From contig OZ076409.1 of the NCBI GenBank assembly GCA_964187785.1, positions 25,918,001-25,982,000 of the forward strand: a DNA stretch of 64,000 bases. Reading direction: 5' to 3'. Origin of the DNA: Amphiscolops sp. MND2022. Lineage: Eukaryota. Of the stretch, positions 1 to 64,000 are shown in pieces (positions within the stretch are counted from its first letter, which is position 1; each line of letters starts with the position of its first letter). Under the pieces are notes generated by a model, which saw nothing but the letters and a program-made list of their open reading frames with translations, was not told the DNA's origin and did no database searches. The position numbers were made by a program, and so were the translations under genes.

Positions 1-42
1 TTTGAAAAAATTGGGTTACAGATCGATTGTCAGTAAACACGA

Positions 43-2388
43 TTACTGGGAGGTACTACCCCACATGAGATGTCCGATTTCAACAAATGCAAAATATATT
101 GACAGATATTCCTTTGCATAAATTGACATTTTCGTCTGTGTAGGGTTGAAAGTTTTTGAACCAAAAGCTATGGGTGCATATGTTTTGCGTTTTGATTGGA
201 GTTTTTGGTTTGGGTCATCCTCTATCATGAGAGCATATCCAGCTGCTGTGAAACTTGCATCGAACATGACTATAAGTTGCTTGTTTTTCAGCGGTTGTTT
301 TAGTGCTAACTGGCAAGAATTTTCTAGGAGTTTGTTGAGGTTCGTGAAGTCTTCTACCAAATTTGTCGGTACATAGAATTTGGAAGTTTCTTTGAGGAGT
401 TTGAAGAACGGTGAGAGCCGTTCCGAAAGGCGTGGTATGTAAGTTCGGTAATAGTTTAAAAATCCGATATACCTCTGTAACGCTTTTTTTGATTTCGGAA
501 AGCGAAGCTTTGAGAGGAAGTCTTTTACTTTGTCGGCTTGAGGGGCAACTCCATCTGGTGTGATTGTGCGTCCTAGAAAATCGACCTGTTTCACTCCAAA
601 GTGGCATTTTGACATGGAGAGTTTTAATCCTGCATTGCGTATGCATTCAAAGACAGTTCTGATTTTCGTACACAGTTGTTTTGTGTTATTTGCCGCGATG
701 CCAATGTCATCGACATACTGTGCACATTGGTCTGCTTTAATTGCTCTGTCCAGGTACTCTCTCATAAAACTTGAAAAGGCGGCAGAAAATGATCTGCTGA
801 GACCCTGGGCAAGGCGTCGATAAGCGAATGTTCTGCTGGCAAAGTTGAAGGCGAGCATTTGGATGGATTGGTAATCCGCCATCTGCAAGCAGTGGTAAGC
901 TTGGGAGCAGTCCAATTTGCAGAAAAGCTTTTTCCCTGCCTTATGTTGGGCTGCATCCGATAAGGTGCTTACTGGGTGGTTGTTGTTGACGTAGTCTTCA
1001 GTGATGAGGTTGTTGATTTTTCGTAGGTCAACGAGGAGTCTGAGGCGCCCGTTAGGTTTGCGTTGTGCAAATATTGGGCTTGCGTATTTAGAAAAAGGTA
1101 GTGTTGTAATGATGCCATACTTATGTAGGAGTGCAAGTTCCACTGTAATGTCATCTTTAAGATTGATAGGAGTTGGCAGACTTTGGCTGTATGCAGGTCT
1201 GTCGTCATTTGGCGTTAGTTTTACTTTGAATTCACGGTTTATGCCTATGTCGAAACGGTGTCTGGCAAAAATATCATGAAATTCAATGAGGATTTCTTCA
1301 ATTTCTTTCCGTTCATCAGGACTGAGTGTTGTGTCGGTCCAGTCGAAGTTTGAAAGGAAAGCTTTTCTGGAATTTTCATTATCTTGTGGGTTTAGTTTTT
1401 CAAGTTCTTTGAGTTCTAGGAGTTCTTTGTAGATTCGTTGTTGAATTGGAGTGTATGTTGCTGGGTCACCTGGTTCTTCGGGAGTAGGGAACCAGTATGT
1501 CTCCTGTTCTGAGTTCGTTTTTGGAACTTTGAGGAATTCGTTTATGTAGACGTCCGTTGTTTCCTCATGTTGTATCATGAAGGACAGTAACGCTGGGTCT
1601 ACTGGCTGTATATGTTTGATTTGTTCCGGTGTCAGTATCTTGAAATCCGCTAAATGGGTATCAAGGGTTATTGTATATGGTAAATCAGAGAAATTGATGA
1701 TTTGGTATCCAATAGCATTATTGTTAACGGTACTGAGTGACGCTGTGATGAAGATGCTATCGTGATTTTCAAACTGATGTGATGGGGTGACTATTCCGGT
1801 TGCGTCATGGTCCATCAGATGGGGCATTCTGCTTGCAATTGCTAGGGTTTCGCCTGGTTGCAAGGTATATGTATTTTCTGCAAACAATGGTGTTGCTTGT
1901 CGTATTGATGTTTGGGTGTCGGGTTTGAGCTGCATTGAAAGATAGGGGAAGGTTAGGATGGCTTGTGTGACATCAAAAATTGCGTTATTTCTACTTAGAA
2001 AACACAATCCAATTAACGGGTTTGGTAAGTTTTTCATAATGATGAAATTTTCCTTCAACATGAAGTCGGCCACTTCAAATTCAAGTAGAACAGTACCATT
2101 CGGGACTTCCAGTTGTCCATTGGCCACCATAATTTGAAAGTTTGGTGGGGGACCAGTTTCTTTGATTGCTTCGTTTGCTAGTAACTTGATTTTGTTGAGG
2201 TCTTGTTCGGAGATTGCACTTGTAAGGGCTCCGGTATCGATAAGACCATCAAGAGTAAGTTTTTCGAAGTCCATTGGAATGTAGTACATGTGGCGTTTTC
2301 GTTTCAATGTCAAGGAGGTTGAGATTGGTAGATATGACAAATTTCGTTCTTTGTCAAATTGTATGTGTTCAGAGAGGTCTTCATTCAA
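43..2388 (-). pseudogene. pol: pol of element A: aspartic protease, dUTPase-like relic, reverse transcriptase, RNase H
   Basis: LIDTGA protease motif; RT motifs RLLVDLRKIN, KLDCSQAY, QYVDD; RNase H FDAS...IYAKE. A frameshift near 50 continues as PVIVFTDNRSVTQFFQ in another frame to the window edge. Confidence 0.93.
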
Positions 2389-2699
2389 TAAGGGTTGTTT
2401 TTGATCATCACAAGAAGTTTTTATTGTGACATGGTTTTTGATGGGAGATTCGTGGTGGATTTCTAAGTTTGGGTCTGTTTTAGGGTGGGTTGGATGTTTT
2501 GTGAAGTAGTTGTCTGGTGCATCTTGAAAGAGTTCGTATAGTTCTTCTGGTGATGTTTCCAGGGTTGATTGTTGAGAGTTTAGTGTTGTTGAGTTCGTGT
2601 CAAAGGTTGGTGTTTTTGTGGGTTGTGGACTCAGATGATGCTGCCAGTCATCGGCTGAGTTTGGTTTTTGTGGTGATTTTGTGTAAAGGCGTGGCGTTT

Positions 2700-4391
2700 C
2701 TAGTTTAAATCCTTCGACGAAGATTGTTGGTTTCGTTCGATTCTGGGTCTGATTGGCTTTTTAGCTCGCTTGTATTCTTCTATAACTTTCTTTTGGGCTT
2801 CAGTTAGGTTCCATTTTGGTGGTCTACTATCCATATTGGCACCAAAACAGCAATCTTCTTCTTCATGTCCCGGAGTTTTGCAATTGGGACATTTAGGTGC
2901 ATCCGGATCTTCTTCTAGTTTTCGCCTTTTAGCTAATTTAGGGCAGTCAGTCATCATGTGACTAGCATCTTTGCAGTAACGACATTGGTCATTTTTGAGT
3001 GTTTTGTCGGGTACAGTTTTCGGAGTTTGTTTTTTGGTTCTGTCAGCTTGTTTTTTTGGTGGTTTTTTCAGTGTTTTGTTCTTTTTTGGTAACGGTCATC
3101 TGAGTTTTGACGAGGGCTTCGTCGGCCTCTAGACTATTAAGTTCCATCTCTCTTTCAAGATGTTTAACGATTTGGTCATAAGAGCCATTTTCCAGATAGG
3201 CTTGGTTGATGGATTTTTTAAGATGCGGTGGCATCTTGGCGTAGAGTAGATTCTCTATCATATGGTGTGCATTGTCACCGAAAGCTTTTTCTGCGCTTTC
3301 TTGTAAATCTTCAAGAAAATCAGGTAGCTTTTGGTTTTCTGGATCAAATGTTAGTCGGTGAAATCTATGTTTTGCCGAAGCACTTGATTATGGTTTGACG
3401 TACTTTCGGCGGAAAACTTTTAGGATGTCTTCCAGTGTTGTTGTGGGTGTTCTTTGGATGTTTTTGAAGGTTTTTAACGCCAATCCTCTGAGATGTGCAT
3501 GAAAGTGGTTGATCTTCATTTCTTCTGTGAGATTTGGCTGCATTTTGAGGGTTGTGTGGAACAAGTCCTCGAAATATTCGAATTTTTCATTTTTTTCGTT
3601 TTTTCCATTGAATGTGAGTGTGTTTTTAGGGTGAAATAGGGATTGTTGTGAGTTTTTATTGGCTAGTTTTTCTATAGCCTGGGCAATTTGGTTGACCGGG
3701 TCAAGTGGTTTTGTTGTGGATGTTGAAGTGTTGCGGTCTGCGTGGGATCCTAAGGTGTCGTTTAGAAGTGGGGTATTTTGAGAGCTTTGTCTATGGAGTG
3801 GTTTGTTGGCTCCTGTCACCATGTGATAATCCTCCTCATCGGATTCCTCATTAAAGATAACTGTTGCATCTAATGGTGTGTCATTTTGGTGTATAGGTTT
3901 AGCGGGATGCCTTAGATCTCTCATTTTTGAGGCTTTGAGGGGAATATCTTCGTTTTCAGAGTCTATACTTTCGTTATCAGATGCGTTTACTCCCATAGAC
4001 CTTTTGCCCTTGGATCCCGATGGTTGCATGCTTTCTATTTCATTCATCTCAGATCTAGGATTAGTTGTCATAGATGTGCTTTTATTGGTTTTTATCTCCA
4101 TCAGAATCGCATCTAGTTTGTTCTCCATCTCTTCTCTCATTTTAGTGATTCTATCATTGTTTTTCTGTTCAAAAACCTCGGTCCAAGCTTGAATTTCGTT
4201 ACTGACTTGGCTGGGTTCAACTAGTCTGGGTCTCAATTTAGTTTCACCTAAACTTTCTTGACTTTGTAAATTAACATTAGTTAAAGTTTCATTACCTTGA
4301 CTTGGAGTTTCTATGCGTACTTCGCTTGCCTCTCTCTCTCCGGGGACGGAGTTTCTAACCTTCTGGACCTTCGATTTCTTCTATTTCCCAT
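2700..4391 (-). pseudogene. gag: gag of element A with two zinc knuckles, disrupted
   Basis: ATG at 4391 (MGNRRNRRSRRLETP), with a 2-nt slip in the (GA)n tract at 4331-4340. In-frame TAA at 3388-3390 (YVKP*SSASAKH; element C has YVKPESQATAKH). Frameshift near 3050. Knuckles CRYC...H...C and CPNCKTPGHEEEDC. Confidence 0.85.
3810..3821 (-). promoter_or_regulatory. Primer-binding site TGGTGACAGGAG of element A
   Basis: Directly follows ...TCACA on minus. The identical 12-mer abuts the verified 5' LTR of element C. It is one mismatch from the tRNA-Leu(CAG)-type PBS TGGTGTCAGGAG; the primer tRNA is inferred. Confidence 0.75.
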
Positions 4392-5264
4392 CTTGCTCAA
4401 GAGGAAAATTGGGTTGAAGTGCAGAAAGAATTTGAATTTATTCGTCAATGTTGTGAAAACAATTCAGGTGAAACAAAGAGTTATCAAGGAAACTGCTTTT
4501 ACAGTGTTTGGGTTTACTGTTACAGAGCAACTGTCTCTGGTCCCAGTTATATTTCAACTGAAGTAAAACTGCACTTTTACTGATGAAAAATTACAAAGCA
4601 TGACACTCAATTTTAGGGTTGTCATCGATCCAAAAATACTATAAATAGACTTACGTCAGGGTAACGTAATTCTATTTATAACTTACAAATAGTAACTGCA
4701 TGACTTCCAATAATCTAACTATGCTAAAGCAACAAGCCCCTGGGAAACCGCTGAATGCCGCACATACGTCATCCAGTTTTCCGCATAGTGACGTATGATC
4801 AAAGCTTATTAAAAGCACCAATAAAACATGTTATAAGTTAGAATCCGCATGGTACCGCATATGCGTTACCCGGATTACCGCATAATGACGCATACTCATC
4901 GTTACTAAACTCACACAGTAAAGTGTCAATGGCGTTATGTTCACAAAATTAGTTCAGAAAAGACGTCACGTTATTCTAGCTCCGAAGTTAATGAGTGCAT
5001 ATGTTCATTCATGTCAACAAAATGAAAGCATCAATGTTTAAGGCATTTGTCAAAGCATAAACATCAAACTATAAGATTAAAGAGTTTGCATGACATTTTC
5101 AAGGTATCAACTGAAAATTAAATCAACATAAATAACAAAAGGAAGTTGAGAGTGTTTAAGAGTTTCAAGTCCTCGAGTTGTTTTAGGGTTCTTTTGGAGA
5201 TGACTAAGTATTCTCGTTTAGGGTTGTTGCCCAACAGCTCCAGCACAACTGTGGGGTTGTGACA
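3822..5264 (-). repeat. Putative 5' LTR of element A (~1.44 kb)
   Basis: Inner end fixed by the PBS (plus strand begins TGTGATAA). Outer end inferred from ...TTGTGACA at 5264. No second copy is in the window to confirm it. Confidence 0.55.
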
Positions 5265-7615
5265 ATTGATAATTCTCCTTTGAAAGATTGTTGAGGAAAA
5301 AACATGGTTGGTACCAGCTGAAGGTGCTAGAAAATATTGCATGTTGCATTCAAGTCTGCAGGAGAGTGTTTTTGCCAAATGTAAATTTCCGGGAGCTTGC
5401 ACGAGAAATTTCTGTGATATGCTATTGCAAAATGCTGTTTCATCTGGGCATAGTTCGTATTTTTCGGTTTAACAAAAAAATTAAAGCAAAAAATAAAAAC
5501 AGTTCATAAACGAAATTTTCATTTGGTTAAACAATAGTATCATCAATTAACATTTTTCGGCATTTGGATCTTTTTCAGTCATTAAAAAGTCCGAGTTAAT
5601 CGGCTTTCATTTTTCTTGGAGTTTTTAAAAATAATATTTTCGTTTCATGACCTGCCAAACTTGAGTCTCTTTGCAGCCTCCAAGTTCAAATCCACAACAT
5701 ATATATCCTATTGTTTTCCAGCCAATGTCGAAAACTAACTGAAGTTGGAAGCAAAGCGTCTTGTGTGCTGAACTGAGAAAGCACCAATTCGGCAACTAGG
5801 AGATTAGCGAATTGAGCTGCTATGTGACAGAGGTTTCTGCTGTCCTGAAACCAAACTAATTGGAGTTGAACCGAATTTTGAACAGTTTGATCGATTTCTT
5901 CATGCGGATCTTACTCGAGCACGGTGACTGAAGTTGCAGTTAAGCTCAACCAAGCGATTCAGAACTTCAAATTGGTTCTCAGCAACCGCGTAGAACAATA
6001 TATTCCATCCTGAGACCTGAAAACATACAGCGTTTGAATAAATTTCCGGAAAAACGCCCAAGGAAAAGGCGCCCACAGAAAAAACGCGCAAAGGAAAAAT
6101 ACGCCTTCTACAAAAACGAACAAAATAAATTATCGCCAATAGTGAACTACGATAATGTAGTCAGCTATGGGCATGAGCTTTTAATGTCTAAAAATCAGCA
6201 CAGAAGTGAAGCCATCGTTTAGACGAAGATCGACCTGGGCTGGCGCTGGCGCTGAGCGCTCCGTAAGGAGCAAGTCTGACTAAAAAAATCATAGTAAAAA
6301 TAATTACACAATCAGAGAAACTCTTTTTTCGGATGTAAATGGTAATAATCGAATACTCCAGTTATCTTGATTAATTAAACCAGTCGAGTCAATACCGCTC
6401 GACATTGAAATACAAAGTATTTTGGTTTATTTTATCAAAACCAAAATCGTTATAGAATTATTACTTCTATTCTACAATTTGAGAAATTAGCAGCTTGCAA
6501 TACTACTTTATTGCAGACTTACACTAATTTGTATAAGAAACGTATGTCATAACCTTATCAATGACCCTCAGAGCTGGGTGGTCTTCGTTGATTTGGGCCA
6601 AAATGGATGAAAAAGAAGCCCACTCTCCTTTTTTGGCTAACCGGAGAAGCACTTGCTCGTCCTCTTCAAACAACCCTCCAGACATCTCCAAGTCATAAAC
6701 TAGTAAACTTTCATATTATAATGTAAGGCTGAGTTCTATCGAAAGTATGTAAAACATGTTCAGACTTCTTTGATTAATTACTATGTGAAACTGAATTGTT
6801 TCAAATGATATGCAATGATTGACGTTGTTAAACTTTTTATGCTGGCACAGCTAGAACTGAGAATTTGGCTAGCTAAACCAATCTCAAACGTATTCGAGCA
6901 ATTTTTGATGTTTAAAAGAAGACCTTTTTATGTAAGTCTTCGTTAAAATGATGAAAAAGCCTAATGACAAAGAAAAACATGAAACATGATCACGTCTGCA
7001 GAAGACATGCTAGCTCTGAAGCTACCCGAGTATTATCGTAAAATGCTATTTCTCTTCCATAAAATGATTCGGTACCATTTCAAACCTCGTTTTTTTTCCA
7101 ACTCATATTAAATATTCAAATGAGTCTCGTTTTGATTACTGATACTGTCACCCAATTTCATTGTATTGCCAAAAGAGTTCTGAAGTCGGCGTCCTGCCTA
7201 GGGTTCAAAAAGATAGGCCAAGAAACGGGACTTTGCGAAAATCTCTAAAACTAGAAGTCTCAGCGTGAGCTCTGTGGTTGGAGAAAACAGTTAATTTCAC
7301 AAGTAGTCGGGTTTTAATTTCTTTATGTTTGTAAAATAAGCCCACCAAAAACGTTTTTAATCTAATTTCCAATTGGATAATCAAACGATGCATACTACGT
7401 GAACAATCAAAAGGAAGATGAAAACTTCATTAATCGAAATCGTAATATTAGCAAACAAGGCACTGAATGGATTTTTCATCGCGTAATTAAATTTTCAACT
7501 GTAAATCGTGCAAAACTAGGTGACCTGCGAGAACAGTACAAGCAAAATTTTTGCAAAGTTGACGACATAGAAATTCGTCACTTACGTTTTGAAAAGTTTC
7601 ATTTTACTGCCTCTC

Positions 7616-7823
7616 TGTTAACTCGGAGAAGATAGAGTAAGAAGAGTGAATTAAAAGTAATACAAATCAACACAAAGTAATGATCGTTATCATATGAACT
7701 GTTGTCTATCTGTATCATAGAGTTCAACTTCAACTAATGTTCATACTGTAAGGCTCTTCATCGTAGACACTGGCAGGTACTATGAACTAATTAGTTCGTC
7801 TTTTTAGTGACGTCTACTTCTCA
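7616..7823 (-). repeat. 3' LTR of element B
   Basis: TGTTAAC...TTCTCA on plus; no differences from 13324-13531 by eye. Confidence 0.97.
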
Positions 7824-7834
7824 TTCCCCCTTTT
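7824..7834 (-). promoter_or_regulatory. Polypurine tract of element B
   Basis: AAAAGGGGGAA on minus, immediately upstream of the 3' LTR. Confidence 0.85.
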
Positions 7835-7976
7835 GTAACAGGGAAGCTATTGCTGGGCCTCTTGGGGTTCCCACTTGACCTTGACATCGGTTGTTGGGTT
7901 TTCCTTTTTGATTTTCGGAAAGGGTTGTCGCAGGAATCGTTGTAGTGGGCTGGAGAACTCTAAACGACTTAGCCAA

Positions 7977-10900
7977 TTAGAAATACTCTACCCCTCCTAA
8001 TTTTACAGTTCGCTTAGCGCCTTTTATTCTACTTGATCTACGAAGGTCAGGTGATTCTGTTTGTATTTTATGGTTTTTTAAGTCCTTTTTGTCTACTATT
8101 TTTAAGTTACCTCTTTTCGGGCTTGTTTTCCTTTTCTTCGAAGTAACTTCGGTATTTGCAGTGGCACGTATTGGCGTCTGCTGTTCGCCTTCCGGTTGTT
8201 TTGGTTGTGCGCCGTAACTGGTGCTGCACTGTACCGGCGTAGACGGTGGCGGCGTGTGTATCTCGGGTGCGGTTTCTTCTTCGTGCCGTTGCGTTCCCGC
8301 TGTGACGGTGGTGTTGCTTGCTTGCGGTCCTGTTCTTCCGTCGATACGTCTTGTCCGTTGCTCGTCTCTATGACATCGCCGTAGGTTGATCTTCTCTCTG
8401 GCATTGTTGGAAGGGTGTAGCTGCATCCCGGTTCGTCGGTGGTACCGTATATTCGTTTGTGGGTATCACAGTAGTTTCCTTGGCTAAATTTTCCGCATCT
8501 GACGCAGCGATTTGTTGGTTTCTTCTTTTCCTCCGGCTTTTTCGGCAGCTGAAATTTTATCGGTTTCGACGCTAATTTTTTATGAAATATTTTTCCGTTT
8601 GACGTTGTTATAGTGTGTTTAGTTTCGTTCACGGCCGTCAGTATTTTGTTGGTTTTAAATCTGCATTTCATTGCGTTTGGTTTGTTTTCTTTTTCGAAAA
8701 ATTGGTACTGTTTAAATTCCTTGCTCACCGATCTATTTCTTTTCTTTGAATCGTTAAGAATCAGGTAATCTGCCATTTCTCCCTCTGAGTCGTTGATTGT
8801 GAACATCTGTAGCTCAGTGGGTTGCGCTGAAACGTAATTGGTCAATGTCTTTTTCCAATTAGAAAGAAGACATTCTGATCGGCCGATTAGATTGGTTATT
8901 GCCGTGCGTGGCTTACGTCCGTAATGCATTTGGAATGGCGTCATATTCAACTTACTATGCGGAGTTTGTCTAATTGTTTTAATTGCCAATTTAACACCTT
9001 CTTCAAATGTTAGGCCGTCTGCCATATTAGCTCTAGTTAAAGATTTAATTGTCCGTATCGTTCTTTCTACTTGGCCGGTACCTGTGTGTAGATTCGGTGT
9101 ACATCTAAAGCGTTTTATATTTTCTTGGTTACAGAATTCTTTGAATTCGTTACTTTTAAAACAACTACCGTTGTCGGTACGTACGCTCCGTGGTGTTCCG
9201 TTATCTGAACAGTATTCCGTTAAAAATTTTAAAACTGTCCGTGTGTCGGTATTTTTACAAATTTTGGCGGTGGGCCATTTGCTGAAACGGTCGACTGCGA
9301 CTAAAATATATACATCGCCGCGAGTTTTTGATTTTATTGGACCGGCAAAGTCCAATTGTATTTCTTGGTTCGGTTCGGACAAAATTTCTAAATAGTTTTT
9401 CTCCGTTGACGGTAATTGCGTTGTTAAATTCTTACCTGACGACCTGCAGCTGGGACAGTTTTCTGCTTTTTCCTTTATCTCCCGATATAGGCCGGGCCAC
9501 CAGAAGGCTGCGGATGATTGGTCCATCTTTGTAGCTGATGGGTGGCCTTGATGGAGCATGGCGATGATTGTGCTTCTCATTGCTTCGGGTATAACGATTT
9601 TGTCGTTATAGAAAAGCAGGCCAAATCGGGTTGTCAGGTGATGTCTGTGTGGCCGATAAGGGTAAAAAATCTCCTCAATCTGATTCTTTTCGACGGCAGT
9701 GATAGCATTCAGGATTTTTGTGTCTCTCGCCGTTTCTTCTACTAGCATCGGCAAGTCGAGTGCAAAATCTTTTTCGGCCTTCTTGATGGTTTCTTCTGTC
9801 CGCTCGTTGTGTTCATCGTCTAAGTTCTTCGTCTTGACGGTTTGCTTCAGTCGGATTAGGTTTATTGTTTCGTGTTTCCGAAACTTTTTGATGGCATTGG
9901 TGGGACATTTTTCTTGTCTGACATTGCTCGTTTGGTTTTTAGTGTCGGATGACTGCGTTATCCACGATTCATAATTGTTCTGCTGGAACTCTTTCAGCGG
10001 CGTCGTACCCAGCTTGTCGCAGAAATTAAAGAATCTGTTGTATATCTGCACATTTAATTCAACAATTCTTTTTCGTACTTGCTGTGAGGGTCGGTATTCT
10101 TGGAGTCTTTCATTGTCTGTCCCTTTTCCCACAATTCTCATTTTTTCAGGTTTCAGTAGTCTCTTTCTCTCTGTCCAGAGTTTGAGAGTGTCTGGTGAAT
10201 GCCCTCTTTTCTTGAATATGAAGTGCATGTCGATTCCGTTTATTTTGTCCATATTGGATGGCTTTGCTGATCTATTTGAAGAATTCACGGATGCGATTTG
10301 ATTAACACCGTTCAGTGGTATCGAAGTTTTGAGCAATTGAGTTTGTCTATTTTGTTCACGCTTACGCGTGCCGTGTTGTGATTGGTCAATTTTTTGTCTC
10401 GCCTTTGTTCGTTCTGTAAATCGTTTTATGCTTCCGTTCGTTTGAATGAAATCGAATAAGCCGTGTATTTGATTTATTACGAACTCTTCTTCGGATTCCG
10501 TTTCGTTTTGACCGTTTAAGTTATTCTCCGCTGCGCTTTCATCGGTGTTTACGATCGGATGTCGGCTTAAGTAGTCCGTCAATGGGATGTTTTTACCGGC
10601 GGTATATTGAACATTTACATCGAAGTGGCCTAATCTGTCTAACCACCGTGTTAACCTGGCGCTATATTGTTTATTTGCCCTGTTCCGTTTTAACAACGGC
10701 TGTAGCGCTTGATGGTCAGTTAGCAAATTTACCCTTTTTCCGTATACAAAATACCTAAAGTATTCTAAACCCCATAGTGCCCCTAGCAACTCTAACTCGT
10801 TAATAGCATATTTTCTTTCACAGTCGGTGAGGAATCTGCTAGCAAATGCGACTGGTCTGAAAGTTTCTCCTTCCTTCTGCCATAATGTCGCCCCGAGTCC

Positions 10901-13304
10901 CGTGTTGCATGCGTCTGTTGTCACATAATTTTCTTTCTTCGGGTCGAAGTGGGCCAAGCATGGGGGTTCAGTTATTTCTTTCTTTAAATTCTCGAAGTCT
11001 TCGTCAATTTCGGGTGTCCATTCCCAGCGGGTTTCTTTCTTCAACAGCCTCCTCATTCTGTCTGTCTTCTTGGACAGGTTATTGATGAACTTCGATAGGT
11101 GTTGTATTGAGCCGAGGAAAGATTTTAGTTCTTTAGTAATCTTTGGAGCCATCAATTTTGTTATTGCTCCCGTTTTGTCTTTTATTGGTTTCACTCCTTT
11201 TTGATCGATGTGATAACCCAGCCAAGTTATCTCCTGTTTGAATAATTCAGTTTTCCTCTCACTTGCTCTGTAACCGGCGTTTTGTAGCTTTGTGAGTACT
11301 TCCCGAATTTCTCGTTCGTGATGATCGATTGTTCCGTTTGTTACACATATGATGTCATCTAGCCAGACCGGTGTTTTAAATTCTAGCACTTTGTCGATGT
11401 GTTCCTGAAACACGGTAGGAATATCGGACAGTCCGTAGAATCCTTTCTTGAAACGATAATGACCGGTGAAATCACCGCCAATTATCGAAAATACACAGTG
11501 TCTGGCTGCCTCCGCGGTTAATTTTGCTTGTCCGTAGGCGTTATCCAAATCGATCTTTGACATCCAGATTTCGCTTCCAGTCGCTTCGGGTGATTTCCGC
11601 TGATATTTTGCTGATCAGTTCTTCCATATTTGGCATTGTCGCTTTTCTTTTGACACATGCTTCATTCAGTTTTCTTGAATCGAGGGCAATTTTCACGGAC
11701 TTGTCTTTCTTTATTGTTATAACAGCCGGTGAGACAAAACAATTTTCTGTGGTGTTGTTTGCTTTTTCCAGGTGTCCAGTTTCGATTAGTTTCCTCAGTT
11801 CATTTTTGACCGTTTTTTGAAAATGTATTGGCACTGGTCGTCCTTTTTGTTGTATTGGCTTTGTGTCTTTTTTCAGTTGGATGTCGATTGCCAAATCTTT
11901 GATCGTATGGTTGTTTTTGAATAGGTCTTCGTATTCTTTTACGATCTTCTGTCTTCTTTCATCCGTTTCAATGTATCTGATGATGTTCGTGTTCGTGTTC
12001 CCTTGCAGCCCGATTTCTAGTTTGTCCAGCCAGTCCAGTCCCAATAAGGGTTGGGTGTTTTTGTTCTCGGTTATCAATATGGGAAGTGTTATTTTACTTT
12101 TCTCCGTTTTTACTTCTACCATGGTTTCGCCTTTGAACTTTATCGGGTTTTTATTTACATCTACAAAGCTTTTTGTGGTTTTGTGTAATTCCGCTGTAAT
12201 AATTATAGGCGGTATTATCGTTACCGGAGAGCCAGTGTCAATGATGAATTCTTTTGGCTGTCCTTGGACCAATAGTATCGCTTTGTAGAAGTCGATCCGA
12301 TTTATGCCGTTGACGGATTGGATGTGGTCAATTTCAGGCCATGATTCGGTGTCGCTGTCCGTTGACGGTTTATTTTGTATCCGGCTGACGGTTTTGGATT
12401 TGCACACTTTGGCGAAGTGACCCATCTTCTTGCAGTTATTACACTGTGCTCTCCGTGCTGGACTAATATGTTCCATTGACCAATTTGGTTCACGGCAAAA
12501 GCGGCAATTACGGTTTGGTATTTTCTTCTTTCATGTTTCGGCGGTTTTTTGTTTCCGTTTTGGTTGTGTGTGGGCGACTTGTTCTTCACTTGATGAACTT
12601 TCCAGTTTGACTTTTCGGGGTCGTTTGTTTGCTTTTTTGTCTCCGTATTTGCGGTTGTAATTGTCTTGTTCAATGGTTTCGAGTACCATTTGAAGTTTCA
12701 ACGGTCCTTTTATGAATTTGTCTCGGGCTTTTTTATCATTTATTGTTGCTGCAAATTTGTATGTAATAATTTTTTCCGGTGTGATGCTGTTGAATTCACA
12801 TTTTCGTTCGATGTCCACTAATCTCTTCCAGTACTCGTCTAAAGTTTCATTTTCATCTTGTTGGATATTAAAAAATTGTGCCCGGCTGTGGAATACATTC
12901 CTTGCTGGTATGAAAGTTTTTTTGAATAGCTTCAGCATTTCTGGGAGATCAATGTCTTTTAGCTCTTTGCCCCATTGTCCTCTCATGATTTCATGTTTGG
13001 CCTTGTGGCCTAAGGCCCAGATGACGTCTCCTTTGATATGGTACACCGTATGCGGATCCAATTGGTCGACGCCTTGATCCATCAATTCTTCTAGATTCCG
13101 GTTGTATGTGAGATGTATGTATTCCGAAATCTGCTCCCACCACATTCGTGGGTTTTTCTTGGTGAGATCCGTTTCTCTATCCGATAATATCGGTATTTTG
13201 TATTTGTTCTTCTCCAGTCTATCTGCCGTCGTCTGATTCATTATTGTCTGGTTTGCGGTTTGTTGGCCAGATCGTTCTGAGGTATTTGGGTCTGGGTTGT
13301 CCAT
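7977..13304 (-). pseudogene. gag-pol: gag-pol polyprotein of element B, apparently one original frame, now interrupted
   Basis: gag 12531-13304 and 11541-12476 share a frame, separated only by TGA at 12531-12533. Knuckle CNNCKKMGHFAKVC; protease IIDTGS; frameshift near 11575 in RT; RT WLDD; RNase H TDAC/ELE/TDH; integrase HQGH..CPSC, LDF, TDNG, VER. Probable frameshift in the C-terminal tail near 8340. Confidence 0.92.
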
Positions 13305-13311
13305 TAGATTG

Positions 13312-13323
13312 CTGACTGCGCCA
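13312..13323 (-). promoter_or_regulatory. Primer-binding site TGGCGCAGTCAG of element B (tRNA-Ser type)
   Basis: Abuts the 5' LTR; TGGCGCAGTC resembles known tRNA-Ser PBSs of insect gypsy-group elements. Confidence 0.75.
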
Positions 13324-13531
13324 TGTTAACTCGGAGAAGATAGAGTAAGAAGAGTGAATTAAAAGTAATACAAATCAACACAAAGTAATGATCGTTATCA
13401 TATGAACTGTTGTCTATCTGTATCATAGAGTTCAACTTCAACTAATGTTCATACTGTAAGGCTCTTCATCGTAGACACTGGCAGGTACTATGAACTAATT
13501 AGTTCGTCTTTTTAGTGACGTCTACTTCTCA
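13324..13531 (-). repeat. 5' LTR of element B
   Basis: Identical copy of 7616-7823, followed on plus by TSD CTCTC. Confidence 0.97.
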
Positions 13532-14249
13532 CTCTCAACCATTCAGAAAACAATCAGTTTCGAGAACATGAGACAGAAACGGCAGATACCTTGAACTTCA
13601 ATCAAGAAGTCGCCAACTTTTCAGTCGAGACTCCTGAAACTTTTTACATGTCGCAGTTCTTCATGCAGGGTATTTTTCTATAAAAGCTAGAAAATTCAGT
13701 AATTTCCTATTAGTAAACCTTCTAGAATTATATTGCAGTTTGAAATTAAAATGGAAAATATTTCCCACTTCGATCATGTTGTAGGCAAACACGACACGAT
13801 CATGTTGATTTCTGAACTACTCTATTGTATCCACCGCTTCTTACCTGACACGATGAATATTACGGCTTATTATGTGACTGAAACTGTTGTGCAATAGAAA
13901 GGCGGTAAACATTTCAACGTCCCCAATGAAACCCGCGAAACTTTAAGGGTTCAAACTGCCGCCAAAATTAGCATGCGTCGTTCCAGCAGGTTGATAAAAG
14001 TCAAATACAACAGGGAAACATTTTCACAAGAAATTTTTCGGAAGTGTTTCGAAAGATCATAAAAACATGTAAAAACTTCATGCAGTTTTAACAAGGGGTT
14101 TTTGTGAGCGGTGGGGTGATATCTGAAATCTAAACATTCTGAAATGCGTTTCACACTTTTTATTGGACAGTTCAATTAAGATCACATTTTCTTTCGAAAG
14201 TCGTGTTTAGACTTCTGATTTTAGCAGCAAACGTGAATCGTCTTGCCTT

Positions 14250-14640
14250 TTTAGTGGGTGCTTTTGAAGAAAAGTGCCCGACGCTTACAGTGGGTAGTTT
14301 TTATACGCCTAGGGTCCACTTTTGTGTTGATTTGTTAAACTTGAACTACGGATGCCCAAAACATACTGGAAACGTCAGAATCTCGTCCAAAACAAAACCG
14401 ACGTCCAGAACCTCGAAAATATAGTAGGGATTCAAGCTTTGACTATCTTGGTGTTTTCAACTTGAAAACTTTTTTCGAAAATTTTCCAATGTCTCCAAAT
14501 GGTTCCCCTTCAATTTTTTTTTCATATTTTGCAACAAACTGGACTTTCAAAAAACCCAAAGGGTCCACCTTTTACAATTTTACAAAATGCACTTTTTGAG
14601 CTTTAGATATTGCACTGACTTTGATCGTTCCCGGCTTGTT
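14250..14640 (-). mobile_element. Short dispersed repeat, HINE/DINE-1-like non-autonomous element, copy 1
   Basis: Shares both ends with 23413-23781. Minus strand starts AACAAGCCGGGAACG and ends with a stem-loop (GGGCACTTTT-n4-AAAAGCACCC) then ACTAAAAA. The Helentron class is an inference. Confidence 0.55.
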
Positions 14641-14652
14641 CACGAGTAACAT

Positions 14653-16313
14653 CCCGTACTGAGATCCCATCGCAGTTCATCGATGGCCATCGCAGTCCCA
14701 TGTGGCCCATCGATGGCCATCAATGATCCCTTGATGGGCATCGATGAGGTTTTTCTAACGTTGATCCCATCGATGGGTCATCGATGGACCATTGATGACC
14801 CATCGATGGGAATCAAAATTTTCCATCACAAAAATTCGTTCGACTTGGCCATGTTCAAAATTTCAACAAAACTTTGGCATTTTAAGTTTTTCATTCAGTC
14901 AATTTAAACTTTGTTTGGGATTTCGAGGGTGCCCAAATATTTTATTCAGAAATGAAGTTATACATAGTTATCCATATTATTCACCTTTGTGAAAAACCGG
15001 ATTCTGTTGATTTTCCAAGAAAAAAACCCAAATTTTTTGATACAAAAACGTATTTTCAGAGTCAATTTTCTGCATATTTCAGATATTTTTCTTCTTACAA
15101 GCAGATGGTTTTCTCAGCAATGGAAGCTTGATTCCGTCGCATTTTCATGCGTATAATTGCAATTCTGCCAGGTTTTTTCTGATTTTCCAGATAAAACGTC
15201 CAAATTTTTTGCTACAAAAACGTATTTTCAGAGTCAATTTTCTGCATATTTCAGATAATTTCTTCTTACAAGCAGACGATTTTCTCAGCAATGGAAGCTT
15301 GATTCCGTCGCATTTTCATGCGTATAATTGCAATTCTGCCAGGTTTTTTCTGATTTTCCAGATAAAACGTCCAAATTTTTTGATACAAAAACGTATTTTC
15401 AGAGTCAATTTTCTGCATATTTCAGATATGTTTTCTTTTTACAAGCAGATGGTTTTCTCAGCAATGGAAGCTTGATTCCGTCGCATTTTCATGCGTATAA
15501 TTGCAATTCTGCCAGGTTTTTTCTGATTTTCCAGATAAAACGTCCAAATTTTTTGATCCAAAAACGTATTTTCACAGTCAATTTTCTGCATATTTCAGAT
15601 ATGTTTTCTTCTTACAAGCAGATGGTTTTCTCAGCAATGGAGGCTTGATTCCGTCGCATTTTCATGCGTATAATTGCAATTCTGCCAGGTTTTTTCTGAT
15701 TTTCCAGATAAAACGTCCAAATTTTTTGATCCAAAAACGTATTTTCAGAGTCAATTTTCTGCATATTTCAGATATGTTTTCTTCTTACAAGCAGATGGTT
15801 TTCTCAGCAATGGAGGCTTGATTCCGTCGCATTTTCATGCGTATAATTGCAATTCTGCCAGGTTTTTTCTGATTTTCCAGATAAAACGTCCAAATTTTTT
15901 GATCCAAAAACGTATTTTCAGAGTCAATTTTCTGCATATTTCAGATATGTTTTCTTCTTACAAGCAGATGGTTTTCTCAGCAATGGAAGCTTGATTCCGT
16001 CGCATTTTCATGCGAACAATTGCAATTTTGCCAGGTTTTTCAACTTTTTCAAACAATTCAAGGACAAGGCTCCGATATAAGTGATTTTCAGGCTCGAGAA
16101 AGCTTGCTCAGGCTCAAAAGGAAATGAGAGTAGGTTAAAATTAGATATATTTAACCCAAAAATGCTCCACAACTGCTCCCATGCGCTGGGCGATATTTCA
16201 AATCCCATCGATGGCCATCGATGGTCCATCGATGCCCATCGGAAAAAGTTGCGATGGCCATCGATGGGCTTCGATGGGCCCATCGATGGGATTGAATGGA
16301 GTCTCAGTACGGG
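14653..16313. mobile_element. Non-autonomous TIR DNA transposon, CMC/EnSpm (CACTA)-like
   Basis: 12-bp TIR CCCGTACTGAGA...TCTCAGTACGGG, flanked by AT on both sides (2-bp TSD). Both ends are packed with palindromic CCATCGATGG subterminal repeats. No transposase. Confidence 0.8.
15005..16040. repeat. 173-bp tandem repeat (~6 copies) inside the TIR element
   Basis: Unit landmarks (TTGCAATTCTGCCAGG) recur at 15328, 15501, 15674 and 15847; copies are nearly identical. Confidence 0.97.
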
Positions 16314-17386
16314 ATACTTGTGAAAGTCGTGGACAAGCGTTGAATGCGCAATAGGTGAATGATTTAGTATCCTGTATATCAAATGAAAAGTGTGACAATG
16401 AAGTAGTAGACCTCAAAGACTGTTTTGATTGTTTCAGTAAGGTGAGATGCTTTTGAAAGTTCAGAATGAGGGCTGAAATGGTTTTGGATGAATTGGGTTT
16501 GGGGCGACATGATAGTCGACATGACTAGTCGTTATTCTGTATAAGAGGAGCAGTGGCGCTACGATTTTTTTCGTGTGTTCTACTAACACGTCTATTGAAG
16601 AAAAATCTAACACTCCATTGCTATTTTATTCAATTTCTGTCAATATTTTATGAATTGCATCATGGTTTTGGTTTCAACTTTTGTGAAAGCTAGATTTCCT
16701 GGGGAAAACAAATTCTACTAAATTACTTGTTGTATATACCGGATAGATGTAGGAATGTTTAGGTGAAAGAGTTTTTAATACTTATTTGTCTTCATGATGA
16801 TGAGAGATTTATATAGCAGAGATCTAAAATGTTTTTCTCTAGACTCTCGAAAAGACAAAAGTTTGACCACATTAATTAAATCCCACAGAGGACAGCGAGC
16901 TTTCAGTTGTAAATAGTTAAAACTTAGTCGTAGACGTTCTTTTGATCTCTTTTTCGTAAACAATATAATTGCTATAGTCCTTGAACGCTTACACAGTTGC
17001 TTACAGGGTACTTTTTTGTGTGGTGAATGGCACTTCAGAAAAGGGGGAAAACGCTCGCCATATTTGAGATTCCGAACATAATTCTCGGATGTAAAAAAAA
17101 ACATTTTTTTCCAAAACTGCTGAGGAGCTCCATCGAAAATGTTTTCATCAATTTCTTTGTGTCCTGTCATCACACTTCAACGGAAAATCAGCTCTGCATG
17201 AAATGCAATCACAAAAAACTCTAGTTTCAAAGCAGTAATAAATTACAGGATTCAATTAGGTCATAAGACTTGTTAGGAGCAGAGTTGCTCTATGTTCAAA
17301 GTTGATTGAATTACAGGTTGAAGTGTAAATTAGTTAGGGATCGCTGTTATTGACAAAGTTATCGAGTGCTTTGAATGTTGAAAACT

Positions 17387-18688
17387 TTAGTGATTGAGAG
17401 CTGGATCATAGAAGAGATCCAAGAAACATACTGAATAATCCCGTCTGTAACCAGGGAAACAATTAGGATTATTCCAGTGATATTTATACCATCTGCAAAG
17501 TCTGTGTGCAGTGAAGGACCAATGCTCACCAAATTTACTTATCCTAGCTTTGAGCAATTTATCGCGGAGTTCAAATTTGCCATCAATACTTCTCAAAGCG
17601 TCATCCTCTGCGCTTCCGACTAGGCCCACGTGGAGATACCAAGTTTCGTTGTTTGGGGGTACAACTTTAATGACCCAGTTCCTCGAGGCCGTGTAGAAGT
17701 TCCAAATATAGTCAGCCTCAGATAAACTCCGGGGGTAGAAAAGAGAAGCTCCTCTATTCTCACAGTATCGAAGTTGCTCGACAAAGGTCAGTCCCATTTC
17801 TGAATGACGAGCCAGGAAATAACATCTCTGGAATCTGAAGTTTACAAAACCATGGTTGGAGCTGCACTCAATATGTGGCTTTGACATTTCCGCAATTAGA
17901 TCCTTCATGTTATTCCCAATCGTTCGTTTGGACGCAGTGATCGTTTTCAAATCCACTGGTCTGGTTGTTATTCCCAACCCATCTTTACTTGTTCTCAGTC
18001 CACTGGAAAGTTGATATGCAATTTGCAACGATGCTAGAAGTATAGCTACCAGGACCAATAGAAATGTAATCCAGCGGAATATTGATTTTTTGTGCTTCGT
18101 TGCAAAATGATCGGTCTGTTTTTTCACTCCTGGTTGTTTCTGTTTTTTCCCCGCATGTTGGCCGTTAAATTTCATGAGCACAGACAAAAAGCAGACCTTC
18201 AATTGCTCTCGGAATGGTTTCAAGAAAACCAACACCAAAAGGGCGTTGATTTGAGAGTAGAGCATCTGGACTGTGCTTTTATATATAAGTAAATATTTAT
18301 AGGCTAAATAACCCAAAGTTCGATCAGTGTACTTTCTGAGCGGTGTAGGAACAAGAAAGTAAACATAGTGGGGTAGCCACAGAACTATCCAGAAAAAGCA
18401 GCTGGTAATGAAAGCGATTGAGAGATTTCGGTTGCGCTCTTCATCACGGTCACGTGCCATGAGAACTCTACAAACCGAAATATAGAAAAAAGAAGCCAAA
18501 AAAGCCGGGAGGAATAAAAATAAGCAAGATTCAATCCATATTCTTCGAGGTGTGCGTTCATAAAACAACACACAAAATTTGTTAATCCAGTCTGACTCAG
18601 TCTCGAGTTGACTACAATGAACATTAAACTGAGAAAAACTTCTCATGGGGATTAAACACATAAACTTTCCATTGTGCATCCAATTCAA
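17387..18688 (-). CDS. Probable last exon of a host rhodopsin-like GPCR: TM5-TM7, helix 8, an extra TM, C-type lectin-like domain
   Basis: TM5 LFLPAFLASFFY; TM6 FFWIVLWLP (CWxP-like); TM7 YSQINALLV followed by KPFREQL. Then hydrophobic IFRWITFLLVLVAILLASLQI and CTLD-like C...RCYF...LTF.E...YC...GASL..P.S..E..YI...VGL. Candidate splice acceptor AG at 18613-18612. Confidence 0.75.
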   Translation of the reverse strand: MNWMHNGKFMCLIPMRSFSQFNVHCSQLETESDWINKFCVLFYERTPRRIWIESCLFLFLPAFLASFFYISVCRVLMARDRDEERNRNLSIAFITSCFFWIVLWLPHYVYFLVPTPLRKYTDRTLGYLAYKYLLIYKSTVQMLYSQINALLVLVFLKPFREQLKVCFLSVLMKFNGQHAGKKQKQPGVKKQTDHFATKHKKSIFRWITFLLVLVAILLASLQIAYQLSSGLRTSKDGLGITTRPVDLKTITASKRTIGNNMKDLIAEMSKPHIECSSNHGFVNFRFQRCYFLARHSEMGLTFVEQLRYCENRGASLFYPRSLSEADYIWNFYTASRNWVIKVVPPNNETWYLHVGLVGSAEDDALRSIDGKFELRDKLLKARISKFGEHWSFTAHRLCRWYKYHWNNPNCFPGYRRDYSVCFLDLFYDPALNH

Positions 18689-21600
18689 TGTGAAAATACG
18701 TTGTTAACCAAAAAAACAGGCTGTCGTCATAACATGTCACAAGCATTAACTAGCTCGCAAAAGTGAGCGTTGTTTTTTTTAGTACAAATTACACTTTCAT
18801 GCCAAAAGCGGCATCAAATTTTCGTTTTTGAATTACCTTCCAGAAACGTTTTGGATTGGATTTTCTGTATTGCAATTCATCATTTCGTGAAAAAGTTATG
18901 ATGACTGTGAGTTCAACCAATTTTGAGTACTTTTCCTAATCAATGTCAAAATTTTCTAATTTCACTGATCCAAGATCGTGCACTTGCAGGTCTGGGGATC
19001 TTCTAGAAAGTTTATGAAGAAACAAAATTAACTCCGAAAGGAGTATTACGACAAAAAATGCTAGCTAGTTTTTTGCCCCAGCAAAGCTAGAAATTTTCAG
19101 CTGTGATTGAACTTCTCTTAATGAGTTGGTTCGTGACGAAAATATCGTTTGGAAAGCTTTTTGGAGGAAACTCAGGGCTACAACAATGTATACTAAAAAC
19201 GTCGAAGCTGGTACGAGTACAAACCTATTGGGCATGAAATGTTGAAAACAGACAAAAACACTCAAACAGTCAAGAGTGGTAAAAAACACTTTTTCATAAC
19301 TTTTCCAAATTGATCAGATTTCAAAACTAAAAGCATCATCAATCAACTCTTTTCTGTGAAAAACATTTTAATCCAGAGATAAATTTTGTAGCGTCAAGCT
19401 AGCAGCGTATATCTTAGAGCTGGGACAATGCCTAGATTGCCTGACAGGAGACCATGGTATTACTGCAAGCCTAGAAACTAGTTTTTCTCTCAGAAAACGT
19501 CTCCTGGCGGGACTTTCAAACGTCAAGGAACCTTCTCATGTCAGAGCTCCGAGGCGACGTGCCGGCACTCTCAAAGTTCGGACACGCCTCACAAGCCTTT
19601 AAAAAATTTTTTCTGGCGATCCTGGGACTTCCCACAAACTTCCGAGGTCCAAAACAGGTGTTTAGCTAAAAGAATTTTGTATACAAAAAACATTGAAACA
19701 CAGGATCTGATACAAAAACATGAAATAAGGCATCGTTGAGGAAATTACTGCCATAAATTGTGGAATCGAAGCCTCACCGAGACTGTGACTCACGTGATAC
19801 TGCATCCCGGATGAAGCACACACTGCACTTTCTAAGTTTTCTGGCGTAACTAGATGATTTTGGCCATTCTAGACATCTTTTCCCGTTGCTGTTGTCACTT
19901 TCGGGCTCCTCCGAGGTTCCAAGGAGTGTACATTGTTTTTAAAGCCCTGCTATTGACAGGGTCTCTTTTGTTGCTTTTTTGTCTTCCTGAATGAATTCAA
20001 GTACCTGCCAGGTCGGCCAACTTTTTTTGTGCGGTACTTCGAAGTTTTGGAAAAACTTCGGGAAGATTTCGGTGACAAGGCTGCTGGACGTTACATCCTC
20101 CCCGCGCCGATGTTTGTTGTCCTGGGCAAACGAGAGTGTACGTTCACGTCTTTGGTTGCCAGCACCCTGTGATATATTTTCATCAACCTAGCACTTCGGG
20201 AACCCAAAACAAATTTGCTCCACAAATGAAGACGAAATTTTTTGCCAGCCATGCAAGCTTTCTTGGATTTCACATAAACAATGGCTTGTAGCACTGAAAA
20301 GCATAGCAATTTTAGATAGCTAGCATTGATTTGAAAGTGTTTTCAAACATTTGATCTCGCACTAAAACTTCTAGCACTTTTCTTTACGGTATCTGTATAA
20401 AATGCACGCACCACAACAAAGTTGGCTTCAACCTGAGGCTCAGCTGATAATAAAGAAATTATGAAACAAACGATAGCACTTGAAAGCGGTAAACTAACAG
20501 CTGTGATCTTGATAAAGTGTCGTATTGCATGGCAGACAGGAATTTCGGTATGAATAGCACCAATTGCTAAGTAAATCTCATGGAGCATCAAAAACATCAC
20601 AAAAAGAGATGAGCCATTCACTCTATTGTGTTGAAACTGAAGGCTCAGTTCAAAGAATTGTCTAGGTAGTGTAAGCACCAGTGAATAGGTGAGAGATGGT
20701 AGTAAACTGTTTCTTCAGATGATTAAGAAGTCCTTAGCGATGATAGACGAGGATCAACAGAAGTTAAAATCCAGGCTTTTTAGGTCATGAGAACAGTCTT
20801 TGGCATTGCGAACCAAGAACAGAGCAATTTTTTGATTTTCAAAAACATGGTCGATGACCGAGCAGTTTTCAAAGCTTCCAAGCTCCTGGTGTTTTGTCAT
20901 GCTCAGTGGTGATTTCTCTCGAGAGGGCACAAGTACTCTTCCAAGGCCAACCTCTTGTCCCGACTTCTCACATGCAAATTGTTCACGCAACTTCAATAAC
21001 GCGAACCAATGGTGTGAATGGAGCGACGAACATTAGGTTTTAAGGAGCATGCTTGGCTACAGACGGTAAATTGTCGGAAACACTTTTTTGTCACTCGTGC
21101 TGACTTATTTCTGGAGAGCGACGATGGTGGTTATTCGAGATGCACCTGAAAATGAGAAGTAAAGAGGAATAGATGATTTTGGTTGTGGGAGGAAGAAAGT
21201 TTTATTAGATGAGTAGCCAAGGAGTGGAAAAGGGTAAGCGTAAAATAAATTTGTTTAAGGGCGAGGGAAAAGTGAATAGTAAATGGGGAGAAGAGGGGAT
21301 AGTAAGAAGAAAGGGAGCGAAGAAGAAGAGAAGGAAAAGGGAAGACAGCTAGCTGCTTGATTGGACCTCTGCCGGTCAAGCAAATCTGCGAGACCACGTG
21401 GCGCCCGCATGTTTGCCTGTAACTAATCATAGCTCTGTTCGTAATTCATTCCATAGCGGCAATTAATATAATATTACTCGAGGAATCCAGCGGTAACGGT
21501 GTTCCATTCAACAAAATTTTCCTTCTACTTCGCGGCCGTTGTTTAATGGATGCCACCGTTACATATTCCTTCTTTCGTCCAACCCTTCTCTGAACCTTAG

Positions 21601-23412
21601 CTCTGTTCACTGTTTAGCACGTGTTCTTTGGATCAAAAACTGCACGGTATAACAAACACTTTTCTTAAAGTATTAGTCTGAACACGACATCTCTTTCAGC
21701 TCCTTTCAGCTACTACTGACCAAGCTGTCTGATGAAAATGCTTCACGAAAAAACGTCAAACAATGAATCACAATTTTTGTCAACCCCTCACAAATATTTG
21801 GAGCATTGCATCATGGTCTGACAAACGTTCGAACAAAACTATAAGACCGTGGATGACTTTTTACGGGAGGCAAAAATATTGTCGCCACAAGTTTCGTGGT
21901 CAGAATTTTTGTCGTATGAAACTTTGTCGTTTCAGCGAAACCAGAAAATTCGATGTCAAAACATTCATCGCACTGATTCAAATGAACAGCGTTCAAGATG
22001 CCATTTCAAACATTCAATTGTTTAATTATTATAGCGTAGGGCGCTTTTATTACATCGGGCATCTTGTTTTCACTTCTCCTAGCGCCTTTTCCTGCAGCTC
22101 TGAAGGTTTTTTGCATCATAAACTTTTGTTTTTCAAAAGGGAAGTTTGCATACGTTCTGTAAAATTCCGGTAAACTGATATACACTGGCCCCTTTAAGGT
22201 TTCGTGAAAATTTTTTTGTGACCAGTTTTTGAGGTAATGAATTTGAAATTGGCCGTTTTAAGCAATGTACTTTGTCTAACTTCACTTCATCTTCAAGTTC
22301 TCGACTTATCAGACGTAAAAGAACATAATTGTCTATTGCGATTGAGATCTTTGTTTCATGAAACTCGAAACGTTAGTCTCCATTCGACCCGAGTAGATGT
22401 TTGCATATATATTTAGAATCTCATGTCACAGCCTGCTCACAGATGGGGTACACACTGCCAACACGGAATGCACATAAGAGCGTCAGGGGTCGGCAATGGG
22501 ACACTTAAGACTATTTAGGTTAGTAAAAGTTTCACTTACAACAGATAAATATAGTGTAAGTTCGAGTTTCCTAGAACAACAACCAGTTGACGGAAGGTTG
22601 ACGTGAAATGATGTCCCTCGGCAACATAAAATTTTCCAGCGCACTTCCGTTACTTGATTTCAGTCCTAATATAACTACATTTCCGGTACCCCTTCGTAGA
22701 AATTTCTATAGCGATCTAAAAATAGAAACAGAAATTCAAATTTGGAATGAGAAAATTGTCCACCTGTTTTTCCAACTTAGAAAGAGACATTCAAAACAAC
22801 AGCTCATGCGCATTTTGACGAAAAGCGTACGTCCTAAAACAACCAACTAAACAGTTCTCGAAATGTACACCAAGTTGAACTTGAAACGATTGTTGAACTT
22901 ACTGAAATTACAAGTAAGTAATCTAACCAAATATTTACAACGCAACAGGAGATTTTACGGCAGAACTAATTCTCAGAATCGTTAGCGTAACGAGCCAATA
23001 GCTTCGCAGCTAGAACGTCACATTTGAGCTCAAGCCAAAAGGAGTGATTTCTTTGAGGTCAATAAAATGAGACTTGCAATAATTCCTGATCTTGACGTAA
23101 TGCCTCTGTCAGCGCCTGGTCAACTAAAGCCAATCATAATACACACATCAACAGTACGTTCAATCCTGAAGGTTGGTTCAGTACGCGAGCTACCTTTTCC
23201 CAATAGGAGTGATTTTTTTCCTAAAAAGTAATGTCGTTCGTGAAGAATGTAGTGTTGTTTATTGCCTGCTTGAGCAAAGCTGTATTGTAAGATAGGCACA
23301 GGAAGTTACCTCCAATTAGCCGAATATATCCAAACAAAAGACATGTGATTCCCATCTCTAGCTAAAGTGTGAAACCAAATGCAAAAAACGCGTTTACTAT
23401 GAGATTCCTTGT

Positions 23413-23781
23413 TTTTAGTCGGCGTTTTCGAAGAAAATCCCGAATCTTACAGTGGCTAGTTTTTTTTCGTCGGTTCAACGCGTAACGTCCACTTTTTGTG
23501 CATTATAATGCACATTTACTAACTTTTACCATATGTACTTAATACTTCATTTTCAACGCATCCAAAGCGTCTAACATGAGAAAAAGCGTCCCCCCTTTTA
23601 CATTTTCGACACTATGCGACTTACCGGAAACTTCGAAAAAAAATTTCAAAAAAAATTCGGAATTTTTTCTCTCAATTTTTAGTTTTTTGAGAGCTTTTGT
23701 TGTCTCCAGTTGTAGAAAAAGTGGTTTTCGAGTCTTTTTGAGCCTTAGATATGGCGCCGACTTGGGCCGTTCCCGGCTTGT
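23413..23781 (-). mobile_element. Short dispersed repeat, HINE/DINE-1-like, copy 2
   Basis: Plus strand ends TTTTGAGCCTTAGATATGGCGCCGACTTGGGCCGTTCCCGGCTTGTT like 14595-14640, and begins with the same TTTTAGT-hairpin-CTTACAGTGG module as 14250. Confidence 0.55.
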
Positions 23782-24692
23782 TCCATATGAGTCTTTCAAG
23801 AAAATATTCATCTTTTAACCTTTGGATTATGCGAATGCGTGACGTCAGGTCGACCTCAACTCCATTTGGATGAAAATGGCGATATAGTTTGCAGTCAATG
23901 ACTTTTCCCATCTTAAATTCACTGCTAACACAACATGTGAGTTATGAATCTCTATACTTTTACGTCGTTGTTTGGAAATGTAAATTGAGGTTGTTTAGAG
24001 ATCTGTTTAAAGGTTGGAACTAAATTGTTTCATGGCTGAAAAGTCTGTAATTATAATTAATTTCTTTCTCAAGCACCTTCTTTTTGCAACTCTCAAGCGT
24101 TGCGGTTGAAGAGTTTTTGCATCATAAAAACTTTGGATTTCAAAACGGAACTTCGCATAAGTTCTGTATCTTCCGGCAAACTGATATCCAGTGATCCCTT
24201 TCAATTTGCTTGAAAGTTTTGTACCCACTCCTTTCCTTTATAAATGACAATTTCTTTCCGTTTCAATTACGTCGCCTACTTTTGATTGTCATCCTTTTTT
24301 TTACAAACTTCCCGAATTTCCCGTTGAAAATTGCGAGTTTTCTATTCAAAATCCGAAGGGACAATTCTACCGCCGTTTCAAAGTGAAACGAAAATGATTT
24401 CAATAAATGCGACGCATAGTTGACGCAACCAACTAGGAATCTTGATATCTGACATTTAGATGCCGGGCTGAATTGATACGCATCACATAGTGTTTAGGTG
24501 AACAAATCCGGTTTTCACGATAGCTAGGAATTTTCAGTTGAGGAACTAATAATGCAAGGAAAGTATATACTTGTTCCTTTTGAGAAATCACCTCAGTTAA
24601 TAGTTATCATTGTTACATTGTTTGCACTGACACTAACTCGGGTTTCCTTTGACAAATTCAAAACCTCCCAGCATCTTTGTTTCATCTGAAAA

Positions 24693-24998
24693 ATGACAAC
24701 TAGATTTCAGAAAAAGAAAGCTGTAGTGCAACTTTGGCGAGTTCGAAACGTCCAACTGAAGTTTCTGGTCCTAGTAAATCTCGTAAACATTAACTAAGAA
24801 TACTAGGAAACTTACCAGATAAAGACCAACCAGAAAGAAATGCTAAAACTGATAGCTCCAAATGCAAAGACATCGTCAGCCCTCAACACTCAGAAGATTC
24901 TGATTCTGAAGCTGAAAACACTTTCATTGTTCCAACAGCAACTCCGATAAGATCTAAAGCGAATACTCAAAGCAACACTCCGTTAGTAAGTCGTAACA
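24693..24998 (+). mobile_element. Decayed LTR (U5) remnant carrying a gag N-terminus; third family of the A/C type; 5' limit unresolved
   Basis: ATG ACA ACT AGA TTT CAG AAA AAG AAA (MTTRFQKKKA, cf. MPTTRKQKKA of C). The broken frame ends ...TPLVSRN+A at LTR-like CGTAACA, the same codon phase as the LTR/PBS junctions of A and C. Confidence 0.5.
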
Positions 24999-25733
24999 GT
25001 AAATTCTCCTATATTACCATTTGGTTAATATCGTTCGACTAGTGTCAAGTCATTACACAATGCTTCAATAACGGCCTCATGTTCTAATGCCATAAAGAGC
25101 GTCAGAGACTTCTGAAATAATCTGAATCGTTTTTGCAATTGAAAGCGTTCATTCGACTTTCTTTACTCAAATCTGGTCCTTTTAGAGAAGTCACAACCGG
25201 TCGACCCGGAGTTCTTATTGCCCTCTCGACAATGGAATGGATTCGAAATCTTAAGCCTCAAAGAAATCTTCCGTTAGCTATTTTGACGGTTTCTTCACCT
25301 ATTTCTTAGGGTTACTCAACATACTCACCATATTATGATCACACTATAATCGAGGTAATTTCATGATCATGGTCATACCAAGACCTTACCACGGCGGCCG
25401 AGCTTCATAATATGATCATCATGTTTTATAGTATCAGCATATTAAGATTCATCATGTTTCACAGTATGATCACAGAATGAGAAACGATGAATTTTACATA
25501 CAAAAATTAGGATATAGGGCATGATAACCTAATGTACGCAAAGTTGACAAATTGGTCACCGAGGCCTTATGCTGTATTTTTAGGAAGCGTTCAGTGAGAT
25601 ACATACAAGCATTTTCACTGATAATTACGGTAAATTTGTTATTTGGTTTTGAAAAATTTAACAAATATGGCATCGACACTTCAGTGGTCCCTTGTAAGAA
25701 AATAAAACCCGTCAGAAACATTTTTACGTCAAT

Positions 25734-26561
25734 TTAATTTAATTTTTGATTGAACTTTTCTTCAATATGCTGTCGTGTCAGCTCAAAACTAAAGATCGCC
25801 TCACGATTTTCTTCGGCGAGAGAAATATAATCATAATAATAACTATGATAATTCCCCTCGTATCCAAAATAATCGTAGAAATAATAATAGTCGTAATCGT
25901 AGTCGAAACCATAATCGCCTTTTCTAGCTTTATAAACGAGATCAGAAAAGTAATCGTAGACATCTAGCCACAAAGTATTCACAAGTATTGAGCAGACAGG
26001 AATGAGAACAACGAAGCAGGCAATAGTTATCAGCCATTTTTTCAGGAGAATATCCGAAGACCTCGTAGGATGACATACAAGGACATATCGCACGAAAGCT
26101 GTGGCGGCAATGCACCAACCGGTCGAATATTCATTCAGCATCAAACGGAAGAAGTTAATGATACATTTAACTTGATTTGAACCATCGACCATCGCAAATT
26201 TGATCCTTACGGTTTGCAAATTGAACCGGTAGACAAGACTTTCCGTTTCAGAAGCAAGATCCCACCAAGATCGGAGATCGTAGTAAACTAGAATATCAAA
26301 CACGCAGTTGGCAACGCCGGGCCCAACAATATCCACAATAGCTTGGAAGTACAGAGAAAATAACTTCAGATCTCGAAACTCATCTTCACGCAGAAGGAAA
26401 TAGACCAAGAACACGTTTAGGATGATGCAAAGGACGCTCAACACGGTCCCTGTGGTTGTTTGCAAAACAACAGCATCCAGGGTGTTTTCCATGCTGTCAA
26501 AATAGTAGTTAAAAACATAGTAATCGTCGTTGGCAGTAATCCGATATTCCCGATATTCCAT
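25734..26561 (-). CDS. Probable first coding exon of the same GPCR: N-terminus, TM1-TM4, Tyr/Asp-rich loop
   Basis: TM1 LSVLCIILNVFLVYFLL; TM2 LYFQAIVDI; TM3 EYSTGWCIAATAFVRYVLVCHP (DRY-like VRY, then CHP); TM4 WLITIACFVVLIP. Complements the 17387-18688 ORF; the splice donor is not resolved. Confidence 0.75.
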   Translation of the reverse strand: MEYREYRITANDDYYVFNYYFDSMENTLDAVVLQTTTGTVLSVLCIILNVFLVYFLLREDEFRDLKLFSLYFQAIVDIVGPGVANCVFDILVYYDLRSWWDLASETESLVYRFNLQTVRIKFAMVDGSNQVKCIINFFRLMLNEYSTGWCIAATAFVRYVLVCHPTRSSDILLKKWLITIACFVVLIPVCSILVNTLWLDVYDYFSDLVYKARKGDYGFDYDYDYYYFYDYFGYEGNYHSYYYDYISLAEENREAIFSFELTRQHIEEKFNQKLN

Positions 26562-27397
26562 CTTCAGAGGTTGCTTCTGCACGGAACTTCACTGTTTCTC
26601 TTCAAAATTACCCTGAAATGCGGACTTCCAGAATGAAGTGATGAATATACAAACATATCGAAATTATCGATTTAGGTTGATATTTCAATAAATGTATCCT
26701 CGACACGTCTTTCTTTTTAATGAATTAACCCAACTATTTCTTTGAAACGTTCGATGTAGACTCTTCAAATGTCGCAGATGTCTTCCTCAAACAGAAGACT
26801 GATTCTGCACTCTGGCAAATGCTGAGAGTTGAAAAACAAATGTAAAAAGAACAGTTGGAAGCATGGCTTTGGTGCCATCTTTTCTCACCAAGCGGTAAAA
26901 CTTTCAACAACAATCGACAATTTTAAACTACCCGTTGGAGCAACTCAGACTTGATATGGGGGTTCTATATCCAAATTGTATTTTACTTACTCCTGTGAAA
27001 CTTCTAACACTCATACATTGTTTTTTTAGTTATTAACAGCCACTAATAGTTGTTTCAGTTATTTTCGGAATTTTTCATTTCACCCGAAGCAGTGAAATTA
27101 AAAGCTACAAATTCGACGTTGAAAACGGCATGAACATTTATGAAGCCAGAGAGGGGCCATTACAGTGCTGTATTATTCCGCTTCCTGTCTCGCGTTGATG
27201 ACAGCATAACCATTTTCTAGGTCCTCAACAAATTCAAGTAGTGCACAAAAATGTCTTTTTTCATCATTTCAGAAAATTTGGCGAAAAAGTCTTTCTCTTA
27301 GTTGCTGAGTTTACATTTTCCATAGAAAAATGTTTCTGGAACATTGTTACCTAGTATCAACTCCAGATCTTGCTGAAGTTTTTCATGATTTTATATT

Positions 27398-27525
27398 TTA
27401 TAATAATAATTTATTTTATCAGAGGGCATAAATAACAGGCAATAAATTAAATTAAACAAAAAGAATTAACATAGAAGCCCCTGAAAAGGACCCCTAAAAG
27501 CACTAGGCTTTTCAAGAGGGATCCT
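27398..27525 (-). mobile_element. Possible 3' tail of a CR1/L2-type LINE or SINE
   Basis: On minus, a GC-richer stem-loop-like segment is followed by AATAAA and a (TTA)n tail. Confidence 0.3.
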
Positions 27526-27592
27526 TATTATTGGAACAAAAATAATTGTTTTTTTTTTGTGTGTGTGGTAGAGATTTCACATCTGTTACTCA

Positions 27593-27680
27593 AATTTTAT
27601 ACACTTGTAATGAATTGATCAGTTCTATCTAGCCGGAATTTTATACACTTGTAATGAATTGATCAGTTCTATCTAGCCGG
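27593..27680. repeat. Perfect 44-bp tandem duplication
   Basis: AATTTTATACACTTGTAATGAATTGATCAGTTCTATCTAGCCGG x2. Confidence 0.95.
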
Positions 27681-29317
27681 AATATCCAATATTTGATTGT
27701 TCACGTATGGTTATTTTATATTTTCTTCCAGGAAAACTTATATGATTTCAATTTTCCAGCAAACCTGACTTTGTCGTGACATAGTCAATGTCTAATTGCA
27801 TTGTCCCCCTCTAATCTGCCATGAACTGGCAGAAAGTGGAAAAATTTCGGAAGCAAAAGTGGCGCCAGCATGAAGCATGACCTGCAGACCTGAATGGCAT
27901 AAAAAGAAGCAGAACGCAAGAAAAAACGGACGAACCGGAAAGAACATGCGTGAACGCACAGTATCGAAGTGAAATATTTCCTTAGACTCTAATAGTAGGT
28001 GCCAATGTCGCCTGATTGTGGTGTAAATGTACCATTCAGATTTACCATTTCGCTGCCTAACGCAGCAAATACCATACAATGAGTCATCTTACGTAATCTT
28101 TCATTGTCGAAGCTTGTAACCCACTCTAATTAGTCGCGTCAATTGTCATTTCATTGTTTTACGTCGTTTATCTCAATTACTTTCGTTTGTTCTAGCCCGT
28201 GAGCTATCTGTAGAAATTGATTTTGCTGCCCGTTACCTTGGAAAAAGAAAATGAACTTTCTCTGCATTGTTTTTAGAATCTATAAGAACGGTGATCGTGA
28301 GAAGTTAAGCAGTGAAAGACTAGGACCGGTGAGTATTCAGTTGGAAGCAGGACTTCTTCCCCCACGGGACGTATTCCGCCCAATGGACCAGTTGACAGAT
28401 GGGAGCCCGTCCCGCGCTAAAATTTCCATCCCGTTAGGTTCCTCCCCATCGTTCATTCAAGCTGCGTGGCAGCTAGGCATTACAAATTATTTATAGATTT
28501 CCAAATCGTTACCCAAAGCTAATTAGAAAGACGGGCGTTTTAGCACTTGCAAAGGTGCATCAGTACGCCAGCGGTAATCTAAAGGAAAGAAAGAAACAGA
28601 CCGAAAACTTTCAGAAAAAGAAAGAACCTTTCGATGGCGCCATTAAACGTCGAATCAAGAAACTGAATAGCACAAAAAACATAAACAGAGGCTTCGGGAA
28701 TCTAAGAACTAGAGAAATGAACAGAGAAACGTTTTCTCCTGAATTTGGAGTTCCGCACTTTTTAGATCCTACCCCCACCGTTTACGGCTTTCCAAAGCTC
28801 CTTGAAATAGAATCTTGAAACCTGCCAAACGTTTGCCGACTGCACACAGGAATCTAATGCTATTAAATTACGACCTTAAGTCTGTCCCACACCGCTCCAA
28901 GTTTGACATGTGTGCTATTTTGATGTGAAGTGTGTGTTTTGAGTACATGCTATCACATTATTGTCGCACGAAATTCATATGAGAAAAGGAATTTCCTAAC
29001 TCGGCGTTTTTTTTTGCAAAATTGGCCATATTCCAAATTTACACCCAATTTATAGAGTTTCGTTCTCAAAATTAAACTACCTTAAATTTAGTTTCGTGGA
29101 AAATCTATTCATAGAGATTTTTGGACAAAATGATCCCAAAAATTGCTGAAGATTCTTTCGATTTTTTACGGCATTAATGCAATTTTGGTAAAATTTCATA
29201 TTTCAGATAGTTTTGGTGGGTTAGAAAAATCAAAAAGTTCAACAACGAAACCTTGCTATTCAGTACGCAGTTTTGAACAAAAAGTTGTAGTTTTTTGCTT
29301 TGAAACCCACATCAGAA

Positions 29318-29653
29318 GGATCCCAAAGTCAAAATCTCCTAAAATTAGAATAAAAGAAACTCATCGAAAAACAACTCGCCAACTTAATTGAAGCGGAAAG
29401 CTGTTCGCTTAGGAACAAAGGCTAACCTCAATTTTCAACCATTTTCAAACTTAATTGCAAACCTTGACTCATTAGTCAATTATGTAATAATCTTTCAATG
29501 ACTGTCTCAGCTTTTAATGCTTAATCAAAGTTACTTTCACACTATGAAATTCAATTTAGGAGATTATGACCTAGGATATTTAGGTCTAGGAGATTTTAGC
29601 CTAGGAGATCTAGGTCTAGGAGATTTTAACTTAGGAGATTTTGACCTGATACC
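29318..29653. mobile_element. Decayed MITE with 15-bp subterminal repeats
   Basis: About six TAGGAGATTTT-type 15-mers at 29557-29647; inverted partner GTCAAAATCTCCTAA at ~29328-29342. Confidence 0.5.
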
Positions 29654-30722
29654 GAAAGTCTTTTACAGTTTTATTCACTGTTTGTAAAAGCTTCGGGAAA
29701 ATTCGTCAGTCAGAATCTGTGAAAAAAATGTTTAACAACGAATCAACTTGTTATATCCAGGCATTCCGAAGAGGTATCTGAAGTTTCTTGTTAGAAAAGT
29801 GCCTCAAAATGACCCCAAAGAGGTAGAAAAACTCAAAATTATCCAAATTTTGACAGTAATAGTGAACTTTTGCAAAACAAGAACCATTTTGTGGGTTAGA
29901 TGTTTCAAAAAGCTCCAGACGAAATAACTGGTTAAAAAGTACGCTCTCAAAAAAGAAAGTTGCAGTTTTTTGGTAGAAAAACACCTCAGAATGACACAAA
30001 ATAGTCGTTCTTTGCAAATTTTGAAGACAAAAGTTCAAGATATTCTGGGTTAAAAGGTTCAAAAATATAAACAGCGCGTGAATTGACATTCAATGAGGTA
30101 CTTGGCCTGGTCATAAGTTAAGCGTATTCTTTCAAAATGGAATAGGATGGGTCAAAAAGGTAACGAAACTTTTATTTTTCTTCAAACTCTTTTGAACTTC
30201 CGTAGTACATTCGCAACTTTCGAATCTCAAACTTATGACGTTGCTTGAACAGTTTAAGGCAAAAACTACTCCACTGGTCAGCGGACATTTTGTTGAAATA
30301 CTCAGCCAACTCGATGTTCATCCTTTAAACTGTAAACAAAGACCACCAAATAGTCTATTTTAAAGCATAACGAAAAAGCCAATTTAATAGACGTAACAAA
30401 ACGGTTGAATATATATTAAGCAAAACAGCCAAGTTTGCGGAAAAAGCGAACTTTGAAAAAATGACAATGCAAAACGAAAAATTATCTCAGCACCTTTTTT
30501 TCAGAAAGCGATTGGAGTCCATTGCCAACCTGTTATAAGGGGGAAAATCCAGCACTTTGGTTCCAACAAAGAGTGATTCAAAAAAAGAAAACACTGTATT
30601 CCTTCATATAAAATATCTAAAATGTTAACAAATATATGGAGGGCAGTGTAAAACCGTATTATTAAAAAAACGGACAATACAAAATATTGTATTAAAAACA
30701 AATACTGAGCATTAAAATTTGA

Positions 30723-31260
30723 CTACTTGAAACGATATTCACTCCAACATTTCTGACTATACTGAGGTCTATCGATGTCATTAACAAATTTCTCATTAAA
30801 AAACGTTTTCAACCTCTTCTTTACATTTTCATACGTCTGATTTCCCAATTTTAGTTTTTCAGGCAACGCGTTCCACAAAGGTACTACTCTCAAGAAAAGG
30901 CTGTTTTTCAGCTGCTCACTATTGGCAAAACTATGATACGTTAAATTTAGTGTTCTTTCATGTTTTTTCAGATTTGCAGTGGCGATCGGGCGAAAGATTT
31001 CCATTTCCAGAAAAATAAAACAGCTTTCAAGTCCAGCAGATGACGAACCGATAAAATTCGATAGTGTAACCTAAGATCGTGTGCTGAATCCATTTTATAT
31101 CTATTAAAGCATGCTTTGATTCCCCAATTTAGTTGTTTTTCCAGGGTCGAAATGAGGCTTCGAGAAATGCCATTCAAGAGTATAGAAGAGTAATGTAAGT
31201 GGCTGATGACAAGGGCATTTAGTAACAGTAGTCTCGTTTTAAAAAATTCAAGCAGCCATG
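30723..31260 (-). mobile_element. 5'-truncated non-LTR retrotransposon (CR1/L2-like) ORF2 C-terminus, frameshifted
   Basis: LEKQLNWGIKACF...ILSVRHLL and KNSLFLRVVPLWNALPEKL match the typical 'SF..R....WN.LP' C-terminus of CR1/L2-group RTs. Confidence 0.7.
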
Positions 31261-32532
31261 TAATGAGACATCAGAGAAACAAATTGAAAACAATGCACAA
31301 AGAAACAAACCGACAACCCTGTGGAGCGTACAAGGAAGGACCCTTTGGGTCAATAGTTTGTAGAACTGCAGTACAAAAATTATTACAAACTACCTTGCAA
31401 AAAATTTTCAGTTGACTGAAGGAAATGGGCTTGCTCCAGGAAAATTAGTCAATGAGTAAATCTCAGTTGTGTCCGTAAATCACAGTTCACAATAAAGTAC
31501 TGAGTTACATATTGTTGATAACAAACTCTTCCTAATTTTTTTCTAGGCTCTCTAACAAAACTTTCATCTTCAATTCGTCATAATTGTTTCTCGTTGCCAG
31601 GACTAGAAGAGCGTGTATGCTCATTCCTTGTCCATTTTGGATGCTCCTTTCATAGTTCATTCGAATACCCTACACTTTGTATGTTTTGAACTAATCATTA
31701 CATTCAAATCAAATAATATTTTTTCGTGAGGTTTGTGAGTTTCCGAGTTTCTCTAAACCTGTCGCAGTAATTTTCTTTGGAAAACATTGAAGTGCCCTTG
31801 TATTTTAGGAACTTTTTCAGCTTTTCATGGGTTGCTTGTATGAAATTATATTCTGTTTGTATTTCTGGGACAGTATTATTTCAAAAAACTTGAACTTCTA
31901 CTAATCAAAATTATATCTCTTTTTGAAAAATAACTCTTGACATGAAGCTGTTTTTTATTTGGGTTGTTCTCAAAAAATCTTCGATAGTAATCCGTTTGTT
32001 ACAAAATGTTCAGCAATTTACTACCAATCATTTCATCCGAAAATGCGTTAAAATAAAATCTTCGTACAAACATTCGCAGTCTTTTGAGAAGAATCGAGGC
32101 TGTATAATGTAACGGACTTCTATTTCCCGAAAATTTTACAGCTGACAGGATTTTCAGAAATGACAAAATCTGTTATGTGAGAAGTTCGTTCAAGCCAATT
32201 TTGGTTTAACGCCGAGCATGTTGCTGAAGTACCTGCCATAAGTGTAAACGAGCAAAAAAAGGACCCTCGCGTGAACAAGCGAGCACCCAAAAAAGCTACA
32301 GGAAAAAGAGTCATTGGAACAAAGATATTTCTGCGCCAGCGCTTTTGCAAAATGGACTTTTTTACTTTTCGCTACTGTAGTGCTATAACCCTAAAATGTC
32401 AGCCATGTGAACCCTGAAAATTAAAACCCACGGAGAACCCACTTTCTCCCGGGCTGGGTGGACTGTTGCCAGTTTTCAGTTTGTTATTTCGAATGTTATC
32501 ATATTTAGATATTGTACGCTCGAGAGCTGCTC

Positions 32533-33135
32533 TTATTGGGGATTGTCGTAAGCACGAGGGTTCGTGCTTGTGAATCCGTCTTTGAGGCGGTCATTGGCCT
32601 GCTTACTCTTAGAATTATTCCTAGGTTCTAAGTTTTGCAGCACTTCGGAATATCCTTCTGGTCTCTCGGCCGGAACGTTCCATCTCTCTTTGGTCAACTG
32701 TCCAGACCCGGCCATAACTGCATTTTGGATTTGAGGCAAAATTTGACTACTGATCGCTTCATTTATTGCCCTTTGAATCTGAACACTGACGCTGTTCATC
32801 ATTTCATCCATCTCTCGAGATATACGGGAATTTAACTCGCTCGACAGTCTATTGATCTCAACACTTGAACTCTCCCTGATTGAATTTTGGCCTAATTCGG
32901 TATTTGGGCTAGGTCCATTATTTCCTGGGTTTGGGAACTCATTCTCATTCTCATCTTCAAGTTCATCTTCAAATAAGCTTTCTGGCCTACCGGCCTGATT
33001 ACTATTCATACTTTCACTTCTCTCATTTCTATCAAAGTGGTTTCCTCCGAGCATAATATCCAAATTCTCAATGTCTGATAGCATTTCTGCTTCTCTAGAT
33101 TTCCTTGCTTTCTTCTGTTTCCTAGTAGTAGGCAT
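32533..33135 (-). CDS. LTR-encoded copy of the Gag N-terminus reading out into flanking DNA (200 aa)
   Basis: Same as the first 197 aa of the 45629-47350 Gag; ends NPQ* in the TSD/flank. Expression is unknown. Confidence 0.5.
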   Translation of the reverse strand: MPTTRKQKKARKSREAEMLSDIENLDIMLGGNHFDRNERSESMNSNQAGRPESLFEDELEDENENEFPNPGNNGPSPNTELGQNSIRESSSVEINRLSSELNSRISREMDEMMNSVSVQIQRAINEAISSQILPQIQNAVMAGSGQLTKERWNVPAERPEGYSEVLQNLEPRNNSKSKQANDRLKDGFTSTNPRAYDNPQ

Positions 33136-33240
33136 TTAGAAAGAAAGTCCAAGGTTAATATTGAATTAGTTCGGAAAACTGGTAATATCAATGAACTGAA
33201 CGTTATGAAAAGAAAGCAAATTGTGTCCCCTCAGAAGGGG

Positions 33241-33283
<43 letters not shown>

Positions 33284-34307
33284 CCTGAGGCATGACACTC
33301 ACATTTTCCACATATTATTGAAATGTTTACATATTCTAAAGGATCGTGAGATTTTACGAGGATTGAAAAATAGCTATTGCATCAAAGTGATTCAGGAATT
33401 TAGGGTCGGAAGAATTCCTGAGGAATGCACTCAATTACATACTCATGATGGCTTCAAAGTACGGGGGACGGTTTAGTCCGCATTCCCGTAACAATTAACA
33501 TCAAGGCAAATACATGTTCAGACACTTCAAAGTAATATTTGTGTCAACAGGTATGTGAGATATCTAAGGCACGTGCCTGCACACGCAGGCTAATTCATCA
33601 GGTAGCAACTCTAATTATATGCACTAATAAAAGGTGAGCGCGGCCCAATTCGGCCATTTGACAAAGGTACCAGCCAATTAAAGTGACCGGTTTAGCCCGC
33701 TGGACTAGTATTTAGAGTTTTATGACTGGTGGTCACAACTACATCAATTGGGTTTAAATAGCCCCATTAGCGCCTTCTAAATACAAATATAATCCTACAT
33801 GACTTTAAATAACATGCATACTCAAATTAAACAATTACATAAGCTAATAGTTGGAATGGCCTAATCCGGCCATTTACCTTTGGTTCGCTTACAAAATAAA
33901 GTATAGCGTCAAGTGGCCGTATACGGCCAAACAAATATGACAGTATAATGCACAGCAGGATAGAGCGTTCTGATTGGCTAATGAAATGAGCTCAAGTGAC
34001 GTCTCCGGAATTGGAGTTTTGTTCACTTGAACTCGTTTCCTTTAAGCTTTACACTTGCCTTTATTACATTACGTCACTGCTAAACAATTCATCATATAAA
34101 CATAATCATCACCGTTTGAATTCTAACACGGGTATTAATCAGACTAATATTCAATCCGAATACATAATGAATGTAATAAAACAACAGTGAGTTTTACTGA
34201 AAGTTTTGAATAATTCTCCTAAAATGTGGGTAGAGTGCCTGGTACGGCTTCTTGTTCGTTAGTAGTCGTTGTGATTCGTGTCCCATCGCAAGCGGCAGCC
34301 TGCGACA
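32544..34307 (-). repeat. 3' LTR of element C (1764 bp)
   Basis: Matches 46759-48498 except for about six substitutions seen by eye and (TA)19 vs (TA)7. Confidence 0.97.
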
Positions 34308-35010
34308 CTGCGGGTGCTAGGAAAAGAAGACTTCCGGCATGTAGACCATTTTCGTAGGCTTCTCTCCTCAAGTCCGTTATGTATGCCGGTTCATTGCGCG
34401 GTGTTGATCTACTCATGTACCAATTCACCTTCTCTTGTTTAATTTCGTCCACTGATCTTCCACAGACCATACATCCACGGCCCAACTGTTTACTAAGATC
34501 CGAATACGGCTGTACTTGTTGGATGTGGTAAGATGCGTGGAAGCTGGTGCTAACTGGCTGTTCCATGAGCTCGTCTTGGGACGGCCCTCTCTCATGTTCG
34601 GGCGGAGACAACGGCGATTCCAATACTGGTAGAATTGTGTTGCAAAGTTCTATCCGGGTTCTTTCTGCCTTTCTCATCGGCACATACAGGAGTTTCTCGT
34701 CAAAGTGTTTGAATCCCAATTTCGGAGTCGAAGGTGGCCACATTTGAAGATTACTCGGTCCAGCTGCTGATTCTGTAGCCTGCTCCTCCACAGTCATCTT
34801 GCGACCTGCGATTAAAATTGGGCTTGACTTGACTTCCCTCTCGATTCTCTCTATGATAGCCTCGGTGTCCGTGGACCAATCGGAATCCCATGAGGTAGAT
34901 GAGGTGCCTTCCTCCTCGTCACTCGATAGGTAGATGACCGAATTTACGGAGGCTTCTGAGTCCGATTCTTCTAAGTCGAAAAGCTTTCTTGCTAAGTTAA
35001 ATTTAGCCAT
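34219..35010 (-). CDS. Accessory ORF of element C (263 aa from first ATG), unknown function; C-terminus encoded in the LTR
   Basis: Uninterrupted ORF; acidic VIYLSSDEEE motif; HASYH...CMVC; the last 89 nt lie inside the 3' LTR. No signal peptide/TM pattern of env. Confidence 0.7.
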   Translation of the reverse strand: MAKFNLARKLFDLEESDSEASVNSVIYLSSDEEEGTSSTSWDSDWSTDTEAIIERIEREVKSSPILIAGRKMTVEEQATESAAGPSNLQMWPPSTPKLGFKHFDEKLLYVPMRKAERTRIELCNTILPVLESPLSPPEHERGPSQDELMEQPVSTSFHASYHIQQVQPYSDLSKQLGRGCMVCGRSVDEIKQEKVNWYMSRSTPRNEPAYITDLRREAYENGLHAGSLLFLAPAVSQAAACDGTRITTTTNEQEAVPGTLPTF

Positions 35011-35896
35011 TATTGTCTTTTTTTGCAATTTTGTTGATTCGCAGAGCGACTTGTTGCTTGCAGGGTTCAAAGTTGAATAAGTTTGTCAAAATTTTCTTCA
35101 GGCCAATTCAGGCTATTTTCCCGGAGTCCCATTTCGGCGGGAGAGACCATGGCCAATCGCCCTGATCCGTCGTAAACTTTCTAGAATGGAATTTCTCAGC
35201 GGCTTATTTATCCTTTGAAATTCGGAATGAAACCCCCCTTTCTCACTCTCTCAAGTGAGTATGCGAAGAGGTGTTAAGTTGACAACAACAAATAATTCCA
35301 CTTCAAGTGGGTAATCAACATCAAGCTTGATAGCAATTAACGGCACTTGTCGGATGAAACTCACTGAAATGGCTTCAGCCAATCGAATTTGAGTTTCGAT
35401 AAATTTGAAAATGAATAATAAAGATGGCAGAAAATAATAATTTTGAATAACTAAAATGGCGAAAATCTAACTAAGGTAACTAGGAAAACTGAACAAAACG
35501 GCAACATAAATTGGGGTAAACGGCCATAATCGGCCACTAATTGTAACAAGGTTGTAAATAGCGAGATACGTCCTGTACATTTCATTGGCAGACTCCGTGT
35601 ACAGATTTAAATGTGTAGATAATCAAATAATATTAGTCTGGTAAATCTTCAACCACGAACTCCAACTTTCCAATTCCTTTATTCATCTTTAATTCCATTC
35701 GAATTCTATTTATATATCAATTGTTTCTCTTACTGGGAATCTCCTAGCTGGTATTCGTCTTCCCTTTGTCTCTAACTCTGCTGTCGATCCCCTCTCTGCA
35801 GCACTAGGGCCCCTAACTTCGGTCCACCCACGGCCATTTCCCTCAGCTTCTTTCGCCCGACGAGAGCATTTACTGAACGAGTAACATTACGGCAAC

Positions 35897-38800
35897 ATGT
35901 CTTCCAATCCAGGTTGGTTTGATTTTCTCTTTCTTTCAAACAAGCTTAGCTTGATCAAGGCTAAACATTGTTCACATGACGCTCCCTGTTTCCATCAGTC
36001 AGACACGTGAAAATACGTTTCATTCAATTTTCAATACACTTCCGGAAGATTTCTAACGCGGCAAAATGGACTCTTTCCAAGGAAGCATACCGCTAAATTT
36101 TATCTCTTTCTATTTAGATAATCAGACTTCTGAGATTGAGATTACATCAAACCCTGCAGGATTACCACAGACAATTCCCAGTGAAAGTGTTACCCAGAAC
36201 GCGGCAGATATTGCCAGGACCGTAACTTCCCCTCAGAGCGTCGAAAGTGAAGTGGACGTCAATGCTTATGCGGAGGCCAAAATGCATGAGATGGAGATTG
36301 AGCAAGCTCAAACGCAGCAACAACCACTCACTGGTAGTTCCAACACGGCGACGTCTGTTGCTGCGACTTCCGCTGGAGCCCAAACTCTTGATTGCATCGT
36401 CCCAGTGCGGTCTAGTACCCCAATACCAGTAGACGCAGCTGGTACTTCCCAAGCTAGCCTGAACACATTAGAATCAGGCCTAAAAGTCATGGATCGTCCT
36501 TTGAGCCAATTGCCTGAACTTATCCCAGCAACCCAAATGGAAGCCACTGCTACATTGTTAGGGAGAGCACCAGATGACGAAGATTGTGAATCCTCCGTGT
36601 ATGAGGTCCCCGTGCTACCCACACATGAACACAAAGTCCGGTTTCTGACCGACTTGAGCGAAGCTGAGAAAACTGCTGGAGAGACGAGTAGCGTTGGTTG
36701 TCCTTCCCTTTACGGGGGTATCCCCGGGTTGTCCGAATCTGGAGATGAAACTAACGACCCCGCTGATACAACTGTCCTCAGTCAACACCAGTCCAACCCA
36801 GTTACATCTACTTCCCGAAGTCATGACTTCCAACCTCCTGAACTCTCTGGAAGAGCACGCGCCATATTGAAAACTTACTTTGAAGAGACAAATGCCTTCA
36901 GGTTCCCGCCGGGACAAACAGCAGTTGTCTTCACAGAGTCCCAAGTATACCACTTGTTGCGAGTCTTGACTGATGAAACGCTCCGGATGTCCCACTCTGC
37001 GATGGAACGAATGATTTTGGATGCCGTCCGGGGCAGTCCTACAATTGTCCCGCCTCGCACTGGCCATTTCAAGTCAAGGACACGAGCACAGACTCCTTTC
37101 AGGCATGTCGATAGTGAATCAAGTGATACTGAGACCGGCGATCTACCAGTTATCGATTCCGAAGGACAAGCTACTACGGACCATGGTGAGTTGGGCGACT
37201 CCTCCTCGTTTGGGGAGAGTGACAGTGCTGGTGAGATGGCCTTGATTTCAGCCACATTCAAGACTCCTATCAGAACAACTGATGTTCAGCCTACTTCATC
37301 CACAGTACTGCCTGGAATCACACAGCCAGGTAGTCAGGAGACTGACCAAAGCAGCCAAGATATCACCCTGTCAGAGGTGAAGGAACAGACGCTACAAACC
37401 AGGGCAAAGATGCAAAGTAGGAAGACTTCAAAGGCCAAAAGATTGCCTCAACGAGGGGTCCCGATGCGAGAGGAGTTCTTTGCCAAAATTGGGTGGACTC
37501 GGTCTTTTATCTCCGGTCCAGCAGATCCGATCCACAATCCCTACATGGTTTGGTGCCATATTTGCAAGAAGAATTTCTCGATCAGGAGCAAGGGAACAAT
37601 GGAGATAGTCAGGCATCATCGGACTGAGAAACACCTCCGAAGGGACCAGAGATGGAGGTACGAACACTTAAAGAGTACTGACCCAATTACGCTCAAGACC
37701 CACCATCGCGTCCGAGGCAGAAATGGGAAAATCCTGAGTAAAATAGAACTGGCCAAAGAGCTCCCCAAATTTATACACATGGAGTTGGTTGACATTGGAG
37801 AGCGTTTTCCTTTTTACGAGGATTTCGTCCGGGGCAGGACTGCTCCCTTAGCTACGCCTGAGTCCCGTGCAAGAACTCAGCTGGTCTTGGTGGCTGACTT
37901 CATCCAGAGCCATGGTGATATTACTGTCCTCCGCAACATGTGGGCCAAAATCAGTTCAGTTACTGACCATCAAGCTTCTCTCTGTGACTTCGATTGGGGA
38001 GAAGAGAGAATGACCGTAAGTATTATTTGCTTCCTCTCTCTTCAGGTCATCTCTTTTCCTAAGTTGTTATATTTTGGTTCGTGTCATTTTTAGGCGGTAT
38101 TCCAACACTTCTTCAACTGTGCCATGAGTGACGTTGCTGACCAGATCTCCTCCCTTCAATGCTTTGCTTTGGAATTCGAGGACCAGGGGCCTAACCGGTT
38201 CATGTCTGTGAAGTTCTGGAAAGGCCAAAGCTTGTGCAGAGTCGTTGTTTGTCGTAGCAGGCTACCTTCCACTGACCTCACTGGAGAATTTGGATCCCTG
38301 GCACGGCTACTATCCGCAGTCTCGACAAAGGCAGACGTGGTGGCCTGCTCTGGATGTCCGGCTGACCTGATCCGGACCATAGACGAGGTCTCCACTTCGG
38401 CGCGAGCTGTCCAAAGTTGTTTCAGATTCTGCCAGCTCAACTTGTCCAAATTGATGCACAAAAAGAACTACAGTGTATTTGGCCACATAGACTTCTTTTC
38501 AGTTTTTCGCGGTTTGATCATCTCTTTGGGCGGATCGACTGATGAGGACTGGGTACGACGCAGTCCCGAACTAGCCAAGGTAAGTGGTCTCTCGCATCTT
38601 ATCGTAGCATAACTGTGTATGCATTATGGTTTTAAACAGCATTTTGCATTTGCATCGTGTTTCCTTTCAGGCTATTTCCAAGAGTGACATAGATCTCCCC
38701 ACATTGCCTGCCTTGTGCCAAGAGCTCATGGACGAGTGGAAGTTTGTGGTTTCATTCCTTACACTACATTCCCCCAAACAGCAGGGCCAAGGAGTCAGGA

Positions 38801-40188
38801 CTAGAGTAAGTAACTCAGCTTGGGTTCCGCCCTTCTCCCTTAGGTGGGAGACGTTATAATTTCGTCGTGAATTTTGTTGCAGGTTCAGAGCTTTGAGTGG
38901 TCGCTCATCTGCGATGAGTTCTTCCTGGTGAAGCTGGAATTCTTCTATCACCTTATTAGTGATTGTTAGTTTATTACGCTAGGCTAGGGTTTTCCCTTTA
39001 GACTAATACGTCTAAGTTTTCTGCGTTTTAGACAACTCCAGTTTCTCTTCTAACTTACAGAGGCGACGAGATTCTTCCTTCTATCTTTGTGGGGAAGTTG
39101 CCCGTTATGTCTACAGACTCTGCTTTAGATGTTATACTGCGGACACCATCCCTCTTGAGAGCTCGTGGTTTCTACTCCTAAATTTCCAAACTAGTGGGAG
39201 AACGTTTCTGTCAGCTGACGAATTCCTCACCCGACTGAATATGAAAAACAAAGTAGCCAGGGCCAGTAAGCAAAAGTCAGAGGGTGTTCATTCTGGGAAG
39301 AAAACTGACAGGTCTGCAGTACAGAAGACCGCTGAGTCCATCAAGAATGATTTCGTCCAGGATTGTCAAAACTTCCTCCAATTCTTGATAGGGGGCGTTC
39401 TTCATCAGGCTGGTCTCTGCTCAAATCTTGTTCGGGGTCTTGCCGCTTTCGACCCGTATATCATGGTGAAAAGGCCCACCGAAGTAGCGCTTCGTCACTT
39501 TGACCTGTTATACCGGACTTTTCAGCTCAGGTCTTGGGTCAGTTCGGCAAATGAGTCTGCCTGCCGCGATGAGTACGTGGAGCTGTTGGACCACCTCAAA
39601 GCTTCTTCTCCGCTTTCGTTTGATGTCAGTCAAGGTTCACCGGACCTTATTGATTTCTTCATCAATCTCGACTTTATGCAAGAACATAGCAGACTGTTGT
39701 ATCTGTTCAAGTTAAGTTGTTTGTGCGTTACGTCTGAGAGCCCTCAATACCCGATGGTAACCATTGGAACTATCAGCACATCAGGCTATCTGAACAGACT
39801 CACAGATGTGGTCTTGCCTGCCCAGAGTTATCTGTCTGGTGTTCCGGACTCCACTGCCTTTTGCACTAGTGACTCTAGTTTGGCCAAATTCTCTGTCCTC
39901 TCTGCCTCTTTCGGTGAAACTGCCTCGTCTAGTTCATACGACCCCTGGACTTTCGTTGACGAGTTTGGCAGGAACAAAATTTACAAGACTCTTCTTGCAT
40001 CATATCGTTCTGCTCTTTCCGGATTAGGCGAAGGGAGCCTTGATGAGACAGCATCCTCCAGCGTTGGAGATATGCCTGCTGTGGTCCCGCCCAGCAGCCG
40101 TAAACGGAGACGTATGGAGAAGAGTAGATCTTGTTCGAGAGCCTCATCCGTCGACAAAGAGTCTCCCGTTGGTTGTTCTAAGGACTAA
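35897..40188 (+). CDS. Six-exon antisense gene of element C, predicted 1257 aa; BED-type zinc finger plus hAT-transposase-like body
   Basis: Exons 35897-35912, 36118-38015, 38094-38579, 38671-38805, 38883-38964, 39032-40188. All introns are GT-AG with compatible phases (1,0,0,0,1); total 3774 nt with no internal stop. Finger VWCHICKKNFSIRSKGTMEIVRHHRTEKH at ~37548-37633. Confidence 0.85.
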
Positions 40189-40426
40189 TTGTACATATGT
40201 ATTTATGTACTTACAAACTGTAAACTTTGTTAATTTTCTGTTTTGTTGTCTTTTGTATCTCCGTTTGTTGTAATCCCTCTGTATTTATTTACCTGAAAGG
40301 GGTTCCTCAAGTGTCCCATTATTTATTCAAGAAACTTATTGCATGGGACTGGAAAAATTAAAAATGAGAAGATAGAAGAAAAGAAATAGGTCCAGGGCTT
40401 GTCTCCTGGCCAGAATTCAATCTTTT

Positions 40427-43400
40427 CTAGTATCTAAAGTCTTCTGAGTAGTTTGGGTTAGGGTTAGGCCTGAGATTATATTTTCCTCCTCTAGGGCTCA
40501 GACTTTCATTTCTAGCATCGTTTTCGGATATTTCGGGCACGATAATATCATCCCCCCTTTTCGGAGAATTTTGTGCGTCATTTTCATTCGTCAAATCTCT
40601 TTCTGAGAGAATTTCGTCATTTTTCGGTCTTTTGTCCAGATTCGGCAAAATTTGTTCTTGAGTTTTGGGGTAAATGGCCGGATTCGGCCAATCAGATTTG
40701 CTGTTGCTAGCCGGTTCACTAGCGTCATTTTCTGTTGTGACGTCATGATTTAATCTTTCATTCCGGCTTCGCGCCGCGTGGTCAGCGTAGTTTGTTTCGT
40801 CTCTCGTGATTATGTAATCCACTTCATTCTCGTCTACGTCACTGTGACTCGGTTCTGCCGCAAGCGGTTGTTCGTCATTGGGTAAGCTGGTCGGAATAGG
40901 ATCATGTCCTCGTGTAATAAGCTGCTCGCCAAAGTCGGTTTCCCATGTGATTATATATAAGTCATCTTGCGGAATAACAATTTCTTCGTCAGGCTGTAGC
41001 TGCTGTTCTTGGAAATTGTCCTCAAGAGGCTGATTAGGGACAAACTTTTTAAGGCGAATTCGATGCAGTATTTGAGTTTTGTTTGTGTTGATTCGTCGTA
41101 CTATATAATTTTCGTTGGGTAAAACCTTTTGGATTATAAATGGTCCAACCCAGCGATAATCGCGGAATGGAATCTTTGATCCTTGGTGATCCGCTTTCGG
41201 CTGTAAGACAAAACAGAATTCATTCTCCTTCAATGGAGCAGCTTTCGCTTTGCGGTCATAATATTCCTTGTATTTGATATATGACTGCATAATATTTTGC
41301 TTCGTTTTGTCTATTAGGGTTTTCGTCCTGTTCTGGATTTCTTCAGCAAATTCGGTTGTAGGGCTGATCTTTTCGTTTGGATTATTTCCAAGCTTATGAT
41401 CCAGGATATTGTAGGGAATTCGGCCATGGAATACTCTCGTTGGTTCACAGCCGATGCTGGCATGGTAGCTTGTATTATGATTCAGCACTGCTAATGGCAA
41501 GTTTTTATGCCATTGTCGGCGGTATTCCCCACATGCCATTTTGAGATTTGTCTTTAATGAGGCATGGGTCCGCTCCAATTTCCCAATTGTTTGCGGGTGT
41601 TTCGTCGTCGCGCATTTGAGTGTAATTCCCAAAATTTGCGTAACCTCCGCGATAATTGTAGAAGTAAATGCGGTACCTTTATCAGTGATAAGCGTTGTTG
41701 GCAAGTACGCATGTTTTGTCATGATATCAATGAGCGCTTTTGCTACATTGATCGCTGATGCGTCCGTAAGAGGGTAAGCAAACAAATATCTAGAAAATAC
41801 ATCGATTGCCGTTAGGACGTTTTCGTATCCTCCACTTGGGGGAAGATTCGGCAGTAAGTCAATCTGCATGGCGTCTTCAGGTCCAAGGTCCCATTCGGGC
41901 AAATTGAGCAGTTCAGGTGTGATCGTTGCATTAGGGACTCTCTTGTTTCTGGCACATTGTTCACACCCTTCTACCCACTTTTTGACGTGTTTAGCCATGC
42001 TAGGGTAGTAATATCTCTGTCTGATTTCCTGCAGCATTTTTGAAATTCCGGGGTGTTTATGCGCTGTCCCGTGAAGGGATTGAAGCAATTCCCGGAGTAA
42101 ATGTTGCGGGAGTAAAATCTGATGGTATTTCACATTCCCTGTCTCATCAAAATATTGCCTTGTCAGGATTTCGTCTTTTAGGGCAATTCGTTCCATATTG
42201 TTTGCATAATGTCTGTATCGGGCGTCCTGGTGTAGTATGTTCTCTGAGTAATCTTCATGAAGGAGCTTTGCCTTCAGCTGCTGTAATACTGCATCTTTGG
42301 ACTGCTCGATAATGATCTGGTTCGTTTTCCTTAGACGGACTTCGATATCTGGTTGTTGTTTTACCAGATTTGTAGACAGAGTTTGTATTGTGACAGTGGG
42401 CTCTTCGATCACTGGATTTGTCCTGATTGCTTCCTTTCTAGCGCAGTACTGTTCCTCTGTCTCATCGTCATCGTTTGTGTAGAATATTTGTTCCTCTTGG
42501 GATACCCTTGAGGATTGGACATTGATTTCTATTGGTAAGGTTTGCACATCTTCCCGAATTTTCATGACCAATTTGTCCTTCGGGTCTGCCTCCAATCGGG
42601 ACAGATAATCTGCGGCTGTATTTTGTGCCCCGGGATATGCGCTATGACAAAATTAAACTGAATCACATAATCACACGCATTCCAGAGTGCTGGGGGTATA
42701 ATTTTCGTCTGGAAAAATCTTGTTACAGCCTTATTGTCAGTAAGGATTATGACCGGTTTGGGCGCACCCCAGAATATATGCCCAAATTCTTTGAATGCAA
42801 AATAAATTGCAAGGAATTCCTTGGCATAAATTGACATTTTGATCTGTGCTGGGGTGAAAGTTTTTGATCCGTACGCAACTGGTGCATACGATTTTCTGAG
42901 TGACGTAAATTTCTGGCTTGGGTCGTCTTCGATTAGGACCGCGTACCCGGCTGCACCAAAACTTGCATCAGTCATTAGTGCTATTTGTTTGTTCGGAATG
43001 GGTTGTTGTAGGGCCAGGTCGCAACATTTGTCTAGTGCTCTATTGATTTCTTCGAATTGTTGGACTAATTCTTTCGATACTAGGACCTTTTCGTCGCTTT
43101 TGAGCATCTTGTAGAATGGAGCAAGGCGTTCGGAGAGTCTTGGGACATAATTCCTGTAATAGTTTAGGAATCCCAAGTAGCGCTGTAAAGCCTTTTTCGA
43201 CTTCGGGAATTTGGTCTTTTTCAGAAAGTTTTGCACATTCTGTTTCTGGGGTTTGACGCCTTGTGGGGTAATAGTCCGTCCGAGAAAATCGATTTCTTTT
43301 GCACCGAAGTGACATTTGTGCATTGTTAACTTAAGGCCTGCTTCCTGAATGCATTTGAATGTAGCTCTCAGGTTCATCATGAGGTGGTCAACATCATTGG

Positions 43401-45186
43401 CTGCGATGCCGATATCGTCCACATACTGGGCACACTGATCTGCTTTGATGACTTTGTCGAGGTATTCCCTCATGAAACTTGAGAATGCGGATAGTGACCG
43501 GCTAAGGCCTTGTGCCAAACGTCTGTAGGCAAATGTGCGACTGGCAAAATTGAAAGCTAACATTTCGATTGAGCGTTGGTCGGCCATTGGTAGGCAGTGG
43601 TATGCCTGCGAACAGTCTAATTTACAGAACAGTTTTTTGCCTGCCAAGTGTTGGGCAGCATCAACCAAGGTGCTAACAGGGTGATTATTGTTGATATAAT
43701 CATCCGAGATGAGGTTGTTGATTTTTCTCAAGTCAACCAAAAGTCGTAGCTTCCCATTTGGTTTCTTTTGGGCGAATATTGGGCTTGCATACTTTGAGAA
43801 CGGTAGTGTGGTTATTATGCCATATTTGTGCAACATGGCTAATTCGACTAGGATGTCCTCCTTCAGATTGATAGGAGCTGGAAGGCTTTGACTATAGGCT
43901 GGGGAATCGTCCTTAGGTGTCAGTTTCACTTTGAATTCCTCGTTCATGCCTATATCAAATCGGTGTCGTGCAAAGATGTCATGGAATTCCACTAACAATT
44001 CCTCAATTTTCTCCTTCTCTTCAGGAGTAAGGGTGGAATCTTTCCAGTCAAAGTTTTCTAAGAATTTTGCACGCGATTCTGCATCTGTGGTGGGGTCGAG
44101 TGTCTCCAGGTCCTGTAAGGCCTGTAACTCGCGTAGGATTCGTTTTTGTATAGGTGTGTGTTCCTCAGGATTTCCAGGGTTTTCTGGAGTTGGGAACCAA
44201 TAATTTTCGGAGTTTTGTGGATTTCTATTGGTTTTGATGAGACTGCTGACATAATGGGCCGCTTGCTCCTGGTCATTCTGCAAAAGGTGCCAGGTTGATG
44301 CCGGGTCTACCGGTTTGACATACTTCATCTGTTCTGGCGTCATGACAGAGAAATTGGCAATATGTAGTCCCTTTTTGAGTTTATAAGGGTGGTCTGTGAA
44401 GTTGCTCACTGGTATCGATATATTGCCGTCATTCAGAGTGACCAAGGCTGGGCAGAATGTGATGTCACCTTCTTCATGTAGGAGGTCGCTCGGTTGCAAA
44501 ATCCCAGTGACAGCATTTTCAGGGTATAGTAAGGAATTAGTCCGGATTAGGACTCTGTCATTTGGCGGGATTGTTATTTCAGCAGGGTTGAGGATTGGTT
44601 CAAGTACGTTTGAGTACTTATGGTCAGCTGTTTTGAGCTGCATTGAAAAGAACGGGAAATTCAAAATTCCTTGTCTCATGTCCAGTACTGTATGATTTCG
44701 TTGAAGGAACATTAGGCCGATAATCGGACCTGTCAGGTGTTCCATGACTATAAAAATCTCATGAAACTCAATGTCACCAACTTCAAATTTGAGCTCTATG
44801 GTACTCTTAGGAGTTTCCAATTGCCCATTAGCAACCATGATTTGGAAATTTGGAGGCGGACCTTCCCGGATAACAGATTGTGGAGATAGGAGTCGAATTT
44901 TCCGGAGGTCCATCTCAGGAATTGCACTGGACACCGCTCCAGTGTCGATAAGTCCGTCTATGGTCAACTCCCCAAAGTCCATGGGGAAGTACAACATGCG
45001 TTTTTTGCATTTGAGATTGATGTTGGTTGACAATGGTACACAGTCTGGTTCACCGTCCCTGGTGATTAAGATATTCTGGAATTGCTTCTCGTCTAATAGT
45101 GATTGTGGTATGGGTTGAGCAACGTCTTCATGGGTCTCGGTCCCTAATGGGTTTGGGAACACTGGATGGTTGGTGCCATCATTCAT
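40427..45186 (-). CDS. pol: pol of element C (PR, dUTPase-like relic, RT, RNase H, integrase) with a 1-nt frameshift near 42630
   Basis: LIDTGA; QYVDD; TDAS/AKE/TDN; integrase H..H..CEQC, IDLL, TDKG, LERTH. Adding one G to a G-run restores AHIPGAQNTAADYLSR, joining ORFs 42562-45186 and 40427-42595. The pol frame extends up to ~45640 with one TGA near 45425. Confidence 0.93.
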
Positions 45187-45628
45187 TTGCCAGTTTTCAA
45201 CTAGTGCTCTGGTCTTTTTATTGTGGGTGATTGGAGGGTTCTCGTGGACCGTTCTATTATAGTGCTCGATGTCGTCTAAGACATATTGAAATTGTAGTTG
45301 TTCCTGGTTGTAGATTTCTGTGTCCCAATAGGGGTCTCTGCCGTAGTCTGGATCTATGTAGGTAGGGTTGTAATTGTCAACCAGGGGAATAGGCCTGAAT
45401 CGGGTAGTGAGGTAGTAGTATAATCAGGGTCCCAAACAGGAATTGGTTTTTGGAACAAATGTGTGTTGTTATATGTGATGGTTATTGCTTTATCCATCTG
45501 TTGCTGCCAGACAACAGAGGGATAGCCCATCAATTGCTGATTGTAATGGTGGAAAGTTTGCGTTGGAGGGTCCGATCTGATGTATTGTCGGACAGATATT
45601 AGTTCGTTATATTGGAGTCGTGGCGAAG

Positions 45629-47350
45629 TTAGTTTTTTGACTCATCATTAGGATATGAGGATTGGGAGCCCGATGATGTCGGTTTGGTCTGGGGTTTCTG
45701 AGCCTTTGGATTGGGCTTATTCTCAGTTGAGTCCTCAGGTCTAGTGCGTTTGGGTTTAAGATGTGCACCAGCACCTTGCCAACATCGTTCTTCCGGGTGG
45801 TTCTTTTTGCCACAAGTGCCACACTCCGGGTATGTTTTCTTCTGAGTTGACTTGCCTTGTTGAGCATCTTTCTCTTTTTTCTTTTTCAGTTTTTCGCAGT
45901 CTTTGACCATGTGGCCTTTTTCCTTGCAATAATTGCAAGTAATGTCTGACATTTGCCCAGTGGACAGAGGAGTTTTAGATTTTGTACTCGAGGAGGTCAT
46001 TGTGGCCATTGGTAGGTCATCTGATTCCTCAAGGGCGTTGAGTTCCAACTCTCTCTCCAAATGAGCAACAATTTCATCATATGAGCCATTTTCTAGTCTG
46101 GCCATGTTGACAGACCGCTTCAACTTAGGTGGCAATTTTGCATAGAGCAAGCTGTCAATCATTCTCTGTGCATGATCACCAAACGCCTTCTCGGCTCCCT
46201 GGTTTAATTCTTCGAGAAAATCAGGCAGCTTCATCGTATTGGGATCGAAGACTAGGTGGTGCCATTTATGTTTGGCAGTCGCCTGTGACTCGGGTTTGAC
46301 GTATTTCCGTCTAAAGATGACTAGTACGTCCTCTAGAGTTTGTCGGTTGCTTGAGCTGATATTTCTGAACGTCTGAAGAGCATTCTTCCTCAATAAAGAG
46401 TGGAAGTGATTGATCTTCATTTGCTCAGTCATTTCTGGCTGCATCTTGATCATAGTGTGAAATAGGTCTTCGAACAGCTCGAATTTCTCACTTTTGCCGT
46501 CGAATGTCATGGTATTTGAGTTGACTGGGCGTATGGTGAGTTGTTGGGCTGTTGGTCTATTTTGCATTGTGGTCAATACGTCTGCCAGTCGGGTGATGGG
46601 GTCGGAGTCAGCAGCCTTAGCGATTCTCTCTTGTGCTGGGATCGTCGTGTCGAGCAGGGGAAGGTCATCATTTGATCTGTTGAGATGACTGGTGGATGGT
46701 ATTCGTCCCGTGAGAAACTCAGGAACTTCGATTGGAGATTCGTTTTCTCCTGTCACCATGTCGTAAGCACGAGGGTTCGTGCTTGTGAATCCGTCTTTCA
46801 GGCGGTCATTGGCCTGCTTACTCTTAGAATTATTCCTAGGTTCTAAGTTTTGCAGCACTTCGGAATATCCTTCTGGTCTCTCGGCCGGAACGTTCCATCT
46901 CTCTTTGGTCAACTGTCCAGACCCGGCCATAACTGCATTTTGGATTTGAGGCAAAATTTGACTACTGATCGCTTCATTTATTGCCCTTTGAATCTGAACA
47001 CTGACGCTGTTCATCATTTCATCCATCTCTCGAGATATACGGGAATTTAACTCGCTCGACAGTCTATTGATCTCAACACTTGAACTCTCCCTGATTGAAT
47101 TTTGGCCTAATTCGGTATTTGGGCTAGGTCCATTATTTCCTGGGTTTGGGAACTCATTCTCATTCTCATCTTCAAGTTCATCTTCAAATAAGCTTTCTGG
47201 CCTACCGGCCTGATTACTATTCATACTTTCACTTCTCTCATTTCTATCAAAGTGGTTTCCTCCGAGCATAATATCCAAATTCTCAATGTCTGATAGCATT
47301 TCTGCTTCTCTAGATTTCCTTGCTTTCTTCTGTTTCCTAGTAGTAGGCAT
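45629..47350 (-). CDS. gag: gag of element C (573 aa), intact, starting inside the 5' LTR
   Basis: Two CCHC knuckles CNYCKEKGHMVKDC and CGTCGKKNHPEERC; capsid-like TFDGKSEKFELFEDLF region; the ATG is 592 nt inside the LTR. Confidence 0.93.
   Translation of the reverse strand: MPTTRKQKKARKSREAEMLSDIENLDIMLGGNHFDRNERSESMNSNQAGRPESLFEDELEDENENEFPNPGNNGPSPNTELGQNSIRESSSVEINRLSSELNSRISREMDEMMNSVSVQIQRAINEAISSQILPQIQNAVMAGSGQLTKERWNVPAERPEGYSEVLQNLEPRNNSKSKQANDRLKDGFTSTNPRAYDMVTGENESPIEVPEFLTGRIPSTSHLNRSNDDLPLLDTTIPAQERIAKAADSDPITRLADVLTTMQNRPTAQQLTIRPVNSNTMTFDGKSEKFELFEDLFHTMIKMQPEMTEQMKINHFHSLLRKNALQTFRNISSSNRQTLEDVLVIFRRKYVKPESQATAKHKWHHLVFDPNTMKLPDFLEELNQGAEKAFGDHAQRMIDSLLYAKLPPKLKRSVNMARLENGSYDEIVAHLERELELNALEESDDLPMATMTSSSTKSKTPLSTGQMSDITCNYCKEKGHMVKDCEKLKKKKEKDAQQGKSTQKKTYPECGTCGKKNHPEERCWQGAGAHLKPKRTRPEDSTENKPNPKAQKPQTKPTSSGSQSSYPNDESKN
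45632..45638 (-). other. Putative -1 ribosomal frameshift heptamer A AAA AAC
   Basis: Immediately precedes the gag stop TAA; the pol frame is -1 relative to gag. Confidence 0.7.
46747..46758 (-). promoter_or_regulatory. Primer-binding site TGGTGACAGGAG of element C
   Basis: Abuts the 5' LTR end ...ACGACA; shared with element A. Confidence 0.8.
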
Positions 47351-48498
47351 TTAGAACGAAAGTCCAAGGTTAATATTGAATTAGTTCGGAAAACTGGTAA
47401 TATCAATGAACTGAACGTTATGAAAAGAAAGCAAATTGTGTCCCCTCAGAAGGGGGGTATATATATATATACCTCCTGAGGCATGACACTCACATTTTCC
47501 ACATATTATTGAAATGTTTACATATTCTAAAGGATCGTGAGATTTTACGAGGATTGAAAAATAGCTATTGCATCAAAGTGATTCAGGAATTTAGGGTCGG
47601 ACGAATTCCTGAGGAATGCACTCAATTACATACTCATGATGGCTTCAAAGTACGGGGGACGGTTTAGTCCGCATTCCCGTAACAATTAACATCAAGGCAA
47701 ATACATGTTCAGACACTTCAAAGTAATATTTGTGTCAACAGGTATGTGAGATATCTAAGGCACGTGCCTGCACACGCAGGCTAATTCATCAGGTAGCAAC
47801 TCTAATTATATGCACTAATAAAAGGTGAGCGCGGCCCAATTCGGCCATTTGACAAAGGTACCAGCCAATTAAAGTGACCGGTTTAGCCCGCTGGACTAGT
47901 ATTTAGAGTTTTATGACCGGTGGTCACAACTACATCAATTGGGTTTAAATAGCCCCATTAGCGCCTTCTAAATACAAATATAATCCTACATGACTTTAAA
48001 TAACATGCATACTCAAATTAAACAATTACATAAGCTAATAGTTGGAATGGCCTAATCCGGCCATTTACCTTTGGTTCGCTTACAAAATAAAGTATAGCGT
48101 CAAGTGGCTGTATACGGCCAAACAAATATGACAGTATAATGCACAGCAGGATAGAGCGTTCTGATTGGCTAATGAAATGAGCTCAAGTGACGTCTCCGGA
48201 ATTGGAGTTTTGTTCACTTGAACTCGTTTCCTTTAAGCTTTACATTTGCCTTTATTACATTACGTCACTGCTAAACAATTCATCATATAAACATAATCAT
48301 CACCGTTTGAATTCTAACACGGGTATTAATCAGACTAATATTCAATCCGAATACATAATGAATGTAATAAAACAACAGTGAGTTTTACTGAAAGTTTTGA
48401 ATAATTCTCCTAAAATGTGGGTAGAGTGCCTGGTACGGCTTCTTGTTCGTTAGTAGTCGTTGTGATTCGTGTCCCATCGCAAGCGGCAGCCTGCGACA
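46759..48498 (-). repeat. 5' LTR of element C (1740 bp)
   Basis: Direct repeat of 32544-34307, followed on plus by TSD GGGAT. Confidence 0.97.
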
Positions 48499-48624
48499 GG
48501 GATTTAAATGAAGTTCTGCTAAAATATCTTATACCCTGAAATTTACCGTTCGGTGTTCCCGCATCCACTTTTTAGAAGCTATTCAGACGGTGGTTCTGAG
48601 GAGTACAGCAAGCAAGATACCCGT

Positions 48625-51600
48625 TATTTATAGCAGTACCATACCAGATTAAGGACAGAGAGCGTCTTACAAGACTGTGCCCCCTCCCCGGGATCGGTAC
48701 CCTGCGGAGGAAAAATGGGTTGGTACGTAGAGAGAGACTGTCAGTCCTGGACTCCGTACTAGTGCCTCACTCTCGTTAACATGCAAGCGTCTGACGGTTG
48801 TCGTTACAAGAGTGTAGAGTGATTTCAAAAAAAATAAAGGCTGCATAATTTTGAACGGATTAATATTAAACACCAGCTGATTTGTGAAATATTATTTTTT
48901 CCCTGCTAGATATGTATGGGCGATAATTCGATCCTGGTTTGAATCATAGATTTCATATTTGTGATAGACGATGAATGAAAATTTGAATGAAATATAAAAT
49001 AACAAAAAAGCTCTCACCATTGTCGCCGTAACCATTAGAGTTGGAGGAACACATGTTATGGGTATTTGCCCGGGACAGGCGCCCATGACCATGAGCTCAT
49101 TTTGCCTCCTTCGGGTAAACACTGTCCCGTCAGAGGAGGATTCCGCTTCTTTTGAAGCGCTCGCCGGCCTGATCCAGTCTTTAATTGCTGTCAGTAGCGC
49201 GAATTACGCGTTGTCTTCGAAACTATCACTTAGACAGCCTTTAAAAACGTTCCAAAAGGAAATTATGCTAAATTTTTTTATTCAGTGTGACTTGAGGAGT
49301 AATATCTAAAATTGCGGAATAAGATCTAAAGTTGTCAAAGTAGCCATAAACTTACAACGATGTACAGCAATCTACAGCAATCGCGTCCACAACAGCGATT
49401 TGGCAACATCCACATTCAGCTCGCAAGCTGGGGCACCACGGGCACAGAATTGTGAATTAGACGAAAAGACTCATTTTTACGGTTTTTGCTACTTAAGGTA
49501 GCATACTGCTGAAATGAAGGTTAGCACCTTCGAAAGAGTCTAATTTCAGAGGTTTTTGCAGTCTCTGGTGTCTGTTCGGGCGGGTTGTCTTATGTTTTTT
49601 CTCGATCTTGCTCTTTGTAGTCGAAGTACCTGCCAATTTCGTTGAAACAGCTAAAAGAGAAATCATATGCTCAGTGCCATGTTAAACATCGAATTAGAAT
49701 TTTTGACAAATTTCTGAACATGTCACAATTCCAAAATCGGTTGATTTTGCTGTACCAGAGGGTCCCGTTACATCACTCCCCGGGCCTTAGGCATGACGTC
49801 CCTGTCATGCGGAGAAGCTGGCATTGAAAACATCTCCACATCATCTTTGCAATCCACTGGGATCTCAAACTGGTGATGTTGCAAAGTTCCAATGGCACTG
49901 TCATCTTTCGCTGATTGGGCAACCTTGAAGTCTTGCTTCTTGCAATCCAGTGAACGTGCATCGTCCACGAACTGTTGAAACAGAGCTAGCTCGAGAGCTA
50001 GAAAACAAGTACTCAAAAATGCACCTTCAAACAAATCATAATCTTTAATCTATATATCAATCTAAGAGCATCAATTAATTGGCAAAGTTTTCTACACTAA
50101 ATTTGGATAGGATCGCAATAGCACTGATGTTTATGTGGTTTAAGAAGTTTTTTGAAGCCCTGGGGCTCTCTAGAGGTTTCTCTCAAAAACTTCTTTCCAC
50201 GCCAGTAAAAATTCAGTTTGCAGAACAGTTAAAATTTGTTTTCAGTATAACTTCTTTTCAGCGGAAAGACCACTGTTTAAAAAAAACAGGTAGTTTCTGA
50301 TATTTTTTTGTTCAAAGTTTGGCTAAACTTGGGCAGCATTCACTGATGTGCAGCTCCATACCAAAACAAAAATCAGTAGCATCCGTTGAGGAGAGTATGA
50401 AAAGCGATTTGCCAACTGACTGCATGTGAGATTTATCACTGAGACAAAAATAGACAAGATTCTGTAATTGAAAATTTCGGGGCTAATGAGCTCCAATAAA
50501 CAAAATATTCCGTAGAAAAGCCACTGAATCAACGGAAAACTGACATTAAAACTCCAAGGAGTATAACTATAGAGATAACGAAACTAAAGAAGAAACTATT
50601 TTAAAAAGCATCTGGCCAAAGTTGCACTAACGAGGACTTTCATTTGCTTTTTTGCTTTTGTTGTCAGGCCTCACTGATAGCCTTGAAAGTGTTATATCAA
50701 ATAATTTCTACGAGGAACAAAAAACAAAGTTTTTTTATATCAAGCTGTGAGTGTACATCAGAATCGATTGAAAGTAATGTGCGATCAGGATTTCATTACT
50801 TTAGATTGTGGCAGATTCCGTGGGTGGTCAGCGTGGAAAGTAGAGAATTAGAGTGTTGTCACTCCATGGGACTCCCCGGACCTTAGTCAACTCCCCGGGC
50901 CTCAATCGAGGCGGATTATGAGGATAGCGAGGAATAGACAAACTTGAATGCCCGACACAGAAATTGCAGAGTGATAAGTTGAGCTTTGACGACACCTCCT
51001 CCCCCTTGAAAAGAAAAGGAGTGTAGCTCGGGTTGTGGATGGGTATCATTATTCGATAGCAGCAGGACATGCAAAAAGCATGAAATACCAGGACATCCAA
51101 AAAAAAAGAAAACTGAGGCTGGGTCTGTCTCAAGACTGTGATAGATGTTCGGAGGACGGCCACGCCTAGGTGCATTCGGTCAATGCGACCATGGTAGTAA
51201 GAGGACTGAGCGTGGTGGACTGCCACAGCGACGTCTACGATGAAGCGAAAGCAGAACTTTATGCCATGAGAGTTCACCAGAAGCCCGCGGTGGTCGACCA
51301 CGTCTATGTCCAGTCGGTCGAGATTTGGTAGAACCACTATGCAACCAATTGATAGAGATTGGCTGGTCCACTTGAATATAATCCTGTAGACCAAGTTGAG
51401 CAGAAGTTGGCTAAATAGAATATTTCAGCAAACTCGGCAGCAACTGCGAAGTGCATAAAAGGGACTTTGTTCCAGGGATATGAGAGTTGCTTACAGAATC
51501 CTGCGACATGGAAATGGAGGGTGAGATTGATATTCGTTCATTTTTCATATCACTTGAGTAGAGGTTGCGCTCGAGCAACCCATTGTCACCGGCGTGATAT

Positions 51601-54600
51601 TTAGGCAACGTGTCAGCAATACCCAAGGTTGTAGTGTCCAAAGATATTGGGTCCACCCCCATGTCTTTTGTTGGCGGTGTCATTGGTTATGCTTCAGCGT
51701 CGTTTGGAATATTGATAGTGGCACTTCCGAGGTGTACCTGCATATCTGCATTTATCGACTGCATTGTGCTAGCGCTGGAGCTAGCAGTTTCTCCCTGCGA
51801 AGTCCGCTTTGTGCCAACAGGGCTGAAATTTCATCCATCTGCTGCTCCAGGGCCTCTTATTGTTGATCCTGTTTCTGATAAATCTGAAAACTGGTTTCAT
51901 GGAGAGAGAATCCTTTCGACGACGATACTGAACTAGGACTGGAAGTCTTTATGCTCATCTCCGGCTCGGTATTCTGAGTGGTAGATGGTATTGAGTCTAG
52001 AAAATCGGAGCCAAGTTTGAAACTATCCTCCAAAGGCCAATCTTCCCACTTCAAATCCTCTAACTTCGTCGATCGGTCATGTTCATATACCATTTGGGAT
52101 TCATTTCGAGGTTGAACTTCAAGAAGATCCATTGGTTGAGCTGCACTGATACCCTCTTCCCCTTTAAAAAAAAGAACGGAGGCGGTGGAAGACTTTCCAA
52201 CGTTGCATTTCAGCTTTAGAGATTCCGATCTGCTTCACTAGAACCACCTGTTTATCCAACCTCAGTGTCAGGGTCAAAGTCAAGAGAAGTTCTAGCTATC
52301 ACAGCATGCTGAGAACTGTTCATAGCTTTGCACGCTGCTAAGTGGGCTAAAAAATGTTGCTCTCGAGCAACTTCTCGCAGCCAAGTTGGATACTGCGCAC
52401 CAAACAGACAGTCGAGCGGTTTGTTGACTCCTCAACCCGAATTGAGTTTGGGTATTTTGTAATTACCAAAAGAGTTCTCTGCGAATTTGACGTGATATTC
52501 GGTGCTTCAGCTACTTGATACTACGGAATAACACCAAAGAGAGGCACCAGAGTGTTCACAAAGGTTCCACACTCGGGCAAAATGTTGTCAATAGGAGGTT
52601 GCTCCTCTCAAAATCTCGTGAACACTCAGGGTCTTTCGGAATATTTATAGCAGTACCATACCAGATTAAGGACAGAGAGCGTCTTACAAGACTGTGCCCC
52701 CTCCCCGGGATCGGTACCCTGCGGAGGAAAAATGGGTTGGTACGTAGAGAGAGACTGTCAGTCCTGGACTCCGTACTAGTGCCTCACTCTCGTTAACATG
52801 CAAGCGTCTGACGGTTGTCGTTACAAGAGTGTAGAGTGATTTCAAAAAAATAAAGGCTGCATAATTTTGAACGGATTAATATTAAACACCAGCTGATTTG
52901 TGAAATATTATTTTTTCCCTGCTAGATATGTATGGGCGATAATTCGATCCTGGTTTGAATCATAGATTTCATATTTGTGATAGACGATGAATGAAAATTT
53001 GAATGAAATATAAAATAACAAAAAAGCTCTCACCATTGTCGCCGTAACCATTAGAGTTGGAGGAACACATGATATGGGTATTTGCCCGGGACAGGCGCCC
53101 ATGACCATGAGCTCATTTTGCCACCTTCGGGTAAAAACTGTCCCGTCAGAGGAGGATTCCGCTTCTTTTGAAGCGCTCGCCGGCCTGATCCAGTCTTTAA
53201 TTGCTGTCAGTAGCTCGAATTACGCTTTGTCTTCGAAACTATCACTTAGACAGCCTTTAAAAACGTTCCAAAAGGAAATTATGCTAAATTTTCTTATTCA
53301 GTGTGACTTGAGGAGTAATATCTAAAATTTCGGAATAAGATCTAAAGTTGTCAAAGTAGCCATAAACTTACAACGATGTACAGCAATCTACAGCAATCTC
53401 GTCCACAACAGCGATTTGGCAACATCCACAATCAGCTCGCAAGCTGGGGCACCACGGGCACAGATTTGTGAATTAGACGAAAAGACTCATTTTTACGGTT
53501 TTTGCTACTTAAGGTAGCATACTGCTGAAATGAAGGTTAGCACCTTCGAAAGAGTCTAATTTCAGAGGTTTTTGCAGTCTCTGGCGTCTGTTCGGGCGGG
53601 TGGCTTTATGTTTTTTCTCGATCTTGCTCTTTGTAGTCGAAGTACCTGCCAATTTCGTTGAAACAGCGAAAAGAGCAATCATATGCTCAGTGCCATGTTA
53701 AACATCGAATTAGAATTTTTGACAAATTTCTGAACATGTCACAATTCCAAAATCGGTTGATTTTGCTGTACCAGAGGGTCCCGTTACATCGCTTCCCGGG
53801 CCTTAGGCATGACGTCCCTGTCATGCGGAGAAGCTGGCATTGAAAACATCTCCACATCATCTTTGCAATCCACTGGGATCTCAAACTGGTGATGTTGCAA
53901 GGGTCCAATGGCACTGTCATCTTTCGCTGATTGGGCAACCTTGAAGTCTTGCTTCTTGCAATCCAGTGAACGTGCATCTTCCACGAACTGTTGAAACAGA
54001 GCTAGCTCGAGAGCTAGAAAACAAGTCTCAAAAATGCACCTTCAAACAAATCATAATCTTTAATCTATATATCAATCTAAGAGCATCAATTAATTGGCAA
54101 AGTTTTCTACACTAAATTTGGATAGGATCGCAATAGCACTGATGTTTATGTGGTTTAAGAAGTTTTTTGAAGCCCTGGGGCTCTCTAGAGGTTTCTTTCA
54201 AAAACTTCTTTCCACGCCAGTAAAAATTCAGTTTGCAGAACAGTTAAAATTTGTTTTCAGTATAACTTCTTTTCAGCGGAAAGACCACTGTTTAAAAAAA
54301 ACAGGTAGTTTCTGATATTTTTTTGTTCAAAGTTTGGCTAAACTTGGGCAGCATTCACTAATGTGCAGCTCCATACCAAAACAAAAATCAGTAGCATCCG
54401 TTGAGGAGAGTATGAAAAGCGATTTGCCAACTGACTGCATGTGAGATTTAGCACTGAGACAAAAATAGACAAGATTCTGTAATTGAAAATTTCGGGGCTA
54501 ATGAGCTCCAATAAACAAATTATTCCGTAGAAAAGCCACTGAATCAACGGAAAACTGACATTAAAACTCCAAGGAGTATAACTATAGAGATAACGAAACT

Positions 54601-56666
54601 AAAGAAGAAACTATTTAAAAAAGCATCTGGCCAAAGTTGCACTAACGAGGACTTTCATTTGCTTTTTTGCTTTTGTTGTCAGGCCTCACTGATAGCCTTG
54701 AAAGTTTTATATCAAATAATTTCTACGAGGAACAAAAAACAAAGTTTTTATATCAAGCTGTGGGTGTACATCAGAATCGATTGAAAGTAATGTGCGATCA
54801 GGATTTCATTACTTTAGATTGTGGCAGATTCCGTGGGTGGTCAGCGTGGAAAGTAGAGAATTAGAGTGTTGTCACTCCATGGGACTCCCCGGACCTTAGT
54901 CAACTCCCCGGGCCTCAATCGAGGCGGATTATGAGGATAGCGAGGAATAGACAAACTTGAATGCCCGACACAAAAATTGCAGAGTGATAAGTTGAGCTTT
55001 GACGACACCTCCTCCCCCCTTGAAAAGAAAAGGAGTGTAGCTCGGGTTGTGGATAGGCATCATTATTCGATAGCAGCAGGACATGCAAAAAGCATGAAAT
55101 ATCAGGACATCCAATAAAAAAAACTGAGGCTGGGTCTGTCTCAAGACTGTGATAGATGTTCGGAGGACGGCCACGCCTAGGTGCATTCGGTCAATGCGAC
55201 CATGGTAGTAAGAGGACTGAGCGTGGTGGACTGCCACAGCGACGTCTACGATGAAGCGAAAGCAGAACTTTATGCCATGAGAGTTCACCAGAAGCCCGCG
55301 GTGGTCGACCACGTCTATGTCCAGTCGGTCGAGATTTGGTAGAACCACTATGCAACCAATTGATAGAGATTGGCTGGTCCACTTGAATATAATCCTGTAG
55401 ACCAAGTTGAGCAGAAGTTGGCTAAATAGAATATTTCAGCAAACTCGGCAGCAACTGCGAAGTGCATAAAAGGGACTTTGTTCCAGGGATATGAGAGTTG
55501 CTTACAGAATCCTGCGACATGGAAATGGAGGGTGAGATTGATATTCGTTCATTTTTCATATCACTTGAGTAGAGGTTGCGCTCGAGCAACCCATTGTCAC
55601 CGGCGTGATATTTAGGCAACGTGTCAGCAATACCCAAGGTTGTAGTGTCCAAAGATATTGGGTCCACCCCCATGTCTTTTGTTGGCGGTGTCATTGGTTA
55701 TGCTTCAGCGTCGTTTGGAATATTGATAGTGGCACTTCCGAGGTGTACCTGCATATCTGCATTTATCGACTGCATTGTGCTAGCGCTGGAGCTAGCAGTT
55801 TCTCCCTGCGAAGTCCGCTTTGTGCCAACAGGGCTGAAATTTCATCCATCTGCTGCTCCAGGGCCTCTTATTGTTGATCCTGTTTCTGATAAATCTGAAA
55901 ACTGGTTTCATGGAGAGAGAATCCTTTCGACGACGATACTGAACTAGGACTGGAAGTCTTTATGCTCATCTCCGGCTCGGTATTCTGAGTGTTAGATGGT
56001 ATTGAGTCTAGAAAAACGGAGCCAAGTTTGAAACTATCCTCCAAAGGCCAATCTTCCAACTTCAAATCCTCTAACTTCGTCGATCGGTCATGTTCATATA
56101 CCATTTGGGATTCATTTCGAGGTTGAATTTCAAGAAGATCCATTGGTTGAGCTGCACTGATACCCTCTTCCCCTTTAAAAAAGGAACGGAGGCGGTGGAA
56201 GACTTTCCAACGTTGCATTTCAGCTTTAGAGATTCCGATCTGCTTCACTAGAACCACATGTTTATCCAACCTCAGTGTCAGGGTCAAAGTCAAGAGAAGT
56301 TCTAGCTATCACAGCATGCTGAGAACTGTTCATAGCTTTGCACGCTGCTCAGTGGGCTAAAAAATGTTGCTCTCGAGCAACTTCTTGCAGCCAAGTTGGA
56401 TACTGCGCACCAAACAGACAGTCGAGCGGTTTGTTGACTCCTCAACCCGAATTGAGTTTGGGTATTTTGTAATTACCAAAAAAGTTCTCTGCGAATTTGA
56501 CGTGATATTCGGTGCTTCAGCTACTTGATACCACGGAATAACACCAAACAGAGGCACCAGAGTGTTCACAAAGGTTCCACACTCGGGCAAAAAGTTGTCA
56601 ATAGGAGGTTGCTCCTCTCAAAATCTCGTGATTTTGCCTAACTCGGAACACTCAGGGTCTTTCGGA
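48625..56666. repeat. ~4.02-kb tandem duplication (48625-52640 / 52642-56666)
   Basis: Colinear near-identical sequence at offset ~4010-4017 (paired ORFs e.g. 51411/55422), with scattered SNPs and small indels. Confidence 0.97.
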
Positions 56667-59600
56667 TATCGAAAACCCTGCTCAGGCTCACAGCGTAACG
56701 CCTATTTTTCTTTTTGGAAAAATGTAGTCTAGAGTGCGTCGCGGGCACTTGAAGTTGCTGAATTGAGCTTTTTAGGATCAGAGGAGTCCAAAATTTATGA
56801 CCACTGCCGGCAATTTTTTGAACCGTGGGATTTGCCTCGTTTGCACCCAGGAAGGCCTGCCAGGTCTGTTCGGTTGGAAAATGAAAGCTTTTGGTATCTG
56901 CCTTCCGTATAGTGGGAGTACTGAGGTTTTAGAGGCAGGCTGATAATTACCTCCAGCTACAAGCTAGAGAGTTTTTTAACGATTTTTGAAATTTTCAAAA
57001 CTTTTTGAAGATTACTCAAGTGGCTCGTACCAAGACTGGAAACGTAAGATTGGGCTCAAAACTAGCCACGCGGCCCCACGTATAGCCAGGTACACTGTGA
57101 CAAACACCAATTGGGGCTCAGATTATTGGATGAGTTGCAGATGCTGTACAGACTTTCCGTATCAACGTGTCTTATGGGGACACGATTTTTCACGTGCAAC
57201 CAAAGACTTGTTCACAGTGATGAGCTCGCAAGCTCACTTTTTCAGCAACAGTGCACCAAACGACACTGACAACAATGATCCGGAGCAATGTAGTCCCAAC
57301 GTTCCGATGAGGTGCAGCGACAACTCCCAAAAATGGTCCAACTCGTTACAATACCAAGGATATCACAACTGTAAGTAACGAGATTCTATGTCCCAGCAAA
57401 GCTGCACATTCGATATTGGCCACAATTCGCACGTACAGCAATGAATTCACGAATAGGAGTTCAGACCAGGGGGTTTTCACAAGTTTCCAACACGTAAAAC
57501 TGGGTTTTGTCTCACTTTCCAAGTTTTCGTCTCGGTGAGGACTTAAGCCAGAATAAGGATATACACGTCTCAAATGGGTCGAAATCACATCTAGGGGTCG
57601 TAACGAGTTCAAATTCACTCAAACAGTTGTTATCAATTCACAATCTTAGAAGATGAATTTGGTTTGCATCTAAACTTTCGCTAAGACAATCACGCGACGT
57701 TTCCAACAAATTTTGAACTTTCTTGGAGAGTACGAAAAAAAACACAAGTAGCTCGAATTCGTCACTGAAGAGTTGGATCTGGTTCAAAATTAACCAGAAG
57801 ACCCTACAGGCACGTAGGTACACGATGGTGAACGACGATCTGGGTTCCGAGACTTGTACACGACTTCCCCTCGGTACAGACGTGCGGTACAACTATGTCA
57901 TAGCAGGAGTCAAAATACACGCTTTTTATACAATTTCTAAGCACTGGTATGAGTTGGCGGTTCAGCATTCTCTCTAACAATGCACCAACTAACACAACGT
58001 ACGATGATGGGTTGCAATATGTCCCCACTTTTCGGCTAAGGTGTTCAGGCACTTCCAAAAAATTTCGAAAAAATTGCCTTTTTGCACCTCTTTTTGAGCA
58101 GTACGTTTTCGTCAATTTCTCAACAAATACTGCACCGATCGGCACGAAACTTAGTAGGCGCTGTCAATGGGCACCTACATAGCAGGTTCAATGGTCCGAT
58201 GAAAGCCTGCGAGTTTTCCTAGGGTTTCGACTGAGTACAGACACTATCTCAGCAAAAACAGTCTTTTTTGACACTTTTTTCACAAATTGGTTAAGAGGGT
58301 CGACACTACCAATGTTACGGCAGGCAAAATAGGGTCGACGTGTTGCCCCACTGGTCACAGCACTGCCACAAGCCCTCAAATAGCCGTGCCTGTTGGGTAT
58401 GAGGCACTGTCGGTCCTACAGTTTTGGAAATTTTCGGCTAAGTTGGCTCGTTCTGATGTCAAAACGTCAGAGAGCTTTTCTCGACTTTGGTTAGCGCTAG
58501 GCTAACCAAATTTTCGGCACTAGCGTTTATTTTGGCGGTAGTTACGAAATTGCAACCAGTTTTTAGCTATGTTTCAGGAATCAATGACCCGATCCTAACA
58601 ATTGGACAGTCCGGTTTTGTGGAAATTTGGTCAAATTCAGTGCGTTTTTCAACTTTTCTCAGCATTGAAAAAGAATTTTTTGATGCGGTTTTCCCTCTCA
58701 CAGGTTATTTTTCTTATATAAACAGAAAATGAAAGCTCGGAAGCTCCCAGCTAACAAAAAGACAGAGTGCCCAGGGGGTTTTGATTGTGTACTCAGACAC
58801 TTCTGAAACTGATTAAAAATCAAGGTTTTTCAATTTTTACCTGATACGAAAACGTAAAAAACCTACTCAAACAGTAATTTCTGTGCCGTGGAAGGTGCCC
58901 CAAGTTTTTAGCAGCCGGGAAGAGGCGATTGCAGTGCTATCCAGCATTCTTCCGGTTGCATTTCATAGTTGTTTCTTGTCAATTTCGCCAAAAACCGGGT
59001 TTTTCATACAAAATGCGTCCGAAAAGAGACTTCAACGCCTTTTCTGGTGGAGAATACATTATGTAGCAGTACCCTAGAGGTCTTGGGCTACTTCCCGGGA
59101 TACGTTTTTGCAACTGTTGTGATTAATACCTAGAGCACTCGCGCTCGTACCAAGAAAAACACTGAAAAATGCCAAAAATGACGTTTTTGCTTCTTTTGCA
59201 CCCAAATTCGGACTTTTCTAACTGAAAACGGCTACAAAAGCACACACTGAGTTGCAACAGGAGAAAACTAGCATGAAAAAACGATTCCCAATTAAAAAAT
59301 ACACAATCGAAAAAGTTTTTCATACCATACTCCGAAAAACTGATACTTCTGGAATGAGGGGTGACACCTTCGCCGTCTTTTCTCTCAACAGCCAGACCAC
59401 CTAGAGAGAAACGGGTTAGACCGTCGGCAACGTCAGCACTTGTTCTATCTTTCCAACAAATCCCATTTTTCTATGACGTCTGTAGCAGAAATGGAAAAGG
59501 AGAGTCGGGAACACTCGGTTCAGCTCATCTATCGGTCGAACGGAACATGGCTCATCCATCAATTGAATACCTCGTACATAGCCAAAAACGCTGAAATGAA

Positions 59601-60721
59601 CTACAAAACACCTGTTACAACATGCGTAAAGTCTTTCTAGCGATTCGCTAAGCCATTACAAAGGTACCCGCTGATGGGAACATGCAATTTTAGACGATAC
59701 CTGTCAACAAATACCGTTTACTAATATACCATCGGCAGTTGGGAAAGTGACCTGAAAAACGGACAGAAAACTTGCCACAGTAAACCTGTCAATACACCAA
59801 AATCTAAAAAAGAAGGAAAACTCTGCGTAAACATCTCCAACCAGAGCCAGGTCGCACTTGGCGTCAATCACCAGAGGGTCGGCTCTTCTAAAACCATTAA
59901 AGGAAGCACTTCGAAGCGATCCCTCTGTGGTCGCCAAAAAATAATGTCTCTATGTAACGACAAGCTCTCACCATTGTCGCCGTAGCCATTAGAATTGGAG
60001 GAACATATGATATGGGTATTTGCCCGGGACAGGCGCCCAAGACCATGAGCTCATTTTGCCTGTAAAAACTGTCCCGTCAGAGGAGGATTCCGCTTCTTTT
60101 GAAGTGCTCGCCGGCCTGATCCAGTCTTTAATTGCTGTCAGTAGCGCGAATTACGCTTTGTCTTCGGAACTATCACTTAGACAGCCTTTTAAAACGTTCC
60201 AAAAGGAAATTATGCTAAATTTTCGTTATTCAGGGTGACTTGAGGAATAATATCTGAAATTGCGGAATAAGATCTGAAGTTGTCAAAGTAGCCATAAACT
60301 TACAACAATGTACAGCAATCTCCAGCAATCTTGTCCACAACAGCGATTTGGCAACATCCACATTCAGCTCGCAAGCTGGGGCACCACGGGCACAGATTTG
60401 TGAATTAGACGAAAAGACTCATTTTTACGGTTTTCGCTACTTAAGGTAGCATACTGCTGAAATCAAGGTTAGGACCTTCGAAAGAGTCTAATTTCAGAGA
60501 TTTTTGCAGTCTCTGGCGTCTCTTCGGGCAGCTGGCCTTATGTTTTTTCTCGATCTTGCTCTTTGTTGTCGAAGTACCTGCCAATTTCGTTGAAACAGCG
60601 AAAAGAGCAATCCCATGCTTAGTGCCACGTCAAACATCGAATTAGAATTTTTGACAAAATTTCTGAACATGTCACAATTCCAAAATCGGTTGATTTTGCT
60701 GTACCAGAGGGTCCCGTTACA
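48999..60721 (-). mobile_element. Non-autonomous (LARD-like) LTR element D; 3' LTR and adjacent ~2.9 kb duplicated
   Basis: ~770-bp LTR copies at ~48999-49772, ~53015-53788 and 59953-60721 (TGTAACG...CGTTACA). PBS-like TGGCGACCACAGAGGGA on minus at ~59920-59936; PPT-like GGGGAGTGA abutting 49772. No recognisable RT/IN and no TSD found. Confidence 0.65.
59953..60721 (-). repeat. 5' LTR of element D (769 bp)
   Basis: 7-bp terminal inverted repeat TGTAACG/CGTTACA; homologous to 49008-49772 but more diverged than the two duplicated copies are from each other. Confidence 0.75.
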
Positions 60722-63169
60722 TAACGCATAACACTTTAATCTTTGTTCGACTCGGGAGTTTGTACCTTATTGTTCAAGGTTTCTAGCTCATTACTTAAAT
60801 CAGTTCTTTAATTTTTTTTACATCCACAATTTTTTGGGCTACCAACGGTCATCCAGTTTCGAGAGTTCGCTTTTTTGTTTTTGGAATTCAATTGTCTTCC
60901 AGCTGAATGGCTGAGACTGAATTCAACTTTTCATGAGGTTCTAAGATTTGTCTGAATGAGTCTGGTTTTCTGGTTGATTTACTTTGGTACTGTAACCAAA
61001 ATTGTGTCAAGGAAAAACTATATCTAAAATTGATCTGTTAAATTATTAAGAGTTTTGTAGAACGTGTAATGAACTTTTCGTTAATTTGTCTTGGGGTACC
61101 CCAAAAGAATGGCCTATTTTTTCGATTTTGTGCAATTGACGAACGGTAAGGGTTTTGGGCGCATCATTAGAATCAACAGGCAAATAGTAAATCAAACGAT
61201 GCAACTGTAGAAGTAAATGCTGTCGAGAAAAGTTGTTCTTGCAAGTGATTGACACAACGGACCAAGGATAGTTGACATCGCAGATGAATATCTGGAGAGC
61301 GCAATACCTCCTTGGATAAGAGTTCGCCAAAAACGTCACATTCGCAAAGATGTTTGGATCTTGATGAGAATCACAAAGGTGTTTTTGTATTATGAAGTTT
61401 AATCCTGGCATTTTTCGTTACGGCCACAGTGTTTTTAAAAGATACTCTTGGATTTCTAAAGTTCAAAGTTTTAAAGAAGTTCAAAAATGTAACACTGCAG
61501 ATTTAACTCTATTTTCAGGCACCTTACCTTATCAGTCAGTTTAAGCTATTTAATTGAGAAAAAACCAACCTATTTTTTGTAGACTACTTACTGTAGAATG
61601 ATCTCACAAATTCTCGCAGAATTTTTTTCTCACCAATTTCTCCATTTTGTAAAATCAATGTTTATTATATTTCGCAATATCAAGGTTACTGAGGAATATG
61701 TTCAAGAAACTATGTTCCCCTGATTTAACGATATCTCTTTGATTTCGTTGGTAATTAATGGTGCAGCTATCAAAGTGTGGAAACGCCTAAAGCAATAATT
61801 AAAATGTCTAACTTTCTCTCTTTCCCCTGGGCACACCTTCAAATTATCACAAAACTAACTTCTTTGTAGATTGCTGCCACGCCTAGCTGGTAGAATTGAT
61901 AATGGCGAGCAATTAGAGGATAATCAAAAGGTTTTCAAATGCTCCAAGCCTTCAACTGAAACAAGGAGAGCAAAATAGCAGCATACATGAAATTACAAAA
62001 TGTTGAGAGTAACAGATTATATTGACAAAGACAACATTTTTGACGAAGAATATTCTGCGGCTTTTTATGACTCAACATGGTTGACAATTTTTGAACTATC
62101 AATTCTTTATTTTTATGATTTGGCACGATTAACAGGAAAAATGACGGAAATTCACGGAGCACACCATGTCAACTTCACGTTCTTTCATGTTCTAAGTGGA
62201 GATGTTTTGTACTTCCCGTAACTTTACGCAGATTTTTTTAAACAATTATTGTATGAAACTATAAATAACTGAAGTAGTAACTTTCCGACCACTTCGCCTA
62301 GTAGCTATTATGTGATGCCTGGAAGCGGGAGCCGTATCTTCGATTCCCACAGACTGTTTTCATGTTTGCAAAGCTAGATAACAACACAGGGTGAACCCTT
62401 TAGATTTGTTTGAGCTCTGCGACTTTTTTTGAATTTTAGAGCAAGAGTCCTCGTTTGTTTTTTTTCTCATTTTCTCGAGGAACAAAAAGTTTCAACTTTT
62501 CTGCCTGAAACTGCAAGTTGATGCAGGAAAACGGAAAGCACTTTAGATTTACGTAGCCTACTATGATGATGATAAAAATTTCTTGAAGATTGTTTTTGAG
62601 CATATTTGAAAAGTTTTGTATTTATTGAACCTTCGCTGAATAGTGCCGTTCCCACTTGTTTCGAACTTAACTTAATACCAAATTATTAAAGTTTTTCCCG
62701 ATTAGGCTTTGACAAAGAGAAGATAGCTGAAATAATTTCCAAATTGTCAGTTTGGAACTCTATTGCATGATTTTTGAAGAGGTATTTTTTTAGTTAGGAC
62801 AATTTCTTTGTTCGAGAAGCCACTATTTGCTGGCCATGATTCACATGTATGATGAAATATAAAAGCACAGTTAAAAAATTAAAGATAATTATAAAATAAA
62901 ACACAGTTTTATTCTGAAAAAGACTTTCTGAACCAAACGTTTACTTTTTTCATATCGGCAAAGAGAATGAAACCATTGGAAGAGTGGGCAATTTTGTGAA
63001 ATGAGGTATATCCGAGGCAGTAGGATATGAAAAGGGGTTCATCGACATTTCAGGCAGATTTCTATGAAGATTAGAAAACAATCATTCTGCATCAAAAATT
63101 CTAAACAAATTTTCATCTTATCGGTTTGTTATGCTTTCAGAAACGAGAACAGACGTAGGGGCTTGGGAC

Positions 63170-63715
63170 GTGGGCACAAACTACGATCTAAGGAATAAGA
63201 TCGAAACGCACTTCTGTAACTAAGATCTAAAGAACTAAGATCTAAATGTCATTTTTCGTAACTAAGATCTAGAGAATGCCAGCTCCCGAATCGTACCGAA
63301 AGTCTAAATTTCAGACGTTATTCCCGTTTTAATTTCCGTTATTCCCATTTTTTAGATGTTACGGTAAAGTATAAAATGCTTTAAAGTATAAAACGTGCCT
63401 CAGATATGTCCCAATTTCCTCTAGTGCCCTGCGGCCCCTTGGGGCCGCTTATGTTCCCATCTTGCTAAGCGAGGTCGAACAGGAGCAAAGACCTAGCGGG
63501 AACGGAGATCGCGAAGCGATCGTAGTGGGAGCTGGTCTTTGCGACGGTGAGGGCGAGCGTGCATACACCGTATATGACCCCACATTATTCCTTAGACGTT
63601 ATTTTAATTCAATTTAGACCTTAGTTACGGTGCATGCTTTTTAGATCTTAGTTCTTTAGATCTTAGTTACGAAATTTCTTTAGATCTTATTCCTTAGACC
63701 TTAGTTGCGGTCCCC
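63170..63715. mobile_element. MULE-like MITE (546 bp), copy 1
   Basis: ~100-bp imperfect TIRs built of AACTAAGATCTA repeats; 9-bp direct repeat GCTTGGGAC at 63161-63169 and 63716-63724. Confidence 0.75.
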
Positions 63716-63724
63716 GCTTGGGAC

Positions 63725-64000
63725 GTGGGCACAAACTACGATCTAAGGAATAAGATCGAAACGCACTTCTGTAACTAAGATCTAAAGAACTAAGATCTAA
63801 ATGTCATTTTTCGTAACTAAGATCTAGAGAATGCCAGCTCCCGAATCGTACCGAAAGTCTAAATTTCAGACGTTATTCCCGTTTTAATTTCCGTTATTCC
63901 CATTTTTTAGATGTTACGGTAAAGTATAAAATGCTTTAAAGTATAAAACGTGCCTCAGATATGTCCCAATTTCCTCTAGTGCCCTGCGGCCCCAAGGGGC
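63725..64000. mobile_element. MULE-like MITE, tandem copy 2 (cut by the window end)
   Basis: Identical to 63170-63445 except for a 2-nt loop; period 555 bp. Confidence 0.8.

Follow-up and report, generated by a model that had tools for sequence, protein, structure and literature searches.

In a window of 64,000 nucleotides from Amphiscolops sp. MND2022 (contig OZ076409.1), we detected the two halves of a candidate receptor with eight transmembrane (TM) helices, in which a rhodopsin-like seven-helix part is followed by a further membrane helix, a stalk and a C-terminal C-type lectin-like domain (CTLD). An 8-TM receptor with a C-terminal lectin fold had been proposed in an earlier note made from the sequence alone, and this proposal is now supported by structure prediction, fold search, positive-inside bias, conserved cysteines and 14 paralogs. 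In our preferred reading, to which we give an even chance, the likely external CTLD likely captures a ligand and the protein would signal via its own seven-helix (7TM) part to a G protein.

The coding parts are all located on the minus strand. ORF1 (protein P0002, 275 aa from its ATG; 25734..26561) begins with a short N-terminus, runs through TM1-TM4 into the first part of ECL2 and is closed by a stop codon. By sequence reading it carries N1.50, D2.50 and C3.25, and the DRY position reads F-V-R-Y. About 35 residues precede TM1, under about 100 in the full-length paralogs, and a large N-terminal ectodomain (GAIN, LRR or lectin) is absent from the window copy and from these paralogs. After TM4 follows a Tyr/Asp-rich tract (25824..25964) likely coding for ECL2, where a stop-free run of 75 codons has a probability of about 0.017 by chance; similar tracts are found in paralogs in the N-terminus, ECL2, ECL3 and the CTLD region. 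The 7-kb gap inside ECL2 (18704..25733, no strand assigned), likely an intron and possibly a disabling insertion, separates ORF1 from ORF2 (P0001, 438 aa from stop to stop; 17387..18703), which runs in a single frame from the ECL2 cysteine through the CTLD. ORF2 contains the ECL2 cysteine and TM5-TM7 (18221..18574, from alignment and a 7tm_1 match with E 0.0032), helix 8 starting with K-P-F-R (18173..18220, from alignment; the paralog model has a separate helix at 324-344), a lysine-rich linker predicted to be cytoplasmic (18083..18172) from the composition of 65 family linkers (K 16%, R 6.6%), and a predicted eighth TM helix with its N-side in and its C-side out (18008..18082). The latter is based on hydropathy (Kyte-Doolittle mean 2.47 in a 19-residue window) and family conservation. 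It is followed by a predicted helical stalk (17882..18007), conserved in length within the family, and a long-form CTLD (17408..17881, from fold prediction and alignment) with a hypervariable long loop and six cysteines at P0001 residues 280, 294, 314, 403, 415 and 426. Both the order of the two ORFs, on the same strand and some 7 kb apart, and the uninterrupted run from TM7 and helix 8 via basic linker, hydrophobic helix and stalk to a CTLD-like domain are thus as the earlier note had described them. The window is also rich in LTR elements.

ORF1 and ORF2 match consecutive parts of one single-ORF paralog, P0005 (699 aa): ORF1 corresponds to its residues 73-248 (E 9e-37) and ORF2 to residues 284-662 (E 2e-69). 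Both are likely exons of one gene. The window halves also align to P0023, a full-length paralog with a match to class A receptors over residues 1-339 (Z 26.0, rmsd 3.3, 285 aligned residues) and with a model that shows, after the 7TM part, a helix at 347-406 and then the CTLD. In the models, the seven-helix part is a class A (rhodopsin-like) fold with helix 8 and the C-terminal domain folds as a CTLD, as the earlier note had claimed. The CTLD model (pLDDT 84.4, pTM 0.82) gave 169 Foldseek matches at E<=0.001, and all 40 listed are CTLDs, including 3l9j_C, which we take to be one. A further fold search found a best Z of 10.1 (rmsd 3.4, 119 aligned residues), with 40 of 48,161 chains at a Z of at least 8. 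The Atlas yielded nothing beyond 7TM clusters (0.76-0.77) and Lectin_C clusters (0.85), to be taken as mere leads. A complex prediction for the 7TM part of P0023 with TM8, stalk and CTLD, run without alignment, gave a score of 0.00 and no verdict.

HMMER matches to 7tm_1 and Lectin_C, which the earlier note had named as a check, were both obtained, although for the window copy both lie under the curated cut-offs. The 7tm_1 matches reach 17.4 bits in ORF2 and 16 bits in ORF1 (E 0.0086) against a cut-off of 30.5, and Lectin_C on ORF2 reaches 16.3 bits against 22.6 (E 0.068, or 0.017 for the domain alone). Among 30 scanned paralogs, five pass the 7tm_1 cut-off and none reaches that of Lectin_C (best 19.0 bits). 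Pfam alone is therefore weak, and the identity of both parts was settled by the fold searches. As Lectin_C stays below threshold in all 30 scanned paralogs, inventories of lectins or GPCRs in the host group would have overlooked the family.

The family set comprises 165 non-allelic relatives among the proteins retrieved, with 187 clusters matched in the search. The entire layout of TM1-7, eighth helix and CTLD is present in one unbroken ORF in 14 of the 165, with a complete CTLD in 10, so that paralogs of the same architecture, for which the earlier note had suggested a search, do exist. TM7 and helix 8 are joined in frame to the CTLD in 65 relatives, and every one of these carries a hydrophobic helix between helix 8 and the CTLD (19-residue window, hydropathy of at least 1.5). 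Lysine and arginine within 15 residues of this helix are more frequent on its N-side in 55 of the 65, equal in eight and lower in two, where the rows are related and not independent. With helix 8 followed by a further helix and a folded domain, the C-terminus is predicted to be outside; from sequence features, the CTLD is thus likely extracellular in an N-out/C-out topology. That the eighth helix is a signal peptide or an amphipathic helix is less likely, and two genes that lie side by side by chance or are joined by read-through are ruled out by the 14 single-ORF paralogs and by co-divergence of both parts. In a metagenome scan, 49 stretches yielded one locus, which encodes a plain, short-tailed 7TM relative, and no family member was found by motif in the supplements of two papers.

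Within the CTLD, the six cysteines, four of the core and two of the long form, are kept in 63/64, 64/64, 65/65, 50/55, 50/53 and 53/56 of the rows with the residue, and the glycine of an L-H-x-G motif is invariant. We take this motif, from the fold match and from recall, to be equivalent to the WIGL-type beta2 strand. The core strands are fixed in length, whereas the long loop varies from 5 to 47 residues and consists to about 19% of F, Y and W. The calcium-sugar motifs are nearly absent (EPN 1/65, QPD 0/65, WND 0/65); the window copy lacks them, in agreement with the earlier note. An N-x-S/T site ahead of helix alpha1 is found in 40 of the 65 relatives and is missing in the window copy, and overall sequons are not enriched after TM8 (1.15 per 100 residues, vs 1.47 in the linker). 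Twelve Tyr/Asp tracts lie after TM8 as against none in the linker, two runs in P0044 having been reassigned by eye to ECL3, but this contrast is not significant because the linker is too short.

For the gap in ECL2 of the window copy we favour an intron, which is rather probable, and the copy would then encode the 8-TM protein after splicing. Possible, and clearly less probable, is that the family is real and this copy dead, with a 7-kb insertion and no 8-TM product here; this would affect nothing but the locus and can hold alongside the other readings. The stop that closes ORF1 would fit such a dead copy, as would the top donor (25804, phase 1) and top acceptor (18628, phase 0) being out of phase, but 43 of the 44 in-phase donor/acceptor pairs lead to an open product of 595-686 aa. 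The profile scores of these 43 splice products are close to each other (479-504 bits). No break in ECL2 is seen in the closest full-length paralogs (P0005, P0006, P0009 and P0036), while P0004, a paralog of 55% identity, likewise starts in TM5, and the break is common to two contigs for ORF1 and three contigs for ORF2. Moreover, 50 of 164 family ORFs begin in ECL2/TM5 versus 1-12 per 25 positions elsewhere, true N-termini aside, with the caveat that ECL2 was also where the query began. LTR elements are numerous in the window, which would suit an insertion, yet the gap ends show no terminal repeats and no convincing target-site duplication. Many truncated near-copies appear in the tree; both halves here, however, are stop-free with core residues kept, and P0009 is the top match of 28 paralogs for each of them. 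Receptor remnants or extra exons were not detected in the gap and its flanks (best E 0.26), nor was an Rfam match in the gap. An open frame of 77 codons that follows the stop of ORF1 was rejected as a receptor part, with no family match and a probability of 0.2%.

The state of the 7TM core bears on how the protein may work. N1.50, D2.50, the cysteine pair of C3.25 and ECL2, P5.50, Y5.58 and WxP are all present in the window halves, which read V-R-Y at DRY and N-A-L-L-V at NPxxY, with Pro7.50 and Tyr7.53 both lost. Across the family, an acidic residue at 3.49 is found in only 5 of 28 rows listed, with a hydrophobic replacement in most, and Tyr7.53 in 20 of 60 parsed members; Arg3.50 and the helix-8 spacing are kept. 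Together with an average of 5.3 Ser/Thr per linker, the degenerate motifs would fit a G-protein-uncoupled capture receptor of the same 8-TM layout, in which cargo would be bound by the CTLD and the 7TM part would be an anchor for arrestin or endocytosis. We consider this reading, for which atypical chemokine receptors are the model, unlikely. It is opposed by the strong conservation of R3.50 (26/28 rows listed), P5.50 (29/29), Y5.58 (26/29) and the basic ICL3/TM6 motif (43/46), by NPxxY being retained in one subclade and ERY in two full-length members, and by YxxPhi occurring in only 6 of 65 linkers; the ECL2 cysteine is kept in 28/29.

It is also doubtful that TM8, stalk and CTLD form a regulatory module, a dimeriser or a tethered-ligand cap, on a 7TM part sensing a small molecule or peptide. 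Stalk-mediated dimerisation is frequent in type II CTLD receptors, and the fixed stalk length (36-57 residues, median 46, in 65 relatives), a cysteine in the outer TM8 or stalk of 34/65 and the missing sugar motifs would agree with such a role, but a variable long loop on a fixed core fits better to a diversified binding surface. Very improbable, finally, is a separation of the post-TM7 part by splicing or by cleavage at the eighth helix, giving a 7TM receptor and a free lectin-like protein. Among the relatives, 53 have no CTLD at their end, 26 CTLD pieces are found without TM5-7, and a snail gene model of the same domain order resembles, in the part of its sequence available, two merged genes. 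However, the in-frame join in 65 relatives requires no intron, a furin motif is found in 1/65 stalks, the CTLD-only pieces begin in the linker or later and resemble fragments of prokaryote-style gene calls, and receptor and CTLD parts co-diverge. In the preferred reading of a signalling 8-TM receptor, the variable loop of the CTLD would catch a large ligand, a glycan or protein bound independently of calcium, and the signal would pass through the seven-helix bundle to a G protein; signalling via the 7TM part is suggested by the lack of an ITIM in all 65 linkers.

The co-divergence is reflected by correlated distances of TM5-7 and CTLD (Mantel rho 0.53, 0 of 5000 permutations as high, 31 rows). 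A possible single origin has a support of 97/80 on TM5-7, with groups defined post hoc, but only 61/84 on a longer alignment. The allele pair of the window shows 4/163 differences in the CTLD versus 0/164, an excess not seen across the other allele pairs. We infer that a type II lectin-like receptor would have been joined by fusion to the end of a plain 7TM gene, with birth-and-death expansion thereafter.

With class A GPCRs (7tm_1) the protein shares the 7TM fold and helix 8, the best matches being tied between opioid, somatostatin, orexin and melatonin receptors, but beyond helix 8 it has a further helix and then a folded domain, and its DRY and NPxxY motifs are degenerate. As the identity to solved receptors is 11-18%, no ligand can be inferred. 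The type II CTLD receptors (CD94/NKG2, NKR-P1, CLEC-2, dectin-1, Mincle, DC-SIGN) have the basic tail, TM helix, stalk and six-cysteine long-form CTLD in common. They are stand-alone single-pass proteins, however, whereas the module described here stands behind a 7TM part, in frame with TM5-7 in 65 relatives, shows 10-20% identity to them and has neither an ITIM nor EPN/QPD/WND. SPL-1 and SPL-2 stand at the top of each fold search, level with many other CTLDs, at 16-18% identity; they are not receptor fusions, and a common fold shows no common ligand. They have no functional EPN/QPD, and calcium-independent sugar binding by motif-less CTLDs is possible (PMC10377782).

Adhesion- and LGR-type GPCRs likewise carry a recognition domain on the same chain as a 7TM part, but their ectodomains are N-terminal (PMC6033456), while here the domain is C-terminal; a Lectin_C entry in a table of PMC8687355 pairs with 7tm_2. 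GPCR-bigrams (GPCR-PIPK, -INPP, -AC, -PDE, -TKL), GPCR-TK and 7TM-RGS also carry a separate domain after the 7TM part, but these are intracellular catalytic or regulatory domains, in contrast to the extra TM helix and disulfide-type recognition fold found here. The literature search returned no description of the family, which is apparently undescribed, and only one protein of the same domain order, BP25773 of Biomphalaria pfeifferi, with a rhodopsin domain (15-314) followed by CLECT (493-655) (S8 Table, PMC10075465). It is a single model among 63 lectin genes and is mentioned in one clause (PMC10075465). Judged from 400 of its 665 residues, its TM7 stops before NPxxY and a Met-led, signal-peptide-like stretch comes next, so BP25773 is probably a chimeric gene model; it is absent from the homologs found for the family.

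To our knowledge, class A receptors consist of seven helices and a cytoplasmic tail, and their added domains lie outside when N-terminal and inside when C-terminal. The family would add a third arrangement, in which both termini are predicted to face outside and the tail carries a type II lectin-like receptor; it has been kept and has multiplied to 65 non-allelic members among the proteins retrieved. It offers a natural test of signalling without a free C-tail and of the gating of a 7TM bundle by a tethered recognition domain. The sensing of glycans, microbes or symbionts, as the earlier note proposed, would be a plausible role. We regard as speculative, and at present doubtful, the wider idea of a lineage-specific repertoire of dozens to more than 100 single-chain lectin-GPCRs, whose variable loops would read microbial or algal surfaces and signal via G proteins. 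Acoels have been reported to be without major conserved immune signalling pathways (PMC12849515). If this idea is true, the host being an acoel, such a repertoire could be the missing recognition-and-signalling route and may become a handle on photosymbiont recognition.

Both minus-strand reading frames described in the earlier note are present in the window. ORF1 (25734-26561, 275 aa) contains TM1-4, and ORF2 (17387-18703, 438 aa from stop to stop) is open throughout: it begins with the ECL2 cysteine and TM5-7, continues with helix 8 and a linker rich in lysine, and ends with a hydrophobic helix (TM8; 18008-18082, minus strand, hydropathy 2.47), a stalk and a six-cysteine domain (17408-17881, minus strand). 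Pfam matches of this copy were sub-threshold (7tm_1 with E 0.0032 for ORF2 and 0.0086 for ORF1, Lectin_C with E 0.068 or, for the domain alone, E 0.017). Most of the remaining window is LTR retrotransposon and thus points to a repeat-rich animal genome; the retrotransposons resemble those of acoel genomes, and the AT-rich, LTR-rich context is consistent with PMC9911081, though non-diagnostic. A tandem array of six 173-bp units (96% match) lies at 15008-16040, 1.3 kb downstream of the gene. A search with the gag protein at 45629-47350 (minus strand) brought up at least 2,656 relatives (E<=1e-10), with 77-97% identity among the 120 matches listed, which marks a very large LTR family with recent activity. 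Two long ORFs without Pfam match (36057-40188, plus strand; 34219-35085, minus strand) lie antisense between near-identical copies of the gypsy-type gag 5′ end (32533-33135 and 45629-47350); the Cys/His pattern in one of them resembles a BED zinc finger, and they can be read as a nested element or as extra cargo.

A word-based search returned 7 proteins, including P0005, a 699-aa single-ORF paralog along which ORF1 and ORF2 align end to end. The full phmmer search gave 187 clusters at 50% identity (E<=0.001; 150 of the 187 listed) and a profile search 18 proteins, part of them already in the collection. After removal of 13 allelic near-copies from the 178 collected proteins, 165 were scanned with region profiles made from 18 family members. 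The paralogs that the earlier note had proposed to look for exist: TM1-2, TM3-4, TM5-7/helix 8 and the C-terminal domain occur in a single ORF in 14 of the 165 (domain complete in 10). TM7/helix 8 is joined to the domain in 65 and lacks it in 53, and 26 carry the domain without TM5-7. Since the relatives come from eukaryotic contigs on which genes were called in prokaryote style, fragmentary members are expected and the single-ORF members show the fusion without an assumption on splicing. We regard the architecture, an 8-TM receptor with a C-type lectin-like domain (CTLD), as very probable. The ORF2 alleles P0003 and P0011 show five differences, every one in the stalk or CTLD; the N-terminus of P0010, from a third contig, differs and comes from another frame, as after a TM5 frameshift.

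The AlphaFold2 model of the C-terminal domain (65-row alignment; pLDDT 84.4, pTM 0.82) obtained 169 Foldseek matches at E<=0.001, and CTLDs make up 40 of the 40 matches listed, one of which we take to be a CTLD. In an independent fold search over 48,161 chains many CTLDs tied, the highest Z being 10.1 (rmsd 3.4, 119 aligned). Model and both searches agree with the proposed CTLD-like fold, and the domain is, as modelled, a CTLD. The 7tm_1 cut-off was passed by 5 of 30 scanned paralogs and that of Lectin_C was reached by none of the 30; the window copy stays below both. Each of the six long-form cysteines is retained in most rows with a residue (63/64, 64/64, 65/65, 50/55, 50/53 and 53/56). The calcium-sugar motifs, which the earlier note had called not evident, are nearly absent from the 65 rows (EPN 1, QPD 0, WND 0). 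CTLD core elements are of constant length, and the long loop, which is the ligand-binding face of CTLDs, comprises 5-47 residues, about 19% of them aromatic (57 rows).

For the full-length single-ORF paralog P0023 the model has a pLDDT of 84.6 and a pTM of 0.67, which leaves the mutual placing of its parts uncertain. Its residues 1-339 align with class A structures (Z 26.0, rmsd 3.3, 285 aligned), and the N-terminal part is, by this model, a class A receptor; helix 8 (324-344) is followed by a long helix (347-406) and the CTLD. All 29 aligned rows, five of them plain 7TM relatives, have P5.50, while 28 keep the ECL2 cysteine and 26 keep Y5.58. Arg3.50 occurs in 26 of the 28 rows printed and an acidic 3.49 in just 5; of the 60 members parsed, 20 have Tyr and 24 have Phe at position 7.53, and 43 of 46 members have a basic motif preceding TM6. 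The window copy reads V-R-Y at the DRY and N-A-L-L-V at the NPxxY position. With this mixed conservation, the coupling machinery is part kept and part altered. A plain 7TM relative from a metagenome scan (L001, 522-1292) lacks both TM8 and CTLD; its tail is short, and its DRY position reads E-R-F.

Each of the 65 members has a hydrophobic window of 19 residues after helix 8 (hydropathy at least 1.6 in 63), 36-57 residues ahead of the CTLD. In 55 members K/R residues are more numerous before this helix than after it, 8 have equal counts and 2 have fewer before it; this is the positive-inside pattern of a predicted N-in, C-out helix. The conserved cysteines fit a luminal domain, as does an N-x-S/T sequon that 40 of 65 rows share at the same position. 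On the other side, no overall sequon enrichment was detected among the 65 members, and the window copy, with another sequon at residue 352, lacks the shared one. The claimed 8-TM topology with an outside C-terminus stands as a prediction. Tyr/Asp-rich tracts are found in the N-terminus, in ECL2 and ECL3 and beyond TM8, and the linker is free of them once two runs are reassigned by eye; this distribution hints weakly at an outside C-terminus. Long tracts are seen in the window (25824-25964) and in the relatives P0041, P0060, P0118, P0170, P0171, P0046 and P0057, in different extracellular segments in different paralogs. We take them to resemble the tyrosine-sulfation tracts of chemokine receptors.

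Among 28 paralogs, P0009 ranks first for both ORF1 and ORF2 and the top four also include P0005 and P0036; no receptor remnant was found in the gap between them; on these grounds they appear to be halves of one gene, as assumed earlier. That the gap in ECL2 is an intron we consider fairly probable. Neither ORF is disrupted, the break is shared by 2 contigs that carry ORF1 and 3 that carry ORF2, the paralog P0004 likewise begins in TM5, 50 of 164 family ORFs begin in ECL2/TM5 (as did the original query), and of 44 in-phase pairs of splice sites 43 yield an open product (595-686 aa). The alternative, a break in the gene, is supported by a phase mismatch between the donor (25804) and the acceptor (18628) that look strongest, and by the uninterrupted ECL2 of the nearest full-length paralogs. 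Under the preferred intron reading, the donor probably lies beyond the Tyr/Asp tract, since ORF1 stays open for 75 codons past TM4 (P about 0.017). Past its stop, the ORF1 frame is open for 77 further codons (25503-25733, minus strand; P about 0.015) without match to the family or Pfam. The gap also holds a 115-bp degenerate direct repeat (22101-22214 and 24107-24220; 78%, 2006 bp apart). The N-terminal halves P0175, P0176 and P0177 lose homology at one common ICL3 point, where the C-terminal halves P0030 and P0172 begin, and the contigs of the two kinds of half match in length; this second shared break, in one subfamily, is probably an intron.

Pairwise TM5-7 and CTLD distances of 31 members are correlated (rho 0.53; 0 of 5000 permutations as high), so both parts travel together; the nearest neighbour is identical for both in 16 of the 31. 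In the TM5-7 tree (89 rows, 143 columns) a branch with 97/80 support separates 21 plain short-tailed receptors, L001 among them, from all 51 rows that have TM8 or CTLD; 17 tail-less rows group with the latter, and several of these are near-identical to rows that carry a CTLD. The groups were defined after a quick tree, and support for the split is weak (61/84) when more columns are aligned (42 rows, 325 columns), where two divergent members sit on a long branch. The unrooted trees suggest, as simplest reading, a single fusion followed by birth and death.

No description of a receptor with TM8 and C-terminal CTLD was found in the full-text literature searched, mostly non-subscription papers. 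GPCR-bigrams and GPCR-kinase fusions differ in that their attached domains are intracellular (PMC6033456; PMC12716839), and a Lectin_C entry in a table of PMC8687355 pairs with 7tm_2. PMC10075465 mentions a CLECT plus rhodopsin combination; one model in its S8 Table, BP25773, has the domain order of our family and looks like merged genes. PMC6188537 omitted uncharacterised receptors, and acoels are reported to be without major immune signalling pathways (PMC12849515, whose main text does not contain the term 'GPCR').

The mechanism that we prefer is a built-in co-receptor, with hypothetical ligand and coupling, and we give it an even chance. TM8 would bring the chain back outside the cell and the stalk would keep the CTLD close to the outer face of the receptor. 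The variable loop would likely bind glycan or protein calcium-independently, for which SPL-1/2, binding sugar without calcium, offer an analog (PMC10377782), and ligand binding or clustering would switch on the 7TM bundle, presumably the sole signalling part present. Alternatively, the protein could be an uncoupled capture receptor, the CTLD could be a regulatory or dimerising module, or the two parts could become separated. ITIMs were found in none of 65 linkers, YxxPhi in 6, and a furin motif in 1 of 65 stalks. The receptor architecture is real and apparently undescribed, a variant of class A GPCRs which has expanded into a large family.

Follow-up and report, generated by a model that had tools for sequence, protein, structure and literature searches.

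A probable spliced antisense accessory gene in an abundant Ty3/Gypsy retrotransposon family of Amphiscolops

A family of Ty3/Gypsy retrotransposons in the genome of Amphiscolops sp. MND2022 carries a large gene on the strand opposite gag and pol. One copy was analysed in a window of 64,000 nucleotides (contig OZ076409.1, assembly GCA_964187785.1, positions 25,918,001 to 25,982,000, forward strand), and coordinates below are those of the window. On balance, this is probably a genuine spliced antisense accessory gene of the family, and its product of about 1255 aa would be a nuclear nucleic-acid-binding factor that acts on the element's cycle. What was observed within this explanation is the gene model, the way the gene is integrated into the element and the selection acting on it. 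To our knowledge, only a few families of LTR retrotransposons, in plants and fungi, have documented antisense accessory genes, and no function is known for any of them.

The carrier can be recognized as a Ty3/Gypsy element by its LTRs (1764 and 1740 bp, TG...CA), its target-site duplication and the PBS adjoining its 5' LTR. Pfam matches follow the order gag with DUF1759, then gag-asp_proteas, RVT_1, RT_RNaseH, Integrase_H2C2 and rve in pol. Its parts are:

32539..32543, no strand: left target-site duplication GGGAT, the same five bases at both element ends
32544..34307, minus strand: 3' LTR (TGTCG...CGACA), 99.6-99.7% identical to 46759-48498
34219..35085, minus strand: extra sense-strand ORF, 288 codons from stop to stop (Met at codon 26), extending into the 3' LTR
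40427..42652, minus strand: integrase ORF, convergent with the antisense gene, stop-to-stop gap 238 nt
42562..45423, minus strand: ORF for protease, RT and RNase H, in a different frame from integrase in this copy only
45629..47350, minus strand: gag, 573 aa, two CCHC knuckles and DUF1759, its first 197 codons within the 5' LTR
46759..48498, minus strand: 5' LTR, followed by the PBS-like TGGTGACAGG with TGG at its start
48499..48503, no strand: right target-site duplication GGGAT, matching the left copy

A first-pass annotation of this sequence had described pol as frameshifted in this copy and the antisense frame as intact. The frameshift was confirmed as a one-base indel where RNase H meets integrase. 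It is private to the window copy, the junction being open in 6/6 sister copies. The extra sense-strand ORF is also conserved, with 234-332 codons in 11/11 copies (at least 285 in 10/11) and about 60% amino acid identity between subfamilies; a Pfam search with it gave no match. The family as a whole is large, young, recently active and very abundant.

The antisense gene lies on the plus strand of the window and is modelled as follows:

35897..35912, plus strand: putative exon 1, ATG + 13 nt, phase 1; ATG and CAG/GT border in 13/13 aligned copies
35913..36117, plus strand: putative intron 1, 205 nt, GTTGGT...TTTAG; left unspliced, it would place the protein start at ATG 36066
36118..38015, plus strand: exon 2, with the S/T/E/P-rich N-terminal half, zinc finger and linker
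37551..37634, plus strand: zinc finger W-C-x2-C-x17-H-x4-H, the most constrained part
38016..38093, plus strand: intron 2, 78 nt, GTAAGT...TTTTAG, containing an in-frame stop; donor in 21/21 copies
38094..38579, plus strand: exon 3, 162 aa
38580..38670, plus strand: intron 3, 91 nt, GTAAGT...TTTCAG; donor in 21/21
38671..38805, plus strand: exon 4, 45 aa
38806..38882, plus strand: intron 4, 77 nt, GTAAGT...TTGCAG; donor in 20/21
38883..38958, plus strand: exon 5, 76 nt, phase 1 end; 90% identical between subfamilies
38959..39031, plus strand: intron 5, 73 nt, GTGATT...TTTTAG; supersedes an acceptor at 39060
39032..40188, plus strand: exon 6 including the stop, encoding an all-alpha domain of about 330 aa and a disordered basic tail
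40099..40113, plus strand: RKRRR, an NLS-like basic patch (R356 and R358 invariant in 8/8) that may serve nuclear import

The four ORF pieces of the original proposal (36057-38093, 38094-38612, 38608-38859 and 39016-40188) and its two small exons were all located, as were its three GTAAGT donors at 38016, 38580 and 38806. Its stop-free frame of 1257 aa is indeed free of stops. The length is corrected to 1255 aa from ATG 35897, with five introns, or 1267 aa from the alternative start ATG 36066, with four. Among the five GT-AG introns claimed, introns 2-4 stand, intron 1 is putative, and acceptor 39060 of intron 5 is replaced by 39031. The TTTAG at 39031 is kept in 12/13 aligned copies and, with the donor GTGATT, sets exon 5 at 38883-38958. 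Acceptor 39060 (CAG) reads CAT or CAC in 14/14 copies of the second subfamily and was rejected, as was a 45-nt version of exon 5, which is not conserved.

Evidence for splicing is provided by comparing copies. Splice sites are retained or swapped for valid ones (GTGAGT, GTTAGT, GTTAGC), and in the comparison with the second subfamily introns are 67-78% identical, against 76-90% for exons. Database relatives terminate at identical exon borders; intron 2 is read through in proteins P0160 and P0342, and exon 5 is fused with exon 6, with no intron, in P0012 and P0076. In 13/13 copies both ATGs are conserved, as is the AG at 36117, and exon 1 with intron 1 (35897-36117) remains a model. Splicing, promoter and start codon of the gene are thus predicted from conservation. 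The four or five short introns can survive retrotransposition because the genomic RNA of the element is the opposite strand, on which they are never spliced.

Around the predicted start lies a strongly conserved block, and a candidate signal can be found at either end of the gene:

35594..36140, no strand: block with the highest conservation in the sampled part of the element, 92-96% identity between subfamilies
35707..35717, plus strand: TATA-like motif, a candidate promoter signal some 180 nt before ATG 35897
40357..40362, plus strand: ATTAAA, candidate poly(A) signal 170 nt past the stop

The block likely comprises the promoter, 5' UTR and first exon and intron of the antisense gene. No ATG occurs between the TATA-like motif and ATG 35897, and 35897-36140 stays at about 90% identity or higher even where the subfamilies are 72-77% identical overall. 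Oddly for an intron, putative intron 1 is conserved better than any other stretch of the region. Folding of 35890-36125 gave no sign of RNA structure (z-scores +0.49 and -0.61), and the k-mers that this stretch has in common with the LTR are not above chance. An Rfam search returned microsatellite look-alikes of miRNAs inside the LTR only, and nothing for the conserved block.

The first-pass annotation had proposed looking for a dN/dS below 1 and for the cassette at the same site in sister copies. Both are found. Against eight second-subfamily copies, divergence at the three codon positions is 0.14 / 0.09 / 0.40. Over the whole gene, dN/dS is 0.09, across dS>1. The finger region (37467-38015) has the lowest value, 0.02-0.03; exon 3 has 0.06, exons 5-6 have 0.07-0.08 and the N-terminal half has 0.13. 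By this measure, constraint on the antisense gene matches that on integrase (0.07-0.08). The signal of purifying selection could partly reflect the youth of copies within a subfamily, an explanation that is weakened because the between-subfamily comparisons have dS>1.

LTR, cassette and integrase are collinear in 20/20 copies at 77-99% identity and in 5/5 at 72-77%. The spliced coding sequence is intact in 12/21 and 2/5 copies, and of 107 exon-6 matches 90 have an open frame. All 26 loci selected by the gene have an adjoining integrase; among 40 matches selected by integrase, at least 18, counting the window's own copy, have an adjoining cassette match, and none was shown to be without one. 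Element copies that lack the gene could exist. In a diverged lineage exon 6 is 29% identical and a convergent integrase, 63% identical, follows directly downstream. The accessory module thus appears to diversify much faster than pol. Lineages also seem to exchange this module, since copies whose integrases are 88-89% identical have a last exon that is either about 85% or about 56% identical.

The predicted protein consists of a disordered, S/T/E/P-rich N-terminal half, a C2H2 finger, a middle region, an all-alpha domain and a basic tail. The finger, DQISSLQCFALEFED, LIDFF..HSRLLYLFKLSCLCVTSES and RKRRR named in the first-pass annotation are all present. The searches recognised no domain with an established function, and nucleic-acid binding is suggested by one unclassified zinc finger and the basic tail. 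Structure prediction for the exon-6 domain (about 330 aa) reached pLDDT 82; an earlier AlphaFold model built from 8 close sequences (pLDDT 34) was discarded. Foldseek searches with the exon-6 model gave best E-values of 0.9 against PDB and 0.096 against BFVD. The family has 488 representatives at E<=1e-3. Precomputed Pfam domains were found in 0/120 relatives, and 302 pattern matches in metagenome contigs included no relative. A word-index search for long (fused) exon-6 relatives found none, which is weak evidence. No cluster member that was examined bears a name.

Chance is excluded as the source of the reading frame by the codon-position divergence and by its longest open stretch of 678 codons, where 200 shuffles averaged 120 and never exceeded 248. 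The gene might instead be a passenger: a DNA transposon or host gene, now a decayed remnant, would ride in the element without a role. Defects in 9/21 and 3/5 copies, about half of those sampled, would fit such a remnant. A passenger would not be expected to show a dN/dS of 0.09 across dS>1 with a fourfold excess of third-position change, conserved splice sites, constraint equal to that on integrase, and an arrangement retained where integrase is only 63% identical; nor is there a TIR or TSD around it. This reading is close to refuted. Selection might also act on an antisense RNA, as dsRNA or small RNA that regulates the element, with the ORF incidental. Reviews of plant elements name antisense transcription as a possible regulator (in passages of PMC7264820), and the best-conserved stretch here is noncoding or barely coding. 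An incidental ORF, however, would not hold 1250 open codons in lineages 72% identical, nor give the 0.14 / 0.09 / 0.40 pattern, and an RNA-level role on its own is very improbable.

The origin of the protein is a separate matter. It had been read as a domesticated hAT transposase kept as an accessory factor. A selected accessory gene of the element is what was found; the defining hAT domains were not. The finger spacing C-x2-C-x17-H-x4-H fits BED yet is not diagnostic, and the claimed BED finger has neither a Pfam zf-BED match nor a BED structure at E<=10. The claimed hAT C-terminal domain was likewise not found: Dimer_Tnp_hAT occurs in 0/42 members (the same Pfam model has 150 other matches in this genome), and hhalign against 24 local hAT C-terminal domains gave a probability of 0.1%. 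A search for an RNase H-like catalytic core with its DDE triad gave no sequence or profile match. The absence of TIR and TSD, noted at the start, was borne out, as 18 of 193,018 boundary pairs have at least 10/12 TIR matches and none of those 18 has at least 6/8 TSD matches. A nested transposon was rejected for want of a TIR and TSD pair; inverted repeats that flank the cassette, AT-rich and with 72-77% complementarity, have no TSD and were set aside. The carrier, moreover, is a retroelement. Likeness to hAT and ZBED proteins lies in the layout (a finger, then a long mixed and then all-alpha region), in protein-atlas (language-model) neighbours DUF659, DUF4371 and ZBED1_RNase-like at 0.78-0.83, and in a weak alignment to Hermes. 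That a hAT transposase with BED finger, RNase H-like core and hAT C-terminal domain was captured, became catalytically dead and was retained, ZBED-style, to bind DNA sequence-specifically, be it as transactivator, anti-silencer or integration tether, is possible but less likely than not. The broader scenario is doubtful: a retrotransposon clade would long ago have captured a hAT-like transposase and made of it a nuclear DNA-binding factor for its own use, antisense and spliced, now a fast-evolving, exchanged module. Fast divergence and module exchange are expected of a factor engaged in conflict with host silencing or in the choice of integration sites. If true, one class of mobile element would have domesticated the enzyme of another, a clear case between a retroelement and a DNA transposase.

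Among the closest parallels to an antisense accessory gene of this kind are plant genes. The aORF-3R genes of Ty3/Gypsy Tat/Retand elements include maize Grande gene23, rice RIRE2 and Silene Retand ORF4 / TRP28; in the parts of PMC11963269 and PMC7264820 that treat them, they are present in most family copies, account for the long region from pol to the 3' LTR and are suspected of a nuclear or DNA-binding regulatory role; for Grande gene23, a nuclear location and transcription from a promoter of its own are reported. The gene described here has the same position and orientation, between pol and the 3' LTR on the opposite strand, and is common to most copies and to diverged lineages rather than to one transduced copy. 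Layout alone is common to the two; no sequence relation and no match to Transposase_28 or other Pfam families were found. The host genome here measures 1.07 Gb, and DUF1759 in gag suggests that it is probably an animal's. The present gene is also far larger (1255 aa), with 4-5 conserved introns, whereas the word "intron" is absent from the main texts of PMC7264820 and PMC11963269.

In fungi, Boty-like (BcGypsy1) retrotransposons of Botrytis cinerea carry brtn, likewise an additional antisense gene within a Ty3/Gypsy element (Zhao et al. 2011 Virology 417:248, as cited in PMC8365987). The present gene, for its part, is large and intact, with a C2H2-type finger, and its family is unrelated and very abundant. 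The antisense genes HBZ (HTLV-1) and ASP (HIV-1) of complex retroviruses are drawn into the comparison in passages of PMC11963269 and PMC7264820, and HBZ is a nuclear regulator encoded antisense at the 3' end of a reverse-transcribing element. There is no homology, and retroviral antisense genes begin in the 3' LTR; unlike HBZ and ASP, the gene here begins inside the element, in a conserved block at a distance of 1.3-1.6 kb from the LTR. HBZ exists in a spliced form.

Under the preferred reading, the ultra-conserved block at 35.6-36.1 kb would probably supply the antisense gene with a promoter of its own. A spliced antisense mRNA would be translated into the nuclear nucleic-acid-binding factor of about 1255 aa, which may work in trans, either on how element copies are transcribed or silenced or on a pre-integration step. 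Lineages losing the gene would then cease spreading.

Extra genes are a route from simple retrotransposons to complex retroviruses. Found here is a multi-exonic, intact antisense gene under selection as strong as that on integrase, in many lineages and in very many copies within one genome. Hundreds of its nameless relatives lie in public assemblies, and gene callers at present break the gene into anonymous ORFs. The case is also tractable: the protein lends itself to expression, localisation and DNA-binding assays, and the fast, modular way in which it evolves compared with pol offers a means to probe regulation, evasion of silencing or target choice.

A single complete LTR retrotransposon belonging to the Ty3/Gypsy group occupies 32544-48498 on the minus strand. 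Its LTRs are 99.6-99.7% identical to each other and have the termini TGTCG...CGACA, and a 5-bp duplication, GGGAT, flanks both ends. Between integrase and the 3' LTR lie about 6.1 kb of further sequence. This interval contains an antisense gene (the cassette) on the plus strand, an integral, selected and intron-bearing part of the element.

Features of the element and of its antisense gene
32544-34307, minus strand, LTR
46759-48498, minus strand, LTR
47350 to 45629, minus strand, gag (DUF1759 and two CCHC knuckles)
45423 to 42562, minus strand, protease, RT and RNase H
42652 to 40427, minus strand, integrase
35897-35912, plus strand, exon 1 (putative)
35913-36117, plus strand, intron 1 (205 nt, putative)
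36118-38015, plus strand, exon 2
38016-38093, plus strand, intron 2 (78 nt)
38094-38579, plus strand, exon 3
38580-38670, plus strand, intron 3 (91 nt)
38671-38805, plus strand, exon 4
38806-38882, plus strand, intron 4 (77 nt)
38883-38958, plus strand, exon 5
38959-39031, plus strand, intron 5 (73 nt)
39032-40188, plus strand, exon 6 (stop included)

The gag gene starts 592 nt inside the LTR. Thus, its first 197 codons are found in each LTR (46759-47350 and 32544-33135), and its frame runs through a PBS-like site, TGGTGACAGG. Between subfamilies (groups of element copies in the genome), identity is 83-88% over the gag-coding stretch of the LTR, while the remaining LTR can barely be aligned. 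The LTR also holds a (TA)n microsatellite (33223-33294 and 47440-47470) of unequal length in the two LTRs; sub-threshold Rfam look-alikes of miRNA families there are chance matches. As the first-pass annotation had noted, pol of this copy is frameshifted: a one-base indel, absent from 6/6 sister copies, puts its two pol ORFs in different frames. In the stretch 45354-45885, three different frames are successively open from gag's end (45629) to where the open pol frame begins (45423), which may indicate either a programmed frameshift region or further damage to this copy.

The four plus-strand ORF pieces reported by that annotation are all present, and one junction of its gene model is revised. 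The acceptor it had placed at 39060 reads CAT or CAC in 14/14 copies of the second subfamily and is thus not kept there; a TTTAG acceptor at 39031, with a longer exon 5, is kept across copies. The predicted product has 1255 aa, or 1267 aa if translation starts at the in-frame ATG at 36066 with intron 1 unspliced. Among database relatives of exon 3, alignability ends exactly at both intron borders, with read-through of intron 2 in two of them. Two other database matches have exons 5 and 6 fused without an intron.

The predicted protein has the features first described for it. S, T, E, A and P abound in its N-terminal 467 aa, which include a conserved module some 70 aa long. A W-C-x2-C-x17-H-x4-H finger, a linker, exons 3-5 and exon 6 follow in that order, with RKRRR within the tail of exon 6.

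Evidence that the gene belongs to the element is provided by its copies, which are very many in this genome of 1.07 Gb; first-look candidate counts are 1051 by DNA and 7456-7807 by exon-6 proteins of three lineages. In 20/20 copies chosen by cassette similarity (6 at 97-99% identity, 14 at 77-79%), LTR side, cassette and integrase are collinear with the window, as they are in 5/5 further copies at 72-77%. Starting from integrase instead, at least 18 of the best 40 matches (the window's own copy included) have a cassette or exon-6 match at the expected 240-310 nt. A diverged lineage, whose exon 6 is 29% identical to the window's over 298 aa and is present at 100% identity in the same genome, has a convergent Gypsy integrase directly downstream, 63% identical to the window's. 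A nested DNA transposon would be bounded by a TIR plus TSD; a search of the cassette's boundaries found none, in agreement with the earlier reading.

The gene is also under purifying selection. Compared with 8 second-subfamily copies, codon positions 1, 2 and 3 differ by 0.14, 0.09 and 0.40, and identity is 67-78% in introns and 76-90% in exons. With all pairs at dS near or above 1, dN/dS between subfamilies (Nei-Gojobori) is 0.09 for the whole gene, 0.02-0.03 for the zinc-finger part, 0.06-0.07 for exon 3, 0.07-0.08 for exons 5-6 and 0.13 for the N-terminal half; integrase gives 0.07-0.08 in the same pairs. The spliced frame is intact in 12/21 copies, plus 2/5 further ones, including copies only 75% and 72.5% identical, and 90/107 exon-6 matches in the genome have an open frame.

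The first-pass annotation derived the gene from a hAT transposase, a DNA-transposon protein, domesticated by the element. The integral, selected gene stands, but its hAT origin has yet to be established, and it does not warrant classification as a hAT member. The zf-BED and Dimer_Tnp_hAT domains proposed for it were sought with Pfam, which gave no family for any gene piece at E<=10 and no domain in its relatives (0/42, 0/55 and 0/120). PDB profile searches and BLASTP gave no match. Pfam readily recognises hAT sequences from the same genome (four full ORFs and the C-terminal domains of another 20); hhalign of the antisense-family profiles against this set gave probabilities of 0.4, 0.8, 3.5 and 0.1%. 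Weakly in favour of hAT ancestry, the neighbours in a protein atlas are the families expected of a hAT protein, in the expected order, with scores and shared-feature counts within reach of chance: Dimer_Tnp_hAT clusters for exon 6 (23/30 matches, 0.92), and DUF659, DUF4371, ZBED1_RNase-like and zf-BED for the finger with exon 3 (0.78-0.83). We regard hAT ancestry as less likely than not.

With the exon-6 profile, a full HMMER scan gave 488 representatives at 50% clustering, of which 283 reach E<=1e-10. Each of the 488 is an exon-sized anonymous ORF, and the cluster members read include no named protein. An AlphaFold2 model of exon 6, built from an alignment of 150 relatives, is all-alpha (pLDDT 82, pTM 0.68) with residues 338-384 disordered; fold searches against PDB and BFVD gave no clear match.

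The layout itself is already known. According to PMC7264820 and PMC11963269, plant Tat/Retand elements have additional antisense ORFs in the interval from pol to the 3' LTR, as does Botrytis Boty with brtn (PMC8365987); the window element shares this arrangement. What is new is the protein family, its size, the conserved multi-intron structure, the abundance and the probable animal host. Searches of the open-access literature turned up no account of this antisense-protein family or of a retrotransposon that carries a hAT-like gene.

Downstream of the antisense gene is an extra ORF in sense orientation (34219-35085, minus strand), the last 89 nt of which overlap the 3' LTR. It has 288 codons from stop to stop, with Met at codon 26. 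Its product is acidic and serine-rich at the N-terminus and conserved in the C-terminal third, and Pfam gives no match for it. The ORF is open in 11/11 aligned copies (285 or more codons in 10/11), with about 60% protein identity between subfamilies; therefore, the element may hold two accessory genes.

Directly adjoining the element is a tandem duplication (48625-56470; period about 4.0 kb, 96-100% identity), with a third partial copy about 7 kb further on (59962-60487). About 6 overlapping copies, the inner ones 98% identical, make up a satellite-like array at 14915-16077 whose period is 173 bp. Two further Gypsy-type pol regions lie on the minus strand: 43-2760, which is cut by the window start and akin to the studied element (73% over 300 nt), and 8102-13325, between two identical 211-nt repeats (7616-7826 and 13324-13534) 5.7 kb apart.

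Conservation in the sampled element is highest in a block at 35.6-36.1 kb, 92-96% identical between subfamilies. Within it, 35897-36140 (putative exon 1, all of putative intron 1 and the second ATG) keeps about 90% identity or more in subfamilies 72-77% identical overall, while conservation is lowest in the other introns. This segment has no RNA-structure signal, Rfam match or motif in common with the LTR; it may serve as a promoter, an enhancer or a binding site. A TATA-like motif is found at 35707-35717. The antisense gene would be transcribed from the conserved block, and its transcript would receive its poly(A) tail after ATTAAA at 40357. The introns are able to persist since the genomic RNA is complementary to the gene's coding strand, an established principle on which antisense-intron retrotransposition reporters are based.

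The finger, the basic tail and an analogy to Grande gene23 (a plant antisense ORF) and HBZ (the HTLV-1 antisense protein) suggest that the product is nuclear and binds nucleic acid, as a regulator or a targeting factor. Over short distances the gene evolves at a pol-like rate, but over long ones far faster (29% versus 63% identity). In four copies the cassette matches the window's at 99% identity but the integrase at only 91-92%, and copies with 88-89% identical integrase carry last exons of two lineages, with about 85% or about 56% protein identity to the window's. Such patterns suggest that the elements are mosaics, with module exchange or recombination between lineages. Speculatively, fast evolution and module exchange would fit a factor that encounters the defences or the chromatin of the host.
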